Of a DNA stretch of 64,000 nucleotides, positions 1 to 64,000 are shown piece after piece. Both the position numbers and the translations under genes were made by a program. Source of the DNA: Candidatus Falkowbacteria bacterium (GTDB taxonomy: Bacteria; Patescibacteriota; Patescibacteriia; Patescibacteriales; Patescibacteriaceae). Within the stretch, counting starts at the first letter, position 1. Each line of letters starts with the position of its first letter. The notes beneath the pieces are model-generated. The model did no database searches, was not told the origin of the DNA, and saw nothing but the letters and a program-made list of their open reading frames with translations. The stretch covers positions 18,212 through 82,211 of the forward strand of contig CAIUCZ010000030.1 of NCBI GenBank assembly GCA_903897785.1, given 5' to 3'.

Positions 1-781
1 TTGCTTCCGGTGCTAATGAGGTTAACAAACGCAAAGCGTCGGTGGCGGACGGGGAGGGTAGAATAGTAATAATTAATTTGTTGGTGGATGATAACAGCGC
101 TTGGCGTAAGATCTCCGGCCGGTCGCAACGCGACAGAAATATCAAATCGGCATCCTGGCGGCCGAGGCTATGCAAAGCTTGCGGCCAATCATAACCGCGG
201 CGCGGATCAATGATTGATTGATTCACCCCGGCAATCGGCGCTTGCGCCATTTCCGACAAGCTGACAATGTTTAAATTCGGTTTGGCCAGGCGCCGTAAAA
301 TCGCTTGCGCCAGCGTCATTTTGCCGGAGTTGGTCGGGCCGGTGATAACCAGCAAGCCGCTCGGCCGCAGAGCGGTCAGCACAGTTTTTTCCAGAGCCGT
401 GGGCAAGAGTTCGGTCAGTTCCGGTTGAACTTTATTTTGTCGTTCAATTTCCAAGACAATCTTTGGCCCCTCGGCCGTCGGCACCCAAAGTGCGCGCAAG
501 ACGGCGTTGTAGCTTGGTCGATGAATTTTAAACTGGCCCTCATGAATTTCCGGCGTCAAACCTGCCAGATTACTAATTTTTTTAAACAGCCCCGGGCCAT
601 AAGCGGCGGACAAAACCAAAACTGTTTGCAAGCCGTTATCCAAGCGATATCTGACTTCCAGTTTATTGGCCGTGGATTGCAAATGAATGGCCGAGGCTTG
701 CAATTGCAAAGCATAGCCCAGAATCTTTGTAAGCGAGCGAGCGATGATTGGTTGATTGTGATCAGATATTGCAGTCTTCAT
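1..781 (-). CDS. GspE/PilB-family secretion/pilus ATPase homologue, N-terminal ~260 aa (3' part lies beyond the window start); catalytic boxes look degenerate
   Basis: Minus-strand ORF missing from the track because it has no stop inside the window. ATG at 781-779; reads MKTAISDHNQPIIARSL... Walker-A-like GLLVITGPTNSGKMT (about 305-350). Positions of the Asp box, Walker B and His box read SEMAQ, DADLIFLSRCDR and NKLIITILPS. Confidence 0.6.
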   Translation of the reverse strand, partial: MKTAISDHNQPIIARSLTKILGYALQLQASAIHLQSTANKLEVRYRLDNGLQTVLVLSAAYGPGLFKKISNLAGLTPEIHEGQFKIHRPSYNAVLRALWVPTAEGPKIVLEIERQNKVQPELTELLPTALEKTVLTALRPSGLLVITGPTNSGKMTLAQAILRRLAKPNLNIVSLSEMAQAPIAGVNQSIIDPRRGYDWPQALHSLGRQDADLIFLSRCDRPEILRQALLSSTNKLIITILPSPSATDALRLLTSLAPEA

Positions 782-831
782 ATTTATATTATAACCGAAT
801 GCTTGTGATAGCACAAATTAGCCGTCAGTCT

Positions 832-957
832 GTCATTCCCGGCCGGAGCGTAGCGCAGTGCAGCGTAGCGAAACGAAGCACAGCACAGCGGAGGGAAAGG
901 GAATCCATTAGTGGCATTCTAAAAAGAATGGATCCCGGATGAGTACTCCGGGATGAC
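832..957. repeat. A-family hairpin repeat (GTCATYCCGG...CCGGGATGAC), composite copy
   Basis: Outer arms gtcattcccgg (832-842) and ccgggatgac (948-957); inner hairpin atcccggatgagtactccgggat (932-954). Confidence 0.8.
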
Positions 958-1030
958 ATTCCTTCGATGACGGTCTTTATTTACTTATCTCCTGTTTTCT
1001 GTTAAACTGTGATTATGTTAATTTTACCTT

Positions 1031-1447
1031 ATGAAAACTGGTATTACTAAATTTTTTGGCAGTCTTTCCGCTTGGCAGCAAAATGTCGGCGCAATCTTGG
1101 CCGATTTTTGGCAGCCTCTGGACAACAAAATCTATATCTTGCTTGACCTGGCCTTGGTGGCCGCGGCTTGGCTGACAGCTTGGCTTTTATTGGTCCGTCG
1201 CTTGGGCGATGTGACCGCCGCCCTGCATTACAACACTATTTTTGGCATTGACTATGTCGGCGCGCCGGTGCAAATCTACTGGCTGCCGAATATCGGCTTG
1301 ATTATTTTGGCGTTAAATTTGATTTTGGCGGTGCTGGCTGATAAAAAGTACAAGCTCTTGTCGCAATTACTGCTGATTGGCAGCGGTGTTTTGTTGGTTT
1401 TTATCAATATTGCTTTGTACACCCTTAATTTAATAAATTTTCGCTAG
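1031..1447 (+). CDS. hypothetical membrane protein
   Basis: 138-aa ORF with several hydrophobic helices; ends 3 nt before mraY. No recognisable family. Confidence 0.5.
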   Translation: MKTGITKFFGSLSAWQQNVGAILADFWQPLDNKIYILLDLALVAAAWLTAWLLLVRRLGDVTAALHYNTIFGIDYVGAPVQIYWLPNIGLIILALNLILAVLADKKYKLLSQLLLIGSGVLLVFINIALYTLNLINFR

Positions 1448-1450
1448 CTT

Positions 1451-2503
1451 ATGCCCACTCTTGATTTTTACGTCATCAAGCTGCTGTTGTTGTCCACAGC
1501 CGCCTTTGTTCTGTCGTTTGCTTTGACGCCGCTCTTGACCAAAGTTTTATACAAATACAAACTGGGCAAAAGTATCCGCAACAACGGCACGACGCCGATT
1601 TTTTCTCTCTTGCACGCCCACAAAGCCGGCACGCCAACCATGGGCGGGGTATTGATTTGGTTGACCACTGCCATTTTGATTTTATTTTTTGCTTATGTGC
1701 CCGGTTGGTTGCATTGGCCCATGGCCGATCAGCTTAATTTTTTGAGCCGCAACCAAACCTGGCTGCCGCTCGGGGCGCTCGTCGCTTCGGCTTTGGTCGG
1801 TTTGTTTGACGATTGGCTGGACATCAAAGGCAAGGGGACGAAAGGCGGCGGCGGCATGTCAATGCGCCGGCGCTTGCTGTTTTATACTTTGATTGCCGTG
1901 GTCGGCGCCTTGTGGTTTTATTTCAAGCTCGGCCGCGACGTTTTTACCGTTCCTTTTGTCGGCCAGTTTCAGCTGGGCTGGTGGTATATTGTCGCCTTTG
2001 TCTTTGTCATGGTGGCGACGGCATTTTCAGTTAATCAAACCGACGGTCTGGACGGTTTGGCCGGCGGTTTGTTATTGATCGCTTTTTCGGCTTACGCCAT
2101 CATCTCGTTTGTGGTCGGCAAATATGATTTGTCCATGCTTTGCGGCGTGATTGTTGGCGGTTTGCTGTCTTTTTTATGGTTCAATATCGCTCCGGCCAGA
2201 TTTTACATGGGCGATACCGGCTCAATGAGTCTGGGCATCACTCTGGGTATTATCGCCATGCTGACCGACACGCCGATGATTTTGATTTTCATTGGCTGTA
2301 TTTTTGTGGCTGAATCTTTATCAACGATTATCCAGCTGACTTCCAAAAAGTTTCGCCATAAAAAAGTTTTCTTGTCTTCACCGTTGCATCATCATTTTGA
2401 AGCCATCGGCTGGCCGGAAACAAAAGTGGTGATGCGGTTTTGGCTGATTGGCGCGATTGGCGCCACTATCGGGTTGGCGTTATTTCTTTTGAATCGGCTA
2501 TAA
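1451..2503 (+). CDS. mraY: phospho-N-acetylmuramoyl-pentapeptide transferase
   Basis: Motifs NQTDGLDGLAGG, MGDTGSMSLG and PLHHHFE; polytopic membrane protein; dcw context. Confidence 0.95.
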   Translation: MPTLDFYVIKLLLLSTAAFVLSFALTPLLTKVLYKYKLGKSIRNNGTTPIFSLLHAHKAGTPTMGGVLIWLTTAILILFFAYVPGWLHWPMADQLNFLSRNQTWLPLGALVASALVGLFDDWLDIKGKGTKGGGGMSMRRRLLFYTLIAVVGALWFYFKLGRDVFTVPFVGQFQLGWWYIVAFVFVMVATAFSVNQTDGLDGLAGGLLLIAFSAYAIISFVVGKYDLSMLCGVIVGGLLSFLWFNIAPARFYMGDTGSMSLGITLGIIAMLTDTPMILIFIGCIFVAESLSTIIQLTSKKFRHKKVFLSSPLHHHFEAIGWPETKVVMRFWLIGAIGATIGLALFLLNRL

Positions 2504-2525
2504 TTTATTGTGAATAAAGGTGGTG

Positions 2526-2593
2526 GTCATGCCGGCGTATGCCGGTATCCAGTTACAGTCACCAATCTGGATCCCGGCCTACGCCGGGATGAC
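2526..2593. repeat. A-family hairpin repeat
   Basis: gtcatgccggcgtatgccggtatccag / ctggatcccggcctacgccgggatgac. About 27-nt inverted arms with a 14-nt loop, sitting between mraY and ftsW. Confidence 0.85.
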
Positions 2594-2633
2594 AATGCAA
2601 AACTTTAAATAAAGAACTCCAGCTTCCAATGAT

Positions 2634-3794
2634 ATGCTTAAAAAATTTAAACAATTCATCGCTCGCCATTTTTCTTCGGACCGCCACCTGGGCAAGCCCG
2701 ATTTTGTTTTTTTGATCACTCTGGGCTTGATTGTTGTCTTTGGCTTGGTGATGCTGTTTTCCGCTTCGACAATCGTGGCGTACATGGCCTATCATGACGC
2801 TTATTATTTTGTGACGCGCCAGCTGCTCTGGCTGGCCATCGGCGGCGCGGTTTTTTATTTTCTTTATAATTTTGATTATCATCGTTGGCGTAAATACGCT
2901 TTTTCCATGCTGGTGGCATCGCTCGGCTTGCTGTCTTTGATTATGGTTCATCCGATCACCCGCGTGGTCAACGGCCATCGCAGTTGGATCAACTTGGGCA
3001 TTTTTTCTTTTCAGCCGTCCGAGTTTGTCAAAGTGACTTTGATTATTTATCTGGCCGCCCTGCTGGAATCCAGCGGCAAAGCCAAATCTTTGGACATCGA
3101 GCGCGCCAAAAAGTTTTTTATTGTCATCGGCGTGATTGCTGCGTTGATGCTTTTGCAACCAGACATCGGCACTCTGGCCATCATTATGGCCGCTTGTTTG
3201 ATTTTGTATTTTGTCAACGGCGGACAAATGAAAACTTTGCTGGTTTGCGCCGCTATGGCTTTGGCAATGCTTGCCGGGTACATCGGTTACCGCAGTTTGA
3301 AAGGCGGCGGCCAATCATATATGGCTTATCGTTTCACTTGTCTTTATAATCCAAGCTCCAGCGCCAGCGACAAATGTTACCAAATCAATCAATCGCTCTT
3401 GGCTGTCGGTTCGGGCGGCTGGTTCGGCCGCGGCATCGGCAACAGCCGGCAGAAGTTTTTATTCTTGCCCGAAGTGCAAAACGATTTTATTTTTGCTATC
3501 ATTGCCGAAGAAGTCGGCTGGATTTTTTCCAGCCTGCTTTTGGGCGCTTTTGTCTTGTTGATTTATCGCGGTATTTTGATTGCCAAACGCGCTCCGGATT
3601 CGTTTGGCCGCAACTTGGCCATTGGCCTGGTCAGCTGGATCGGCGTGCAGGTGATTGTCAATATCGGCGGAATTATCAATTTATTTCCGATGACCGGCGT
3701 GCCGTTGCCCTTGGTTAGCGCCGGTGGCACGGCTTTGTTGGCGGCCTTGTCTTCGGCTGGGATTATTGCCAATATTAGTCGGCAAGGGAAATAG
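2634..3794 (+). CDS. ftsW: SEDS-family peptidoglycan glycosyltransferase (FtsW/RodA)
   Basis: 386-aa polytopic protein with SEDS-like segments (FQPSEFVKV, LQPDIGT, LPEVQNDFIFA, GVPLPLVSAGGT). Lies between mraY and murG. Confidence 0.9.
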   Translation: MLKKFKQFIARHFSSDRHLGKPDFVFLITLGLIVVFGLVMLFSASTIVAYMAYHDAYYFVTRQLLWLAIGGAVFYFLYNFDYHRWRKYAFSMLVASLGLLSLIMVHPITRVVNGHRSWINLGIFSFQPSEFVKVTLIIYLAALLESSGKAKSLDIERAKKFFIVIGVIAALMLLQPDIGTLAIIMAACLILYFVNGGQMKTLLVCAAMALAMLAGYIGYRSLKGGGQSYMAYRFTCLYNPSSSASDKCYQINQSLLAVGSGGWFGRGIGNSRQKFLFLPEVQNDFIFAIIAEEVGWIFSSLLLGAFVLLIYRGILIAKRAPDSFGRNLAIGLVSWIGVQVIVNIGGIINLFPMTGVPLPLVSAGGTALLAALSSAGIIANISRQGK

Positions 3795-3798
3795 CACT

Positions 3799-3874
3799 GT
3801 CATCCCGAGCTTGCGAGGGATCTCTTAATTCACAAGCAAGAGGCGTAAGAGATCCCTCGTAAACTCGGGATGAC
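3799..3874. repeat. A-family hairpin repeat
   Basis: gtcatcccgagcttgcgagggatctcttaa / taagagatccctcgtaaactcgggatgac; about 29-nt arms. Confidence 0.85.
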
Positions 3875-3900
3875 AAATCTCTAAATTATGCTATAAATTT

Positions 3901-5028
3901 ATGCTCGAGAAAAAAATAAAAGTCCTCTTGACCGGTGGCGGCACGGCCGGTTCAGTCTCGCCCTTGCTGGCAATGGCCGAGGACTTGCGCCAGCTCAAAG
4001 GCCGGGCTATAGATTTTTGTTGGCTGGGCGGTTATCACGGACCGGAACGAGCCATGGCCGGGGACGTTGACATCAAATTTGTTGCCATAAGTTCTGGCAA
4101 ACTGCGCCGTTATTTTTCCCTGTGGAACATTATCGATCCGTTTTTAATCATCATCGGTTTTATCCAAGCATTTTTTTATTTATTATGCTGGCGTCCAAAA
4201 ATAGTTTTGACGGCCGGTAGCTTTATCGCCGTGCCGGTCGCTATGGCCGCCTTTATTTTGCGTATTCCCATCTTGGTGCATCAGCAAGACGTCGTGCCCG
4301 GCCTGGCCAATAAAATTATGGCGCCCATGGCGACCGTGATTACCACGGTTTTTGAAAAATCTTTGAGCGACTATGGCAAAAAAGCCCGTGCTTATGGCAA
4401 TCCTGTCAGAAAAATATTTTCCACTGTCATCCCCGCAAGCGCTGTCATCCCGGCGTATGCCGGCCTGCCCGTTCCGGTTCGGGCGGGGGTCCAGGTTCTT
4501 AATTTAAAATTTAATAATAATTTACCAGTCGTTTTATTCCTCGGCGGCGGCACCGGCGCGCAAGGCCTTAATAATCTGGTAACCGAAGCGGCCGCAGAAT
4601 TAAGCCAGACCTGCAACATGATTCATCTGACCGGCCGCCACAAAACCGTCGAGCTGAAATTAGAAAACTATCAAGCTTATGAATTTTTAAACGCCGATCA
4701 AATGGCTGCTGCTTATGCCGTTGCCGACCTGGTCGTCTCGCGCGCCGGCATGGGCGTTTTGTCCGAGCTGGCCGCGCAAAAAAAATCGGCGATTATTATT
4801 CCCATGCCCGCTTCGCACCAAGAAGCCAATGCGAAGATTCTAAGCGATGCCAAAGCGGCCATCGTGTTGGCTGAGAAAAAAATCACCGCGCAAAAGTTGA
4901 GCGCGGAAATTAAAAAATTACTGGCCGATCCGGCCAAGTTGAAAATTTTAGGGAATAACCTGCAGCAAACCGTCAAAACTGACAGCCAAAATAAAATCGC
5001 GCGCCTTATTTTAGCAATCTTGAAATAA
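3901..5028 (+). CDS. murG: UDP-GlcNAc:lipid I N-acetylglucosaminyltransferase
   Basis: N-terminal LTGGGTAGSVSPLL glycine loop, GNPVR, LGGGTGAQ, and C-terminal HQEANA-type motif; dcw context. Confidence 0.93.
   Translation: MLEKKIKVLLTGGGTAGSVSPLLAMAEDLRQLKGRAIDFCWLGGYHGPERAMAGDVDIKFVAISSGKLRRYFSLWNIIDPFLIIIGFIQAFFYLLCWRPKIVLTAGSFIAVPVAMAAFILRIPILVHQQDVVPGLANKIMAPMATVITTVFEKSLSDYGKKARAYGNPVRKIFSTVIPASAVIPAYAGLPVPVRAGVQVLNLKFNNNLPVVLFLGGGTGAQGLNNLVTEAAAELSQTCNMIHLTGRHKTVELKLENYQAYEFLNADQMAAAYAVADLVVSRAGMGVLSELAAQKKSAIIIPMPASHQEANAKILSDAKAAIVLAEKKITAQKLSAEIKKLLADPAKLKILGNNLQQTVKTDSQNKIARLILAILK
4426..4495. repeat. A-family repeat copy lying in frame inside murG
   Basis: gtcatcc at 4426 and gtcatcccggcgtatgccgg at 4444-4463. 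The latter is identical to the arm at 45383-45402. Translated as VIPASAVIPAYAGLPVPVRAGVQ. Confidence 0.8.
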
Positions 5029-5398
5029 TATCATAAGCCAAAGCCAAGCCGGAGGTGACAAAAATGGCAATGTAGTTCCATTGCGCCTTGGACGAGGTCA
5101 GGCTTTTGAGCGAATAAACCAGCACGTTTTGATCGTCCACGGTCAAGGCGCGGTGTTGTTCGATTTTTTTGATCAAATCCGCGTCCCGCACCATTTTACT
5201 GCGTTTGGTTTCCACGTTGTAGCGATGCGCAAAATACCAGACAAAGCCGATCGTGCCGACATACCAGGCGATGTTGGACCAATAAAGCGTGGGCAGATTG
5301 TTCAACGCGATGATAATGCGATAGGCGATGGTGGCGATAATGCCGATCCAAAACACCAATTCGCGATAAGCCTGCTTGTGCATTTTTATTTCCGTCAT
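5006..5398 (-). CDS. hypothetical membrane protein
   Basis: 130-aa ORF with 3 predicted helices; its 3' end overlaps the murG 3' end by 23 nt (convergent). Confidence 0.5.
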   Translation of the reverse strand: MTEIKMHKQAYRELVFWIGIIATIAYRIIIALNNLPTLYWSNIAWYVGTIGFVWYFAHRYNVETKRSKMVRDADLIKKIEQHRALTVDDQNVLVYSLKSLTSSKAQWNYIAIFVTSGLALAYDIISRLLK

Positions 5399-5410
5399 AT
5401 TGTTTGTATT

Positions 5411-5458
5411 GTCATTCCCGTCCCGTATCGTAGTACGGGATAAACTCCGGCGGGAATC
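5411..5458. repeat. A-family hairpin repeat (short composite)
   Basis: gtcattcccg ... cgggaatc, with inner hairpin tcccgta tcgtag tacggga. Confidence 0.75.
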
Positions 5459-5512
5459 TTGTTCATTGTTTTAATTAGATTATTATTATACCATTGATTT
5501 AGTTTTTCATCT

Positions 5513-7240
5513 ATGACACAGCAACAAGCATTGGATATCATGAAAACCGGCGTTAACGTCTTTCTCACCGGCGAGCCGGGCGCCGGCAAAACCCACACGG
5601 TCAATCAGTATGTGGCGTATTTGCGCGCCCATGGCATTGAACCGGCCATTACCGCCTCCACCGGCATTGCGGCCACGCATATCGGCGGCTTGACCATTCA
5701 TTCCTGGGCGGGGATCGGTATCAAAGAAAAATTAAGCCAGCACGACATCAACAACATTGCCGGCACCGAGCGCCTGGCCAAGCGAATTGCCGCCGCCAAA
5801 GTGCTGTTAATCGACGAGGTCTCCATGCTGCCGCCCTATGTTTTAAATTTGGTCGATGCCGTTTGCCGCAAAATCAAAGACGAATCCACGCCCTTTGGCG
5901 GCTTGCAAATAATTTTGGTCGGCGATTTTTTCCAGCTGCCGCCGATTATGCGCCAGCAGAATATTGAAACGCAAGATTCTTTTTTTGACGTAGCGCCAAA
6001 AACTTTAGAAATGTCTGACCGTTTTGCTTATGGCGCCGCTGCCTGGGCGGCGGCCGAGCCGGTGGTTTGTTATTTGAGCGAGCAATACCGCCAGGACGAC
6101 AAAGATTTTTTAAATATTCTCTCCGCCATTCGCGCCAACGGTTTTGGTGCCGCTCATTTGGCGCAATTGCAGCCGCGCAAAATTGTTTATCAAAACGCGC
6201 CGCAAAATTTGCCCAAGCTCTACACCCACAATGTCGATGTCGATCGCGTCAACGACGAAATGATCCGCCGCCTGCCCGGCAAAGGCTATGGTTATGACAT
6301 GGTGGCGCATGGCCGCAAGGTTTTGGTGGAAGTCCTGCAAAAAGGCTGCCTCTCGCCCGTGCATTTGATTTTAAAAATCAACGCCGCGGTCATGTTTACC
6401 AAAAATCATCAAAAAGGCCTGTACGTCAACGGCACCTTGGGCACAGTGATTGGGTTTGATAGCGTTAACAAATATCCGATTGTGCAAACTCGTTCCGGCG
6501 AGCGCATTACGGCCGAACCGAGCGATTGGATTTTGGAAGACAACGGCGAAACTCTGGCAACGATTACGCAGTTGCCTTTGCGTTTGGCCTGGGCGATTAC
6601 GGTGCACAAAAGCCAGGGCATGAGTTTGGATGGCGCGGTGATGGATTTATCCTCGGTCTTTGAATTTGGCCAGGGCTATGTTGCTTTGTCGCGCGTGCGC
6701 CGTTTGGCCGGTTTGTTTTTGCTCGGCTGGAATCAGCGCGCCTTTGAAGTCCATCCGGATATTGTGCAGGTTGACCGGATTTTTAAAACCGAAAGTGAAG
6801 CGCAAACCGCGGCCTTTGCCGCAGTGGCGCGCGAAGAACTGCAAAAACAGCACGACGAGTTTATCGTTAACTGCGGCGGACGCTTGGCCGCGCAAGCTTT
6901 CGCGCATAAAACTAATTTTAAAAAAGTAAAGGTCAGTACTCAAGACCAGACTTTAGCTTTGTGGCGGGCGGGCAAAGATCTGGCCGAGATTGTGCAAGCG
7001 CGCGGCCTGAATCGAGAAACGATCATCGCGCATTTGGAAAAGCTGAAAGACCAAGGCAAAATCAAGGCTACGGAATTGGACAAGTTGATTCCCGACAGTC
7101 TGCGGCCGGGCTTGGCCGAAATTCAGCATGCTTTTGAGGAGCTGGGCACGGACAAGCTGGGGCCGGTGTTCGGGTTGTTTGACGGGCGGTATTCGTGGGA
7201 GGAACTGAAGCTGGCGAGGATGATGATGGGGAAGAAATAG
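5513..7240 (+). CDS. Pif1/RecD-like SF1 helicase with C-terminal HTH-type tail
   Basis: Walker A GEPGAGKTHT, Walker B LLIDEVSML, ILVGDFFQLPPI, AITVHKSQGMSLD and GYVALSRVR. The ~110-aa C-terminal helical tail is typical of helicases of this type. Confidence 0.85.
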   Translation: MTQQQALDIMKTGVNVFLTGEPGAGKTHTVNQYVAYLRAHGIEPAITASTGIAATHIGGLTIHSWAGIGIKEKLSQHDINNIAGTERLAKRIAAAKVLLIDEVSMLPPYVLNLVDAVCRKIKDESTPFGGLQIILVGDFFQLPPIMRQQNIETQDSFFDVAPKTLEMSDRFAYGAAAWAAAEPVVCYLSEQYRQDDKDFLNILSAIRANGFGAAHLAQLQPRKIVYQNAPQNLPKLYTHNVDVDRVNDEMIRRLPGKGYGYDMVAHGRKVLVEVLQKGCLSPVHLILKINAAVMFTKNHQKGLYVNGTLGTVIGFDSVNKYPIVQTRSGERITAEPSDWILEDNGETLATITQLPLRLAWAITVHKSQGMSLDGAVMDLSSVFEFGQGYVALSRVRRLAGLFLLGWNQRAFEVHPDIVQVDRIFKTESEAQTAAFAAVAREELQKQHDEFIVNCGGRLAAQAFAHKTNFKKVKVSTQDQTLALWRAGKDLAEIVQARGLNRETIIAHLEKLKDQGKIKATELDKLIPDSLRPGLAEIQHAFEELGTDKLGPVFGLFDGRYSWEELKLARMMMGKK

Positions 7241-7371
7241 GAATTTTCCGTGATTAACGATAATCCGATATAATCAAGATATTTAGCATGTCGGGAATCC
7301 CGACGAACTGGCGGTGACAACAAGGAATATGGGATAAAAAACAATTTAAAGAATATCGGATTTGAAATAAA

Positions 7372-7420
7372 ATAAAAACCTGTCGGGTTCGCCCAAGCCG
7401 TGAGGCTTGGGCGCGACAGG
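7372..7420 (-). terminator. strong intrinsic terminator-like hairpin, minus-strand sense
   Basis: cctgtcg ... gcccaagcc gtga ggcttgggc ... cgacagg. Followed by a T-run on the minus strand (A-run 7374-7378 on plus). Confidence 0.6.
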
Positions 7421-7592
7421 TATTAATAAATAAATTATATATCATTTGGTTACGTGTCATCTGCATACGAAAAAGAGTATAGAGACGAAATAAATATGCA
7501 GGAGGCGCATTTTGCCGTCGCTTATTCAAAAGCTGCAATTATAGAAATGCATAAGTTTGTTATAAAAAATTATTTAGAATTAATCTAAAAAT

Positions 7593-7853
7593 ATGTCTGA
7601 AAAAAATTTATCAACAAATAATTCGTCTATCAGTGAGGACGAATTGCACAATTTGGCCAACGAAGGCGCTTCGCTGGATTTTATTGTCACGACTTTGAAG
7701 GCGAATGAAAAAACCATCGGCGAGCATACGCGGCGCTTAGTCCAAGCCGGCCTGATTAATAAAACTTACCGCGGGCATTTTGTCGAACACACGCTGTCGC
7801 CTTATGGCAAAAGCTTTGTCCAATTTTTAAAATCGTTTCAAGTGATAATGTGA
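7593..7853 (+). CDS. small hypothetical protein, possibly winged-helix DNA-binding
   Basis: 86 aa. The segment TIGEHTRRLVQAGLINK resembles a wHTH recognition helix. AT-rich upstream region. Confidence 0.4.
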   Translation: MSEKNLSTNNSSISEDELHNLANEGASLDFIVTTLKANEKTIGEHTRRLVQAGLINKTYRGHFVEHTLSPYGKSFVQFLKSFQVIM

Positions 7854-7857
7854 ACTT

Positions 7858-7885
7858 ATCCTTAAAGACTTGAGAATTTAAGGAT
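7858..7885 (+). terminator. hairpin after the 7593-7853 ORF
   Basis: atccttaaa / tttaaggat, 9-bp perfect stem with a 10-nt loop; weak T-run. Confidence 0.4.
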
Positions 7886-7983
7886 TAATTTAAGTTGTTT
7901 TTGCAAAACTACCGTGAATTTGCCTCACTTTTTATAGATATTCACGCGATATTGAAATTTTAGCGTTAATTTAAAAGATAAAA

Positions 7984-8017
7984 TAAAAAACTAACCGCAT
8001 ACGATTTGGTTAGTTTT
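7984..8017. terminator. bidirectional intrinsic terminator
   Basis: aaaactaacc (7987-7996) / ggttagtttt (8008-8017). A-run upstream and T-run downstream. Confidence 0.6.
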
Positions 8018-8037
8018 ACAAGCGCTTGGCTTGCTAT

Positions 8038-8247
8038 TTATTCCTTGGCAAAAACTATGCCAAGAATGATTAGAATAATGCTGATGACTAATCCAACGCC
8101 GTTTATGCCGTGGTCATAGGCATAAGGGTCCAGGTGGCGCGGAGGATTTATTATACTGCCGATGCTAAAAGCAAAAACTATGACGCCGACGATTACCATA
8201 ACAATGCCGATTAGATTATCAGTGCTGAAAGATTTTGGTGTTTTCAC
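8038..8247 (-). CDS. small hypothetical membrane protein
   Basis: 69 aa with two hydrophobic helices; a terminator lies downstream. Confidence 0.4.
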   Translation of the reverse strand: MKTPKSFSTDNLIGIVMVIVGVIVFAFSIGSIINPPRHLDPYAYDHGINGVGLVISIILIILGIVFAKE

Positions 8248-8330
8248 GGGAGCGTCCTTTTGTTAAATGAGCAAAAAAGCGTTAAACTTATTGTTAAGTA
8301 AACAGTTTTTGACATGATTTGTCAACCCCT

Positions 8331-8579
8331 ATGTATTATCTCTACCTCCTGTCATGCTCCGACGCCACACTCTACGCCGGTATTACCACCGATTTAACCA
8401 GGCGCGTGGTTGAACACAACAGCACCACCCGCGGCGCCAAGTATACCCTAGTCCGGCGGCCGGTGGTTTTGGTTTATAGCAAAAAATTTCGCAATCGCTC
8501 CTTGGCCAGCGTGGCCGAAAGCAAGCTCAAAAAATTAAGCCGCGCGGAAAAGTTAGCCTTGATTGATAAGATTGTTTAA
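8331..8579 (+). CDS. GIY-YIG domain protein (UPF0213/YhbQ-like)
   Basis: YYLYLLSCSDATLYAGITTDLTRRVVEHN ... GAKYT ... RPVVLVY. I prefer the ATG at 8331 over the TTG at 8319. Confidence 0.8.
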   Translation: MYYLYLLSCSDATLYAGITTDLTRRVVEHNSTTRGAKYTLVRRPVVLVYSKKFRNRSLASVAESKLKKLSRAEKLALIDKIV

Positions 8580-8661
8580 AGTTAACAATTGTTAACCTGC
8601 TTGATAATAAAGTTAACATACGTTAACCTTAAAAATACTTACAATATTGTTATTAAATAAT

Positions 8662-10047
8662 ATGGATCTGACAAAAATCAAACGCGCGTATTTCATCGGC
8701 CTCAAAGGCGTGGGCATGACCATGCTGGCGCAATATTTGCATGGCCAGGGGATAAACATTTCCGGCTCGGACGTGGCCGAGGATTTTTCCACCACGGCCG
8801 AGACGTTACGCCGCATCGAGGCGACCATTTTCACTGATTTCAAGATCGGTCGGCTGGCCGGTTATGATTTGATTGTTTATAGCTCGGCTTATACGCCGGA
8901 AAAAAATGTGGAAGTGGCAGAAGCTCTAACGTCAAAAACAAAAACTTTGTCTTATGGAGAGGCCCTGGGCGAAGTGTTTAACCAACACTACGGCATTGCC
9001 GTCTGCGGTTCACACGGCAAGACGACGACGACCGCTTGGCTCGGCTATGTTTTGTGGGCCTCGGGCCTGGAGCCGAGCGTCATGGTCGGTTCGCGCGTGC
9101 CGCAGTTTTCCGGCGCGGCGCTGGTCGGCAAGTCTGATTTTTTAGTCATCGAGGCCGATGAATACCAAAACAAGCTGCAATATTTTGCGCCCAAAGCCAT
9201 CGTGTTAAACAATATTGATTTTGATCATCCGGATTTTTTTAGTGACGAGGCGGCTTATGCGCAAGTCTTTGTTGATTTTGTGGGCAAGCTGTCGGCCAAA
9301 GGTTGGCTGGTGGCTAATTTTGACGATGAGCAAGTGCGTAAAATTTCTGAAAGTTGCAAAGGCAAAGTGATTAGCTATGCCATCGATGCGGAAGCAGATT
9401 TGCGCGCCAGTCAGTTAAAAATCGAACAAGGCCGGCAATATTTTAAAGTCAGTTTAAATGACGAAGACCTGGGTGATTTCTCTTGCCAGTTATTGGGTAA
9501 GCATAATGTCTCCAATGCCTTGGCGGTCATTGCCGCCGGCATTGAGCTGGGCGTATCGTTGGTTAATCTGCGCACCCATCTGGGAAATTTCACCGGCACG
9601 GCGCGGCGTTTGGAAAAAGCCGGGACATACAACGGCGCCTTGATTTTTGATGATTATGCTCATCATCCGACAGAAATTAAAGCCAGCCTTGCCGCCGTGC
9701 GCCAGGCGTATCCGGACAAAAAAATCATGGTTGTTTTTCAAGCCCATACCTTTTCCCGCACGCGGGCATTTTTCAATGATTTTTTAAACAGTTTTGATTT
9801 GGCCGATGAAGTGCTGCTTTTGCCAATCTGGGGCTCGGCCCGCGAACAAGAAACCGAGGGCGAGAATTTGGCGCAAGATTTGGTGGAAAAAATGCGCTTG
9901 CTCAATGAAGAAAAAAGCGTCAGCTACGTTGACAACTTGGAAGAGGCGACCACTTATTTGCACGACAATTTGCACGAGGACGAGGTGGTGGTGCTGATGG
10001 GCGCGACGGATGTCTTTAGGATTAGGGAGAGTTTGCTCAAAAAGTAA
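8662..10047 (+). CDS. murC: UDP-N-acetylmuramate--L-alanine ligase
   Basis: FIGLKGVGMTMLAQ, GSHGKTTTT and the Mur ligase C-terminal domain. ATG at 8662 preferred over the TTG at 8647. Confidence 0.93.
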   Translation: MDLTKIKRAYFIGLKGVGMTMLAQYLHGQGINISGSDVAEDFSTTAETLRRIEATIFTDFKIGRLAGYDLIVYSSAYTPEKNVEVAEALTSKTKTLSYGEALGEVFNQHYGIAVCGSHGKTTTTAWLGYVLWASGLEPSVMVGSRVPQFSGAALVGKSDFLVIEADEYQNKLQYFAPKAIVLNNIDFDHPDFFSDEAAYAQVFVDFVGKLSAKGWLVANFDDEQVRKISESCKGKVISYAIDAEADLRASQLKIEQGRQYFKVSLNDEDLGDFSCQLLGKHNVSNALAVIAAGIELGVSLVNLRTHLGNFTGTARRLEKAGTYNGALIFDDYAHHPTEIKASLAAVRQAYPDKKIMVVFQAHTFSRTRAFFNDFLNSFDLADEVLLLPIWGSAREQETEGENLAQDLVEKMRLLNEEKSVSYVDNLEEATTYLHDNLHEDEVVVLMGATDVFRIRESLLKK

Positions 10048-10054
10048 AATATTA

Positions 10055-10175
10055 TTAATGCGAAAAATGCGAATTGGCATGCGAATACCACGAATTGAAA
10101 CCGCAAAAAATGCGAATTCGAATTCGCGGCTTTCGCTATGCAATTTGCGGTATTCGCATTAATTCGTGGATTCGC
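10055..10175. mobile_element. B-family CGAAT-word element (MITE/REP-like), forward copy
   Basis: ttaatgcgaaaaatgcgaatt ... gaattcgaattc (centre 10118-10129) ... ggtattcgcattaattcgtgg. Near-identical to 61023-61155. Confidence 0.8.
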
Positions 10176-10212
10176 CAGATAAAAAAGACCGTTCAAAATA
10201 ATTTGCAACGGT

Positions 10213-10458
10213 CTACTCTAATAATTTAAACAAAAAATACGCGGTGGCAACGGCAATGGCGATTGGCGCTAAATTTAAATAGCGCTCGCGGATAAACCAT
10301 TTGGTCAGCAGCGGCTCAAAAAAATTATACAAATCTTGTTGTTCGTAAGATTTTTTGCGTTCAACTAGAATTTTTTTGATGCCGGTTTGTGCCAGATAGA
10401 TAAAACTGATCAGGCCGGCGGCAAAACTACAACTGAAAATAAAAATTAATTTTAACAT
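10213..10458 (-). CDS. small hypothetical membrane protein
   Basis: Start moved to the ATG at 10458, which overlaps the upstream gene's TGA (TGATG). Reads MLKLIFIFSCSF... Confidence 0.45.
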   Translation of the reverse strand: MLKLIFIFSCSFAAGLISFIYLAQTGIKKILVERKKSYEQQDLYNFFEPLLTKWFIRERYLNLAPIAIAVATAYFLFKLLE

Positions 10459-10982
10459 CAGCGTCTCGGCGCAAAAAATAATAATCCGATAAGCAAAGAC
10501 CAAACGATAAAAATAATCGCCAGACTAAAGACAAAGGCATGGATCAGTTTGGCTTTGGTTTTTGGCCATTCGAGATGTTTCAAATCCCAAGCCGCATCGC
10601 TGTCAAAATTTTCTTTGCCGCACATAATTTCGGCCGCCAGCCGTTGATTTTTGCCAAACGACCGATTGAACAGCCAGAAAAAAAATAACAGCAAAAGCAT
10701 CAGTCCGACCAAACCGTAAACCAGCAATTCCGTTTGCCAAAAGTTGCCGAACAGCGGCGCGGCAAAAATCAATAACCAGCAAGCAAAAATCGCCAAACGA
10801 TTTTGTTTGATTGATCTTGGCAGCAGTTGAGCCATGTCGGTAAAAATATAGCCGGCACGATAAGATTTGCGAAAAGTCAAAAAATTCTTTAAGCTGTAAA
10901 ATAGCAAGATGGCACTAAATAACGCCAACAAGCCGGTGGCGATGAGCGGTAAAGCCAAACAGGCGGCAATCAGATTAATCAT
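10458..10982 (-). CDS. hypothetical membrane protein
   Basis: 174 aa with 4-5 hydrophobic helices; no recognisable family. Confidence 0.5.
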   Translation of the reverse strand: MINLIAACLALPLIATGLLALFSAILLFYSLKNFLTFRKSYRAGYIFTDMAQLLPRSIKQNRLAIFACWLLIFAAPLFGNFWQTELLVYGLVGLMLLLLFFFWLFNRSFGKNQRLAAEIMCGKENFDSDAAWDLKHLEWPKTKAKLIHAFVFSLAIIFIVWSLLIGLLFFAPRR

Positions 10983-11043
10983 GGTTAAGCTCCAAAATAG
11001 TTAACAAAAGAACTGCCTTGATTTTAGCCACAAAATTAAACAT

Positions 11044-11982
11044 ATGTCAATCAAGATTCAAGAACAAGTGCCTTTAGCCGGTCTGACCTCGTTTCAGGTC
11101 GGCGGCCCGGCCAGATATCTGGTCGAAGTCTCGACGCCCGATGAAGTTGATGAAGCTTTGCAATTTGCCAAAGAAAAAGCTTTGCCGATTTTTATTTTGG
11201 GCGGTGGCAGTAATTTGCTGGTCAGCGACAACGGTTTTACCGGTGTGGTCATCAAGCCGATCGCTCGAGAAGTTAAAATTGAAAATAATCAGATTGTCGC
11301 CGGCGCTGGCGTCGCCTTGGTGAAATTAGTTTTGGCGGCGGCCGAACATGGTTTCTCCGGCCTGGAGTGGGCGATGGGCATTCCGGGCACGATTGGCGGC
11401 GCGGTTTGCGGCAACGCCGGGGCTTATGGCTCATCAATTGATAAAAATGTATCACGCGTCACGGCGATTAATCTTGTTTCCGGAGAGATCAAAGATTTTT
11501 TGGTTGGTGAATGCGGCTTTGCTTATCGTTCCAGTTTTTTTAAACAAACTGGTGAGTGGTTGATCTGGCAAGCGGTATTGAATTTACAACCGGGTAAGCC
11601 AGAAGAAATTAAAGCTTTAGGCAAAAAATATTTGGACGATCGAATGAGCCATCAGCCAAAATTGCCGTCGGCCGGTTGCTTTTTTAAGAATTTTACCATG
11701 GAGCAATTAACCGCCACCAATCCGGAGCTGGTTAAACAAGAAGCGGTGCAAGGCGCGAGCAAGGGCGGCAAGCTGGGCTGTGGCTTTTTGCTGGAGCGGT
11801 TGGGCGTCAAAGGCATGCACGTCGGCGGCGCGACCGTCAGCCCACTGCATGCTAATTTTATTGTTAATGAAAATCATGCCACGGCCGAGGACATTAAAAC
11901 CCTGGCCGAAGAGATTAAGGCTAAAGCGCAAAAAGAATTAAGCGTAACGTTAGCGGAAGAAGTAAGAATGGTCGGATTTTAG
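11044..11982 (+). CDS. murB: UDP-N-acetylenolpyruvoylglucosamine reductase
   Basis: TSFQVGGPARYLVEV, ILGGGSNLLV, GIPGTIGGAV, and SAGCFFKN near the C-terminal domain. Confidence 0.93.
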   Translation: MSIKIQEQVPLAGLTSFQVGGPARYLVEVSTPDEVDEALQFAKEKALPIFILGGGSNLLVSDNGFTGVVIKPIAREVKIENNQIVAGAGVALVKLVLAAAEHGFSGLEWAMGIPGTIGGAVCGNAGAYGSSIDKNVSRVTAINLVSGEIKDFLVGECGFAYRSSFFKQTGEWLIWQAVLNLQPGKPEEIKALGKKYLDDRMSHQPKLPSAGCFFKNFTMEQLTATNPELVKQEAVQGASKGGKLGCGFLLERLGVKGMHVGGATVSPLHANFIVNENHATAEDIKTLAEEIKAKAQKELSVTLAEEVRMVGF

Positions 11983-12000
11983 AATGGAAGAAATAGTACG

Positions 12001-12068
12001 GTCATTCCCGCGTATGCGGGAATCTTTTTGCTATTACACCACGAGATTCCCGCATACGCGGGAATGAC
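12001..12068. repeat. A-family hairpin repeat
   Basis: gtcattcccgcgtatgcgggaatc / gattcccgcatacgcgggaatgac. Each arm is itself a palindrome. Confidence 0.85.
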
Positions 12069-12145
12069 GCTGATTTTTTCGATTGACCAACTCCGCACAA
12101 CCTGCTAAAGTATAATCAGTTTAGAAGAAACTAATCTTGTTTTTT

Positions 12146-13963
12146 ATGTCCAAAAAGAAAAAAAAGTGGTTGTATATCGGTGCGGCAATAATCATTGTGC
12201 TTGGCGCCTATTTTTGGTTAAAACCAAAGAAAACCGCGACTTATACGACAATGGCGGCCGCCCGCGGACCGCTGACCCAGACTGTCAGCGAAACCGGCAC
12301 GATCACGCCTTTGCATGAAATCGACCTTAATTTTCAAAACAGCGGCACCCTGGCCAAACTTGATGTCAAAGTGGGCGACAAAGTCAAAGCCGGACAGGTT
12401 TTGGCCGAGTTAAATTATTCCGGTTTGGCGATTCAGCGAGAGCAAGCCGCGGCGCAAGTGGCGGTCAGCCAGGCCGGTGCCGGCCAAGCGCAAGGCAATT
12501 ACGACACGGCCGTCAAAAATTTGGCCAAATTTAAATTAACAACCCAGCAAAATATCGATCAGCTCGCCAGAACGCTTGACGATTTAAACTCCAAAGACTC
12601 GGCGGCGCAAACCACGCAAGCGCAAAACATTGTCCAAGCGCAAACCGCTCTGGATAATTCTCAAAAAAACGGCCAAAACGCGATTGACGACGCGGCCGGT
12701 TCTTTGGCCACTGACCTGAATAACAAATTTCCGGTCGGTACCACGGCTTTGGATGCGATTAATAAACTATTAAACGACAACGGCGCAAAAAATAATTTGG
12801 GCGCTTTGGATGCCAGCAGTTTAAATCGTACAAATGATAATTATGGCGCGGCCAACAATGCCTTAACCAAAGCGTTAGTCGCGGTTTCCGCGGCTCAAGG
12901 CGCCAACGACAACGCGCAAATTGTCGCGGCCTATAATCAACTGCTCGATGCGCTCAATAAAACCTTGGTGGCACTTAACTCCAGCTATTATCTGTTGCAA
13001 AATTCCATTATTTCCAGTAGTTTTTCTCAAACTTCGCTTGACGGTTATAAAACCGGCATCAACGCGCAAATCTCTAGCGTGACCGTAGCCATTGCCGAAT
13101 TGCAAGGCAGGAAGCAAGCTTATGACGGCGCGGTTCTGGCTTTGAGTTCTAATGTGGCCGCCGCCCAGCAAGCTTTGACCCAAGCTCGGCTTGGTTTATC
13201 GACCAACGTTAAAAGCACGCAAGACGCGCTGACTGCTGCCAAATTGAGCCAGAGCCAGCAGTTAAACACGGCTCAAGGCCAGGTGGATGCCGCGGCTAAA
13301 GCGCTGGCCATTGCCAAAGCGCAAGTTTTATCCGCGCAAGTCGGCGTCGATGTCGTCAAAAATCAAATTAGCAATAGTTTATTGACCGCGCCTTTGGACG
13401 GCATTATCGCCAAATCAAATTACGAAATCGGCGAGCAGGTGACGGCTATGAACGCGGCCAAACCGATTTTTACTTTGGATACGACCAACGCTTATGAAAT
13501 CGATTTGGATGTGGCGGAAACCGATGTCAACAAAATTAAATTAAATCAAGAAGCCGATGTCACGTTTGACGCTTTTGGCAACAGCAAAACTTTCAAAGGC
13601 CAAGTTTATTTTATCGAACCGGCTTCGACGATTATTGCCGGCGTGACTTATTATCAAGTCAAAGTCAGTTTGACTGATGCCAATTTTGCCACCGCCGCTT
13701 CAACTACGGCCACGTCAACCGATTTAATTAAGCCGGGCATGACCGCCAATGTGGTGATTACCACCGCTCAAAAAGATAATGTTTTGGCCGTACCGTTGCG
13801 CGCCTTGATCGACAAGAGCGGTTCCAAATTTTTAAATTTATTGGTTAACGGCCGGAGTGTGGAAACGCCGGTCAGCGTCGGCATTAGCGGCGACAACGGC
13901 ATGGTGGAAATTTTATCAGGATTAAACGCTGGCGATAATGTGATCACCTTTACTTCGAATTAG
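12146..13963 (+). CDS. HlyD/MacA-family periplasmic adaptor (membrane fusion protein) with very long coiled coil
   Basis: N-terminal TM helix, lipoyl-like GDKVKAGQVLAEL and LTAPLDGIIAK, and about 300 aa of Q/A-rich coiled coil. ATG at 12146 preferred. Confidence 0.8.
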   Translation: MSKKKKKWLYIGAAIIIVLGAYFWLKPKKTATYTTMAAARGPLTQTVSETGTITPLHEIDLNFQNSGTLAKLDVKVGDKVKAGQVLAELNYSGLAIQREQAAAQVAVSQAGAGQAQGNYDTAVKNLAKFKLTTQQNIDQLARTLDDLNSKDSAAQTTQAQNIVQAQTALDNSQKNGQNAIDDAAGSLATDLNNKFPVGTTALDAINKLLNDNGAKNNLGALDASSLNRTNDNYGAANNALTKALVAVSAAQGANDNAQIVAAYNQLLDALNKTLVALNSSYYLLQNSIISSSFSQTSLDGYKTGINAQISSVTVAIAELQGRKQAYDGAVLALSSNVAAAQQALTQARLGLSTNVKSTQDALTAAKLSQSQQLNTAQGQVDAAAKALAIAKAQVLSAQVGVDVVKNQISNSLLTAPLDGIIAKSNYEIGEQVTAMNAAKPIFTLDTTNAYEIDLDVAETDVNKIKLNQEADVTFDAFGNSKTFKGQVYFIEPASTIIAGVTYYQVKVSLTDANFATAASTTATSTDLIKPGMTANVVITTAQKDNVLAVPLRALIDKSGSKFLNLLVNGRSVETPVSVGISGDNGMVEILSGLNAGDNVITFTSN

Positions 13964-13974
13964 CCTGCAAAGCA

Positions 13975-14001
13975 AAGAGACGCAAAATCTTGCGTCTCTA
14001 C
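13975..14001. repeat. H-family hairpin (GAGACGCA...TGCGTCTC)
   Basis: gagacgcaaaatcttgcgtctc; the same hairpin occurs at 49653-49676. No T-run; lies inside a presumed operon. Confidence 0.7.
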
Positions 14002-14007
14002 AAATCC

Positions 14008-14730
14008 ATGCCTCTCATTGAACTCAAAAATCTGGACAAAGAATACCGCAATGACGAAGTGGTCACCAAGGTGTTGTTTGATATTACTTTTTCCATTGGC
14101 AAAGGCGAGTTTGTCTCGATCATGGGTCCGTCCGGTTCGGGCAAATCAACCTTGATGCACATTTTGGGCTTTTTGGATCGCGCCACCGGCGGCAGTTATC
14201 ATTTTGAAGGCAAAAAAGTGGCCATGCTGTCCGATGACGAGCTGGCGCGCTTGCGCAATGAACAAATCGGTTTTGTCTTTCAAGCCTTTAATCTCTTGCC
14301 GCGCACCAGCGTCTTGGACAACGTCGCTTTACCTTTGACTTATGTGCGCAAATTGGAATGGCCGAGCATCAATGCCCGCGCCGAGCAAGTTCTGACCAGC
14401 GTTGGCCTGGGGCATCGTTTAAATTATTTTACTAATCAAATCTCCGGCGGCGAAAAACAGCGGGTGGCGATTGCCCGCGCTTTAGTCAATAATCCGGCGG
14501 TGATTTTTGCCGACGAGCCGACCGGCAACTTGGATTCGGTGTCCGGTGTCCAGGTGATGGAGATTTTACAAAAACTAAACGACGAAGGCCACACGATTAT
14601 TTTAGTGACGCATGAAACGTTTACTTCTGAATATGCCAAGCGCATTATTCATGTCAGAGACGGCCGAATTATCAGCGATGAGCCGGTCAAGCATCGAAGA
14701 GTGGCGAAGGATGGGCAAAAGTTGAAGTAG
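14008..14730 (+). CDS. MacB/LolD-type ABC transporter ATP-binding protein
   Basis: GPSGSGKST (Walker A), ISGGEKQRVAIARAL (signature), IFADEPTGNLD (Walker B), VTHE (H-loop). Confidence 0.93.
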   Translation: MPLIELKNLDKEYRNDEVVTKVLFDITFSIGKGEFVSIMGPSGSGKSTLMHILGFLDRATGGSYHFEGKKVAMLSDDELARLRNEQIGFVFQAFNLLPRTSVLDNVALPLTYVRKLEWPSINARAEQVLTSVGLGHRLNYFTNQISGGEKQRVAIARALVNNPAVIFADEPTGNLDSVSGVQVMEILQKLNDEGHTIILVTHETFTSEYAKRIIHVRDGRIISDEPVKHRRVAKDGQKLK

Positions 14731-14795
14731 AATCTGGAATTTAGAATTTGGAATTCGTATTTTCCAGATTCCAGATTCCAGATTCTAAATTCCAT
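14731..14795. repeat. C-family word hairpin (CTGGAAT / ATTCCAG)
   Basis: 14736-14754 pairs with 14775-14793 over 19 bp with one T:G position. It fills the whole ATPase-permease gap. Confidence 0.85.
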
Positions 14796-14797
14796 TT

Positions 14798-16057
14798 ATG
14801 ATGTCCCTCAATTATTACAAATCTCTAATCCTGGCGGCGTGGCGCGGCCTCCTAGCCAACAAACGCCGCAGTTTGCTGACCGCCTTGGGCGTGATTATCG
14901 GCGTGGCGGCCGTGGTGACGATTGTCGCCATCGGCAACGGGGCGCAAGCTTTGATTTTGTCCGAAGTGCAATCGTTCGGCTCCAATTTGATTGGCGTTTT
15001 GCCGGGCAAATCAGAAACCACCGGTCCGCCGGCGTCTGTGTTTGGCGTGACGATTACGACATTAACGACAGCCGATGCCGAAGCCATGGCCGACAAAAAA
15101 AATCTGCCGCACGTCAAATCGGTTGCGCCGTTTGCCCAAGGGGCCGGGACGCTCAACTGGCAAGGCGTCACGTATAGCACCAACCTGTCCGGCACCGGCG
15201 TCGATTATATTGCCACCGAAGGCGGCAATTTGGCGACCGGGCGTTGGTTCACGGCCGACGAAGACAGCGCGTTGGCGCGCGTGGTAATTTTGGGCGATAC
15301 GGCGCGGACACAGTTGTTTGGCAACAGCGATCCGCTGGGCCAGCAAATAAAAATCGGCAATGCTTTTTTTCAGGTGATCGGCACGATGCAAAAAAAAGGC
15401 AGTTCCGGCACGATGGATGTGGATGATCGCGTATTCTTGCCCGTTCAAACTATGCAAAAAATAATTTCCGGCACCAATTATCTGGGTTTGATTCATATGC
15501 AAGTCGATGACAGCAAAAATATCAACCAAACTATTACCGATTTAACAAACTTGTTGCGCGCTCGCCATAACATTACCGATCAATCCGGCAACAGCGATGA
15601 TTTTTCCGTGCGCAGCGGCGCTCAAGCGATTAGTATTTTAACGACGATTACCGACGCCTTGAAATATTTCTTGGCCGCCATGGCCGCTTTGTCGCTCTTG
15701 GTTGGCGGCATCGGCATTATGAATATCATGTTGATTCGCGTCACCGAACGCACCCGTGAAATCGGCTTGCGCAAAGCGGTCGGCGCGCGCTATCAAGACA
15801 TTTTGAGCCAATTTTTAACCGAAGCTACCGTCTTGACTTTGTCCGGCGGCGTCATCGGTATCATTGTCGGTATCGGCATGTCTTGGTTGGTGTCGGTGGT
15901 GGCGACTTACCTTGATTACACTTGGCCGTTGGTGATTTCAGCTTGGTCGATTGTCATTGCCGTAGCTGTTTCCACTTCCATCGGTTTAATTTTTGGTCTA
16001 TACCCGGCGCGCAAAGCCGCCAGATTGGATCCGATTGAAGCTTTACGTTATGAATAA
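14798..16057 (+). CDS. MacB-type ABC permease (FtsX domain + periplasmic domain)
   Basis: N-terminal TM helix, about 230-aa extracytoplasmic domain, then 3 C-terminal TM helices with GIGIMNIMLIRVTERTREIGLRKAVGA. Confidence 0.88.
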   Translation: MMSLNYYKSLILAAWRGLLANKRRSLLTALGVIIGVAAVVTIVAIGNGAQALILSEVQSFGSNLIGVLPGKSETTGPPASVFGVTITTLTTADAEAMADKKNLPHVKSVAPFAQGAGTLNWQGVTYSTNLSGTGVDYIATEGGNLATGRWFTADEDSALARVVILGDTARTQLFGNSDPLGQQIKIGNAFFQVIGTMQKKGSSGTMDVDDRVFLPVQTMQKIISGTNYLGLIHMQVDDSKNINQTITDLTNLLRARHNITDQSGNSDDFSVRSGAQAISILTTITDALKYFLAAMAALSLLVGGIGIMNIMLIRVTERTREIGLRKAVGARYQDILSQFLTEATVLTLSGGVIGIIVGIGMSWLVSVVATYLDYTWPLVISAWSIVIAVAVSTSIGLIFGLYPARKAARLDPIEALRYE

Positions 16058-17327
16058 ATTTTTTAAACCGATTTGGCATTATTTGCAAGGCTCGGTCCGC
16101 GCTCTGCGCGCCAACAAAACCAGAACGATGTTAACGATTCTGGGTATTGTGATCGGCATTGCCACGGTAATTATTGTTTATTCGGCCGGCGAGGGGACGA
16201 AGAGTTTGATCTTGAATCAAATCTCCAGCTTTGGTACGGATATTATTTCTATCCAAGTCAAAGTGCCTAACGGTTTGTCCGGTCAAGCCGGCCGTGCCAA
16301 ATCGGCAACGGCTCTGGCACAAGGCGTGCAGATCACCACCATGGGCTTGGGGGATCTGACGGCGATTAAAAAATTACCAAACGTTATCAACGCTTATGCC
16401 GCGGTCATCAATCAAGATCAAGTCAGTTATCAAAATCAACTGCGCCGCACTTTTTTGATGGGCACCAGCGCCAGCTATTTAGCAATCAATAAGACCCAAT
16501 TAGCGGAAGGTAATTGGTTTAGCGAGGATCAAGACCAAGGTTTTAACAATGTGGTGGTGCTTGGTTCGTCGATCGCTAATAAATTATTCGGCCAGGACGA
16601 TCCGTTGAATAAATACATCACCGTGCATCAACAGAAATTTTTGGTCATCGGCGTCTTAAAATCGGCCGGCGCCGTGGCGTTTATTAATTTTGATGATTTT
16701 TTATACGTGCCGGTGCGCACTTTGCAAAAAAAATTAATGGGCATCAATCATGTTTCGATGATGGTGGCCGAAGTGCAAACTATGGCCTTGGCTGATCAAA
16801 CCGCCGCCGATATCACGGCCACCTTGCGCGCGCGCCACAACATTGACGATCAGACCGGCGGCAAAGACGATTTTTCCGTGGTGACCATGGCCGAAGCCAT
16901 GAAAAATTTAGACACTATTACCAACGCCTTAACCTTTTTACTCTTGGGCATTGTCGCCATTTCTTTGGTGGTCGGCGGCGTCGGCATTATGAATATTATG
17001 TATGTCGCCGTCACCGAGCGCACGGCCGAGATCGGTTTGCGCAAAGCGGTCGGCGCCACTTATAGCGCCATTCTGACGCAATTTTTGGTGGAAGCGATTC
17101 TGATTACCGTTTTGGGTGGCATCATCGGCATTGCCGTCGGCATCGGCGTCTCATTTTTAATTTCTTTGGCCGCCCAGTGGTATGGCCTCGACTGGACTTT
17201 TGTTTTGCCGGCTCAAGGTTTTGCCGTGTCTTTGATTTTTTCTTTTGCCTGCGGCTTGGTCTTTGGCGTTTATCCGGCACGAACGGCGGCGCGGCTGGAC
17301 CCGGTGGAGGCATTGCGCAACGAATAA
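16050..17327 (+). CDS. second MacB-type ABC permease (paralogue)
   Basis: Same architecture, with GVGIMNIMYVAVTERTAEIGLRKAVGA. The ATG at 16050 overlaps the previous gene by 8 nt. Confidence 0.88.
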   Translation: MNKFFKPIWHYLQGSVRALRANKTRTMLTILGIVIGIATVIIVYSAGEGTKSLILNQISSFGTDIISIQVKVPNGLSGQAGRAKSATALAQGVQITTMGLGDLTAIKKLPNVINAYAAVINQDQVSYQNQLRRTFLMGTSASYLAINKTQLAEGNWFSEDQDQGFNNVVVLGSSIANKLFGQDDPLNKYITVHQQKFLVIGVLKSAGAVAFINFDDFLYVPVRTLQKKLMGINHVSMMVAEVQTMALADQTAADITATLRARHNIDDQTGGKDDFSVVTMAEAMKNLDTITNALTFLLLGIVAISLVVGGVGIMNIMYVAVTERTAEIGLRKAVGATYSAILTQFLVEAILITVLGGIIGIAVGIGVSFLISLAAQWYGLDWTFVLPAQGFAVSLIFSFACGLVFGVYPARTAARLDPVEALRNE

Positions 17328-17363
17328 AAAGCATAACGCATAGCATGGAACACGTAACACAGA

Positions 17364-17437
17364 GTTAAAAGTTGAAAGTTATAAAGTTCATAAAGTCAAA
17401 ATTCACTTTATGGACTTTTAACTTTATGAACTTTATA
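17364..17437. repeat. D-family word hairpin (ATAAAGTT / AACTTTAT)
   Basis: gttaaaagttgaaagttataaagttcataaagt / actttatggacttttaactttatgaactttata. Confidence 0.85.
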
Positions 17438-17510
17438 GCTCACGTATCATGTTGCGCATTTTCTTGTTTTCCGCTATAATAATACTAACTTTAAGCTATA
17501 ATTTTTTGTT

Positions 17511-19532
17511 ATGTTTAAGCGCAAAAGACATCATCCGGCTCATCGCCCTAATTTTTTGTTACTCTACGCCGAGCAAATGGAACGCCGGTTGCTGGCCGAA
17601 TTGGGCGGCCTCAAAAAACGGCGGCGCAAAATTTGGCATTTTTACGTCCAATACGGCGCCTTTGTGCTGGCAATTATTTTAGTTTTAACGATTGTCGCGG
17701 CCGGATTATGTTTTGCTCCGTTAAAACAAGTTTATAGCGAAGCGCAGCTCGGCAAATGGTATTTACAGCAAGCCGAGGCCTTTGAACAAAATAAAAATCT
17801 GGCCGTGGCCTTAGCCAATGCTCAGCAAGCCCAAGCCTCTTTAACCAAAGCCCAACAGGATTTTACCGCTCAAGTTGACGGCAAACTGCATTATTTTTTA
17901 ATTTTCAATCCGCTCCTCTCCGAAGTGCGCCATGCCTTGACCGCCTCGAACTTGACCAGCCAGGCAATCACGGCCGGTCTGCAATTAAAAACCGCCTTTG
18001 CTTCAGTTATGCCGGAAGCGCCGGCGACCTTTGCCCGTTATTCTAAAACGCAAAAAACCGAAGTCTTGTCAAAAATCTATGCGGCCGAAACTTCACTGGA
18101 GCAAATCGACAGCGAATTAAAAAGCGCCCAAGCGGAATTGGCGCAAATCAAACTTTTGCCCTGGCTGATCACCGGCAACAGCGCCTTGCTGGAATTGTCC
18201 GGCGCGATTACCGCCAGTCAAAACCGTCTGGCCGGCATTCGACCGCTGGCGCAGGCTTTGCCCAAGCTTCTGGGCTATCCGCAAGCGGCTAACTATCTGG
18301 TTTTTTTTCAAAATAACAACGAGCTGCGCCCGACCGGCGGCTTTTTGGGCAGTTATGGTATTTTGACCGTGCAAAACGGCGAGATTACCGCTTTTAAGAC
18401 TGATGACGTTAATAATCTTGATCGTTTTTCTGTGGGCAAATTGCAGGTAGCTTCGCCGGTGCCGCTAGCCAAATATATCGGCCAACCGAATTTGTTTTTA
18501 CGCGATGCCAACTGGTCGCCTGATTGGCCGACCACGGCTCAAACTTTGGCTTGGTTTTATAATCAAGAAAATAAGAACTTGCCAACACCGCACGCGGAGC
18601 AAAATTTTGTCGGTGTCATCGGCATCACGCCAAATCTGATTAATGACTTTTTGACTTTAACCGGACCGATCAAAGTCGGGACCGACACTTATGATAAGAA
18701 TAATTTTACTTCATTGCTGGAATATAATGTCGAGGTGAATTACAAACAACAAGGTCTGGCCAGGCCTTTGCGCAAAGAAGTGATCGGCCAAGTGGCGCAA
18801 GGTTTGGAACAAAAGATTTTTGCTTTGTCCGCCGCCAATTGGCAGCAGTTGATTTATAAAATAGCGGATAACATCGTTAAGAAAAATATTTTGGTCTATT
18901 TGACTGATCCGCAAATGCAAGTCTTGACCGCCAACACGCTTAATTGGTCGGGCGAAGTCAAAGCTACCGGCGGCGATTATTTCTTGGTGGATGATGCCAA
19001 CTTGGGCGCGCTAAAAACCGACGCTGTAATGAATCGGCGCATCAATTATACTTTGCGCCACACCAAAGACGGGTTGATTGCCGAGTTGCAAGTGGACTAT
19101 GCCAACAGCGGCAAGATTGCCGATTGGCAAACCACGACCTATAAAGACTATGTGCGGGTTTACGTGCCGCAAGGCAGTCAACTGCTGGGCTCGGCCGGCT
19201 GGACGCAAGATAAGACGGCGGTCAGTACTGATTTAGGCAAAACGGTATTTACCGGCTATTTAACGGTTGGATTGGGCCAAATCGTTCATTTGGACCTGCA
19301 ATACAAGCTGCCGGACAGCCTGACCAACGCCATGGTCGCCAATAATCAGTATAGTTTAATCGCCCAGCGCCAGCCTGGCTCCCGCCTCAATTACTTGCAA
19401 ATCGACCTGGCATTTGCTAAACCGATAAAATCATATCAACCTGCCAGTTTATACACTCAGCTGGTCAATGCTCAGGAGGTGCGTTGGACCAGCGACTTTA
19501 GTAATGACAAAAACTACCAAGTACAGTTTTAA
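17511..19532 (+). CDS. DUF4012-like envelope protein
   Basis: N-terminal TM helix and the motif NNELRPTGGFLGSYG, which I associate with DUF4012. 673 aa. Confidence 0.7.
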   Translation: MFKRKRHHPAHRPNFLLLYAEQMERRLLAELGGLKKRRRKIWHFYVQYGAFVLAIILVLTIVAAGLCFAPLKQVYSEAQLGKWYLQQAEAFEQNKNLAVALANAQQAQASLTKAQQDFTAQVDGKLHYFLIFNPLLSEVRHALTASNLTSQAITAGLQLKTAFASVMPEAPATFARYSKTQKTEVLSKIYAAETSLEQIDSELKSAQAELAQIKLLPWLITGNSALLELSGAITASQNRLAGIRPLAQALPKLLGYPQAANYLVFFQNNNELRPTGGFLGSYGILTVQNGEITAFKTDDVNNLDRFSVGKLQVASPVPLAKYIGQPNLFLRDANWSPDWPTTAQTLAWFYNQENKNLPTPHAEQNFVGVIGITPNLINDFLTLTGPIKVGTDTYDKNNFTSLLEYNVEVNYKQQGLARPLRKEVIGQVAQGLEQKIFALSAANWQQLIYKIADNIVKKNILVYLTDPQMQVLTANTLNWSGEVKATGGDYFLVDDANLGALKTDAVMNRRINYTLRHTKDGLIAELQVDYANSGKIADWQTTTYKDYVRVYVPQGSQLLGSAGWTQDKTAVSTDLGKTVFTGYLTVGLGQIVHLDLQYKLPDSLTNAMVANNQYSLIAQRQPGSRLNYLQIDLAFAKPIKSYQPASLYTQLVNAQEVRWTSDFSNDKNYQVQF

Positions 19533-19541
19533 ACACCTCTT

Positions 19542-20549
19542 ATGTTCAGAAAACGAATAAGTATAGATCTGGGAACAGCTTATACTCTGGTTCATGTGCC
19601 GCGCCGCGGTATTGTGATTAACGAACCGAGCGTGGTGGCCATTTCCGTTTTGGATAAAAAAATTTTGACAGTGGGCAACGAAGCCAAAGAAATGTTGGGC
19701 CGCACGCCTGATAATATTGTGGCGGTCCGGCCGTTGAAGGATGGAGTGATTGCCGATTACCGCACAACCGAGGCGATGCTACGCTATTTTATTAACAAGG
19801 CTTTGGGCGGCGTGCGCTTATTGCGGCCGGAAGTAATGGTCGCCGTGCCGTCGGGCGCGTCATCCACCGAACGGCGCGCAGTCATCGATGCGACGATTGC
19901 CGCCGGCGCCAAAGCGGCTTATGTGATTAAAGAACCGATTGCCGCGGCGATTGGCGCCGACATTCCGGTCGGCTCGTCTTCCGGGCATATGATTGTCGAT
20001 ATCGGCGGCGGCACGGCTGAGTTGGCTGTTTTATCTTTGGGCGGTGTCGTCGTTTCTAATTCGATTCGCGTCGGCGGCAATCGCTTGGACGCGGCGATTA
20101 TCGACTTTATCCGCCGCAAATATAATTTAGCCATCGGCGAACGGACAGCCGAAGAAGCCAAAATCAACATCGGCAGCGCCCTTTATTTGGAAGAGAAATT
20201 AACCACCGATCTGAAAGGCCGCGATTTGATCACCGGCTTGCCGCGCACTTTGTCGATTAATTCCGACGACATTACCGAAGCGATTCAAAACGAACTGGAG
20301 ATGATTATCGGCGCGGTGAAAAACTTGTTGCGCGAAACTCCGCCCGAGTTGGCGGCCGATATCATGGACAAGGGTATGGTTTTGTCCGGCGGCAGTTCAC
20401 AACTGCGCAATCTGGATCAATTATTATTCCGTTCGACCGATGTGCCGGCCTTTGTGGCTGATGAAGCGCAACTGTGCGTGGCTAAGGGGATGGGAATAGC
20501 TTTAGATAATCTTAACTCATATAAACGCAGTATCTTCGCGACTAAATAA
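19542..20549 (+). CDS. mreB: rod shape-determining actin homologue
   Basis: IDLGTAYTLV, VAVPSGASSTERRAV, VDIGGGTAE, VLSGGSSQL. Confidence 0.93.
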   Translation: MFRKRISIDLGTAYTLVHVPRRGIVINEPSVVAISVLDKKILTVGNEAKEMLGRTPDNIVAVRPLKDGVIADYRTTEAMLRYFINKALGGVRLLRPEVMVAVPSGASSTERRAVIDATIAAGAKAAYVIKEPIAAAIGADIPVGSSSGHMIVDIGGGTAELAVLSLGGVVVSNSIRVGGNRLDAAIIDFIRRKYNLAIGERTAEEAKINIGSALYLEEKLTTDLKGRDLITGLPRTLSINSDDITEAIQNELEMIIGAVKNLLRETPPELAADIMDKGMVLSGGSSQLRNLDQLLFRSTDVPAFVADEAQLCVAKGMGIALDNLNSYKRSIFATK

Positions 20550-20552
20550 AAA

Positions 20553-20644
20553 TTAATTAACGCACGAAACTACGAATTTTATGCGAATACCGCAAATTAC
20601 ATAGCGAAAGCCACGAATTCGAATTCGCATTTTTCGCATTAATG
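20553..20644. mobile_element. B-family element, reverse-oriented partial copy
   Basis: tacgaattttatgcgaataccgcaaattacatagcgaaagccacgaattcgaattcgcatttttcgcattaatg. This is the reverse complement of the right half of 10055-10175 plus a short terminal arm. Confidence 0.8.
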
Positions 20645-20649
20645 AAAAT

Positions 20650-21906
20650 ATGATAATCGGAATCGATGCCTCCCGCGCTAATCGCTCGCATAAAAGTGGA
20701 ACGGAATGGTATTCCTACTATTTGATTCGTGAATTGGCGCGGCTGGATCACAAAAATCAATATATTTTATACACCGACCAGCCGTTGACCGACGGTTTGG
20801 CGGATTTAACTTTGCCCGACGGCCAATTTTTAAACAAAGAGCCGGAGTTTGAAGGCGGCAATTGGCAAAAAATCATTTCTCCGGGCAAAAATTTTCGCGC
20901 TAAAGTTTTACACTGGCCGTGGAGCTTTTTTTGGACTCAGGGCCGCTTGTCTTGGGAAATGCTATGGCGTGCGCCCGACGTTTTGTTTATTCCGGCGCAC
21001 GCTCTGCCGTTAATCCATCCCAAAAAATCCGTCGTCACTTTACATGACATGGGTTTTGCCCGGCGCAAAAAATTGTATGAAAAAAATCCGATCAGTCTGG
21101 TCAAAGGACTCGATCTTTTAGTGCGCTTGTTGACGCGCGGCAAATACGGCGCCAATTCTTATGATTATCTTTGCTGGTCCACCGAGTTTGCCGTGCGCCA
21201 AGCGCAAAAAATTATTACCATCTCCAACTTTTCCAAGCTGGATATTATTGATTTATATCATCCGCCTTTAGATAAGGTTATTGTTGTCTACAACGGTTTT
21301 AGTAAAAATTTATATCGACCGGCCGATCGAGCGACTGCGGCGGCAATCGGCAAAAAATATAATTTGACTGCGCCTTATGTTTTTTATGTCGGCCGCTTGG
21401 AGCGCAAAAAAAATATCGCCAATTTAATTGAAGCCTTTGCTATTATCAAGGCTCGCCGTAAAGATTTTGCTCATCAGCTGTGTTTGGCCGGCGATGCCTC
21501 TTTTGGCTATGATGAAATAAAATATTTAATGCAAGAATTTGGCTTGGAAAACCGAGTTGTCTTGCCCGGCTGGGTGCCGGAAACAGATTTGCCTGCGCTT
21601 TTTTCCGGCGCGGCTGCTTTTGTTTTTCCCTCAAAGTACGAAGGTTTTGGCATTCCGCTCTTGCAGGCGATGGCTTGCGGCGCACCGATTGCCGCGTCGG
21701 AAGCCGCTTCCATTCCCGAAGTCGCCGGGGAGGCGGCGGTTTATTTTGATCCGGATGATGTTTATGTCATGGCCTTGGCGATTGAGAAAATCCTGTTTAA
21801 CCAAACCTTGAGTGATAACCTGGTTGCGGCCGGGTTGGAACGAGTCAAGCAGTTCGGCTGGAAGCAATGCGCCGGGGAAACGCTGAAAGTTTTGGAAAAT
21901 CTGTAA
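20650..21906 (+). CDS. glycosyltransferase family 4 (GT-B, Glycos_transf_1 type)
   Basis: C-terminal PSKYEGFGIPLLQAMACGAPI (EX7E-type motif). Confidence 0.85.
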   Translation: MIIGIDASRANRSHKSGTEWYSYYLIRELARLDHKNQYILYTDQPLTDGLADLTLPDGQFLNKEPEFEGGNWQKIISPGKNFRAKVLHWPWSFFWTQGRLSWEMLWRAPDVLFIPAHALPLIHPKKSVVTLHDMGFARRKKLYEKNPISLVKGLDLLVRLLTRGKYGANSYDYLCWSTEFAVRQAQKIITISNFSKLDIIDLYHPPLDKVIVVYNGFSKNLYRPADRATAAAIGKKYNLTAPYVFYVGRLERKKNIANLIEAFAIIKARRKDFAHQLCLAGDASFGYDEIKYLMQEFGLENRVVLPGWVPETDLPALFSGAAAFVFPSKYEGFGIPLLQAMACGAPIAASEAASIPEVAGEAAVYFDPDDVYVMALAIEKILFNQTLSDNLVAAGLERVKQFGWKQCAGETLKVLENL

Positions 21907-21909
21907 AAA

Positions 21910-21999
21910 TTACTACAAATACAAATTATTACAAATATACAAATTTCAATCCTCGTTGCGTGCGGATTTAGATATTTGTAATAATTTGTATTTGTAGTA
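21910..21999. repeat. E-family word hairpin (TACAAATA / TATTTGTA)
   Basis: ctacaaatacaaattattacaaatat / atatttgtaataatttgtatttgtag; about 26-bp near-perfect arms. Confidence 0.85.
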
Positions 22000-22132
22000 G
22001 GCTAATATTAGCCAATAATTAGCCACGATTTATCATTGACTTTTACGCCGCTTTGTGCCATAGTTCAGATATATTCAAAGATTGAACATTTACAATCAAA
22101 TATATTTTCAACTTTCAAAAAGGAGTCCTGTG

Positions 22133-22903
22133 ATGGCACGCTTTCTTACCTTAATCCTGGCGGCTTGTTTGCTGCTGATTTTTGCCGACAATGCGGCAAA
22201 TGCTCAAGTCACTTTTTCCGTGCAAAACAACCAAGCGATCGTTTGGTCAACCGGCCGGGTTCAAATCAATCTGCAAATTGTTAATTTAAGCTATGCCAAG
22301 ATTAACAAATTTCAATTCATTCTTTCCATGGTTAACGCCCTGGGCTCAAAAGTTTTGGTCGAGGATTGGAATCCCGGCGGTCGAGATCTTTTGGGTCATC
22401 ACGGTGAGAGTATTCATTATTACACCGCTATGTCCACTCTCGACAGTAACGCCTTAGGCTGGAATAAACTGAATAAATTTTGGATTGATACAGCCAACGG
22501 TTTTTTGCCGCTAAACGCTACCGCGTATACAGTAATGGAAGTCTATGCTGATTTTCCTTTGCCCAGCAATTTGCATCAAGGCGACATTGTTACCGTCATC
22601 ATCGGCAACCTTACCTGCACTCTCGGCGACGGCCAAACGGTTGCGCCGACCAGCAGTACTATTGTCCTGAACATTCCTTTTAATACGACGCTTAGCGCCG
22701 TGGAGGATAAAGTTGCCGCCTTGTTGCCGACCACCTTGGAACAGCTCCGGGCTTGGCAACAACAACATCCCGAGACTCAAATCAGGCTCTATAACTTTCT
22801 CGGCCAAGCGCAAGACATTAATCGCTTAACCGAAAGTTTTTATCTTTATACTATCGAAGACGCCGGTCAAACCGTCAACGGCAAGATTATTTGTCTGCAT
22901 TAA
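22133..22903 (+). CDS. secreted hypothetical protein
   Basis: AAGGAG 7 nt upstream of the ATG at 22133; signal peptide MARFLTLILAACLLLIFADNAANA. Confidence 0.6.
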   Translation: MARFLTLILAACLLLIFADNAANAQVTFSVQNNQAIVWSTGRVQINLQIVNLSYAKINKFQFILSMVNALGSKVLVEDWNPGGRDLLGHHGESIHYYTAMSTLDSNALGWNKLNKFWIDTANGFLPLNATAYTVMEVYADFPLPSNLHQGDIVTVIIGNLTCTLGDGQTVAPTSSTIVLNIPFNTTLSAVEDKVAALLPTTLEQLRAWQQQHPETQIRLYNFLGQAQDINRLTESFYLYTIEDAGQTVNGKIICLH

Positions 22904-22946
22904 TAATTCAGTTCTTTGCAATGATTGATTTTTCTCACTACTTGCA

Positions 22947-22980
22947 ACCCCCAAAGCTACGGCGATGGGGGTCTTTTTAT
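22947..22980 (+). terminator. intrinsic terminator
   Basis: accccc aaagctacggcgat gggggt followed by cttttta. Confidence 0.65.
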
Positions 22981-22981
22981 T

Positions 22982-23156
22982 CTACAAATACAAATTATTA
23001 TCACCGCTTGTCGCGGGATTCCGCCCTCAATTAACAATATAAGTGGCGGAACAAATTTACAAATATCGTTCTCGCAGGTTTTATTTGTAAATTTGCCTGT
23101 CCGCCGTAGCTTTAGCGAAGTTCGAGCGGAGGCGGATGATAATTTGTATTTGTAGG
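22982..23156. repeat. E-family arms enclosing a mosaic of other hairpins
   Basis: ctacaaatacaaattatta (22982-23000) ... taataatttgtatttgtag (23138-23156). The interior holds ggattccgcc/ggcggaac, acaaatttacaaata/tatttgtaaatttg, and ccgccgtagctttagcgaag..cggaggcgg. Confidence 0.8.
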
Positions 23157-23182
23157 AGCATCTTGTTATAATTCAAAGCATT

Positions 23183-25234
23183 ATGAAGGCAAAAATCATA
23201 AACATTATTTTGTTGCTATTAACCGTCGGCTGGACAACCTTGCCGGCGCGAGCGATGGCGCCCAATGATCAATTTTACAACAAACAATGGTACATCAAGC
23301 GCATCATGGCCGACAAAGCTTGGGACAAAATTCATGACGCGCCGAACATTGTTGTCGCTGTGATTGATTCCGGAGTAGATATCAATCATTCTGATTTAAA
23401 AAATAACTTATGGGTTAATCCCAAAGAAATCGCCGGCGACAGCTTGGATAATGATCGCAATGGTTATGTCGACGACATTAACGGCTGGGATTTTGTTAAT
23501 AACACACCCGATCCGTCGCCCAAGTTCAAGTCTGGTTATACGCCCGAAGGCGCTTTGCATGGCACGCTGGTTGCCGGCGTAATTGCCGCCCAAGGCAACA
23601 ATCAGATCGGCGTCTCCGGCCTGGCCTGGCAAGTAAAAATTATGGGGCTAAAAGCCTTGGACGATAAAGGCCAGGGCAAGCTAACCGACATTGTCCGAGC
23701 GATTAATTATGCCGTGGCCAACGGCGCCGATATTATTAATTTAAGTTTTGTCAGCCGCACCACCGGCAAAGACTTGGACAACGCTTTGCGCAATGCTCGC
23801 GCCCATGGCGTGATTGTTGTGGCCGCCGCCGGCAACGAGCAGAGCCAAGGCAATGGATTTTCTCTTGATAAGACGCCCCTGTATCCGGTCTGTTCCGACG
23901 GTTTACCCGGCCAGAATCTAGTTTTAGGTGTGGCGGCGACAGATGCTTTGGACCATAAAACCAACTTTTCCGGCTATGGCCGTAATTGCGTTGACCTGGC
24001 CGCTCCGGGTGTCAGTGTTTTTGGCACAGTGGTTTATAATCAACCGGATTGGCTAAACTTGACCAGTGAAACGCAAAAATCTTATGACGGTTATTGGTCC
24101 GGTACGTCTATGGCTGTGCCTATGGTGTCCGGGGCACTGGCCCTGGTAGAGGCGGCTAACCCGCATCTTACGGCCAGCCAAACAATTAACGTCGTGTTGT
24201 CAACCGCCGACAATATTGAAAGACTTAATCCAAAATACAGCGGCCAGTTGGGCCATGGAAGATTAAATGTGCAAGCGGCGGTTAGCTTGGCTTTGCAAAA
24301 ACTGGCCAATGAACGCGCTTACTTGGCTTTGCCGGTCAGTGACGGCGTCAATGATAGCGTTAAGTTGCTGACTTCTTCCGGTGCGGCCGTTAGAACCGTT
24401 ACTCTCGGTAAAACGCTTAACCGGCCGTTTGTCGTGGCCAGCGGCGATGTTAATGGCGATGGTCAAAACGAATTGATTGTGGTTGACAATCCGCCGGCCG
24501 GCAATGTTTCGACAAAAATTTTGGTGCGCATTTTTGATTTTTCCGGCAAGCTATTGAATAATTTTGCGCCGGTCGCTTGGCCGCAAGGTGCCAATGTTGC
24601 CGTAGCCGATTTTGACAATGACGGCCAAGCGGAAGTCGCCTTAAGTCCGATCGGCGGAGCCGCGGCCGAAATTCTGGTTTTTAAAAACAACAGTAAATTT
24701 ATGCGCCGCTGGCTGGCCTTTGCCCAAAATTTTAACGGCGGCGCCAGTTTGACCATAGTAAAATCCAACAACAAAACTTTATTGGCCGTCGGCCAAGGTG
24801 TTGGCGGCAGCGGTATGATTCGCTTGTTTGACTTATCAGGCAAACTGCAAACTGAATTTTCCTTTGGCGAAAATTTTAGCGGCGGGCTAAACTTGGCGGC
24901 AGTTAATCTTGATGATCATAGCTGGCGCACCGGCAATCAAGCGTTGTTGGTGGCCGGTTTTGGTCCGACCGCCAACGATCAAGCCAAACTTTTTTCCTTG
25001 GACGGCAAACAATTAATCAGCTTTGCGCCGTTTAATAAAGACGGCGCCGTCGGTTTGCGCTTGGCGGCCGGAGATTTTAATAATCAAGGCGCCAGCCAGT
25101 TGGTCTTTGCGCCGGACAACAATCAACGTCAAGACTTGCGTTTCTTTTCTTTGGATGGCAAACCGCTTAATTATTTGGCGTCATCGGCCAAGCTGTTTCC
25201 CTATGGATTGCATCTGACGACGGTGAGCCGATAA
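23183..25234 (+). CDS. S8 (subtilisin-like) serine peptidase with C-terminal FG-GAP/VCBS-like repeats
   Basis: Signal peptide. Catalytic triad context VIDSGVD, HGTLVAG and SGTSMAVP. C-terminal half has GDVNGDGQNELIV, ADFDNDGQAEVAL and GDFNNQGASQLVF. Confidence 0.9.
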   Translation: MKAKIINIILLLLTVGWTTLPARAMAPNDQFYNKQWYIKRIMADKAWDKIHDAPNIVVAVIDSGVDINHSDLKNNLWVNPKEIAGDSLDNDRNGYVDDINGWDFVNNTPDPSPKFKSGYTPEGALHGTLVAGVIAAQGNNQIGVSGLAWQVKIMGLKALDDKGQGKLTDIVRAINYAVANGADIINLSFVSRTTGKDLDNALRNARAHGVIVVAAAGNEQSQGNGFSLDKTPLYPVCSDGLPGQNLVLGVAATDALDHKTNFSGYGRNCVDLAAPGVSVFGTVVYNQPDWLNLTSETQKSYDGYWSGTSMAVPMVSGALALVEAANPHLTASQTINVVLSTADNIERLNPKYSGQLGHGRLNVQAAVSLALQKLANERAYLALPVSDGVNDSVKLLTSSGAAVRTVTLGKTLNRPFVVASGDVNGDGQNELIVVDNPPAGNVSTKILVRIFDFSGKLLNNFAPVAWPQGANVAVADFDNDGQAEVALSPIGGAAAEILVFKNNSKFMRRWLAFAQNFNGGASLTIVKSNNKTLLAVGQGVGGSGMIRLFDLSGKLQTEFSFGENFSGGLNLAAVNLDDHSWRTGNQALLVAGFGPTANDQAKLFSLDGKQLISFAPFNKDGAVGLRLAAGDFNNQGASQLVFAPDNNQRQDLRFFSLDGKPLNYLASSAKLFPYGLHLTTVSR

Positions 25235-25272
25235 GCTTAATTAATTTAGTTTTAACTGTTTCAAATAAATTA

Positions 25273-25354
25273 GTTCTTAAAGTTTATAAAGTTACAAAGT
25301 TCATAAAGTGTCGCGCTTTATAACTTTAAGAATTTTATATCTTTTAACTTTAAC
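25273..25354. repeat. D-family word hairpin
   Basis: gttcttaaagtttataaagttacaaagttcataaagtg / ctttataactttaagaa...cttttaactttaac. Confidence 0.8.
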
Positions 25355-25357
25355 TCT

Positions 25358-26386
25358 ATGTTCAAACGCGCCATTTTCGACAAAAAAAACGTTTTAGTTC
25401 TGGGCGGAGCCGGTTTTATCGGCTCGCATTTGTGCGATCGCTTGGTACAAACAGCCAAAGTGATTTGTATTGATAATTTTTCCACCGGCACGGAATACAA
25501 TATCGATCATTTGTTGGCTAACCCTAATTTCAAGTTTATCAAAGCCGATTTATCAGAACCGCTTAGTTTGGAAAGCCAACCGGAGTTGGCGAGCTTTAAG
25601 GTAGAATTTCAAGGCGTGCAAGAAATTTATAATTTGACTTGCCCGACTTCACCGCTTGATTTTCATAAAAATAAAATCGCCAATTTGTTGGCCAACTCAT
25701 ATGTCGTTAAAAATGCTTTGGACTTGGCGCAAAAATATCAAGCCAAGCTGTTGCATTTTTCTTCGTCCGTGGTTTATGGCGCGCGCCGTTCTTCGGAGCG
25801 CGTCGCTGAAGAATTTGTCGGCGCTTTGGATCCGCTGGCCGAACGCGCGTCGTATGACACGGGCAAATGTTTTGCCGAAACGATGGTGCGTACATATCGC
25901 GATGTTTATAATCTTGATGCCAAAATTATCCGCTTGTCGCGCATTTACGGTCCGCGCATGCCCTTGAATCAAGGCCATCTTCTGCCGGATTTTATCGCCA
26001 ACGCCTTGGACAATCGTGATTTGGTCATTTTTGGCAACGAAACCTTTGCCACCTCGTTTTGTTATGTCGACGATTGTTTGGCGGCGATTGAAAAATTGAT
26101 GAACTCCGAGTTGGCCGGGCCGTTAAACGTCGGCTCCGATTTTGATGTTAACTTGACGGAAATGGCCAAGCGAGTAATTGCTATGACCGGTTCACAATCA
26201 AAAATCGTTTATACTGACGAGCATTTGTTCATCACGTCTTTGCCCTTGCTGGATATTACCAGAGCGCGCGAACAGCTGGGTTGGATTCCGTTGGTTTCAT
26301 TGGAACATGGTTTGGAAAAAACGATTGATGATTTGCGGGCGAGCAAAAATCTAAAGCGGACGGACTATGCGCAGAGCGCAGCTTAA
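25358..26386 (+). CDS. extended SDR NAD-dependent epimerase/dehydratase, UDP-glucuronate decarboxylase-like
   Basis: GGAGFIGSHLCDRL, SSSVVYG, YDTGKCFAE (YxxxK), RIYGPRM. Confidence 0.85.
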   Translation: MFKRAIFDKKNVLVLGGAGFIGSHLCDRLVQTAKVICIDNFSTGTEYNIDHLLANPNFKFIKADLSEPLSLESQPELASFKVEFQGVQEIYNLTCPTSPLDFHKNKIANLLANSYVVKNALDLAQKYQAKLLHFSSSVVYGARRSSERVAEEFVGALDPLAERASYDTGKCFAETMVRTYRDVYNLDAKIIRLSRIYGPRMPLNQGHLLPDFIANALDNRDLVIFGNETFATSFCYVDDCLAAIEKLMNSELAGPLNVGSDFDVNLTEMAKRVIAMTGSQSKIVYTDEHLFITSLPLLDITRAREQLGWIPLVSLEHGLEKTIDDLRASKNLKRTDYAQSAA

Positions 26387-26421
26387 TTTTATTTAGTTGA
26401 TAATTTTTACGTAGCACGACC

Positions 26422-26482
26422 CTTAAGTTATAAAGTTCATAAAGTTGAAAGTTCTTAAAGTGATAATTTTTTCAACTTTTAA
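26422..26482. repeat. D-family word hairpin
   Basis: cttaagttataaagttcataaagttgaaagttcttaaagtg ... ttcaacttttaac. Confidence 0.75.
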
Positions 26483-26488
26483 CCACAC

Positions 26489-27658
26489 ATGAAGAAAATA
26501 AATATCCTAGGAGTAAATTTGGCAATAGCTAAAAAAACGGAAATCCACAACTTCATCCGCGCCGCTTTGTTTGGCCATCGCGCTCGCCAAATCGTCACGC
26601 CCAATCCGGAATTTTTATTAGCCGCGCAAAAGGACAAAGCTTTTTGGCGCGTCTTAAATAATGCCGACCTGGCCGTGCCGGACGGGTTTGGTTTAAAGTG
26701 CGCCGCCTGGCTCAAGGGTGTTAATCTGACCCGCTTTCCCGGATCTGATTTGATGCTGGAAATCTTAAAATTGGCCGAAGCGCAAAAAGCGCGTGTCGCC
26801 ATTGTCAATCGGCAAGACGGTTTATCATCGGAGCAGGCGATTAGACAAGTTTTACGTCAACGCTTTCCCAAATTAAATTTTGTTATCAAATCATTGCCCA
26901 AAAAAGACTCGGCTGACGATGCGCAATGGTTAAAAAATTTCGGGCCCAAGATTTTGTTGGTTAATTTTGGCGCGCCGGAACAAGATAAATTTATCGTCAA
27001 CATTAAAGATCAATTGCCATCCTTAAAATTAGCCATGGGCGTCGGCGGCAGTTTTGATTTTTTAACTAACAAACGCGTGCGCGCCCCCAAACTTTTTCGC
27101 GCCTTGGGCTTGGAATGGTTATGGCGCTTATTGATTCAGCCCAAAAGGATCAAACGAATTTTTAATGCGGTGATAATTTTTAGCCTGACAGCGGCGGTGT
27201 GGCGCATTCGCAGTTTTTTCTATCGCCCCAGCATCGTGGCTATGATTATTACACCCCAAAAAGAAGTCTTATTATTAAATCGCCTTGGCCCGCGCGATTA
27301 CTGGGGCTTGCCTCAAGGCGGCATTGACGGCCTTGAGTCGGCCGAACAGGCGGCCAAACGAGAAACTTTTGAGGAAACAGGCTTAAAAAACATCAAGATC
27401 TTGGCTAGTTTTAAAAATATTTTTAAATATCGCTGGCCGTCAAGCTACACTAATAGCGGCTACAAGGGCGAAAAACAGACTTTATTTATCATTAGTTACA
27501 ATGGGCCATTATTGGTCGTAAAAGTCTCTCCGGACGAGCATAAGGCCTATAAATGGGTAAGGTTGGATCGGTTGGCGGCCGAGTCCGGTAAGGTTCATGA
27601 AACTGCCTATAAACTATTCTTGGAAAAACTAAAAACGGTCAAGGATATTGGATATTAG
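26489..27658 (+). CDS. fusion protein: WecB/TagA/CpsF-family glycosyltransferase (GT26) + C-terminal Nudix hydrolase
   Basis: N-terminal ~235 aa resemble TagA (NPEFLLAAQKD, VPDGFGL, GAPEQDKF, LGLEWLWRL). C-terminal Nudix box GGIDGLESAEQAAKRETFEETGL. Confidence 0.8.
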   Translation: MKKINILGVNLAIAKKTEIHNFIRAALFGHRARQIVTPNPEFLLAAQKDKAFWRVLNNADLAVPDGFGLKCAAWLKGVNLTRFPGSDLMLEILKLAEAQKARVAIVNRQDGLSSEQAIRQVLRQRFPKLNFVIKSLPKKDSADDAQWLKNFGPKILLVNFGAPEQDKFIVNIKDQLPSLKLAMGVGGSFDFLTNKRVRAPKLFRALGLEWLWRLLIQPKRIKRIFNAVIIFSLTAAVWRIRSFFYRPSIVAMIITPQKEVLLLNRLGPRDYWGLPQGGIDGLESAEQAAKRETFEETGLKNIKILASFKNIFKYRWPSSYTNSGYKGEKQTLFIISYNGPLLVVKVSPDEHKAYKWVRLDRLAAESGKVHETAYKLFLEKLKTVKDIGY

Positions 27659-27696
27659 ATTTTGGATTCACCACGAAAAAACAGCACATGTCCCGC

Positions 27697-27730
27697 CACA
27701 GTCTCTCCGACTTTAAGCCGGAGGACTGTG
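27697..27730. repeat. K-family hairpin (CCTCCGACTTNAAGNCGGAG core)
   Basis: cacagtctctccgactttaagccggaggactgtg; a related copy is at 56558-56600. Confidence 0.7.
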
Positions 27731-27798
27731 ACGTCTTAATATTGCGTCTGTGCCTTCTTTATGTTATTCTGTATTTAATTAGAATTAATTAATTTTTT

Positions 27799-28188
27799 AT
27801 GAAAAAACTATCCCTAGCCTTGCTTTTAGCAAGCGCAATATTTTTGGCTGGTTGTCAAGGACCGTTTATGTCAACCAATGCAGTTAGCACGCAAACTATT
27901 CCCGGTGGCATTGTTTTGTTTTACGGCGATACCTGTCCGCACTGCGCCATTGTCCGAAAATTTTTAGACGATAATAAAATCAGCGACAAAGTGCAGTTCA
28001 CCGAAACGGAAGTCTATAACAACCAAGACAACGCCAACTTGATGAGTCAAATCGCTTTGCAAAAATGCGGCTTCAAAACCGGCGATCAGGTCGGCGTGCC
28101 GTTTTTATGGGATGGACCGGAAAGCAAGTGCGTGGTCGGCGATGTGGATGCGATTGCCTTTTTTAAAGATAAAGCGGGTATTAAATAA
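27799..28188 (+). CDS. thioredoxin/glutaredoxin-fold lipoprotein
   Basis: Lipobox LLASAIFLAGC; redox motif CPHC in YGDTCPHCAIVRKFL. Confidence 0.65.
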   Translation: MKKLSLALLLASAIFLAGCQGPFMSTNAVSTQTIPGGIVLFYGDTCPHCAIVRKFLDDNKISDKVQFTETEVYNNQDNANLMSQIALQKCGFKTGDQVGVPFLWDGPESKCVVGDVDAIAFFKDKAGIK

Positions 28189-28191
28189 TAT

Positions 28192-28355
28192 CGCGCAAAA
28201 CTACGAATTATACGCGAATACCGCAAATTACATAGCGAAAAATGCGAATGAAACGCCGAAGGTCTAATCCTTAACAAACAATATTAGAGAATTCGCATTT
28301 TTTGCGGTTTCAATCCGTGGTATTTGCATGTTAATTCGCATTTTTTGCATTAATT
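28192..28355. mobile_element. B-family element, reverse orientation, with 40-nt central insert
   Basis: Reverse complement of the 10055/61023 element. It is interrupted exactly at the central GAATTC|GAATTC by gaaacgccgaaggtctaatccttaacaaacaatattagag (28250-28289). Confidence 0.8.
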
Positions 28356-28365
28356 AATTATTTTT

Positions 28366-29850
28366 ATGTCAGAACCAGAAAAAGTTCGCCTCAGATTAGC
28401 TCCCAGCCCCACCGGCTTCTTGCACATCGGTAATTTACGCACCGCTTTGTTTGGTTATTTGTTGGCAAAGTCTATGCATGGTGAATTTATCTTGCGCATT
28501 GAAGACACGGATGAAAAAAGAGAAGTCGAGGGTGCGGTCGACAGTCTGCTTAATGTTTTAACTTGGCTGGGCATTAATTTTGACGAAGGCCCGCATCTGG
28601 GCGGGGATTACGGCCCTTATATACAAACCCGGCGCCTGGATATTTATCAAAAAGAAATCCAAACGCTACTCGACAACCGTAAAGCCTACCGTTGTTTTTG
28701 CACGCCGGAACGTTTGACCGAGATGCGCGAAGAACAACAAAAAAATAAACAAGCGCCGCGTTATGATCGCCATTGCCGCAATCTGTCTGAAGATGAAGCG
28801 CAAGCCAAAATTAAGGCCGGCGAAAGTTTTGTTATTCGCCAAGCCATGCCGCTCGATGGTGTGGTGGAGGTTTATGATGAATTACGCGGGGCTATCAAAT
28901 TTCAAGCCGAAGACCTGGATGATCATGTCTTGATTAAAGCCAACGGCGTGCCGACTTATCAATTTGCCAGCGTCGTCGATGACCATTTGATGGAAATTTC
29001 TCATGTCACGCGCGGCGAAGAATGGCTGCCGTCTTTTCCGAAGAATATTTTATTGTATCAAGCTTTTGGCTGGATACTGCCCAAATTTATTCATCTGCCG
29101 TTGATCCTTAATAAAACCGGGGGCAAGCTGTCAAAACGCCAAGGCGATGTGTTTGTCGAAGACTATAAAACTAAAGGCTATCTGTCGGAAGCTTTAATTA
29201 ATTTTTGTGCTTTTTTAGGCTGGCATGGTAAAACCGATCAGGAAATTTTTAGCCTGGAAGAATTGGAAAAAGAATTTTCAATCGCCGGCATGGGCGCCAG
29301 TCCGGCCGTGTTTGATTTGGAGAAACTAAATTATTTGAACGGTTATTATATTCGCCAAATGTCGCCAGAGAATTTAGTTGACTTGGTTAAGCCATACCTA
29401 ACAGAGGCTATTGCCACCGCACCTTTCAATATTAGTGATGAATATTTAACCAAGATTATCAGTCTTGAACAAGAACGGCTAAAAGTTTTAGGCGAAATCA
29501 CGCAGGCGACTGCTTATTTCTTTGTTGACCAGTCGGAATACGAAGCACAGCTCTTGGTCTGGAAAAAATCAGACGCTGAAAAAACAAAAACTAATTTGCA
29601 AACTTTAGCTGATTACCTGGCGGTTTATTCTGGTGATTGGACCAAAGAAAATTTAGAAAGCTCTATTAAGCAATTAATCGCCGATCAGGGCGGTCAAGTC
29701 GGCGATTATCTTTGGCCGATGCGTGTCGCTTTGACCGGCCGCCAGTTTTCACCCGGACCGTTTGAAGTGGCGGCTGTCTTGGGGAAAGAAATAACTTTAA
29801 AAAGAATTAAAGGTGCAATTAATATTTTGAATCTGGAATCTGGAAGCTAG
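28366..29850 (+). CDS. gltX: glutamate--tRNA ligase
   Basis: RLAPSPTGFLHIGNLRTAL (HIGH) and KLSKRQG (KMSKS). The last residues NLESGS are encoded by the C-family repeat. Confidence 0.95.
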   Translation: MSEPEKVRLRLAPSPTGFLHIGNLRTALFGYLLAKSMHGEFILRIEDTDEKREVEGAVDSLLNVLTWLGINFDEGPHLGGDYGPYIQTRRLDIYQKEIQTLLDNRKAYRCFCTPERLTEMREEQQKNKQAPRYDRHCRNLSEDEAQAKIKAGESFVIRQAMPLDGVVEVYDELRGAIKFQAEDLDDHVLIKANGVPTYQFASVVDDHLMEISHVTRGEEWLPSFPKNILLYQAFGWILPKFIHLPLILNKTGGKLSKRQGDVFVEDYKTKGYLSEALINFCAFLGWHGKTDQEIFSLEELEKEFSIAGMGASPAVFDLEKLNYLNGYYIRQMSPENLVDLVKPYLTEAIATAPFNISDEYLTKIISLEQERLKVLGEITQATAYFFVDQSEYEAQLLVWKKSDAEKTKTNLQTLADYLAVYSGDWTKENLESSIKQLIADQGGQVGDYLWPMRVALTGRQFSPGPFEVAAVLGKEITLKRIKGAINILNLESGS

Positions 29851-29912
29851 AAGCTGGAATAATTTAAATTTTTTTCTTTCATTCCAGCTTCCAGATTCTA
29901 GCTTCTAGCTTC
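29829..29912. repeat. C-family word hairpin
   Basis: atctggaatctggaagctagaagctggaat / attccagcttccagattctagcttctagcttc. The left arm contains the gltX stop codon. Confidence 0.85.
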
Positions 29913-29933
29913 GTTTTGCGTTATAATAACCTC

Positions 29934-31181
29934 ATGCTTTTCCGCCATCGTTCTATAATTTTTATCAGCATTGTCTTAGCCAGTCTCGGCTATGGCGCTT
30001 TTTTAGTTTTTGGCCAAACCGCCCCCGCCGCATCCGCGCCGCCGACGCTGGATGATCTGTCCGGCAGTCCGGCGATTAAAGCTTTAAACGCGCAAATTGA
30101 GCAGAAAAAAAACAGTTTAAACGCACTGTCCGCCAAACAAGCCTTGTATCAGCAGGCGATTAACGGCCTAACGCGGCAAGAAGCCAGCTTGGCCAATCAA
30201 GTGGCGATGATTGACAATCAATTGTCCGGCCTGCAATTAAATTTAGATAAACTGCAGCTGCAAATCGGTCAAAATAATCTGGAAATCCAAAAAGCCAATT
30301 TGGAAATTCAAACCAAACAAGAACAAATTGCCAAAGTCAAAGAGCAGTTATCTTTATCGATTGAGCTACTGTCGCAAGAAGATAATAAAAGCCAGCTGGA
30401 AATCCTGCTGACCAATAACAATTTGGCCGATTTTGTCGATCAAGTGAAATATTTAAAAGACATCAACGGCAGCCTGCTGGACAGTGTTAATCGATTGCAG
30501 ACTTTGCAGGATCAATTGGCGCAAAAAAATCAGGATTTGCGCAAACAACAAGCGGCTATGCTGGTCTTACAGCAACAATTAAACGACGAACAAGCCGCTT
30601 ACAACGATGCCCGCGACGGCAAGACCGCTTTGCTGGCCCAGACACAATCGTCGGAAACAAAATACAGCGCCCTGTTAAATGAAGCGCGTAAAGAGCAAAT
30701 TGCCGCCGAAAACAATATTTTTTCTTTGGAAAAAACTTATCAAAGCAAAGTCAGCACCAAAGCGGGGGAGGCGACAGTGCTGGCTTGGCCGGTGCCAAAA
30801 AACACCATTACTGCGTATTTTCACGATCCGAGTTATCCTTTTCGTTATTTGTTTGAACACCCGGCTATTGATATTCGCGCCGCTCAAGCCTCACCGGTGC
30901 ATGCCGCCGCCGGCGGTTACGTCGCCGCCGCTCATGACGGGGGAATGGGCTATAGTTACATCATGATTATTCATGGCAACGGCCTGGCGACAGTCTACGG
31001 CCATATTTCCAGAATCGAGGTTAAAGCCGACCAATATGTCGCCGCCGGGCAAGAAATCGGCCTCTCCGGCGCCAAACCGGGTACTCCCGGCGCCGGACCG
31101 TTCACCACCGGCCCGCATTTGCATTTTGAGGTGCGGTTAAACGGCATTCCGGTCGACCCGTTGAATTATCTGCCGCAGTAG
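29934..31181 (+). CDS. M23 family metallopeptidase with N-terminal coiled coil (EnvC-like)
   Basis: About 230 aa of Q/L-rich coiled coil, then HPAIDI ... GHISRI ... GPHLHFEV. ATG at 29934 preferred. Confidence 0.85.
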   Translation: MLFRHRSIIFISIVLASLGYGAFLVFGQTAPAASAPPTLDDLSGSPAIKALNAQIEQKKNSLNALSAKQALYQQAINGLTRQEASLANQVAMIDNQLSGLQLNLDKLQLQIGQNNLEIQKANLEIQTKQEQIAKVKEQLSLSIELLSQEDNKSQLEILLTNNNLADFVDQVKYLKDINGSLLDSVNRLQTLQDQLAQKNQDLRKQQAAMLVLQQQLNDEQAAYNDARDGKTALLAQTQSSETKYSALLNEARKEQIAAENNIFSLEKTYQSKVSTKAGEATVLAWPVPKNTITAYFHDPSYPFRYLFEHPAIDIRAAQASPVHAAAGGYVAAAHDGGMGYSYIMIIHGNGLATVYGHISRIEVKADQYVAAGQEIGLSGAKPGTPGAGPFTTGPHLHFEVRLNGIPVDPLNYLPQ

Positions 31182-31709
31182 ACAAGACAAAGAACAAAAA
31201 GAGGAGACTGCCCAAGCGCGGATCACTTTTGATTTTGTTTATTATCGCTTGCAAACAAGCTGTAAATATAGTGTCGCACAATATAACTTATGCGACACAT
31301 ACTTAAATAAGTAAGCAGTCGATGCGTGGCATTGGTTGGTAGAAATTTTTAAATTAAATTCTACCCCCTACCAACGACAAACTATCTTATTACCAATCCG
31401 ATAAAATTTATTTGCGGATAAAATAATAATAAAATTTTTAGAATCAGCAAAAAGATGCCGATGACAGTCAGGCAAAAAACCAAGACTGCCACAAAAAAGA
31501 ATGCTTTAAAGGCTGTTTCCATAGATTAGCTAGTGGGTTGTAGTTTGGCGCTCGTAGTCGAACATCCACTACTCCCCGTTTAAACTTAAATTTCAATGTG
31601 TCGTAAAATATAGCTGGTAGCTTTTTAGTTAATTGGCTTATTAGGCGAGCACAAATTATTTTTGTTCTCCTGATGAGCTGATCCGCCATCTGGCAGAGCT
31701 ACCGCCTTG

Positions 31710-32732
31710 CTACCTAATGAAAGCTTTATCCCCAAAGCGCAGATCAATATATTGCTTCTTGGTCAGCTGATCACGCAGATTCTGTTGTGACACGGCTTTC
31801 AGTTTCAAAAGTTGTCCGGCCAGGCTATTCTGCGGATTAAACAACAGCAGGGGGCCGCCATCAATCTGGGCGTTAACCGTATTCAATTGGTTGTCAATAA
31901 AATATTGTTTAATTTTTAAATTTATCTGTCCGGGCAAAGCTTGTCCCAGTTCGGTCATAAAAACTATATCGCCCGGAGGCAGCGAAGCCGCCGAGCCGTT
32001 AATCTTATTGAGGCCCTGGTTGGCCACCAGCGGCAAGCCGGCGGGCGCTTGGTCGGTAATGTTAATCACCTCCCCTGCCAGGTCCAAACAGTAATAATGG
32101 CCGGCTTCCAGCCACACCAAGATGCACGGTTTTTCTTGCACGATAATGTTTAGCGTGTGCCAAAGACTTTTTCTGACAGTTATTTTATTAACATTAAAGC
32201 TGGTTGACAGCCGCTTAATCATCTGCCCGGCATCAAAACCAAACAGCGTCCTTTGAGGGATAATCAGCCAGCGGTTATTTTTGCTTTGATTCCAAGCGGC
32301 AACACTAATATCTTGGGCTGATAAATACTTGGTACCGTCAATTTTTATGTCATTAATCGTCAACAAGCCGGAATAGAACAAGCCCCAACCGACAGCCCCG
32401 AACAGAATCAAAACCAAAACAGTATAGAAAATAATTTTACGGCGCAACGGATGTTGATCAACTGCCTGACTGCCTTCCCAATGACGAGCTGATTTTTCGC
32501 CTGCCCGCGCGCCGCCGGCATAGCCTCTGGCGACGTTCGGCCGCAGAGGCGGGTCGGCAAATATTTTATTTTCTCGCGGCAAATGAACTTGTCCGCGCGT
32601 TGTCGGCTGACCGGCGTTAAACAAAATCGTCGAACGCGGCTTAAAAGAATTAGCCCCGGATTTAGGCGACTTTTTCCACCAATGAGATTTAGGTGCGGTT
32701 GATTTTTTTTGAACAAGAAATTCGTTGGCCAT
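31710..32732 (-). CDS. ftsQ: FtsQ/DivIB-like cell division protein (POTRA)
   Basis: Basic cytoplasmic tail, one TM helix, INDIKIDGTKYLSAQDI (POTRA start), and C-terminal IDLRFGDKAFI. Confidence 0.7.
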   Translation of the reverse strand: MANEFLVQKKSTAPKSHWWKKSPKSGANSFKPRSTILFNAGQPTTRGQVHLPRENKIFADPPLRPNVARGYAGGARAGEKSARHWEGSQAVDQHPLRRKIIFYTVLVLILFGAVGWGLFYSGLLTINDIKIDGTKYLSAQDISVAAWNQSKNNRWLIIPQRTLFGFDAGQMIKRLSTSFNVNKITVRKSLWHTLNIIVQEKPCILVWLEAGHYYCLDLAGEVINITDQAPAGLPLVANQGLNKINGSAASLPPGDIVFMTELGQALPGQINLKIKQYFIDNQLNTVNAQIDGGPLLLFNPQNSLAGQLLKLKAVSQQNLRDQLTKKQYIDLRFGDKAFIR

Positions 32733-32736
32733 GCAA

Positions 32737-32768
32737 GTAGTCGTTAGTCGTTAGTTGTTAGTCGTTAG
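32737..32768. repeat. F-family word repeat (AGTCGTTAG), single arm
   Basis: gtagtcgttagtcgttagttgttagtcgttag. Matches the reverse complement of the right arm at 53872-53895. Confidence 0.75.
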
Positions 32769-32800
32769 AAAAATCTACCGGCTTATTAACCGCCGACTAT

Positions 32801-34123
32801 TTACTTTATATTTTTTTGTTTGTTTAAGTAGGAGCGTAAAACTTCCGGAATTACAATTGACCCGTCAGCTTGCTGATAATTTTCTAAAATTGCAATCAGC
32901 GCGCGGGTGGTCGCGACACCGGTGCCGTTCAACGTATAGACATAGCGCCTCTCCCCTGCTTGCTTGTCATCGCCCGCGGTTTGATACTTGATGTTCAGGC
33001 CGCGCGCTTGATAATCAGTGCAGTTGGAAGTGGAAGTAATTTCTCTCCAGGCTCCTTTTTTATTGTCTAAGCTGGTTTCGCCAGCCGTAGCTTTAGCGGA
33101 GGCTGGTAACCAAGCTTCCAAATCAAACGTGCGATAAGACGGATTGCCCAGATCAGCCGTGCAATGATCGACAATACGAAAAGGAATGGCCAGGCCGCTA
33201 AAAATTTCCTTTTCAATCTCTAAAATTTCTTGATGCAAGCTTTCGGCGTCCTCCGGCTGGCAATAAACAAACATTTCCGCTTTGGTAAACTGATGGACGC
33301 GAAAAATGCCTTTGGCAAACTTGGAGTAGCTGCCGGCTTCGGTGCGAAAACAGTGCGACAAACCGACTAATTTAATCGGCAGATCGTCTAAAGACAACAC
33401 TTCGTCGGCATACAATCCGCCCAAAGTGATTTCGGCCGTGCCGATCAAAGACAAATCAGAATCTTCAATATTGTAAACCTGGGTTGAAGCGCCGCGCGGC
33501 GAAAATCCCAGTCGCTCAATTAAATCGGTTTTGGCCAAATCAGGCGTGGTCATAAAAGTGTAGCCGTGCGCCCGGATGATATCCAAAACATAATTAACCA
33601 AAGCCAGCTCCAGCCGGGCTAAATCATTTTTCAAATAATAGAACTTGGCGCCCGTAACTTTGGTTGCCCGTTCAAATTCAATCAAGTCCAAATCCGCCGC
33701 CAGCTGGACATGATCTTTGGGCTCAAACCCGCCTCCTCGGCTGGCAAGCTTAAAATTCGGAATCTCACCGATTGTTTCCAAAACCGGATTATCATCTTCG
33801 TCGGCGCTGACTTTGACGTCCGGATGAGTTAAGTTTGGCACAGCCAACAGCAAAGTCTGCAGATTTTTTTCCGTCATCACCAAAGTCTGCTCCAGTCCCT
33901 CGACCTTCTGGCCCAGCTGCTTCAGCTTGGCGATTTGCTCCTCGTCCGGCTTAGTTTTTGACGACTGATTGCGCTCGGCGCGCAGCTGATCAATTTGATT
34001 AATTAGTTCGCGGCGCTCAGTGTCCAATTTTAACAACTCATCAACATCAACCGCGGCCATGCGATCAGCGCAATTTTTTTTGATTAAATCTTGATTTTCG
34101 CGAATAAATTTAAGATCTAGCAT
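32801..34123 (-). CDS. serS: serine--tRNA ligase
   Basis: N-terminal coiled-coil arm; class II motifs FRTEAGS, REITSTSNCTDYQARG and TLNGTGVATTRALIAILENYQ. Confidence 0.95.
   Translation of the reverse strand: MLDLKFIRENQDLIKKNCADRMAAVDVDELLKLDTERRELINQIDQLRAERNQSSKTKPDEEQIAKLKQLGQKVEGLEQTLVMTEKNLQTLLLAVPNLTHPDVKVSADEDDNPVLETIGEIPNFKLASRGGGFEPKDHVQLAADLDLIEFERATKVTGAKFYYLKNDLARLELALVNYVLDIIRAHGYTFMTTPDLAKTDLIERLGFSPRGASTQVYNIEDSDLSLIGTAEITLGGLYADEVLSLDDLPIKLVGLSHCFRTEAGSYSKFAKGIFRVHQFTKAEMFVYCQPEDAESLHQEILEIEKEIFSGLAIPFRIVDHCTADLGNPSYRTFDLEAWLPASAKATAGETSLDNKKGAWREITSTSNCTDYQARGLNIKYQTAGDDKQAGERRYVYTLNGTGVATTRALIAILENYQQADGSIVIPEVLRSYLNKQKNIK
33058..33105. repeat. repeat-derived palindromic segment in frame inside serS
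   Basis: ggtttcgccagccgtagctttagcggaggctggtaacc encodes ASAKATAGET. The 13-mer gctttagcggagg (33090-33102) recurs at 47180-47192. Confidence 0.7.
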
Positions 34124-34131
34124 AGGTTTTA

Positions 34132-34268
34132 ATTTGCGATAAATTTAATACGAATGTTACGAATTGTATCCGAATACTACGAATTGATTACGAATGTCGT
34201 GAATTTTATATTCGCATTTTTCGCGGTGCCATTCGCAGTATTCGCATACAATTCGTAGATTCGCATTA
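34132..34268. mobile_element. B-family-like CGAAT-word hairpin, degenerate copy
   Basis: aatacgaatgttacgaattgtatccgaatactacgaattgattacgaatg / attcgcatttttcgcggtgccattcgcagtattcgcatacaattcgtagattcgcatt. Confidence 0.7.
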
Positions 34269-34275
34269 TATACAA

Positions 34276-34656
34276 TCACTTCTTCTTTGAATAATAACGT
34301 GCGCACAGCGTTATTAAATCTTTATATTGCTGATAAAGATTGGGGCAAGCGGCGTTCAGCTCGCAATCTGGCTCGTCAGTAATCTTACCTTTTTCTAAAA
34401 ATTGCTGGCACAGCCATTTGTCGGTCGGCAAGACATCGCAGGTTGGCGTGGCAAAGGTGGTGCAATAATTTTTATTAAACAGCTGGGCTTTCATCTCGTT
34501 GGCCGTGCATTGATAAAGCGCCATTTTCTGGTAACCGTCCGGTAGTCTGTAACCGCAGGCCGCCTCCAGCAACGGCTTGTTGTGTATTAAATAATAAATC
34601 GTAAAACCCAGCAAGACAATGAATAGTAGCAATAAAAAGGCCGTTATTTTTTTCAT
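34276..34656 (-). CDS. membrane-anchored cysteine-rich hypothetical protein
   Basis: 126 aa; N-terminal TM helix and 9 Cys in the extracytoplasmic part. Confidence 0.5.
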   Translation of the reverse strand: MKKITAFLLLLFIVLLGFTIYYLIHNKPLLEAACGYRLPDGYQKMALYQCTANEMKAQLFNKNYCTTFATPTCDVLPTDKWLCQQFLEKGKITDEPDCELNAACPNLYQQYKDLITLCARYYSKKK

Positions 34657-34690
34657 CTTAATCTAAATTAAAAATTTTATGGGCTATTCA

Positions 34691-34773
34691 GTTAAAAGTT
34701 CATAAAGTTATAAAGTTATAAAGTCATGGATTCGTAGAACTTTCAACTTTATAACTTTATGAACTTTATAAAC
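34691..34773. repeat. D-family word hairpin
   Basis: gttaaaagttcataaagttataaagttataaagt / actttcaactttataactttatgaactttataaac. Confidence 0.85.
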
Positions 34774-34804
34774 TCAAAAACTACTTCGTCTGGATATTAT
34801 TTTT

Positions 34805-36271
34805 TTAATTCTTAGGCCTCATTAGCGGGAAGATTTGGCATTCTCTGCTTGTTTTATTCATCAAAAAGGAAAAAACCCGTTCCGACATGCCAAAGCCGCA
34901 GGTCGGCGGCATGCCATATTCCAAGGCCTGGACAAAGTCCTCGTCCTTGCGCTGGGCTTCATCATCCCCTGCTTCGCGCAATTTTTGCTGCTCTTCAAAG
35001 CGCGAGGCTTGATCAACCGGATCATTCAACTCGCTATAGCCATTGCCCAATTCCGAACCGGCCAAGATGACTTGAAATCTCTGGGCGACATTGTTATTTT
35101 TTTCATCGCGTTTGGCCAGTGGCGAAACAGCAATCGGCACCCCGACCAAAAATCCCGGGCCGGCCAGTTGGCGGCGGCAAACTTTCCACAAGCTATCAAT
35201 GGCGCGAGTAATATTAAAACCGTTGGGATCATAATTAATGCCCAATTCTTTAAGCTTGGCTTCCATTTCCTCCAGCGTCGCGCCGGCAATATCAACGCCG
35301 GTATATTTTTTGACCGTCTGGCCATAATCATAACGTTCCCATTTGTCGCTCAAATCAACCTCGAATTTACCAATTTGAAATTTGAGCGTGCCAAAAGTTT
35401 CTTGCGCCACGTATTTAAATAATTCCTCAGTCAACTGCATGCCCATTTCATAATCGGCATAGCCCCAATAAAATTCCATCTGGGTATAATCCTGCAAGTG
35501 TTCGGCGTCCATGCCTTCGTTGCGAAACTGGCGGCCGATTTCAAAAGTTTTGTCCAGGCCGGCGACCATCAACTTTTTCTGCCATAGTTCGCCCATGGAA
35601 ATGCGCAAATAAACATCCAAGTCAAGCGCGTTATGGTGCGTCACGAACGGCCGAGCATCGGCCCCGCCCGGCGTGTTTTCCAGCACCGGCGTTTCCACTT
35701 CCACAAAACCGCGCTCGTGCAAAAATGAGCGCACGGCATTCCAGAATTTATCTTTTTTGACAATCATTGCCTTGATTTCCGGATTAGCCAAGATATCCAA
35801 ATATCTCTTGCGCAATTTTTCTTCTTCATTAGCCAGGCCATACCAATCATCAGGCAAAGGCAATAACGCCTTGCTCAAAATTTTCCAGCTTTTAACTAAC
35901 AAACTTTTTTCCCCGGCTTGCGTCACAAAACATAACCCCTGGGCCTCTATAAAATCGCCTTGGTCAATTAATTTTACAAATTGTTTATATAACTCATCGC
36001 CGACTTCTTTTTTGGAAATCACCACCTGCATTCGGCCGCTATCGTCTTCCAGTTCGGCAAAGCTGATGTTGCCATGAGTGCGAATCACCCGCAGTCGACC
36101 GGCCAGACAGACTTCGCCGGCTGCCTTTTCCAACTGTTCAAAATCAGCCAGCGCTAGTTTTGCCATGTGGGTGCGCGTAACTTTGGCCGGATAAGGATTA
36201 ACACCGGAATTTTTTAAAGTCTGCAATTTTTTGAGGCGATCTTGATGCTCGCCGGGCTTGAGGTCGGACAT
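34805..36271 (-). CDS. lysS: lysine--tRNA ligase (class II)
   Basis: OB anticodon-binding domain followed by the class II core (FVEVETPVL, FEIGRQFRNEG, GFGMSERV). Confidence 0.95.
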   Translation of the reverse strand: MSDLKPGEHQDRLKKLQTLKNSGVNPYPAKVTRTHMAKLALADFEQLEKAAGEVCLAGRLRVIRTHGNISFAELEDDSGRMQVVISKKEVGDELYKQFVKLIDQGDFIEAQGLCFVTQAGEKSLLVKSWKILSKALLPLPDDWYGLANEEEKLRKRYLDILANPEIKAMIVKKDKFWNAVRSFLHERGFVEVETPVLENTPGGADARPFVTHHNALDLDVYLRISMGELWQKKLMVAGLDKTFEIGRQFRNEGMDAEHLQDYTQMEFYWGYADYEMGMQLTEELFKYVAQETFGTLKFQIGKFEVDLSDKWERYDYGQTVKKYTGVDIAGATLEEMEAKLKELGINYDPNGFNITRAIDSLWKVCRRQLAGPGFLVGVPIAVSPLAKRDEKNNNVAQRFQVILAGSELGNGYSELNDPVDQASRFEEQQKLREAGDDEAQRKDEDFVQALEYGMPPTCGFGMSERVFSFLMNKTSRECQIFPLMRPKN

Positions 36272-36308
36272 AATTTTAGGTTATTACTTGTAGGTTTTGA
36301 CTATGGTT

Positions 36309-36337
36309 ATTTTAAACAATTTTTAGCAAGAAGTCAA
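36309..36337 (-). promoter_or_regulatory. sigma70-like promoter for lysS
   Basis: Minus strand: TTGACT (36337-36332), 17-nt spacer, TAAAAT (36314-36309). Confidence 0.4.
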
Positions 36338-36370
36338 AAAAGAAGCGCGCCTTGTTTATGGCACGCTTCT
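36336..36370 (-). terminator. intrinsic terminator after greA
   Basis: Minus strand: agaagcgtgcc ataaaca aggcgcgcttct followed by tttttt. Confidence 0.65.
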
Positions 36371-36394
36371 AGCGGGTTTGGTTTAAATTTTAAG

Positions 36395-36847
36395 CTAATC
36401 TATTTTTTTAATTTCGTATTCAATTACGCCTTTCGGTGTTTTGACCATCACCTTGGCACCCTTGCCTTTACCCAAAAAAGCCAGGCCCAGCGGCGATTCA
36501 TTGGAAATCTTGCCCGAGAGCGGATCGGCTTCGTTAAAACTGACAATGGTAAACTCCTTTTCCTGCCCCTGGGCTTTAACCTTAACGACCGAGCCCATGC
36601 CGACCTTATCCTTGTCATGTCCTTCGGATACGGTCAAATTTTTCAACATGTTGGCGATTTCTATAATTTTCCCTTCGTTAAAAGCTTGGGCCTCTTTGGC
36701 GTCGGCATACTCGGCATTTTCCGATAAATCACCCAGCTCTTTAGCCCGTTCAATTCGGTCGGCGATTTCCCGGCGGCGCACCGTGGACAGCATGTTCAAT
36801 TCGTCGACCAGCTTTTGATAGCCCTCTTGAGAGATAATTTGGGACAT
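36395..36847 (-). CDS. greA: transcription elongation factor GreA
   Basis: LGDLSENAEYADAKEAQ in the coiled-coil finger; C-terminal FKBP-like domain. Confidence 0.93.
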   Translation of the reverse strand: MSQIISQEGYQKLVDELNMLSTVRRREIADRIERAKELGDLSENAEYADAKEAQAFNEGKIIEIANMLKNLTVSEGHDKDKVGMGSVVKVKAQGQEKEFTIVSFNEADPLSGKISNESPLGLAFLGKGKGAKVMVKTPKGVIEYEIKKID

Positions 36848-36921
36848 AGTTTTGTTTATAAAAAAATAATTTATGAACAGATAATACTCTAGAACGATAA
36901 ATTTAGCAAGCCTCTGATTTT

Positions 36922-36996
36922 GTCATCCCGAGGAACGAGGAATCTCTAAAACCATAAGCCGGAGGTGTAAGAGATTCCTCGCAAGCTCGGGATGAC
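36922..36996. repeat. A-family hairpin repeat
   Basis: gtcatcccgaggaacgaggaatctct / agagattcctcgcaagctcgggatgac. Confidence 0.85.
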
Positions 36997-37006
36997 ACAT
37001 ACTATG

Positions 37007-37453
37007 TTATTTTATGCTTAAACTCTGCCCTATTTGCAACTGATATTTGTCTATAAATCCGGCATTCACTTCCAGCACATCAGTAATCAGCTGGCGTGAG
37101 GGATAAAAATTTTTGGGCATCGCCCCTTCCGGCGGCAAATTCTTATCCAACTGCACGATTTTATTGTCATTCAACCAAATCAAATCGAGCGGAAAGTTCA
37201 TATCTTTCATCCAGAATTTTTGATTTTGCGGCTTGTCAAACACAAACAGCATGCCGCAAGTCTGGCACAAACTTGGCCGAGAACTTAAACCTTGAACTTG
37301 CTGTTGGTCTGTTAGAGCCAGCTCCAAGCTGATTTTTTGACCATTCAAACTTAAAGTTTTATTCGCGCGCGGATAAATCCAAAAAACTATCAGGCCGACA
37401 ATCAATGCCGCGATAATTATTAATGGCAAGGTGATAGATTTTTTAGCTGACAT
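37007..37453 (-). CDS. DUF192 domain protein
   Basis: N-terminal TM helix; GMLFVF ... FWMKDMNFPLDLIWL is typical of DUF192. Confidence 0.75.
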   Translation of the reverse strand: MSAKKSITLPLIIIAALIVGLIVFWIYPRANKTLSLNGQKISLELALTDQQQVQGLSSRPSLCQTCGMLFVFDKPQNQKFWMKDMNFPLDLIWLNDNKIVQLDKNLPPEGAMPKNFYPSRQLITDVLEVNAGFIDKYQLQIGQSLSIK

Positions 37454-37454
37454 A

Positions 37455-37538
37455 GTTCATAAAGTTATAAAGTTATAAAGTTATAAAGCGCGAAACTTTA
37501 TGAACTTTACGAACTTTATAACTTTCAACTTTATAAAC
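37455..37538. repeat. D-family word hairpin
   Basis: gttcataaagttataaagttataaagttataaagcg / cgaaactttatgaactttacgaactttataactttcaactttataaac. Confidence 0.85.
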
Positions 37539-37539
37539 T

Positions 37540-38229
37540 CTAATTCGGCAATTGATGTTTCTGTTTTATAATCGCCATCGCCTCTTCGTATTTTTTTACC
37601 TTTTTTAGGTTGGGCAAAAATTTATAAACAAAGCCCGGCAACCAAATACTCATCGTGCCGCCGCCGACAAAACTAACCAAAACTTTATCCAGCCACAAAC
37701 CGATTTTCCCTTGCTCCATCATCGTCAGCCATAAATCCCAATCTTGAAACCGTTTTATTTTTTCGTCAAAACCGGAAAAATCAGTCCGCCGCACCAAGGC
37801 AAAAGTACAGATATAAGGTTCACGGCGCAAGCGATCAACATTGTATGGCCCGCAAACAAATTTTTTCCAATCAAGCTTAAACGAACAATAAACAAAACTG
37901 ATATTCGGTTGAGCGGACAAAGCTTCTTGCATTGTCTGCAAAGCTTCCGGTTTTAGCTTGGCATCGGCATCACAAAATAAAACATACTCGCCTTTAGATT
38001 CTTTAAAGCCTCGATTCCGCGCCGCCGGAGCGCCCTTGTTTTCTTGGCTGATTAATAAAAATTTGCTAAAACGCGTTTCGTATTTTTGCAAAACGCCCAA
38101 AGTATTATCAGTCGAACCATCATTAACGATAATCACTTCAAAATCTTGATACGTTTGAGTAAGCAAGCTGTCCAAGCAAGCGCCGATGTTGGCGGCTTGG
38201 TTGTAGGCGGGAATAATAACTGAAATCAT
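37540..38229 (-). CDS. glycosyltransferase family 2
   Basis: ISVIIPAYNQ, VIIVNDGSTD, FCDADA (DXD). Confidence 0.85.
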   Translation of the reverse strand: MISVIIPAYNQAANIGACLDSLLTQTYQDFEVIIVNDGSTDNTLGVLQKYETRFSKFLLISQENKGAPAARNRGFKESKGEYVLFCDADAKLKPEALQTMQEALSAQPNISFVYCSFKLDWKKFVCGPYNVDRLRREPYICTFALVRRTDFSGFDEKIKRFQDWDLWLTMMEQGKIGLWLDKVLVSFVGGGTMSIWLPGFVYKFLPNLKKVKKYEEAMAIIKQKHQLPN

Positions 38230-38230
38230 A

Positions 38231-38268
38231 AGATTGGAATCTGGAATTTAGATTTTAGATCTGAAAAT
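38231..38268. repeat. C-family word segment
   Basis: agattggaatctggaatttagattttagatctgaaaatt. Confidence 0.6.
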
Positions 38269-38270
38269 TA

Positions 38271-39374
38271 TTAATTTTTAATTATTTCGAACATCTTTTT
38301 CGCTTGTCCTTGCCAATTAAATTGCTCATTAGCTCTTTTCTGCCCGGCCACGCCCAGCCGCTCGCGCAAACCTTTAAACTCGGCCAAGCGTAAAATGGCC
38401 GCACTGATTTGTTTGATGCTTTCCGGATCAACTAGCAGGCCGTTGACTTCATCAGCCACGGCATCGGCTACGCCGCCGGTCTTGCAGGCAATGACCGGCT
38501 TGCCGGCCAGCCCGGCCTCCAGATAAACAATGCCAAAACCCTCCACGTCGGCGCCGAGGTTGCGCGAAACCATGATAAAGATATCGCCGGCATAATACCA
38601 TAATATTTTCTCTTTGTCATCTACGCTTGACAAAAATATAATATTATTTTGTAGCCCAAGCTTCTTGGCTAACCGTTGATAATTATCCAACTCCGGACCG
38701 TTGCCAATCACCACATAAACCAAATTTGGCTGAATTTTTAAGACCTCGGGCAAGCTTTTGATTACTTGATCCACGCCTTTACGTTTGATTAAGCGGCCGA
38801 CCGTCAGCAAAATTAATTTATTTTCCAAGCCGTGCTTGCGCCGCAATTCAAACACCGGCGCCAGATTAAGGCCGGTCGATTGCGGTTCAACGCCCGGATT
38901 AACCAAATTTAATTTATTTTCCACGGCCGGGGCAAAATTTTTCACTTGACTCGACGTGTAACTATTAGCGCAAATTATTTTATGCGCGCGATTCAAGATT
39001 TTCTTGGTCAGCCATTTTTTGCGTCCGCCGGTGCTGGCCAAATTAAAATCCAGACCATGCAAAAGGACAGCATAATCAAGCTTGAAAAAATAATTAACCA
39101 GCATGGCCGCCGTGCCCAAAGGCAAAATCTGGCCGATTAAAAAATAATCACCTTGTTTTTTTGCTTTCATTTTTGCCAGCCAAAAAAAAGCCGGCAACCA
39201 ACCGATGAGCGGCCAGCCGTTAACTAATTTTTTTTGTTCGTTAGTGACGACATTCAGACTTCCTGCTGGCTCGCCCCTACCAGAGGGGGGCCAATGTCTA
39301 ACCAGACAACCATAGTAATGCGCCACCCCACCGACAGCCGGCGGATAATCAAGGGTTAAAAGCCAAATCTTCAT
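38271..39374 (-). CDS. glycosyltransferase family 4
   Basis: GGVAHYY near the N-terminus; C-terminal EGFGIVYLEAGLAGKPVI. Confidence 0.85.
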   Translation of the reverse strand: MKIWLLTLDYPPAVGGVAHYYGCLVRHWPPSGRGEPAGSLNVVTNEQKKLVNGWPLIGWLPAFFWLAKMKAKKQGDYFLIGQILPLGTAAMLVNYFFKLDYAVLLHGLDFNLASTGGRKKWLTKKILNRAHKIICANSYTSSQVKNFAPAVENKLNLVNPGVEPQSTGLNLAPVFELRRKHGLENKLILLTVGRLIKRKGVDQVIKSLPEVLKIQPNLVYVVIGNGPELDNYQRLAKKLGLQNNIIFLSSVDDKEKILWYYAGDIFIMVSRNLGADVEGFGIVYLEAGLAGKPVIACKTGGVADAVADEVNGLLVDPESIKQISAAILRLAEFKGLRERLGVAGQKRANEQFNWQGQAKKMFEIIKN

Positions 39375-39380
39375 AAACTA

Positions 39381-39457
39381 GGCGGTAGGCCGTAGGCGGT
39401 GGGCCGGTAGATTATTAGATGATTTTCTAACGACCTACTGCCTACTGCCTACCAGCC
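39381..39457. repeat. word hairpin (GGCGGTAGG / CCTACTGCC)
   Basis: ggcggtaggccgtaggcggtgggccggtag / cctactgcctactgcctaccagcc. Confidence 0.75.
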
Positions 39458-39461
39458 TAAT

Positions 39462-40898
39462 TCATTTCTTAAACGATTGCCACACGCTAATCAAATCTTC
39501 TTTGGCAAAACCTTTAAACGCGAACAGTGTCAAGCCGTAAACTAACACGCCGCACAAAATGTTTACTCCCAAATTCAAACGGCTGTTCAGATAATAAACC
39601 ACCAAACCCATCAGTGTGCTGGCCGCCAGAACTTTGCCGAACAAGCCGGCCGTTGCGCGCAACTTAATAATTTTCAGTTCGCGCACCACTTTCCAGCTCA
39701 ACACCACCAATAAAGCGGCGGCAACAATATCCGAGGCCACCGCGCCCATGACGCCCCAGGGCGGAATAAACAAACATTCCAAAATAATATTCACCACAGC
39801 GGTAATAATCATATTCCAGGTGTTGCTTTTTTGGCGATCACAGGCATTAAGCAATGAACCAAGCGGATAAGATAAAAATGTCAGAAAAATCGTGGCCGCG
39901 GTCAGACGCAGAGGCCAAATCGCTTGCGTATAGCTGGTTTTAAACAACTCGGTCAGCGGCACGGCCGTGGCGGCAATGCCAATGCCGATCGGCATAGCCA
40001 GAATCAAAGAATAGCTAATCGCTCGTTGAAAGGTTTTGCCTAGTTGATCTTTTTGATTATGCCAATAATGGCTCAAAGCCGGATACAAAGAAGCGACAAA
40101 AGCCGCGGGCAAAAACTGCAAAGCCAGGTTAATCTTAAACGGGATTTGATAAATCCCGACCGCCAGGTCATTTTTAAAATAAAACAACAGCAAGCTGTCA
40201 AAATAACCGTAAGCGCGGTTAGCAATGGCAAACAAGCCAAACGGCCAAGCCAAGATTAGCAACTTGCTCAGCCATTGCCAGTTCCAAGTCGGTTTTAAAG
40301 ACAAGTGCCAACGTCCGGCCACCGTGATGATCGCATAAACAAAAGCAAAGGCACTGGAAGCCACCTGCGCCCACATCAAAGCCACCAGATTGCCGTGGGT
40401 AGCAAAGACCAGCCAACTAACCAGCAGAGTGACCGCCTGCGACGCCACCGAAGAAATACTCTCGTATTTTAGATTATGAAAAGCGCGGCTAAAAGCAAAA
40501 ATCAAAGTGGTGACGCTATCCAGCAACATGGAAATGGCCGACACCCAAACCAAATCCGCAATTAACGGATCATAATGTCCCCAGCCGACCAAACCGGCAA
40601 TCACGGCAATCGTGCCAAGCGACAATATAGTCTTTAGCGCTAGCGCGCCGCCCAGATATTTTGTGGCGACGCTTTTGTCTTTGGCTACTTCGCGAGTAAT
40701 CAAATTGGTCAAACCCAAGTCTAAGAAAATGGAAAAAATCGTGGTCAAAGAAATGGCAAAATAGTATTTGCCCAAGTCCGCCGGCCCCAATGCCCTGGCA
40801 TACCAGGTAAAATAAATCAAAGAAATAGCCTTCTGCAAAATCAGGGCCAAGGTAAAATAAGAAGTGTTTTTTGCAATGTTAGCAACTTTTTCTGGCAT
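39462..40898 (-). CDS. MOP/Wzx-type polysaccharide flippase
   Basis: 478 aa with about 12-14 TM helices; adjacent to the GT2 and GT4 genes. Confidence 0.8.
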   Translation of the reverse strand: MPEKVANIAKNTSYFTLALILQKAISLIYFTWYARALGPADLGKYYFAISLTTIFSIFLDLGLTNLITREVAKDKSVATKYLGGALALKTILSLGTIAVIAGLVGWGHYDPLIADLVWVSAISMLLDSVTTLIFAFSRAFHNLKYESISSVASQAVTLLVSWLVFATHGNLVALMWAQVASSAFAFVYAIITVAGRWHLSLKPTWNWQWLSKLLILAWPFGLFAIANRAYGYFDSLLLFYFKNDLAVGIYQIPFKINLALQFLPAAFVASLYPALSHYWHNQKDQLGKTFQRAISYSLILAMPIGIGIAATAVPLTELFKTSYTQAIWPLRLTAATIFLTFLSYPLGSLLNACDRQKSNTWNMIITAVVNIILECLFIPPWGVMGAVASDIVAAALLVVLSWKVVRELKIIKLRATAGLFGKVLAASTLMGLVVYYLNSRLNLGVNILCGVLVYGLTLFAFKGFAKEDLISVWQSFKK

Positions 40899-40916
40899 AA
40901 GGTATCAGGTAAGTAG

Positions 40917-40949
40917 TCGCCTCTTCGGCGACCCGCCGATGAGGCGGGG
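40917..40949. repeat. J-family small hairpins (CCGCCGATGAGGCGG)
   Basis: gtcgcctcttcggcgac + ccgccgatgaggcgg. Related copies at 49387-49429 and 59210-59228. Confidence 0.65.
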
Positions 40950-41013
40950 TGAGTAGATGGCAAGCTTAAGTGCTTATTAAAACTGGCTTTAGCTTAGCAA
41001 ATTATCGTTATTT

Positions 41014-41054
41014 TTTCAAATAAAAAAATATTTGCCACTTTAATGCAAATATTT
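41014..41054 (-). terminator. intrinsic terminator after the 41068-41496 gene
   Basis: Minus strand: aaatatttgc attaaagtg gcaaatattt followed by ttttttatttg. Confidence 0.65.
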
Positions 41055-41067
41055 CTAAGAATCAGTT

Positions 41068-41496
41068 TTAGGCTTCCAGCGCCCGTAATCTCAATTCATG
41101 ATTCTGCACAATTTTCTTAACTTTAACCACATCGTCATTAACCGCCACCACATCTTCACTCTCAACTTGCCTTAAACCGGCCAATTGTTTTTCCATATTG
41201 CTTAACCGCCGGTCGGTTTTGTCGCCATTTTCAATCAGGCGATAAATTAAAGTCTCATGCTCGTCTAGGCGATCGTTTATCCCTGCTACTTCTTGTTTTA
41301 TCCCCGTTACTTCTTGTTTTATCCCTGTTACTTCCTGTTTTATCCCCGTTACTTCTTGTTTTAAATCATCAATCCGCTGATTAGTTTCATCGGACATGGT
41401 TTGCATCATGGGAAACAAAATCTCATCGCTAAATTTTAATAAAGTAGCGACCAGTTCTTCTTGGGTGATGGGTTTTTGTTCGTTATTGTTTTCCAT
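41068..41496 (-). CDS. coiled-coil protein with four tandem heptads IKQEVTG
   Basis: 142 aa; DLKQEVTGIKQEVTGIKQEVTGIKQEVAGIN. TATAAT lies 7 nt upstream of the ATG, so the mRNA may be leaderless. Confidence 0.6.
   Translation of the reverse strand: MENNNEQKPITQEELVATLLKFSDEILFPMMQTMSDETNQRIDDLKQEVTGIKQEVTGIKQEVTGIKQEVAGINDRLDEHETLIYRLIENGDKTDRRLSNMEKQLAGLRQVESEDVVAVNDDVVKVKKIVQNHELRLRALEA
41276..41359. repeat. 4 x 21-bp tandem repeat inside the CDS
   Basis: Units tttatccc(t/c)g(c/t)tacttc(t/c)tgt at 41276, 41297, 41318 and 41339. Confidence 0.9.
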
Positions 41497-41559
41497 GACA
41501 AGTATTATAGCATAAAAATAAAAAGAATAAATAACGACCCGTTAAAGCTTTGCGCCTCG

Positions 41560-42813
41560 TCAGATTCCTTGGCTACTGCATCGCTGAACGATGTCTTTAG
41601 CCTCCTTTACTCCATCGGCATAGCCGGAATAGCTATTGCCTTTTACGGCATCGCGCGCTTCTTGACAAGAGTCCTTAATAAAGTTCGTGCAGGTTTTATA
41701 CTCGCCTTGAATTTCATCAGCTTGAGCCGGAAATTTAGCTTTGTAAGTTAAAATATCTTGGCAATCTTTTAAGATTATGTTATTTACTCCATTCATCTCC
41801 AGCGTTCCAATGTCATCTTCCATAGATTTAACATTCTGCTGTTGCCTTGTGGCCACAACAGCTGCGGCGTCCTTCGTTTGTTTGCCGGTCATAACCGCTT
41901 GGCATTGATTGATTAAATCCGTTTTACGTTGGTTAGTCGGCTGAATCGTTTTGTTTACAAAGTCTGCGCACAAAGACGGCGCGAAAAAGTCTCCGCTGGA
42001 GTAATTGTTAAAATCAAGTTTTTGATATTGATCTATTTTTTTATAGCAATCGTCGAGAATGGCGGTCGGATCTATTTTTTGAAAAATCTTGCCTTTTAGC
42101 TTGTCAACCAAAACACCACAACCGTTATAATCTCTGTTGCGCACTGCCGCTGACTCTTGTTGCAAAACCCAATACGTAGTCGTGCTTTCAACGGCATCCT
42201 GGCAATCTTTTTTTGACAAGCTGTGATCGCCGGCGTAGACCGACATACTGCCCAACTGATCACATAACCCCGGATTCATTTGTCCGACGGCCGCATCAGT
42301 CGTGGTTTGCAAGAAATTTAATTGAGCGTCGTCTGCGGCTTGTTCTTTTTCGATTCTAAGATTAATTAAGTAGCCATGCAAAAGCCCAAGGCTTGCCGGT
42401 AAAACAATATTCATTGTTAATATAAAAACTAAAAAAAATAATTTCGATTTATGTTTGCCGAGAAGAACGGCAGACTCGCTAAGAATAGAATAGTTTAATA
42501 AACCAAACAGAGCGGAGGCTTGAAGAACGATCCAAAAGTCTCCAAAAAACCAAATAAACAGACAAGCAACAGCTGAAAGACAAAAAGCCATCATTAAAGC
42601 AAAAAAATAAAAAAAAGCAACTCCGCCAGTTTTGTTTTCAACGACCTTTTTATTATTAATCGGTTGATCATCCTTCGGATTATCTTCCGACTGTAACCGA
42701 AGTTGAGCTTTTTTCCCATTTACAAAAATGATACCGAAAATGGCAACAAGCAAAATAACCATCAGTATGCCAAAAAAAATTGGGATTGCAATAAGCCCTT
42801 TATAATCAAACAT
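41560..42813 (-). CDS. polytopic membrane protein with cysteine-rich extracytoplasmic domain
   Basis: GGAGGAG RBS. 4-5 N-terminal TM helices, then ~250 aa with 12 Cys. AT-rich relative to its neighbours by eye. Confidence 0.6.
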   Translation of the reverse strand: MFDYKGLIAIPIFFGILMVILLVAIFGIIFVNGKKAQLRLQSEDNPKDDQPINNKKVVENKTGGVAFFYFFALMMAFCLSAVACLFIWFFGDFWIVLQASALFGLLNYSILSESAVLLGKHKSKLFFLVFILTMNIVLPASLGLLHGYLINLRIEKEQAADDAQLNFLQTTTDAAVGQMNPGLCDQLGSMSVYAGDHSLSKKDCQDAVESTTTYWVLQQESAAVRNRDYNGCGVLVDKLKGKIFQKIDPTAILDDCYKKIDQYQKLDFNNYSSGDFFAPSLCADFVNKTIQPTNQRKTDLINQCQAVMTGKQTKDAAAVVATRQQQNVKSMEDDIGTLEMNGVNNIILKDCQDILTYKAKFPAQADEIQGEYKTCTNFIKDSCQEARDAVKGNSYSGYADGVKEAKDIVQRCSSQGI

Positions 42814-42895
42814 AAACTCCTCCGCTAAATCTAGTTTTGTTTAACATCTTTTTAATTTAAAAATTATATTTAAATTATACTCCTTATATCACTCG

Positions 42896-45355
42896 TCAGC
42901 AACTATTCACATATAGCGGATCAATCAACCCGATCAGCCGGCTGGGCGTCATTGGCCGACCAAAGCCGTCAAACTGGCTATAAGACAGGTATACACCTGC
43001 TCGCGCCCGGGTCAAAGCGACATAAAACAAGCGTAGCTCTTCTTCAAAATCAGCTTTATACATCGGGAAATGAAATTCGTTCAGCTTGACCAAAAAAACA
43101 TAATCAAACTCCAAGCCCTTGGCGGCATGCACCGTAATAATCGGCACCTTCCCCTGCTCCAGTCCCAAGAAGTCTAAATTTTTAACCAGACTGGCGTAAT
43201 TAATTAATTCTTGCAAAGCGACGTTGCTCGGTTTTTGAGGATCGTCTTTTTGCGCGAATAACTGGGCCAGCGCGTCAAAAGATTTTAGTCGTTTGTTAGA
43301 GTCCGGCTCTTTGGCATAATATTCCCGCAAACCGGAATCATCCAAAATTTTATTCAAGGCTTCGGCTGGCCGGACTTTGGTAATTAGTGCTTGCCAGTCC
43401 TCAATCATTTTTGCCAAAACGACAAATTTTTTGGAAAATTCTTGAAACAATTCGCGCCGTTTGCTTGTTCCGGTTCGGGCCAAATTAATCAGGTACTCAA
43501 GCAAGCCGACCGTCGCCGCTACGTCGTCATCGGCGCTATGGGTGGCACTGGCCAGATTTAAATTTTTGGCCAAGGTTGACAGGCGATAATTTTCCGATTG
43601 CACAAACCGTTTGGCCAAATCCAAGGTGTCATAATAATCCGCGGCTTGAAAATTTAGGCCATAGCGCGCGCTGTTGTTGGTAATCATCGTCAAATCAAAA
43701 TTAACATTATGGCCGACGACAATCGCTTGGCCGACAAAATTTTTGAGCTTGCCTAAAATTTCTTTGGGCTCGTGGCCGTTTTCGCGTAAAAATTGATCGG
43801 ACAGTTTGTGCACTTGCTCGGACGTGCCGACCGGCTTTTGATTTTTAATATAATAATGAAATTCCTCGCCCGCCCGGCCGTTGATTAATTCCACGGCATA
43901 AATCTGAATAATTTCATCCGTCTGAAAATTTACACCGGTGGTCTCCGTGTCCAAAACGACAATTCGACCATGAGCAAAGGCGTCGAGCAAGGGGGCGAAC
44001 GGTTCAGTCAGCTGATAATTTTTAAAGCTCAACAAATCGGAGACTTTCAGACCGACCGGGTTGCCCTCGGCGCGAATCTTGTTTAAAGTCGCCTGTCCAA
44101 TAGCGCGTGCTGGGCGCTCCACCAAACGATAAGCCGCGTCTAGGTCAAATTTATTAAAAATAATTTTTAAATAAGCATAAATGTCTTTGACCTCTTGGCG
44201 CCGAAAAAAATTATATTGGTCAACCGTGATGTGGGCGATATTTTCTTTGGCAAAAATTTCCGCCAGATCGCTAATCGGCTGATTGGCTCGAGCCAGTACC
44301 GCAATCGTCGCCTTGGGTTCACGCGCGCGCAAGTCTTTGATTTGTGAGACCACCGAAGTCGCCTCTTCGGCAAAGTTGTAGCCGGCAAACAACTGCACGC
44401 ATTTTTCCGGTCCCTCGGCCGCACTGGCGCCGGTTAGTTCTTTGGTATTTTGTTGTTTGAAATTTTGCAAAACAGATTTGATAGCCGCCAATAGCTGCGG
44501 ATTGAACCGATAATTAATGCTCAAATTTAATTTTGTCACCGGCGCAAAATGCGTTTTGAATAACTCGGCAATATATTTTGGTTTACTGCCGCGCCAGCCA
44601 TAAATCGTCTGGTCCAGATCGCCGATCAAAGCTAAATTTTTATGCACGCGCGCCAATTGTTTAACCACCAAATATTCGGACAAATGCGTGTCTTGAAATT
44701 CATCCAGCTGAATAAATTTAAACCGGCGCGACCATTTGTTTTTTAACTCATCGTCTAAATAAAGTGCGCGCAAAGTCAGATAAACCAGTTGATTAAAATC
44801 CACGGCGTTTTGCTGCAATAGAACTTGCTCATATTTCTGGCCGAGCTCCACCAGCTGCGCCGGCAAATTAACCGGCTCCACCTGGTAGCCAATGGCAATT
44901 TCCAGCTGCGTTATTTTGTAACGATAAAGCCGTTCCAGTAAATCTAAAATCGCCCGCTTTTCTCGAGCAATCGGCGCACGCGGGTAATCGGCTAAAAGAT
45001 TATTCATGACGGCCGCCTGCTCATCTTCGTCCATAATGACAAAATCTGCGGTCAGCCCGAGAGCTTTGCTTTCGGCTTTTAAAAAATAGGCACAAAAACC
45101 GTGAAAAGTGTTAATCACCACCTCGCCCGACTGGCTAACGTCCGCTAAACACTGGCGTAAGCGCGTTTTCATTTCTTCGGCCGCTTTGTTGGTAAAGGTC
45201 AGGCACAAAATCTCAGCCGGCGCAACCCCCGCTTTTATGGCTGAAATCACGCGCTGGGCCAGGACAGTCGTCTTGCCCGTGCCGACCGGCGCGGAGATTA
45301 AATACGCGCCAAAAACACTGTCGATTATTTTTTGTTGTTGTTCGTTGAAGTTCAT
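42896..45355 (-). CDS. UvrD/PcrA/Rep-type SF1 helicase with embedded DEDDh 3'-5' exonuclease domain
   Basis: Helicase motifs APVGTGKT, LDEFQDT, IYGWRG, VHAAKGLEFDYVFL and YVALTRAR. Exonuclease motifs VLDTETTG, GHNVNFD and HSADDDV lie at about aa 464-625 (43481-43966). Start set to the ATG at 45355. Confidence 0.88.
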   Translation of the reverse strand: MNFNEQQQKIIDSVFGAYLISAPVGTGKTTVLAQRVISAIKAGVAPAEILCLTFTNKAAEEMKTRLRQCLADVSQSGEVVINTFHGFCAYFLKAESKALGLTADFVIMDEDEQAAVMNNLLADYPRAPIAREKRAILDLLERLYRYKITQLEIAIGYQVEPVNLPAQLVELGQKYEQVLLQQNAVDFNQLVYLTLRALYLDDELKNKWSRRFKFIQLDEFQDTHLSEYLVVKQLARVHKNLALIGDLDQTIYGWRGSKPKYIAELFKTHFAPVTKLNLSINYRFNPQLLAAIKSVLQNFKQQNTKELTGASAAEGPEKCVQLFAGYNFAEEATSVVSQIKDLRAREPKATIAVLARANQPISDLAEIFAKENIAHITVDQYNFFRRQEVKDIYAYLKIIFNKFDLDAAYRLVERPARAIGQATLNKIRAEGNPVGLKVSDLLSFKNYQLTEPFAPLLDAFAHGRIVVLDTETTGVNFQTDEIIQIYAVELINGRAGEEFHYYIKNQKPVGTSEQVHKLSDQFLRENGHEPKEILGKLKNFVGQAIVVGHNVNFDLTMITNNSARYGLNFQAADYYDTLDLAKRFVQSENYRLSTLAKNLNLASATHSADDDVAATVGLLEYLINLARTGTSKRRELFQEFSKKFVVLAKMIEDWQALITKVRPAEALNKILDDSGLREYYAKEPDSNKRLKSFDALAQLFAQKDDPQKPSNVALQELINYASLVKNLDFLGLEQGKVPIITVHAAKGLEFDYVFLVKLNEFHFPMYKADFEEELRLFYVALTRARAGVYLSYSQFDGFGRPMTPSRLIGLIDPLYVNSC

Positions 45356-45382
45356 ATACTTATAATAAACCCTTCCTATTTG

Positions 45383-45461
45383 GTCATCCCGGCGTATGCC
45401 GGGATCCAGTTTCATCTGCTTCGTTCGTGAATTTCTGGATACTGGCATACGCCGGTATGAC
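45383..45461. repeat. A-family hairpin repeat
   Basis: gtcatcccggcgtatgccgggatccag / ctggatactggcatacgccggtatgac. Confidence 0.85.
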
Positions 45462-45465
45462 AGTA

Positions 45466-46200
45466 CTATTTCTTTAGGTAATGCTGTCGCTTCTCTTCCG
45501 GCAATCTTTCAATCGCATACCTTAGCATTGTCCGCGGCATCTTTTTGCCATGCTCGTCTAAAAACTTTGCCAAAACTTTAACGTCGCGTTTGCCAATCTC
45601 GCGCAACATCCAGCCGACTGCTTTGTGCATTAAGTCGTGCTGATCGGTCAATGATAATTTGGCAATTTTTAAAGCATCGACAAATTGATTGTGTTTGATA
45701 AATTGAAAAGTCGCCAGCACGGCAATCCGCCGTTCCCACAAATTTTTACTTTTGATCAGTTTATACAAAAGCCGGCGCGGTTGATTAAGCAAATAGCCGC
45801 CGACAATTTTTGGCGCGGTCAAATCCACCAAATCCCAATTGTTAATTTGTTTAGTGTGAGCTAAATAAAAATTAAAAATGTCATCCCGGCGGATGCCGGG
45901 ATCCAGAGCTTTTGTCTTTTTGCGCTCATCGTTTCCGGTTTCATATTGATCAACCAAAATCAACAAACCCGTCAGCCGCGCTTCGTGAAATTTGTTTTTG
46001 ATTAATTTTTCGATTTCGCTCAAAGCCAGGGCGCAATACTTTTTGGCGATGGCGCGCTGTTGCGGTACCATCACGCCCAAAAATTGATCACCCGCGCCGT
46101 ATTGGCCCGGCCCGGTTTTAAAAAATCCGGCCAGCAATTTAGCTTTGTCAGCGTTGGCGGCTTTTTGCAGATCCACCAAAACAAATTGAGAGCTGTTCAT
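45466..46200 (-). CDS. DNA alkylation repair protein (AlkC/AlkD HEAT-like repeat family)
   Basis: FFKTGPGQYGAGDQFLGV, NLWERRIAVLATFQF and KAVGWMLREIG. Start set to the ATG at 46200. Confidence 0.75.
   Translation of the reverse strand: MNSSQFVLVDLQKAANADKAKLLAGFFKTGPGQYGAGDQFLGVMVPQQRAIAKKYCALALSEIEKLIKNKFHEARLTGLLILVDQYETGNDERKKTKALDPGIRRDDIFNFYLAHTKQINNWDLVDLTAPKIVGGYLLNQPRRLLYKLIKSKNLWERRIAVLATFQFIKHNQFVDALKIAKLSLTDQHDLMHKAVGWMLREIGKRDVKVLAKFLDEHGKKMPRTMLRYAIERLPEEKRQHYLKK
45880..45906. repeat. single A-family arm in frame inside the alkD-like gene
   Basis: gtcatcccggcggatgccgggatccag, 26/27 identical to 45383-45409. Read on the minus strand as LDPGIRRDD. Confidence 0.8.
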
Positions 46201-46204
46201 GATT

Positions 46205-46918
46205 TTATTGCAAAGCAAAATCCACTTTGACGGTAATCATCACGTCTTTATCAATACTGGTAACGTCGTAGCTGCCATAATCGTCAACCGTCACCGTGTC
46301 GGCCGGCATCACCTGCACCACGCCCATGGTTACGCTTTTGACCGCGCCCAAGGTTTTGCCTGACGATTGAGCGATAATTTCCGCGCGGGCTCGAGCGTCT
46401 TTAATCGCCGCCGGCAACAGCGAGACGCGCAATTCCGGCAATTTTGTATAATTATATTCCACCGGATTGGGCGCGAAAAACACGCCTTGGTCAGATAAAA
46501 TCGCGCTGTTTTTGGCCAGCGACTTCATTTTTTGCACGTTGGTCGACTTCAAATCAATGCTCTGCGTCAAACTATATTGTTGCGGCGCGCCTTGGTTGTT
46601 GTTGTAAACCTGATTCATAAACACCGGCGAAATATCCACGTTTTTAAAACCTTGAGCTGTCAAAAAAGTGTTGACTGTTTTTTCATCCCCCTTCATCTGA
46701 TTATAACCGTCTTTCAGGGTGTCGGTGGTAATGCTGCGCGAAAAGTTGGCCGTCCAATGCGCCTGATCGGACGTGATGCGCTGTTTGGCCGAACCGGAGA
46801 CGGTAATCTCGTCGGTTACTTGCTTGGTTTTGAAAAAAGACCAAGAAAATATTGCCGAAGCGATGACCAAGCCCAGCGCTAAAACAATCCAGCCCCAAGT
46901 GTTTTTTTGCGAGTCCAT
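46205..46918 (-). CDS. SIMPL/DUF541-like periplasmic protein
   Basis: N-terminal TM or signal anchor; ITVSGSAKQRITSDQAHWTANF-type start typical of DUF541. Confidence 0.65.
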   Translation of the reverse strand: MDSQKNTWGWIVLALGLVIASAIFSWSFFKTKQVTDEITVSGSAKQRITSDQAHWTANFSRSITTDTLKDGYNQMKGDEKTVNTFLTAQGFKNVDISPVFMNQVYNNNQGAPQQYSLTQSIDLKSTNVQKMKSLAKNSAILSDQGVFFAPNPVEYNYTKLPELRVSLLPAAIKDARARAEIIAQSSGKTLGAVKSVTMGVVQVMPADTVTVDDYGSYDVTSIDKDVMITVKVDFALQ

Positions 46919-47021
46919 AAAATTAAGCTTAATGAATTATCTAAGAATTATAGGGCTTTATCAACGGCCAGTCAATAAAAAAGTCGCCCTGACCGGAACG
47001 ACTTCAATAACCGCCACCGCC

Positions 47022-47052
47022 CTGCCGTCCCGACGCAATGTCGGGACGGCAG
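47022..47052. repeat. perfect 13-bp hairpin (CTGCCGTCCCGAC...)
   Basis: ctgccgtcccgac gcaat gtcgggacggcag. Half-copies at 49755-49768 and 48040-48060. Confidence 0.75.
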
Positions 47053-47056
47053 TCTT

Positions 47057-47098
47057 AAAATCAAAAGCGTCGTAGTCCTCTGCGAGAGACTACGACGC
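47057..47098 (-). terminator. intrinsic terminator after the SPFH gene
   Basis: Minus strand: gcgtcgtagtc tctcgcagag gactacgacgc followed by ttttgatttt. Confidence 0.65.
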
Positions 47099-47172
47099 GG
47101 CTGCGAAGTTTAAACCAACGTTTACATTTATTATTCTGTTGCGCTTTTTACACCTTTACCACCGGCTTTGCT

Positions 47173-47949
47173 CTACGAAGCTTTAGCGGAGGAGAGCCCG
47201 TTGATCGAATCCATTTTGACCGTGTTCAGCACCTCCTGCACAGTCGTCATCAACTGCGCCGGGAAAATAATGGTGGAATTTTTCTCCACACTAATCTCGG
47301 ACAAAGTCTGCAAAGTGCGCAGCTGCAAAGCAATCGGATGATTCATAATAATATCCGCCGCTTGGCCAAGCTTGACCGCCGCCTGGAACTCGCCCTCGGC
47401 CGCCACAATCTTGGCCCGGCGTTCACGCTCGGCTTCGGCTTCTTTGGCCATGGCCCGCTGCATATTATCCGGTAAAGTAATATCCTTGATTTCCACAGCT
47501 GTTACCTGCGCGCCCCACGGTTCGGTGTGGGTATCAATCACGTTTTTTATTTTTTCATTAATCTCCGAGGTCTGCGACAACAACTGATCCAGCTGGAATT
47601 GACCGACAACATTACGCACTGTCGTCTGGCTGATTTGGTTGACCGCGTCATAAACATTTTCAATCCCGACCACAGATTTTTGCGGATCGACAATGTGGTA
47701 ATAAGCCACGGCGGCAATGTCGATCGAAACATTGTCTTTGGTAATAATTTTTTGCGACGGGATGTTCATGGTAACGGTGCGCAAAGTAGCCCGGCTCATC
47801 TGTTCAAAAATCGGAATCAAAAAAATCAAGCCCGGTCCGCGCACACCCGTGCAACGCCCGAGGAAAAAGATGACTCCCCGCTCGTATTCTTTGAGCACGC
47901 GCAAAGAATAGAAAAACAGAATCACGACTACCGCTAGAAAGTACCACAT
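47173..47949 (-). CDS. SPFH/Band 7 (stomatin-like) protein
   Basis: N-terminal TM helix, [12 protein letters not shown], and coiled [12 protein letters not shown]. The last residues SSAKAS are encoded by a repeat word. Confidence 0.9.
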
Positions 47950-48032
47950 AAAGTTAATATTAGTTTAGCCTCAAATAGGCTAATTCACTAGCTTTAAGTC
48001 TAGCCCTTTGCCGACAAAATGCAAGCGAGTAA

Positions 48033-48067
48033 TAAAAAAGCCGTCCCAACGTCCGTCGGAATGGCTT
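48033..48067 (-). terminator. intrinsic terminator after the 48081-48509 gene
   Basis: Minus strand: aagccattcc gacggacgttg ggacggctt followed by ttttttatt. Confidence 0.55.
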
Positions 48068-48080
48068 AAAACGCTTTTTG

Positions 48081-48509
48081 TCAATGCTTGATGACCCATT
48101 TTTGATAAATGTCCTCAAAAACCTGAAAACAGTCTTTGTTCCGCTCGCGCAGATAATAATCATCAAATCCGCCTGTCAAATCAATTTTACCGACGGTTTC
48201 GGTCAACAAGATTATCGGAAAATCGCCTGTTCGTTTATTTCGGATATTACGAACAATGACATTAGCGCTAATCGGCACATCGTGACCGATTACCATGTTA
48301 TTGGAAATAACCAGCACCGTCGGCTCTTCTTTGGTCAGAGCCAATTCCAGATCCATCATGGTGGGCCAAAATTCCACGTCATAAGGCGTGGGGCGCACAT
48401 CTTCAAAAGTAACAACTTCGTGCCAAACGCGTTCATTCAAATATTGTTCCGGCACGTGCTCGTAGCCTTTGGACAAACCGACTACGATTTTACATCTTTC
48501 ATTCATCAC
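48081..48509 (-). CDS. hypothetical protein, possibly a receiver-like (pseudo-REC) fold
   Basis: 142 aa. VLVISNNMV ... FPIILLTE ... GFDDYYL lines up by eye with the CheY beta3, beta4 and beta5 segments, but the acidic pocket and phospho-Asp are absent. Confidence 0.45.
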   Translation of the reverse strand: MMNERCKIVVGLSKGYEHVPEQYLNERVWHEVVTFEDVRPTPYDVEFWPTMMDLELALTKEEPTVLVISNNMVIGHDVPISANVIVRNIRNKRTGDFPIILLTETVGKIDLTGGFDDYYLRERNKDCFQVFEDIYQKWVIKH

Positions 48510-48644
48510 GTCTCCTCTGGTTTAATTTAAAATAACTAATTTCTGGTCATAATTTACGATTAATCTGACACCCTGTCAATAGTTGACTTTTTTTGTAAAT
48601 TATTCTTTAATTAAAGCCGACTGTTCTTTCAAACTGAGGTTGCC

Positions 48645-48923
48645 ATGAACAAAAAATACAAAACTTCGATTACCATTCAATCCCTCAAACCGCTGGCCAA
48701 GGTAATCTTCTACCCGCCGCTGGCCATAATCGGCCTACTACTGGCGCTTTATTTACTCGCCGGCATCGGTTTGGCAATTTATTGGCTTATTTCCACTCTG
48801 TGGTATATTTTTTTGCCGCTGATCGCCGTCCTTATCGTCTGGTTTATTATTGCCTTTATTAAAAGCTTTTTCAGTAGTAGTGATGATTCTTACGTCGATT
48901 CGGTTGAGCCATGGATTTGGTAA
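48645..48923 (+). CDS. small hypothetical membrane protein
   Basis: GAGG RBS 6 nt upstream; 92 aa with 2-3 TM helices. Confidence 0.5.
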   Translation: MNKKYKTSITIQSLKPLAKVIFYPPLAIIGLLLALYLLAGIGLAIYWLISTLWYIFLPLIAVLIVWFIIAFIKSFFSSSDDSYVDSVEPWIW

Positions 48924-48999
48924 AAACAAAAATCCCGATTCTTTCGGGATTTTTTTAATTTTATTCGGCGCAAAAGCGCCGGACGGTCAACGGTTCAAC

Positions 49000-49194
49000 T
49001 CAACCGTTGTTGGGCTTGCTTTGTTCGATTCGCTCCCAGATGCCGACTGCTTTCAAGCCGACCAAGGCGATAAAGATGACTATGCCGAACGGACCGAACA
49101 GCATAAAAAACAACCAAGCAAAAAAAATAATCACGGCGACAATGCCTAAAAGCTTTCGCCAATTGCCTGTAATTCGACTCAATTGAAATCTCAT
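49000..49194 (-). CDS. small hypothetical membrane protein
   Basis: 64 aa with two hydrophobic helices. Confidence 0.4.
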   Translation of the reverse strand: MRFQLSRITGNWRKLLGIVAVIIFFAWLFFMLFGPFGIVIFIALVGLKAVGIWERIEQSKPNNG

Positions 49195-49386
49195 TTTAAA
49201 AATCCTTTCTTACAAAGAACAACAAATCTGCTATTTTTATGGTAACAAAAAGGTTTATTTTTAGCAAATTTCCAGGCAAAATCGTGCCATTGACAAGATT
49301 ATAAATTTCTGCTATCCTTAGAGCTAAGTAAATTAATTTAGAAAAATCGTCGAGCTTCACAAATTTTTTTCTTTGCCTCGCCATAG

Positions 49387-49429
49387 CTCCATCGGAGCGA
49401 AGGCGGGCTTCGTCCGCCGATGAGGCGGA
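49387..49429. repeat. J-family small hairpins in the csp 5' leader region
   Basis: ctccatcggag, cgaaggcgggcttcg, tccgccgatgaggcgga. Confidence 0.6.
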
Positions 49430-49454
49430 AACTTATTAAATTAGCTTCAAAACA

Positions 49455-49652
49455 ATGAACGGTGTTATCAAAAAAAAGACTGACAAGGGTTTTGGTTTCA
49501 TTACCCCGGAAGGTCAAACTACCGATTTATTCTTTCACAGCAACAACTTGGTTGGCATCACTTTTGACCAACTTCAAGAAGGTGACCGTGTTACTTTTGA
49601 AAGCGAACAATCCCCGAAGGGTTTGAACGCGGTCAATGTGCAAAAAGCGTAA
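49455..49652 (+). CDS. cspA: cold shock protein (CspA family)
   Basis: KGFGFITPEG (RNP1) and LFFH (RNP2); 65 aa. Confidence 0.93.
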   Translation: MNGVIKKKTDKGFGFITPEGQTTDLFFHSNNLVGITFDQLQEGDRVTFESEQSPKGLNAVNVQKA

Positions 49653-49676
49653 AGACGCAAAATCTTGCGTCTCTAC
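49653..49676 (+). terminator. H-family hairpin acting as the csp terminator
   Basis: agacgcaaaatcttgcgtct followed by ctacatttt. Confidence 0.55.
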
Positions 49677-49693
49677 ATTTTGTAGAATAAACC

Positions 49694-49731
49694 AAAAACT
49701 CCCCCGATGAAAATCGAGGGAGTTTTTGTTT
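49694..49731. terminator. bidirectional intrinsic terminator
   Basis: aaaaactccc ccgatgaaaatcga gggagttttt. Confidence 0.65.
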
Positions 49732-49791
49732 TAAAACGCCGCCCCGGCAAAACGTCGGGACGGCGAGGCAGAATTATTTTTTATTACAAAA

Positions 49792-49819
49792 GTAGAGACG
49801 CATCGCCATGCGTCTCTAC
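49792..49819 (-). terminator. H-family hairpin acting as terminator of the rpsI-ending operon
   Basis: gtagagacgcatcgccatgcgtctctac, with a T-run (ttttgtaataaaaaa) following on the minus strand. Confidence 0.6.
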
Positions 49820-49863
49820 GCGTAATATTTTATTGCGACAATCAGACATCCGAAATCCGATAT

Positions 49864-50301
49864 CTATCGCTTGGCCCACTGTGGCGCGCGTCTGGCTTTT
49901 TTCAAACCCGGTTTCTTTCTTTCCTTTTCTCTGGCATCGCGAGTCATCAAATCTTTGGCTTTCAAGGCCGGTTTTAATTCAGGATCAAATTTGACCAAAG
50001 CGCGAGTAATGCCGTGGCGGACCGCTTCGGCCTGGCCGACTTTGCCGCCGCCTTTAACCAAAACAGAAAAATCAAACGTTTTTTGATTGGTCAATTTCAA
50101 AGATTGCAAAACAATTTCCTGTTCATTGTCGGCCGGGAAATATTTTTCCAAAGGCATGCCGTTAATGACAACTTTGTTGCTCCCGCCCTCGTATAAACGA
50201 ACTTGGGCGCTGGCACGTTTGCGCCGACCGATGGAACTAATATATTTAGTTGCCGGCATCGCAATCGTCTCTTCGGTTTTACTGACAGTTTTAGTAGCCA
50301 T
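49864..50301 (-). CDS. rpsI: 30S ribosomal protein S9
   Basis: GRRKRASAQVRL, GGGKVGQAEAVRHGITRAL, and C-terminal RRAPQWAKR. Confidence 0.95.
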   Translation of the reverse strand: MATKTVSKTEETIAMPATKYISSIGRRKRASAQVRLYEGGSNKVVINGMPLEKYFPADNEQEIVLQSLKLTNQKTFDFSVLVKGGGKVGQAEAVRHGITRALVKFDPELKPALKAKDLMTRDAREKERKKPGLKKARRAPQWAKR

Positions 50302-50303
50302 AA

Positions 50304-50660
50304 TTATTTGATGTTTAATCTTTTCAACATGCCGTTGCGCAAACGATTATCCGGCAACATCTCCCGCACGGCGCGAAAAATAATATCACCCGGATTATTT
50401 TTATTAATCTCGGACATTTTTTTGGTTTTGAGGCCGCCCGGATAACCGGAAAAGCTGTAATAAACGCGTTGGCCCAATTTTTTGCCGCTGAATTTCAGTT
50501 TATCGGCGTTAATCACTTCCACGATATCACCATTGTCGATATGAGGCTGATAGCTGACTTTGTGTTTACCGCGCAGCACCGTGGCGATTCTGGTCGCCAA
50601 ACGGCCGACGGTTTGATCGGTAGCGTCAAATTTTTGAATTTTTCTTGAAATTTCTGGCAT
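50304..50660 (-). CDS. rplM: 50S ribosomal protein L13 (short form, 118 aa)
   Basis: DATDQTVGRLATRIATVLRGKHK, DNGDIVEVINADK, GYPGGLK. Confidence 0.93.
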   Translation of the reverse strand: MPEISRKIQKFDATDQTVGRLATRIATVLRGKHKVSYQPHIDNGDIVEVINADKLKFSGKKLGQRVYYSFSGYPGGLKTKKMSEINKNNPGDIIFRAVREMLPDNRLRNGMLKRLNIK

Positions 50661-50664
50661 AGTT

Positions 50665-51015
50665 TTAAACTAATTCTAATTGCACCATTTGGGCGCCGTC
50701 ACCAACCCGCTTGCTTAGACGAATAATGCGCGTATAACCACCCGGGCGTTCGGCGTACCGTTTGCCTAAAACATCCATCGCTTTTTTGACAGCCAATGGT
50801 TGAGGCAAGTTGGAAATTAAACTGCGGCGAGCCGTCAAATCACCGGTCTTGGCCGTGGTGATCATTTTTTCTACCAAAGGTTTGCACGCTTTGGCTTTGG
50901 CTTCGGTCGTTTTGATTTTCTCGTACAACAAAAGACTGGCCGCCATGTTTCTTAACATCATTTCGCGAGCTGCTTTCGGTCTGTCTAAAATTACTCCTTT
51001 GTTGCGATGGCGCAT
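50665..51015 (-). CDS. rplQ: 50S ribosomal protein L17
   Basis: MRHRNKG..LDRPKAAREMMLRNMAASLLLYEKIKTTEAKAK. Confidence 0.95.
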   Translation of the reverse strand: MRHRNKGVILDRPKAAREMMLRNMAASLLLYEKIKTTEAKAKACKPLVEKMITTAKTGDLTARRSLISNLPQPLAVKKAMDVLGKRYAERPGGYTRIIRLSKRVGDGAQMVQLELV

Positions 51016-51018
51016 ATA

Positions 51019-51095
51019 ATTAATACGGATCTACGAATTACGTTGGACTTGCTTCTGCCAAGACAGAGGCAAACACTACGAAACTACGAATTTTT
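51019..51095. repeat. CGAAT/TACGAA-word segment between rpoA and rplQ
   Basis: attaatacggatctacgaattacg ... cactacgaaactacgaatttttaatta. Confidence 0.6.
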
Positions 51096-51102
51096 AATTA
51101 TT

Positions 51103-51939
51103 TTAATTATTACTTAACTCGTCCGCCGAAGAGGCGGAATCTGCTTTTTTCTTTCTGGTTCTCTTAGGTTTTTCAACTTCCGCTTCGCTTGTCGTTTCAT
51201 CAACCGGAACTTCCACAACGGCCGGCGCTTCCACCGTCAAACCCTCTTCGGCCAAAGCGACCACGGCATTAAACTGTTCCACCAAAATTTTGGCGGAGGC
51301 GGCAAAAGCGGCCTGCGGTTCAATCGTGCCGTCGGTGGTGATGGACAAAACCAATTTGTCCCAATCGGTCATTTTACCGACGCGGGTATTTTCCACGTTC
51401 AAAGCGACATTCAAAATCGGAGAGAATATGGAATCAATTTCAATATAACCGATTTCGCTGGCTTTGTTCTCGCGATTTTCCACCTGTTCATAGCCGAGGC
51501 CCCGCGAGACAAAAATTTCCATTTCTAATTTACCGGCCATGTCGGTGATATTGGCCAAAACCAAATCAGGATTAACCACCTGCACTTCGGCATTTTTCTT
51601 AATATCGCCGGCTTTGATTTGCTTTTCACCATGAACTTCTAATTCCAAGCGAACCACCGGCTCTTCGGAAAAATATTTAAAACGCAATTGCTTCAAATTC
51701 AAAATCATCTGCAAAATATCTTCTTTGACATGCGGGATGGCCATAAATTCATGATCCACGCCGGCGATTTTGACACCGATCACCGCCGAACCGGGCAAAC
51801 TGGCCAACAACACGCGGCGCAAGGAATTGCCCAAAGTCGCGCCATAGCCGGGATTTAACGGCTCAACGATAATATCAGCTTGGTTGGGCGTTGCACCCGG
51901 AACCACTTCAATTTTCTTTGGTAAAGCAATACTTTGCAT
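51103..51939 (-). CDS. rpoA: DNA-directed RNA polymerase alpha subunit, N-terminal domain only
   Basis: GYGATLGNSLRRVLLASLPG and the NTD through ILVEQFNAVVAL. The remaining 48 aa are low-complexity (EVEKPKRTRKKKADSASSADE). No alpha-CTD-like HhH motif. Confidence 0.9.
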   Translation of the reverse strand: MQSIALPKKIEVVPGATPNQADIIVEPLNPGYGATLGNSLRRVLLASLPGSAVIGVKIAGVDHEFMAIPHVKEDILQMILNLKQLRFKYFSEEPVVRLELEVHGEKQIKAGDIKKNAEVQVVNPDLVLANITDMAGKLEMEIFVSRGLGYEQVENRENKASEIGYIEIDSIFSPILNVALNVENTRVGKMTDWDKLVLSITTDGTIEPQAAFAASAKILVEQFNAVVALAEEGLTVEAPAVVEVPVDETTSEAEVEKPKRTRKKKADSASSADELSNN

Positions 51940-51944
51940 AAAAT

Positions 51945-52077
51945 TTTGGAATCTGGAAGCTGGAATCTGGAATCTGGAGCCTGCCTGCCGGCAGGCGGGT
52001 TTTAATTCTCCAAATTCTAAATTCCAAATTCCAAATTCTTGTTTGTATATTTGTAATAATTTGTATTTGTAGTAATT
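51945..52077. repeat. C-family word hairpin (51945-52039) plus E-family single arm (52040-52077)
   Basis: tggaatctggaagctggaatctggaatctggag cctgcctgccggcaggcggg ...ctccaaattctaaattccaaattccaaattc, then tgtttgtatatttgtaataatttgtatttgtagtaat. Confidence 0.85.
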
Positions 52078-52704
52078 TTATTTTGAATAAAACTCGACAA
52101 TCATCTGCGTCTTAACGGATTTGTCCAAATCATCAACAGTCGGCGCGTGTAAAACTTTGCCCGTTTTTTCCATCGGATCAAAGTTCAGCCAACCGGGCAC
52201 GTAATTATCTTTCATTTTGTCGGCCAAATCGGCAAACGTTTTTTTGTTTTGTTTATTTTTCTTGATAGCAATAATATCGCCTGGTTTAACTTGATAAGAC
52301 GGGATATCGACTAGTTTGCCGTTGACAGTGAACATGCCGTGGCTGACCAACTGGCGAGCCGCCGGACGAGATTTGCAAAAGCCAAAACGATAAACGGTGT
52401 TGTCCAAACGAGTTTCCAGCAAGCGCAATAAATTCTCACCGGCATCACCCAAATTTTTGGCCTTGTCAAAAGTCAATTTAAATTGTTTTTCGCGCATGCC
52501 ATAGGTCCATTTTAAACCTTGTTTAACGCGCAGCATCTGGCCGTATTCGCTCAGCTTCTTGACGCGTTTGGCGCCATGAATACCCGGAGGCGTGGCGCCG
52601 GTAGCCATCGGGCACTTAGCCGTCTTGCAGCGTTCACCTTTTAACATCAATTTTTGACCTTCACGTCGGCATAAGCGACATTGGGCGTTGGTAAGAGTAG
52701 TCAT
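52078..52704 (-). CDS. rpsD: 30S ribosomal protein S4
   Basis: CRLCRREGQKL, EYGQMLRVKQ, and the S4 domain ARQLVSHGMFTVNGKLVDIPSYQVKPGD. Confidence 0.95.
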   Translation of the reverse strand: MTTLTNAQCRLCRREGQKLMLKGERCKTAKCPMATGATPPGIHGAKRVKKLSEYGQMLRVKQGLKWTYGMREKQFKLTFDKAKNLGDAGENLLRLLETRLDNTVYRFGFCKSRPAARQLVSHGMFTVNGKLVDIPSYQVKPGDIIAIKKNKQNKKTFADLADKMKDNYVPGWLNFDPMEKTGKVLHAPTVDDLDKSVKTQMIVEFYSK

Positions 52705-52709
52705 AAGTT

Positions 52710-53267
52710 TTAAATCCTTCTCGGCTTACGGCCGCGGCAACCATTATGCGGCACCGGGGTGATATCTTTGATAAAAGTAATGTTCAGGCCATTGGCATTC
52801 AAAGCGCGCACGGCTGATTCACGACCGGTCCCTACGCCTTTAACAAACACGCCGACTTCTTGCAAGCCAAACTCTTTGGCTTTTTCCACGGCAATGCGCA
52901 CAATAATCTGCGCGGCGTATGGCGTGGACTTTTTCGGGCCTTTAAAACCGGCCAAACCGGCATTCGCCCAAGAAATCACATTACCGACCGGATCAGTCAA
53001 AGTAACGATCGTGTTGTTATAAGTGGAGTTGATAAACGCTTTGCCGCTGGTCACTTTGGCTTGAGCTTGCTTTTTTTTCTTTTTGCTCTTGCTGGCCAAG
53101 CGCGCGGCTTTGGATTTTTCCAATTTCTTTTTGATTTCTTCCGGCAGCTCTTCCAACTGGGCGCCATTATTCGACGGCACAGGCATTTCCGCTTGGTCCG
53201 GGGCTTGTAAATCTATCTTTTCTGTTTGATCGCCGAGTTCATCGGTCAATTTAACTTCTTCGGTCAT
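52710..53267 (-). CDS. rpsK: 30S ribosomal protein S11 with ~55-aa N-terminal extension
   Basis: Core [18 protein letters not shown] ... [12 protein letters not shown], preceded by an acidic/Lys-rich extension. Confidence 0.93.
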
Positions 53268-53270
53268 ACG

Positions 53271-53343
53271 ATTCGGAATTTGGAATTTGGAATTTAGAAT
53301 TTGGATTTTATCTCCAGATTCCAGATTCCAGATTCTAAATTCT
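53271..53343. repeat. C-family word hairpin
   Basis: attcggaatttggaatttggaatttagaatttggat / atctccagattccagattccagattctaaattc. Confidence 0.85.
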
Positions 53344-53384
53344 GTTGTTTAAGTTTTAAATCTTAAATTTATATAATTTGTTTT

Positions 53385-53409
53385 GACTTGTGACTAACGA
53401 CTAGTGACT
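53385..53409. repeat. F-family word segment
   Basis: gacttgtgactaacgactagtgact. Confidence 0.55.
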
Positions 53410-53411
53410 TT

Positions 53412-53804
53412 TTACGTTTTTTGTCCGGCCACTTTTCTGCCGGAACCCATGGTCCGACGTTTGTTGCCGCGCAAAGTGCGGTTATTGGTCTTAGTGCGCT
53501 GGCCGCGAGACGGCAAGCCTTTGGTGTGACGCGTTCCGCGATAGCTGCCGATTTCTTTTAACCGTTTAATGTTGCCGGCCACTTCGCGCCGTAAATCGCC
53601 TTCCACCTTAAACTGCTTTTCAATCATGTTGCGCAATAAGTTGGCTTGTTCGTCAGTCAAATCTTTAACGCGAACATCAGGACTAATCTTGGTACTGGCT
53701 AAAATTTTGTCTGACGTATAGCGGCTAATGCCGTAAATATAAGTCAACGCGATCTGCACGCGTTTGTCATTGGGAATTGTTACACCGGAGATACGAACGG
53801 CCAT
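53412..53804 (-). CDS. rpsM: 30S ribosomal protein S13
   Basis: [41 protein letters not shown]. Confidence 0.95.
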
Positions 53805-53830
53805 ACTAGTTAAAAATTAAAAGTTATAAA

Positions 53831-53895
53831 GTCGTTAGTCATTAGTCGTTAGTCAAGAATAAAAAATTAAAGACTAACAACTAACGACTAACGAC
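53831..53895. repeat. F-family word hairpin (AGTCGTTAG / CTAACGACT)
   Basis: gtcgttagtcattagtcgttagtc / gactaacaactaacgactaacgac; about 21 of 24 positions pair. Confidence 0.85.
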
Positions 53896-53899
53896 TATT

Positions 53900-54013
53900 T
53901 TATCCTTGTCTCTGTTTATGTTTTGGATTTTTACAAATAACACACACCCGGCCTTTGCGGCGGATAGTCTCACAATCTTTACAAATTTTTTTCACTGAAG
54001 CTCTGACTTTCAT
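53900..54013 (-). CDS. rpmJ: 50S ribosomal protein L36 (37 aa, below the ORF-track cutoff)
   Basis: Hand translation: [37 protein letters not shown]. Confidence 0.93.
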
Positions 54014-54021
54014 AATAAATA

Positions 54022-54085
54022 AGTCGTTAGTCGTTAGTCACAAGTCGTCAGTCAATTTTGACTTCCGGCTAACGACTTGCGACTT
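54022..54085. repeat. F-family word hairpin (imperfect)
   Basis: agtcgttagtcgttagtcacaagtcgtcagtc ... ggctaacgacttgcgactt. Confidence 0.7.
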
Positions 54086-54097
54086 ATAACTTTAAAT

Positions 54098-54325
54098 CTA
54101 CATTCTATAAGTAATGCGTCCTTTGCCTAAATCGTAAGGACTTATTTGAATTTTAACGCGGTCACCAAAAGCCAGCCGGATCTTGTTCATCCGCATTTTG
54201 CCGGAGAGATGAGCCAATATTTCATGGCCGTTATCCAATTTTACTTTAAACGAGGCAGAAGGCAGGATTTCTTCAATCTGACCTATAACCTCTATAAATT
54301 CTTTGGAAGCTTCTTCGTGAGCCAT
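54098..54325 (-). CDS. infA: translation initiation factor IF-1
   Basis: S1-like fold: [49 protein letters not shown]. Confidence 0.95.
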
Positions 54326-54586
54326 TAAATAACAAAAAAGTTTGTTAAAACTTATGTTTAACTAAAGTTAAAAAAATGAATAACCTGGATTAGTTATAAA
54401 TTCTATGGCTCATTATATGGTTAAAGCAAAATTATGTCAAGAGTTAGCCCAAAAATAAGTTTATGGAGTTTTTTAACTAAAGTTAGGTAAAAAAAATTGC
54501 TGATTTTTGGAGCAAAATCGACGCTGGGCATAAGTTTTCAGAATTTTAAAGTTTTTCCACGTTAAATCATTTTCAGCCGCTAGCCG

Positions 54587-54615
54587 TTGACAAAATAATA
54601 AGGACGTGATATAAA
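54587..54615 (+). promoter_or_regulatory. strong sigma70-like promoter with extended -10
   Basis: TTGACA (54587-54592), 17-nt spacer ending in TGa, TATAAA (54610-54615). Confidence 0.55.
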
Positions 54616-54619
54616 CAAG

Positions 54620-54648
54620 ACAATACTTTGACAATACTTTGACAATTA
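54620..54648 (+). promoter_or_regulatory. tandem direct repeat just downstream of the promoter (possible operator)
   Basis: gacaatacttt gacaatacttt gacaatt. Confidence 0.4.
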
Positions 54649-54684
54649 GCTGTTAAATTTTCGTACCATTTTAGGAGACTTACC

Positions 54685-55014
54685 GTGAAAAAAATTTTTC
54701 TCATTTCCGCTATTCTGTTGACTGTTTTTACGTCATGTGATGAACGTTGTCCAAGTTCAGAAGAACTTCAATTTTTTCTTCAACAACAAGGAGATTTTCA
54801 AGAAATTATTGTTTGTTTTTCATGCAAAGTGGCGCCAGGCAATACAAAAACTGTTTTCATTGAGCCAACTTCTGAATTACAATATTTTAAGGGCAATGAA
54901 AATAGCCCTGTTGGATATACAATAATTTATAAAACAAAGCAACAAAACTTTAGATTAATTATTCTAAGTAGTACTTACCCTGTTTTTATTATTGCCAGCA
55001 AAGAATTAAAATAA
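54685..55014 (+). CDS. small lipoprotein, hypothetical
   Basis: GTG start with an AGGAG RBS; lipobox LLTVFTSC. AT-rich by eye. Confidence 0.5.
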   Translation: MKKIFLISAILLTVFTSCDERCPSSEELQFFLQQQGDFQEIIVCFSCKVAPGNTKTVFIEPTSELQYFKGNENSPVGYTIIYKTKQQNFRLIILSSTYPVFIIASKELK

Positions 55015-55058
55015 ACAAAACTAAACTTACAAAAGTCGGAAAATTAATCCGACTTTTT

Positions 55059-55277
55059 TTATTTTTTCGCAAAATCGTCTTCTGCCAAATTCGCTTGGCG
55101 CAAAATTGAGCGAAAAGTGCCATAAAGCACATCTTTGCCGTGAATCGGCACAATCACCGTTAACGTCTCGCCGTTTGTTTTTCTATATTTGGCATGCGAA
55201 CCGGTTTGAGAAATAAAAACAAAGCCCTTGCTTGCAAGGACTCTTATTACTAAACGCAGAGTATACGATTTAGGCAT
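55059..55277 (-). CDS. hicA: type II toxin HicA (mRNA interferase)
   Basis: LASKGFVFISQTGSHAKYRK ... VIVPIHGKDVLYGTFRSILRQA. The ATG at 55277 overlaps the hicB stop by 8 nt. Confidence 0.85.
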   Translation of the reverse strand: MPKSYTLRLVIRVLASKGFVFISQTGSHAKYRKTNGETLTVIVPIHGKDVLYGTFRSILRQANLAEDDFAKK

Positions 55278-55488
55278 ACTGCAAAGTGACCGAAGCAATC
55301 GCCGGTCTGGTTACCGCCGCTTTTTGCGGCAAGGGCATATCTTCGAAATACAAAGCCAAAGCATCTTGCAACATGGCCAGCGCCTCTTTTCTGGTTTTGC
55401 CAAAGCTGGAAACATCAACCGCCAAGCATTGGGCAATATAATGGTCGCCTTCTTTCCAAACAACTGATTTTAGATCTATTTTGCGCAT
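55270..55488 (-). CDS. hicB: HicB-family antitoxin (short form)
   Basis: VVWKEGDHYIAQCLAVDVSSFGKTRKEALAMLQDALALYFE. ATG at 55488; an alternative TTG start is at 55506. Confidence 0.8.
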   Translation of the reverse strand: MRKIDLKSVVWKEGDHYIAQCLAVDVSSFGKTRKEALAMLQDALALYFEDMPLPQKAAVTRPAIASVTLQYA

Positions 55489-55513
55489 AAAATTTAATTT
55501 GTTCAATTAAAAT

Positions 55514-55541
55514 ATTATAACACAAATAAAAAATAAATCAA
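55514..55541 (-). promoter_or_regulatory. sigma70-like promoter for hicBA
   Basis: Minus strand: TTGATT (55541-55536), 16-nt spacer, TATAAT (55519-55514). Confidence 0.4.
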
Positions 55542-55602
55542 CTCAAGACTACGGCAAAGCAAAATTTGTTATGAAAAACCCGCTATCAATCAAGATAACG
55601 GG

Positions 55603-56484
55603 TTACAAAGGTTTGTTTAAAACTTTGACCTTATTTTTACGGCGAATCACGGTGATTGCCTTGTTGATAGTGCGACGCACCCATTCCGAGGAAAAGCCAA
55701 GCCGATCACCAATTACTTGCAAAGGCACAATTTCAAAAAGCTCTTGATCCAGCAAATTAAAATGCATTTGCAAAACTTCTCGCTCCTTGTCGTAAAACGG
55801 CGACGCTAACGACCGCAGCAACTGTTGCAAAAGATCTTTTTTCTCCAGCTGCTCAACAAAGTTATCAGCCTCCGCATCAGCCAGAACGTCATGATAAGTA
55901 AAATCACGATTATCGCCGATAGCATCATCCAAGCTGTGAGTTAAATCAATCGCGCCAAACAGCACTTCAGCCACCTCCGTTTCTTCTTGCTTTAACTCGC
56001 TGGCCAAATCAACGATGCCGACAGCTCGACCAAGTTTTTGCTCCAAAGAGCTAAGCGCTTTTTGCGCTTTAAGCTGGCGCGTAATCAAAGCAAAGCTTTG
56101 ATGAATCTGGTAGCCTTTTTGCAGAACAAAGGCGATCAGTCGCCAATAGACCCGCAAATAAGCATAAAGCAAAAAATCTTTCGGCCGGCCGTCTTTACCC
56201 AAACGCGACGAAGAATATTTGTCAATCGCTTCAAAAAAGAACAAACAGCCCTCTTGAAACAAATCATCAACAGTAAAAGTGTTTTTTTCAAATCGCGCGC
56301 CAACTAAGCGAGCCAAGCGCCAAATCATAGTATAATGCGTTTCCAGCAAAATATTTCTGGCTTGCAGATCGCCGGCTTGCGCCAGGTCGATCAACCGGGC
56401 AACTTCCTCTTTAGGCAAAGGCGGAGTTTTATTGATATAATCCTCCATAATCTTACCGCGCGCGCTAGAAACAGCACGTTTCAT
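55603..56484 (-). CDS. sigma-70 family RNA polymerase sigma factor (alternative, group 3-like)
   Basis: AAGGAG RBS. Region 2 DDLFQEGCLFFFEAIDKY; region 4.2 HTH LQVIGDRLGFSSEWVRRTINKAI. Confidence 0.85.
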   Translation of the reverse strand: MKRAVSSARGKIMEDYINKTPPLPKEEVARLIDLAQAGDLQARNILLETHYTMIWRLARLVGARFEKNTFTVDDLFQEGCLFFFEAIDKYSSSRLGKDGRPKDFLLYAYLRVYWRLIAFVLQKGYQIHQSFALITRQLKAQKALSSLEQKLGRAVGIVDLASELKQEETEVAEVLFGAIDLTHSLDDAIGDNRDFTYHDVLADAEADNFVEQLEKKDLLQQLLRSLASPFYDKEREVLQMHFNLLDQELFEIVPLQVIGDRLGFSSEWVRRTINKAITVIRRKNKVKVLNKPL

Positions 56485-56557
56485 TGGTCACTCCTTAAAT
56501 TATGTAACGAACTGGCTATAGTTATAAAATAAAACGAAAAAAAATGCAAATTTAAAA

Positions 56558-56600
56558 CTGCCACAGTCCTCCGACTTGAAGTCGGAGAGACTACGGCAGG
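56558..56600. repeat. K-family hairpin
   Basis: ctgccacagtcctccgacttgaagtcggagagactacggcagg. Confidence 0.75.
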
Positions 56601-56626
56601 GCGGTGATTATTTTTGTGATTACTTT

Positions 56627-58435
56627 TTAGGACAAGGTTGCTTTTATTCGCCGCACCCCGGCGCTCGACGCTTCTTCTTTAATAATCTTAAAACTGCCCA
56701 GCTCACCGGTATTGCTGGCATGCGGGCCGCCGCAAATTTCGCAAGAGAACATCTTATCCCCCTGCCCGACCGTGTAAACTTTAACCATCTGACCGTACTT
56801 GGTATCAAACACCCCCATGGCCTGCATCGCTTTGGCTTCGGCTAATGGCATTTCTTGCACCGTGACCGGCAGTTCATCTTTGATGGCCTGATTAACCAAA
56901 CCTTCCACCTCTTTTATTTGCTCCGGCGTCATCTTGTCCGGATAGGAAAAATCCAAACGCAAACGCTCAACTGTAATATTTGATCCTTTCTGGAAAACGC
57001 CGTCGCCCAAAACTTTGCGCAAAGCCGCCAGCAACAAATGCACCGCGGTGTGTAATTTGGTTGTTGCTTCGGCATGATCAGCCAAACCGCCTTTGAACTT
57101 GCCGGCGGTTGCTGTGCGCGACAAATCTTTGTGCCGCTCCAATTCAGCCACAAAACCGGCTTCATCGACAATAATATCTTTTTCTTTGGCCAGCTCGCGG
57201 GTCAGTTCAATCGGAAAACCATAAGATTGATACAAATCAAACGCATCAACCCCGCTAATTTTTTTGTTGTTTAAAACTAAATTATTAAATCTTTGTTCGC
57301 CTGTTTGCAAGGTTTGCTTGAATTTTGTTTCTTCTTTGTTTAGTTCCGCCACAATTTTCGGCTGATTAGCGATTAGCTCCGGATAGACCTCACCCAATTG
57401 GTCAATAAAAATTTGGGCGATGGTCGAGCAAAAATTAATTTCTTGATTAATCCCCAGCTTTTTGGCCGCACGCATCGCTCGGCGAATCAAACGGCGCAAA
57501 ACATAGCCTTGATCTTTATTAGACGGCACAATCCCCTTTTGATCGCCAATCATGACGGTCGCGGCGCGCAAATGATCGGCAATGATACGAAAATCCGTCG
57601 CTTGATCTTTATATTTTTTGCCAGACAGCTCTTCTAATTTGGCAATGGCAAGATCGAATAAATCCGTTTGATAGATATCGGAAATGTTATTGATTGTACA
57701 AAGAGTTCGTTCCAAACCCATGCCGGTGTCCACGTTTTTTTGCTTGAGCGAAGCAAATGAACCGTCGGCTTGCTTGTCATAAGCCATAAAAACATTATTC
57801 CAAATCTCCACCCAGCGAGAATCAGCGTGCGTGGCTTGAAAATCTTCCGGCGCCGCTTCAGAGCCGCCTGCCCTGAGCGAAGTCGAAGGGGTCCAATAAA
57901 AAATTTCCGTGTCCGGTCCGCATGGCCCGGTTTGACCCGCCGGCCCCCACCAATTATCAGTTTTAGCCAACTTGGCGATGCGTTTATGAGACACGCCCGT
58001 TTCTAACCAAAAATTATAAGAGTCTTGGTCAAATTCAGCATCCTGATCACCGGCAAAAACTGAAAAAGCTAGCTTGGCTTTATCCAGATTCAAATAATCC
58101 GGGCTAGTCAAGAATTCCCAGCTCCAAGCAATCGATTCTTGTTTAAAATAATCACCCAAACTCCAATTGCCCAACATTTCAAAAAATGTCAGGTGCGTCA
58201 GATCGCCCACTTCATCAATATCGCCGGTACGAATGCATTTTTGCGCGCTGGCCAAACGATTGCCGGCAGGATGAGTTTGGCCGAGCAAATACGGCACCAA
58301 GGGATGCATGCCGGCAGTGGTAAACAAAACCGTCGGATCATTTTCCGGAATAATCGAAGCGCTGGGAATAATCGTGTGGCCGTGGGCGGCAAAGAAATCT
58401 AAGAATTTTTGCCTGATTTGCTTGGAATTTATCAT
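56627..58435 (-). CDS. alaS: alanine--tRNA ligase, short form (602 aa; catalytic + editing domains, no C-Ala domain)
   Basis: FFAAHGHTIIPSASI, FTTAGM and WGPAGQTGPCGPDTEIF. Editing-domain motifs HTAVHLLLAALR and CGGPHASNTGELG. Confidence 0.93.
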   Translation of the reverse strand: MINSKQIRQKFLDFFAAHGHTIIPSASIIPENDPTVLFTTAGMHPLVPYLLGQTHPAGNRLASAQKCIRTGDIDEVGDLTHLTFFEMLGNWSLGDYFKQESIAWSWEFLTSPDYLNLDKAKLAFSVFAGDQDAEFDQDSYNFWLETGVSHKRIAKLAKTDNWWGPAGQTGPCGPDTEIFYWTPSTSLRAGGSEAAPEDFQATHADSRWVEIWNNVFMAYDKQADGSFASLKQKNVDTGMGLERTLCTINNISDIYQTDLFDLAIAKLEELSGKKYKDQATDFRIIADHLRAATVMIGDQKGIVPSNKDQGYVLRRLIRRAMRAAKKLGINQEINFCSTIAQIFIDQLGEVYPELIANQPKIVAELNKEETKFKQTLQTGEQRFNNLVLNNKKISGVDAFDLYQSYGFPIELTRELAKEKDIIVDEAGFVAELERHKDLSRTATAGKFKGGLADHAEATTKLHTAVHLLLAALRKVLGDGVFQKGSNITVERLRLDFSYPDKMTPEQIKEVEGLVNQAIKDELPVTVQEMPLAEAKAMQAMGVFDTKYGQMVKVYTVGQGDKMFSCEICGGPHASNTGELGSFKIIKEEASSAGVRRIKATLS

Positions 58436-58490
58436 ATTTTTACAATTCTAATGAGTTTTCAGTATAATCGAGGTTAATTTTTTTAGCAAG

Positions 58491-59111
58491 CTAGCGGCCA
58501 GTATGTTTGCCAGCGGCTGCGGAAAATAACTTGATAATTCTTTTTTCCATCAAATCAACCAAAGCATAATAAGTCAACAGCCAAAAAATCATTTTTTGCG
58601 GTTGTTCCACAAACAAACCGGCGGCTGTACCGAAATTAAAGTTAAAATGCGCCGCACCCAAAGCCGGGATAGGCAGAATCGCCGCCGGCAAAGCGCAAGC
58701 CAATAATAACATCACCCGGGAAAAACCCAGCCAAATCGCAATTGTTATGGCTTGGTATTGATTGGTCTTGCGCGCGCTAAGCGCTCGGCCGATGATCGTC
58801 GCCAAAAAAATAAAAACTTGAGTCAATCCGCCATGCATCGCTACAAAAAATAAAAAAAATCCGTACAAAAGAAAAGCAAACAAAACTAAAAGTTTACTTC
58901 GAGACAAACTGACCAAGCCAAAACCGACCGAGGCGTGGCCAAACACAAACTCAAAGATAAAACACAGCATCATAAAACTGCCCAAATCGTGAAAGTCAAG
59001 ACTAACCACCAAGTTAGGCGCCAGCCAAATAGCCAAAAAAATCAAAGGCAGCAATAGGTCAGAAAAGAAAAACAGGCCGGCATCGCCGATGATCTGAAAA
59101 ACATCATCCAT
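58491..59111 (-). CDS. hypothetical polytopic membrane protein
   Basis: 206 aa with about 6 TM helices; no family recognised. Confidence 0.55.
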   Translation of the reverse strand: MDDVFQIIGDAGLFFFSDLLLPLIFLAIWLAPNLVVSLDFHDLGSFMMLCFIFEFVFGHASVGFGLVSLSRSKLLVLFAFLLYGFFLFFVAMHGGLTQVFIFLATIIGRALSARKTNQYQAITIAIWLGFSRVMLLLACALPAAILPIPALGAAHFNFNFGTAAGLFVEQPQKMIFWLLTYYALVDLMEKRIIKLFSAAAGKHTGR

Positions 59112-59209
59112 GGGTTTATTTTTAAAATTTATGACTATATCCTACCAAGTTTAAAGCTTTTGCGCAACTTGAAAAATCAACCAAAGCAATGTAGTATAAA
59201 AACTACCAA

Positions 59210-59228
59210 CCCCGCCTCATCGGCGGGC
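59210..59228. repeat. J-family small hairpin
   Basis: ccccgcctcatcggcgggc. Confidence 0.55.
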
Positions 59229-59254
59229 AAGCTACCATCCTACCCGCCTAGCCT

Positions 59255-60646
59255 ATGTCCGACAACAAGTCCGAGCTAAAACTGCCGCCACAAAACATTG
59301 AAGCCGAAATTTCCATTTTAGGTTGTTTATTGATCGATAAAGATGCCATCATTAAAATTGCCGACACCCTGCAGCCGGAAGATTTTTACAAAGACAGCCA
59401 CGGCCGGATTTATGAAGTGATCAAAGAGCTGTTCGCCAATCACGAACCGATTGATGTCTTGACTTTGACTTCGCGTCTGGAAGAAAAAGAATTACTGGCG
59501 CAAGTCGGCGGCCGGGCTTATATCACCGAACTGGCCTCTGCCGTCGCCTCTGCGGCTAATGTCGGCACTTACGCCGCCATGGTGCAAAAAAAAGCGACCC
59601 TGCGCCGCTTGATCAACGCCGCTACGGAAATCACGGAAATGGGCTATGACGAAGAAGAAGCGATTGACAAAGTCTTGGACTCATCCGAGCAAAAATTATT
59701 CGGCGTCTCACAAAAATATTTAAAACAAAATTTTACTTCCATCGCCAGCTTGTTAAACGAAGCCTTTGACCGCATCGACGATTTGCACAATCAAAGCGGC
59801 AAACTGCGCGGTATTTCCACCGGCTACCCCGATCTGGATAACTTGTTGGCCGGTTTGCAAAAATCTGACTTGATCATTCTGGCGGCTCGTCCGTCGGTCG
59901 GTAAAACTTCTTTGGCGATGGATTTGGCGCGGCAAGTGGCGGTCGTCGGCAAAGTGCCGGTTGGCGTCTTTTCTTTGGAAATGAGCAAAGAACAGTTGGT
60001 CGATCGCATGCTGTGCGCCCAGGCCGGCGTCAGTTTGTGGAAAATGCGCACCGGCAAATTATCCGATCAAGACGATGACGATGATTTTTCCCGCATCGGC
60101 CAAGCCATGGGCGCGCTGGCCGAAGCGCCAATTTATATCGATGACTCACCGGCCGCCAATGTCATGGAAATCCGCACCAAAGCCCGCCGCTTGCAAATGG
60201 AAAAAGGTTTGGGCTTGCTGGTGATCGACTACTTGCAGTTAATGGAAGGCCGCGGCAAATACAGCGACAACCGCGTGCAAGAAGTGTCGGAAATCTCTCG
60301 CGCCTTGAAAGGCATTGCTCGTGAATTGAACATTCCGGTCATCGCCCTGTCGCAGTTGTCTCGTGCCGTGGAGCAAACTCGTCCGGCTATTCCTCGGCTG
60401 GCGCACTTGCGCGAGTCCGGCTCCATTGAGCAAGATGCCGATATTGTTATGTTTTTGTACCGCAAAGCGGCTGACCGCGGCTACAACTTTGACGACCTGA
60501 CCGAAGAAGAAAAACATTCGGCCGAACTGCATATCGCCAAACACCGCAACGGCCCGATCGGCAAGATTGATTTGTTCTTTGATGAAAATACGGTCAGCTA
60601 TAAGAGCGTTCAGCGATATGATCGGGATGAACCGCCACAATTTTAG
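59255..60646 (+). CDS. dnaB: replicative DNA helicase
   Basis: PPQNIEAEISILGCLL, AARPSVGKTS (Walker A), LVIDYLQLM, ALSQLSRAVE, RESGSIEQDAD. Confidence 0.95.
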   Translation: MSDNKSELKLPPQNIEAEISILGCLLIDKDAIIKIADTLQPEDFYKDSHGRIYEVIKELFANHEPIDVLTLTSRLEEKELLAQVGGRAYITELASAVASAANVGTYAAMVQKKATLRRLINAATEITEMGYDEEEAIDKVLDSSEQKLFGVSQKYLKQNFTSIASLLNEAFDRIDDLHNQSGKLRGISTGYPDLDNLLAGLQKSDLIILAARPSVGKTSLAMDLARQVAVVGKVPVGVFSLEMSKEQLVDRMLCAQAGVSLWKMRTGKLSDQDDDDDFSRIGQAMGALAEAPIYIDDSPAANVMEIRTKARRLQMEKGLGLLVIDYLQLMEGRGKYSDNRVQEVSEISRALKGIARELNIPVIALSQLSRAVEQTRPAIPRLAHLRESGSIEQDADIVMFLYRKAADRGYNFDDLTEEEKHSAELHIAKHRNGPIGKIDLFFDENTVSYKSVQRYDRDEPPQF

Positions 60647-60678
60647 ACCTTGGATGTTGGATATTAGATATTGGATTT

Positions 60679-60720
60679 TTAACTTTATAAACCTTAAAAA
60701 CTTTATAACTTTTAACTTAT
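60679..60720. repeat. D-family word segment, single orientation
   Basis: ttaactttataaaccttaaaaactttataacttttaacttat. Confidence 0.65.
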
Positions 60721-60726
60721 AATTCT

Positions 60727-61017
60727 ATGTTCGAGAAACTTAAGCAATTGAAGGACCTGCGCTCTCAGGCCAAAACTATGCAATCGATGCTGGCTCAAGA
60801 AAAAATCACCGTGGATGAACACGGCATCAAGATTACCATGAACGGCAACATGGAAATTATCGAATTAATCATCGCCCCCGATGTGGCGCCGGAACGGATT
60901 GCCGGCTATGTCAAAGACTCGACCAACGAGATCATCAAAAAGACGCAAAAAGTTATGGCGCAAAAGATGCAAGAGATGGGCGGGCTGGGAGATCTTGGTG
61001 ATTTACTTAAAAAGTAA
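60727..61017 (+). CDS. ybaB: YbaB/EbfC family nucleoid-associated protein
   Basis: 96 aa; sits immediately upstream of recR, the conserved ybaB-recR pairing; QSMLAQEKITVDE...GNMEIIELII. Confidence 0.85.
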   Translation: MFEKLKQLKDLRSQAKTMQSMLAQEKITVDEHGIKITMNGNMEIIELIIAPDVAPERIAGYVKDSTNEIIKKTQKVMAQKMQEMGGLGDLGDLLKK

Positions 61018-61022
61018 ATTTC

Positions 61023-61155
61023 ATTAATGCAAAAAATGCGAATTAACATGCAAATACCACGAATGTAAACCGCAAAAAATGCGAATTCGAATTCGCGGTT
61101 TTCGTTATGTAATTTGCGGTATTCGCATGCAAATTCGCATTTTTCGCATTAATTA
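61023..61155. mobile_element. B-family element, forward copy, most complete
   Basis: attaatgcaaaaaatgcgaattaacatgcaaataccacgaatgtaaaccgcaaaaaatgcgaattcgaattcgcggttttcgttatgtaatttgcggtattcgcatgcaaattcgcatttttcgcattaat. Confidence 0.85.
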
Positions 61156-61162
61156 ATATTTT

Positions 61163-61756
61163 GTGTTTCCATCTCCAATCCAAAACTTAATCGACCAACT
61201 AACCCAACTCCCCTCTGTCGGCCCCAAGACTGCCGAGCGCTATGTCTTTTTTTTGTTGCGCCAAAAGCCGGAATTTTTATACGAGCTAACCAAAAGCATT
61301 GCTGAGCTGCCAAAAAGCATTGCCGAGTGCCAGCATTGCCACAATCTCGGTTTGGCCAATCCGTGTGCGATTTGCGCCGACAACCGGCGCGACGCTCGCC
61401 TGCTTTGCCTGGTGGCGCAACCGCAAGATATTGCCTATCTGGAAAACACTAAACAATATCTCGGGCTTTACTATGTCATCGGCGGTCCGCTTTCCCCAAC
61501 CGCCGGTTTGGGTCCGGAAGTTCTGGCCTTGAGTGGATTGCTGGCACGTCTGCAGACAAAACCGGTTGAGGAAATAATTTTAGCTTTCTCGCCCGACCTG
61601 CCCGGTGAAACCACGGCGCTGTACTTGATTAAAATTTTAAGTCAATTTAACGTCAAAATTAGTCGTTTGGCGCGCGGCCTGCCGAGTGGCGCCAGCTTGG
61701 AATACGCCGACGAAATGACACTGGGACAAGCGATCCAGAATAGAACAAGTTCATAA
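61163..61756 (+). CDS. recR: recombination protein RecR
   Basis: GTG start. LPSVGPKTAERYVFFLL (HhH), C4 zinc finger CQHCHN..CAICAD, and a Toprim domain. The stop codon lies in the D-family arm. Confidence 0.92.
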   Translation: MFPSPIQNLIDQLTQLPSVGPKTAERYVFFLLRQKPEFLYELTKSIAELPKSIAECQHCHNLGLANPCAICADNRRDARLLCLVAQPQDIAYLENTKQYLGLYYVIGGPLSPTAGLGPEVLALSGLLARLQTKPVEEIILAFSPDLPGETTALYLIKILSQFNVKISRLARGLPSGASLEYADEMTLGQAIQNRTSS

Positions 61757-61860
61757 AGTTATAAAGTTTATAAAGTTAAAAGTAAAAACGCCTCAAAAAT
61801 TGAGACGTTTTTTAGTAGCGACACTTTATGAACTTTATAACTTTAAAAACTTTTAACTTC
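61749..61860. repeat. D-family word hairpin spanning both convergent gene ends (recR and rplU)
   Basis: gttcataaagttataaagtttataaagttaaaagt ... actttatgaactttataactttaaaaacttttaactt, with an inner aaaacgcctca/tgagacgtttt hairpin. Confidence 0.85.
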
Positions 61861-62154
61861 TATCATAGTGTGAATCTGCCGATGGCCGACGTTTCTTTTG
61901 TAACGAGTTTTATTTTTAAATTTAATAACATGCACTTTGTCGCCTTGCGCCGTCACGCCAGCCTTGACTTCAACCACCTCGCCCAACGACGGCTGGCCGA
62001 TTTGCAAGTTGCCGCCATCTTCATCGGCAATCAACAAAGTTTCTAATTTAACCGTTTCACCCGCGGCCAATTCTAATTTTTCCACGGATAAAACTTGGCC
62101 TTCTTTGACCTTATACTGCTTACCGCCGGTTTTGATAATTGCAATCTTGTTCAT
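61843..62154 (-). CDS. rplU: 50S ribosomal protein L21
   Basis: MNKIAIIKTGGKQYKVKEGQVL ... KFKNKTRYKRNVGHRQ. The last 5 codons lie in the D-family arm. Confidence 0.93.
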   Translation of the reverse strand: MNKIAIIKTGGKQYKVKEGQVLSVEKLELAAGETVKLETLLIADEDGGNLQIGQPSLGEVVEVKAGVTAQGDKVHVIKFKNKTRYKRNVGHRQIHTMIEVKSF

Positions 62155-62157
62155 AAA

Positions 62158-62226
62158 ATGGAAGCTGGAATCCCTGCCCGCAATGCTACGCGCATAGCGT
62201 TGCAGGCGGGTGGAATTTGGAATTTA
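62158..62226. repeat. C-family word hairpin with GC-rich centre
   Basis: atggaagctggaat ccctgcccgcaatgctacgcgcatagcgttgcaggcggg tggaatttggaattt. Confidence 0.7.
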
Positions 62227-62241
62227 AAAAAATCAATCAAG

Positions 62242-62266
62242 GGATTCCCGCCTGCGCGGGAATGAC
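62242..62266. repeat. single A-family arm
   Basis: ggattcccgcctgcgcgggaatgac. Confidence 0.7.
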
Positions 62267-62336
62267 GTGCTGTTTTTTTCATCCCAAACCCCAAATCAGT
62301 AATCCTTATTTAATAGTTTTAATAACAGTTTGTAAT

Positions 62337-63431
62337 TTAACTAATCTTACTTTTTTTGTCAAGCTTGGCCAAAATAATCAGACCAACCATGGTTAAAATT
62401 GCCAAACAGACTAAAATCAAAATCTTGCCGCTGCTTTGCAAGAACAAAGCGGTCAGACCGAACAAAGCGGCCAAAATATAAAAAATCAAAGCCACTTGCG
62501 GCATAGACAAACCAAAATCCAGCAAGCGATGATGCAAATGCCGGCGATCCGAGGTTTTGAACGGGTTAACACCGGCCAAAATGCGGCGGATAATTGTCCA
62601 AAAAGCATCCAAAATAGGAATACCCATGATTAACAAGGCGATGGCGATTTTACCGCCGGAAATAATCGACAGAACCCCCAAAATAAAGCCCAAAAAGAGT
62701 GAACCGCCCTCGCCTAAGAAAATTTTGGCCGGATGCCAGTTGAACACCAAAAAACCAAGACAGGCCGCGGCCAAAATCAAGGCCGCCAAGCCAATGTCCG
62801 GCTGATAATAACGAGTTGTCATGGTAAACAAAAAGACAACCAAGCTGGCGATAGCCGACAGACCGCTGACCAGCCCGTCCAAGCCGTCCAGGAGCTTGGT
62901 GGTGTACATCATGCCCAGGAGCCATAAAATCGTAAAACTATCGGTCAAAACCACAAAATGACGCCAATAACCATGCCAATAAAACAAAGGAATCTGCCAG
63001 CTATTCAGATAAACAAAATCCCCTCCCGTGCCGGTAATTTTGTCGATGCCAATCCCGCCGGCCACCACGCAGCCGGCAGCCAAAAGCGGCCAGATAATCT
63101 GCCATTTGGGCTTGAGATTGTATTTATCGTCCAAAAATCCGCCAACCATTAGCAAAACCGCGCCCAAAAAGACACCCAGCCAACTGTAAGGATGCGGCGA
63201 GGCGGCTAAAATCGCGCCAATTTTGTCGTGCACTAAAAATAATACTGTAAAAAAGGCCAAAAAAATGCCTATTCCGCCCAACAACGGAACCGGCAACTGA
63301 TGCAATTTCCGGTCATTATCCGGATAATCCATAATTTTTAAAGCCTTGGCCAGCTTACTGACCAGCCAAGTCAAAACCATAGCCAAGCCAAAAGTCAAAA
63401 CAAAGACGCCGATAAGATAACTTGTTGACAT
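62337..63431 (-). CDS. MraY/WecA-family polyprenyl-phosphate N-acetylhexosamine-1-phosphate transferase
   Basis: FLDDKYNLKPKWQ, KLLDGLDGLVSG and FLGEGGSLFLG; about 10 TM helices. Second member of this family in the window. Confidence 0.85.
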   Translation of the reverse strand: MSTSYLIGVFVLTFGLAMVLTWLVSKLAKALKIMDYPDNDRKLHQLPVPLLGGIGIFLAFFTVLFLVHDKIGAILAASPHPYSWLGVFLGAVLLMVGGFLDDKYNLKPKWQIIWPLLAAGCVVAGGIGIDKITGTGGDFVYLNSWQIPLFYWHGYWRHFVVLTDSFTILWLLGMMYTTKLLDGLDGLVSGLSAIASLVVFLFTMTTRYYQPDIGLAALILAAACLGFLVFNWHPAKIFLGEGGSLFLGFILGVLSIISGGKIAIALLIMGIPILDAFWTIIRRILAGVNPFKTSDRRHLHHRLLDFGLSMPQVALIFYILAALFGLTALFLQSSGKILILVCLAILTMVGLIILAKLDKKSKIS

Positions 63432-63501
63432 AATGTTTAAATTGTGATATTAATTAAGATTGTCATTTAGTTGTTCTTTTATTTACAAATATGAGGTTCG
63501 A

Positions 63502-63927
63502 ATGAACAGAAGAGATCTTACTGAATTACCGGCAAATCTTGTCCTACAAGCTAGCCCGGAGGTGGAAATTTCCTTAAAAGCGCAAATTCTCGCCAAAAAA
63601 CTAATAAAGCAAGCCGCGGACCATGTCAGACAAATCGACATCGTTCTTGTCCAAACAACGCCTTGCCAAGAAATACTGCACAGCCTGCAAAGCTATTTTC
63701 AAGAACACCCGGACAAAACAAGAGACTTTTTCTTCTTTGAAAATGTCGAAGCTTGGCAAAAAGACACCAGCCTAAAAAACTTATCGTCCGTCAAGCTGTC
63801 CAGCTTCTGCAAACTTGGCCGCATCTTGCCCATTAAGATCGAATCTGAATCAAGCATCTCTGTTTTTGACCATGAGGTTTTAAAAATCCTAATCAATGAC
63901 CCGGTCATAAAAAACAAAGCTGCTTAA
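63502..63927 (+). CDS. hypothetical protein
   Basis: In-frame ATG at 63502 preferred over the TTG at 63460; no family recognised. Confidence 0.4.
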   Translation: MNRRDLTELPANLVLQASPEVEISLKAQILAKKLIKQAADHVRQIDIVLVQTTPCQEILHSLQSYFQEHPDKTRDFFFFENVEAWQKDTSLKNLSSVKLSSFCKLGRILPIKIESESSISVFDHEVLKILINDPVIKNKAA

Positions 63928-64000
63928 AAATAGTATGTACGTGGGGATTATTAACTAATCCCCTCTTTTTATTTTATTATACCTGGTCTTGCCAGACAGT

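Follow-up and report, generated by a model that had tools for sequence, protein, structure and literature searches.

A 30-nt hairpin repeat in frame in a Patescibacteria seryl-tRNA synthetase gene belongs to a dispersed family of short palindromic elements

The serS gene and repeat copies in the window

The serS gene examined here encodes a seryl-tRNA synthetase (SerRS) and lies on the minus strand of the window, by which we mean the whole 64-kb stretch of DNA that was analysed. A sequence-only reading had described an imperfect palindromic word in frame in this gene, and both its sequence and its position were recovered as described, with the plus strand at 33071-33108 reading GGTTTCGCCAGCC GTAGCTTTAGCGGA GGCTGGTAACC and folding giving a hairpin as DNA (-9.7 kcal/mol, z -2.2) and as RNA (-19.8 kcal/mol, z -2.7). 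An inverted-repeat search of 33030-33130 using a 6-nt seed returned nothing; the arms, of 6 and 4 bp with a bulge, were recovered by folding. Host genes and repeat copies, the latter scored with the family covariance model R1, are as follows.

22950-22969, minus strand: truncated repeat relic, CCCATCGC CGTAGCTTT GGG, with the 3' half of the core missing; below model significance
23096-23136, plus strand: intergenic copy, CCTGTCCGC / CGTAGCTTTAGCGAAG / TTCGA GCGGAG / GCGGA; R1 36.7 bits
32801-34123, minus strand: serS, the host gene, seryl-tRNA synthetase of 440 aa (open reading frame; homologues with PF02403 and PF00587; PDB SerRS matches at E 1e-91; AF2 pLDDT 85)
33074-33111, plus strand: extended imperfect palindrome, with a GGTT/AACC outer stem, CCAGCC/GGCTGG inner stem, 3x3 internal loop (GTA/GGA), GC/GC mini-helix and TTTA loop
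33077-33106, plus strand: repeat copy in serS, 30 nt, antisense to the gene, TTCGCCAGC / CGTAGCTTTAGCGGAG / GCTGG, core 33086-33101; R1 42.8 bits, E 1.2e-9
33083-33103, plus strand: net gain of 21 nt (AGC-core-GC) over empty orthologues, encoding residues 341-347 (ASAKATA), from the filled/empty codon table and DNA alignment
47167-47196, plus strand: copy overlapping the 3' end of the SPFH gene, TTTGCTCTA / CGAAGCTTTAGCGGAG / GAGAG; R1 36.7 bits
47173-47949, minus strand: SPFH/Band-7 gene, 258 aa, with C-terminal tail and stop supplied by the repeat (open reading frame and orthologue comparison)
49370-49414, plus strand: tentative diverged copy, CTTTGCCTCGCC ATAGCT[CCATCGGA]GCGAAG GCGGG; R1 14.7 bits, E 0.09

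The three full copies have E values of 1e-9 to 6e-8, with the next match at 14.9 bits, and their paired arms and flanks fit one 30-nt consensus while the arms differ from copy to copy. The proposal had been that one structured repeat colonised an intergenic region and two unrelated coding regions; it is supported, as all three sites belong to a single family, and that family is pan-bacterial rather than specific to this genome. The 13-mer GCTTTAGCGGAGG occurs exactly at 33090-33102 and 47180-47192 and nowhere else in the window. Taken alone this recurrence is weak evidence, as we estimate that ~0.07 would arise by chance for any of the 13-mers in 48 nt. Over-representation of the word is clearer for the 18-mer CCGTAGCTTTAGCGRAGG, found at three window sites with up to 3 mismatches against 0.09 expected and in 0 of 100 shuffles.

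The word in the SPFH gene was said to encode the last residues of the protein (SSAKAS), and the copy at 47167-47196 does supply the last seven codons, L-S-S-A-K-A-S, together with a TAG stop in the arm at 47173-47175; the reading direction needed correction, as both serS and the SPFH gene are minus-strand genes, in which the word is translated from its reverse complement (as SAKAT and SAKAS, respectively). Conservation among SPFH orthologues stops at ...VKMDSIN, beyond which their tails of 1-9 aa are unrelated. The CGAAGC core variant of this copy recurs elsewhere. A candidate decayed copy in the tail of another SPFH protein (P0124, ...DSLSSLAS) was rejected as its DNA bears no resemblance to the element. 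The intergenic near copy noted at 23103-23135 is a full member spanning 23096-23136, in which the 3' half (AGCGRAG plus arm) is duplicated, with the true pairing arm GCGGA at 23132-23136; the same duplication occurs in other genomes (L023, L029, L067 and L097). The window holds three full and two degenerate copies in its 64 kb, and no transposase domain was found in its 50 main ORFs. A related hairpin with a GATGA loop follows the diverged copy at 49370-49414.

A hairpin family with a covarying stem

The family has the consensus CTTGYCCKC-CGTAGCTTTAGCGRAG-GMGGR. Whether as DNA or RNA, it forms a hairpin whose 6-bp stem leads through a purine-rich 3x3 internal loop to a 2-bp GC helix capped by a TTTA loop. 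Flanks of the form CTTGYCC...GGR are common to the 125 genome-collection matches listed and to 72 viral-contig matches to the 16-nt core, and beyond them base composition is random and flat from ~+20/+21 onward in the 125 copies listed. As the genome-collection scan searched for the exact 16-nt core, conservation of the core is partly by construction, although the model search does recover variant cores; ~2,200 chance matches were calculated for a 16-mer scan of 596 Gb, which makes the number of matches uninformative and leaves the flanks alone usable. Across 144 sequences the stem covaries, with 89.9% of cells paired compared with 75% in shuffles and 28-54% in slid controls, and with 170 cells changed on both sides compared with 65 in shuffles, a value that 0 of 500 shuffles reached. 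The 14-nt hairpin interior (GTAGCTTTAGCGRA) stays constant across many phyla while the stem covaries.

Among the matches listed, these flanks and the covarying 6-bp stem are shared by members in viral contigs and in over 10 bacterial phyla. Patescibacteria, the PVC group, Acidobacteriota, Bacteroidota, Proteobacteria and Bdellovibrionota are among the hosts. Copies lie in complete isolate genomes (Maricaulis sp. and Bdellovibrio bacteriovorus Bd16, the latter with one in the linker of sucB), in assemblies produced by numerous studies and in giant-virus MAGs, where the arms are AT-rich. The sole archaeal match (L024) has no arms, looks like chance and was rejected. Copies per genome were estimated from the 64-kb window (3-5 copies) and 8-kb slices only, and other Patescibacteria loci carry roughly one extra copy per 14 kb. 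Approximately 31-43% of the 125 copies listed lie within long ORFs and about one third are in frame in real genes, which according to Pfam include SucB, TGT, HsdM, ValRS, DnaG, LigA, RlmN, a radical-SAM protein, peptidase M29 and AlaRS, with GluRS and an AspRS-like protein as further hosts; in-frame copies thus occur in many genes. Using BLAST, the 36-nt consensus was unmatched in 5,426 E. coli genomes, 72,556 PLSDB plasmids and 50,697 cultured-phage records. Against Rfam the window gave no match at gathering thresholds, and eight element-bearing loci (E <=1) and L103 (E <=10) gave none overlapping the element; a near-threshold Acido-Lenti-1 match in L103 is unrelated and 2.3 kb away from the element. 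Literature string searches with the DNA word and the encoded peptides found nothing relevant.

Filled, empty and reversed alleles of the SerRS loop

Across the insert SerRS reads ...DLEAWLPASAKATAGETSLDNKKGAWREITSTSN..., and the copy at 33077-33106 encodes exactly P340-E349 (PASAKATAGE), in exact phase. The sequence-only reading had counted about 14 extra residues at this point, and 14 is indeed the excess over the solved SerRS structures (P. horikoshii, A. aeolicus, K. pneumoniae); however, the loop of Patescibacteria SerRS is already ~7-8 aa longer (W-M/L-P-GKPNKEGGxGD-W), and relative to these proteins the net gain is 7 aa (21 nt), not ~42 nt. The flanking codons, CCA (P340) and GGC GAA ACC (G348-E349-T350), are the counterparts of ancestral Pro and Gly-Lys-Pro codons, with P340 invariant in the SerRS alignment. 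In the AF2 model the serS copy falls in a loop, with residues 340-357 predicted between strands 331-339 and 358-369. Loop length also varies in several other SerRS proteins (P0020, P0049, P0082, P0099, P0110 and P0114).

Comparison of orthologues showed that the insert is not conserved in unrelated phyla and is absent from close relatives, and it is therefore not a conserved SerRS feature. Filled and empty alleles occur in closely related proteins, with P0027 filled and P0077 empty at 94% aa identity, P0010 filled and P0007 empty at 96%, and L228 filled but P0058, its nearest relative (76%), empty. Exactly 21 nt lie between CCN (Pro) and GGN AAR, in one orientation, in L002, in L228 and in the window, while the insertion in L003 SerRS is 30 nt and, of the flank, CTT alone pre-exists. 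These are recent, repeated gains at one nucleotide position in the serS loop. All 26 empty Patescibacteria-type loops read P-G-K, which on the antisense strand is YTTNCC·NGG and mimics the element's flanks; this mimicry by the Pro-Gly-Lys codons probably makes the serS loop a recurrent target. A second gene offers the same comparison:

29224-29232, plus strand: GluRS gene of the window, target site empty (CAT^GGT AAA); the closest relative, L001, is filled in frame here (WH-PCSAKATQ-GK)

The GluRS insertion in L001 is directly beside GGN AAR and its left junction is as in SerRS. No target-site duplication was seen in L002 compared with L128 (21 nt inserted) or in the GluRS pair, and at most a 3-nt ACT repeat in L125 compared with L129. 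Taken together these junctions suggest a target-site preference for YTTNCC^NGG, though they could instead reflect use of microhomology; they comprise five events in two genes, and with Lys codons common in these loops some coincidence is possible. Insertion of the core into the loop of a pre-existing hairpin was ruled out for coding copies, as the empty SerRS and GluRS sites have no palindrome beyond CC/GG.

In the closest relative, L001 (85% aa identity), the block is reversed, with TTCGCCCGCCGTAGCTTTAGCGGAGG on the sense strand compared with TTCGCCAGCCGTAGCTTTAGCGGAGG on the antisense strand of the window, a match of 26 nt with 1 mismatch that takes in the former Gly-Lys codons (GGC GAA). 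The sister lineage consequently reads the other strand, giving SPAVALAEEG in place of ASAKATAGE. A flip of the loop alone between the window and L001 was ruled out since the asymmetric TTCGCC flank has also switched sides. The block in the L001 lineage was probably inverted in place. No inversion joints were seen in low-depth contigs of four runs. Alternatively, the opposite orientations in the window and in L001 and L124 could be independent 30-nt insertions into one permissive loop, an account that we take seriously but do not favour. The same loop has been struck separately in L002, L228, L003 and L125, and L124 (P0003) is closer to an empty SerRS (78% to P0007) than to the window/L001 pair (71%), so that a single ancestral event needs extra losses. 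In addition, L001 and L124 have identical arms and flanks (TCGCCCGCCGTA...GGAGGAGGGG) despite ~71% protein identity, which could represent one source subfamily inserted twice. Inversion better explains why the sense-oriented alleles have no G-K-P codons in place and instead carry, at the block's far end, the reverse complement of those codons (GCTTCGCC, from GGCGAAGC), and when 35 nt of L001 were inverted in silico the result, WLPAPSSAKATAGEADPDAKG, could be set against the window's WLPASAKATAGETSLDNKKGA with the shared derived GGC GAA included. Furthermore, the sense strand of the empty loop has no CTTNCC^NGG-like site to receive an independent insertion.

Interpretation and comparison with known systems

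We consider that the serS segment is a selfish-DNA-like, short non-autonomous palindromic repeat, comparable to REP and RPE elements and tolerated in an essential gene, rather than a purpose-built protein insert, and we assign this reading a probability of roughly 0.75. New copies would insert without target duplication at sites like the element's own joined flanks (YTTNCC^NGG), and the Pro-Gly-Lys codons of the surface β-hairpin loop of Patescibacteria SerRS would provide such a site on the opposite strand. The 21-nt payload would have entered between the Pro and Gly codons, adding ASAKATA, seven residues that in this frame form a small peptide rich in Ala and Lys, which SerRS would tolerate because the loop is exposed and already variable. 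Similarly, the SPFH copy would have landed on a variable C-terminal tail, where it now gives the stop codon, and the whole palindromic block would later have been inverted in place in the sister lineage. Selection would retain only those copies that spare the invariant Pro and the reading frame, and the insert is likely to have no dedicated function in SerRS and to be neutral for the enzyme. Mobilisation may proceed by template switching on the hairpin or through an HUH/Y1-type single-strand transposase acting in trans.

A different view is that the hairpin is a functional cis-element, such as a binding site or processing signal recognised by a broadly conserved factor, an mRNA 3'-end stabiliser, a terminator or a DNA site, with copies kept by selection. 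An interior of 14 nt held constant while the stem covaries across phyla and giant-virus MAGs is the pattern expected of a recognised loop, and would more usually suggest a factor-binding site. In the variant core AGTTTTAAC both sides of the inner 2-bp helix have changed and the helix is retained. The GUA/GAA internal loop is rich in purines, as are those of many structured RNA motifs, and the SPFH copy sits exactly at the 3' end of its gene. Intergenic copies, however, show no context or orientation bias toward flanking genes (19/15/15/13) and no 3'-end preference, and coding copies are divided into 20 antisense and 19 sense; absence of orientation bias is not absence of function, yet no T-run follows the hairpin, its flanks are random beyond +20, and balanced G-U and A-C counts in the stem mark neither strand as transcribed. 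Moreover, in serS the two closest relatives have opposite orientations and thus different mRNA hairpins, other close relatives have no copy, and Rfam has no such family. We therefore judge a selected cis-element to be unlikely.

It is far less probable still that the extra residues are a lineage-specific, selected SerRS insertion before motif 3 whose DNA resemblance is incidental. Expansion of the loop in all Patescibacteria SerRS relative to solved structures, and its variable length in several lineages, would fit such an origin, but identity at the nucleotide level reaches unrelated genes and intergenic DNA, the sister lineage encodes an unrelated peptide from the other strand, and orthologues 94-96% identical to filled alleles are empty. 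The segment is also predicted to be without secondary structure in the AF2 model, with a pLDDT of 55-66 across the loop and <50 at 346-348. Chance or an assembly or sequencing artefact can practically be set aside, for although the 13-mer recurrence alone is marginally unexpected, the model E values, the exact phase of the in-frame copy, the presence of the family in complete isolate genomes and independent Logan contigs from three lake-water runs, which show the serS sequence through the element with no more than 0-1 differences, all speak against it.

If the repeat reading is true, one 30-nt hairpin family explains many short Ala/Lys- or Arg/Ser-rich peptides (...SFAKATxxK..., ...AVALAKAG..., ...RRSFSEGG...) in the predicted proteins of uncultivated bacteria, as well as indels in essential enzymes of Patescibacteria, with effects on annotation, alignment-based phylogeny and quality control of MAGs. 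The SerRS loop, with natural filled, empty and inverted alleles, makes the mechanism testable. A broader proposal, which we regard as doubtful at present, is that the element represents a new class of ultra-small mobile DNA in which a 21-nt payload integrates site-specifically at YTTNCC^NGG, Pro-Gly-Lys codons read antisense being one example, without duplication, completes its hairpin from the target flanks, could flip in place, has spread over more than 10 phyla and viruses by widely shared machinery and, as a by-product, writes AKAT/VALAK heptapeptides into essential proteins, aminoacyl-tRNA synthetases among them.

Several known systems share some of these features. Unlike an idiosyncratic aminoacyl-tRNA synthetase insertion domain, the serS insert is missing from 94-96%-identical orthologues and shares its DNA with unrelated loci, and unlike an intrinsic terminator the element has no T-run after its stem and occurs in both orientations and inside genes. 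IS608, of the IS200/IS605 family that moves by single-strand 'peel and paste', inserts 3' of TTAC, and REP/RAYT systems are relatives of this family. The element would resemble the IS200/IS605 family in its insertion directly 3' of a short specific sequence, with no target-site duplication and a need for DNA hairpins, but neither the element nor the window contains a transposase gene, and it is a single 30-nt hairpin rather than two distinct ends; the resemblance would concern a possible mode of action and not membership. Like MITEs, the element is small, non-autonomous, structured and dispersed, with in-frame fusions possible (reviewed in PMC10969869), yet it lacks terminal inverted repeats from a known IS, shows no target-site duplication in the pairs examined and is far shorter.

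The element is a variant of intragenic REP/RPE-like elements. REPs and REPINs are likewise 20-40-nt imperfect palindromes with ~6-9-bp stems carrying complementary changes, found as singletons, dimers and clusters, and intragenic REPs are described in tRNA synthetases, DNA ligase and DnaE, with some families common to several species (Di Nocera et al. 2013, PMC3733652). REP elements are tagged with GTAG or CGTC (Di Nocera et al. 2013, PMC3733652; Nunvar et al. 2010, PMC2817692), whereas the element has no such unpaired terminal tag, its unpaired conserved flank being a 5' CTTG at positions -9 to -6 with GTAG confined to the hairpin interior. Most REP loops have 2-5 nt, in contrast to the conserved, structured 14-nt interior here. 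REPs are mostly extragenic and lie preferentially downstream of convergent or co-directional genes, whereas approximately one third of element copies are coding and the copies show no orientation bias. The element is not known to be linked to a RAYT, the Y1/HUH transposase whose gene is flanked by REP or REPIN copies. Neither the element's DNA nor its peptide strings occur in the text and supplements of PMC3733652. With RPEs it shares palindromic repeats in frame in unrelated housekeeping genes, a short encoded peptide at fold-compatible positions and additional intergenic copies. RPEs comprise the sequence families RPE-1 to RPE-10. RPE-1-type elements, however, are ~100-150 bp and confined to Rickettsia (Ogata et al. 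2000 Science, as summarised in PMC10969869), compared with 30 nt (21-nt net payload) and more than 10 phyla plus viral contigs among the matches listed for the element, which has no sequence similarity to RPEs and whose conserved part is the hairpin interior while its stem covaries. No described REP, RPE or MITE family combines such extreme smallness, a conserved interior with a covarying stem, spread across phyla and viruses, and repeated same-position insertion without duplication, and this combination points to an insertion mechanism and a mobilising factor new to science.

The repeat and its setting in the window

On the window + strand, positions 33071-33108 read GGTTTCGCCAGCC GTAGCTTTAGCGGA GGCTGGTAACC, in agreement with the sequence-only reading of serS, and the 13-mer GCTTTAGCGGAGG, which that reading had described as shared with the end of the SPFH gene, occurs exactly at 33090 and 47180 only. 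Recurrence of GCTTTAGCGGAGG alone is, by estimate, unimpressive (~0.07 such recurrences expected in 64 kb when every 13-mer of a 48-nt stretch is considered), unlike the longer word CCGTAGCTTTAGCGRAGG, which is significant in the window, matching with ≤3 mismatches at 23104, 33085 and 47175 (0.09 expected; 0/100 shuffles). Using a covariance model, the three sites scored 42.8, 36.7 and 36.7 bits (E 1e-9 to 6e-8), all on the + strand, with remaining window matches at ≤14.9 bits. The repeat finding is real, and the proposed occupation of two coding regions and one intergenic region is supported and extended.

Repeat copies in the window and the serS gene
32801-34123, minus strand: serS, ORF of 440 aa
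33083-33103: net insert in serS (residues 341-347, ASAKATA)
47176-47196: SPFH tail LSSAKAS, element sequence
47173-47175: SPFH stop TAG, element sequence
23096-23136: intergenic copy, 3' half duplicated (AGCGAAG-TTCG-AGCGGAG-GCGGA)

This duplicated variant is also present in other genomes. SPFH orthologues are conserved as far as ...VKMDSIN, beyond which their 1-9-aa tails are unrelated. The window is core chromosome, with Pfam identifying an mraY-ftsW-murG-murC-murB cluster, mreB, gltX, ftsQ, an Asp/Asn-type aaRS, greA, a uvrD-like helicase, a ribosomal-protein/rpoA block, alaS, dnaB and recR, and no transposase domain. The closest SerRS homologues are labelled with sources such as Candidatus Falkowbacteria and Patescibacteria. 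Logan contigs of three lake-water metagenome runs show the same region. The helicase (42896-45448, minus strand, 850 aa) carries an RNase_T-type exonuclease domain (residues 497-649) within its UvrD_C match (308-825). Genes lie nearly all on the + strand upstream of a convergent junction at ~31181-31710, and nearly all on the - strand beyond it, from ftsQ/serS onward.

Three intergenic or gene-end word families and a set of GC-rich hairpins were also observed.

Other repeats in the window
17375-17430, 25284-25330, 26425-26445, 34695-34770, 37454-37530, 53820-54090, 60699-60712, 61747-61840: intergenic mosaics of 8-nt tandem words AAAGTTAT / AAAGTTCAT as inverted arrays; their 12-13-mers occur 10-13 times in 64 kb
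10060-10125, 20614-20630, 28235-28345, 34210-34224, 61029-61140: intergenic GCAAAAAATGCGAATTCGAATTCG and complement, 8-10 occurrences, also as inverted pairs
14730-14780, 29829-29895, 38235-38247, 51947-51975, 53313-53330: tandem 7-mers GAATCTG/GAATCTGGAATCTGG at gene ends
59204-59234 (-), ~49399-49420 (+), 40925-40955 (+), 51115-51145 (+): hairpins with the element's flank and arms (GCTTGCCCGCC...GGCGGG) and a 5-nt loop (GATGA x3, GAAGA x1)

The hairpins are deletion derivatives or else a sister family that lacks the core. In other phyla, tandem words of 7-8 nt resembling the gene-end 7-mers often enclose the element (loci L071, L103, L106, L065 and L047).

Consensus, fold and host range

An exact-core scan with CGTAGCTTTAGCGRAG of a species-representative genome collection (596 Gb) gave at least 120 loci, a number which is uninformative since roughly 2,200 chance matches were calculated. 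The flanks of the listed matches are strikingly non-random, with CTTGYCCKC at -9 to -1 and GMGGR at +16 to +20, and base composition is flat outside -9 to +20. The stem joins -5 to -1 with +16 to +20, and C0 with G15; two stem pairs each have two main forms (GC 55 / TA 36; CG 50 / TA 37). When covariation was tested with 144 copies aligned without gaps, 89.9% of stem cells were paired versus 75% when shuffled, and 170 were altered on both sides versus 65 (0/500 shuffles as high), while sliding the partner column 1-3 positions reduced pairing to 28-54%. In the predicted fold, which is the same for either strand as DNA or RNA, a 6-bp stem leads through a 3x3 internal loop (GTA/GRA) to a GC/GC mini-helix capped by a TTTA loop. 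Because the scans demanded the exact core, its invariance partly reflects the search itself; a model search of Patescibacteria loci recovered the variants CGAAGC... (that of the SPFH copy), AGTTTTAAC, which retains the mini-helix, and GCCTTGGC.

Taking taxa as named in the records, hosts among the matches listed include many Patescibacteria, Verrucomicrobiota, Planctomycetota, Kiritimatiellales, Lentisphaeria, Acidobacteriota, Bacteroidota, Alpha- and Gammaproteobacteria, Bdellovibrionota, Cloacimonadota, Elusimicrobia, TM6/Babeliaceae, Nitrospiraceae, Desulfobacterales and Spirochaetia, with isolates such as Bdellovibrio bacteriovorus Bd16, and neither Firmicutes nor Actinobacteria among the 120 listed. 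At least 72 distinct copies occur in IMG/VR, 57 with ≥4/5 arm pairs, and in giant-virus MAGs AT-rich 9-bp arms ATTATATTC/GAATATAAT surround the unchanged 16-nt core (L142, L149, L163, L165, L170 and L182; 5/6 are giant-virus MAG contigs). Arms in these loci follow host genome composition and the core is constant. The 36-nt consensus had no match in 5,426 E. coli genomes, PLSDB plasmids or cultured phages. A Babeliaceae MAG (L042, 5457-5546) carries a head-to-tail tandem array of at least three 31-nt units adjoining an N run.

Insertion and orientation in serS

In an alignment of 120 SerRS homologues, the Patescibacteria loop reads W-[ML]-P-GKPNKEGGxGD-W, 7-8 aa longer than in solved structures. 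The ~14 extra residues first noticed hold against solved structures (14), whereas against empty Patescibacteria loops, which are without the element, the net gain is 7 residues. Several lineages carry inserts at exactly this loop.

SerRS loop inserts
Window: ASAKATAGE
P0027 (L002): SFAKATEGE
L228: TYAKALVDK
P0109 (L003): TSAKAIAGK
P0002 (L001, closest relative of the window): SPAVALAEEG
P0003 (L124): SPAVMKVEEG
P0010 (L125): 16-aa composite of a related hairpin

The P0010 insert is a recent, clean 48 nt (CTGTCCTG-AGCCCAGCCGAAG-GAGA plus duplicated 5' half), and L218 has a recent 21-nt GC-rich insert encoding MPARQQG. In three cases the nearest relative is empty: P0077 is 94% identical to filled P0027, P0007 96% to P0010, and P0058 76% to filled L228.

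We regard the codon table of filled and empty loops as decisive. In every one of the 26 empty Patescibacteria-type loops the codons are TGG-YTN-CCN-GGN-AAR-CCN, and the window, L002 and L228 have exactly 21 nt, identically oriented, between CCN (Pro) and GGN-AAR. On the opposite strand the Pro-Gly-Lys codons read YTTNCC·NGG, which equals the element's conserved flanks (-9 to -4 and +18 to +20). Window P340, invariant in the SerRS family, is retained, G348-E349-T350 are the ancestral G-K-P codons, and no target duplication was found at the SerRS insert. GluRS has the same left junction: the window is empty (CAT^GGT AAA), and L001 has 24 nt inserted, adjoining GGC AAG. These junctions suggest a target preference 3' of YTTNCC, or copy-insertion directed by microhomology with the ends of the element. 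The former would resemble IS200/IS605 elements, which insert 3' of a short motif. Surviving copies must also have been filtered by selection for the invariant Pro and reading frame.

An AF2 model of SerRS (40 sequences; mean pLDDT 85, pTM 0.86) places residues 340-357 in an unstructured loop (pLDDT 55-66; <50 at 346-348) between strands 331-339 and 358-369, the downstream strand carrying the conserved REITSTSN segment.

In serS of L001 (85% aa identity) the sense strand reads TTCGCCCGCCGTAGCTTTAGCGGAGG, and in the window it is the antisense strand that reads TTCGCCAGCCGTAGCTTTAGCGGAGG; the blocks differ by 1 mismatch in 26 nt and both are in frame. We favour in-place inversion of the 33-35-nt palindromic block, with a probability of about 0.65, because L001 and L124 lack the G-K-P codons at their usual place and carry the reverse complement of these codons, GCTTCGCC, at the opposite block end, because 35 nt of L001 inverted in silico give WLPAPSSAKATAGEADPDAKG, close to the window's WLPASAKATAGETSLDNKKGA including the common GGC GAA, and because empty loops have no flank-like site in their sense strand. 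The same observations weigh against independent insertions in the two orientations, which are the less likely alternative. A flip of the loop alone is ruled out, since the asymmetric flank switched sides too.

Between the sense-oriented copies of L124 (2999-3038) and L001 (1118-1157), arms and flanks are identical at 22/22 nt despite about 71% protein identity, and the central 8 nt are ATGAAAGT in L124, replacing GCTTTAGC. The L124 SerRS is overall nearer to empty SerRS (78%) than to the window/L001 pair (71%).

Coding copies and known repeat systems

Copies in coding sequence are genuine and frequent, with about a third of the total lying within long ORFs, in both orientations. Pfam confirmed in-frame copies in ten genes: SucB E2 linker (Bdellovibrio), TGT (Azambacteria), HsdM (Roizmanbacteria), ValRS (Parcubacteria), DnaG (Yanofskybacteria), LigA (Moranbacteria), RlmN (Sedimentisphaerales), a radical-SAM/SPASM protein (Phycisphaerae), peptidase M29 (Woesebacteria) and AlaRS (Kiritimatiellales). 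Close relatives of the window add two cases in other aminoacyl-tRNA synthetases. The second L001 copy is in frame in the GluRS gene (6335-6374, WH-PCSAKATQGK-PT), and an in-frame tandem pair in the Asp/Asn-type aaRS gene of L124 (513-552) encodes SFAKASTSAKATADK. Four of six reading frames are open, with Ala/Lys-rich frames predominating in AT-rich genomes (S/FAKATxxK antisense, AVALAKAG sense). Intergenic copies show neither orientation bias relative to neighbouring genes (19/15/15/13) nor a 3' T-run, which argues against a terminator or strand-specific RNA role.

In-frame palindromic repeats are known from Rickettsia as RPEs (review PMC10969869, citing Ogata 2000), and intragenic GTAG/CGTC REPs are reported in tRNA synthetases, DNA ligase and DnaE (PMC3733652). 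Unlike REPs, the element has no terminal GTAG or CGTC tag, a conserved structured interior of 14 nt where REPs have a 2-5-nt loop, no bias in orientation or towards extragenic DNA and no known RAYT, and, unlike the known in-frame palindromic repeats compared, it is found across many phyla and in viruses. Neither the text nor the supplements of PMC3733652 contain its strings, which had no match in searchable literature either, and the element is absent from Rfam.
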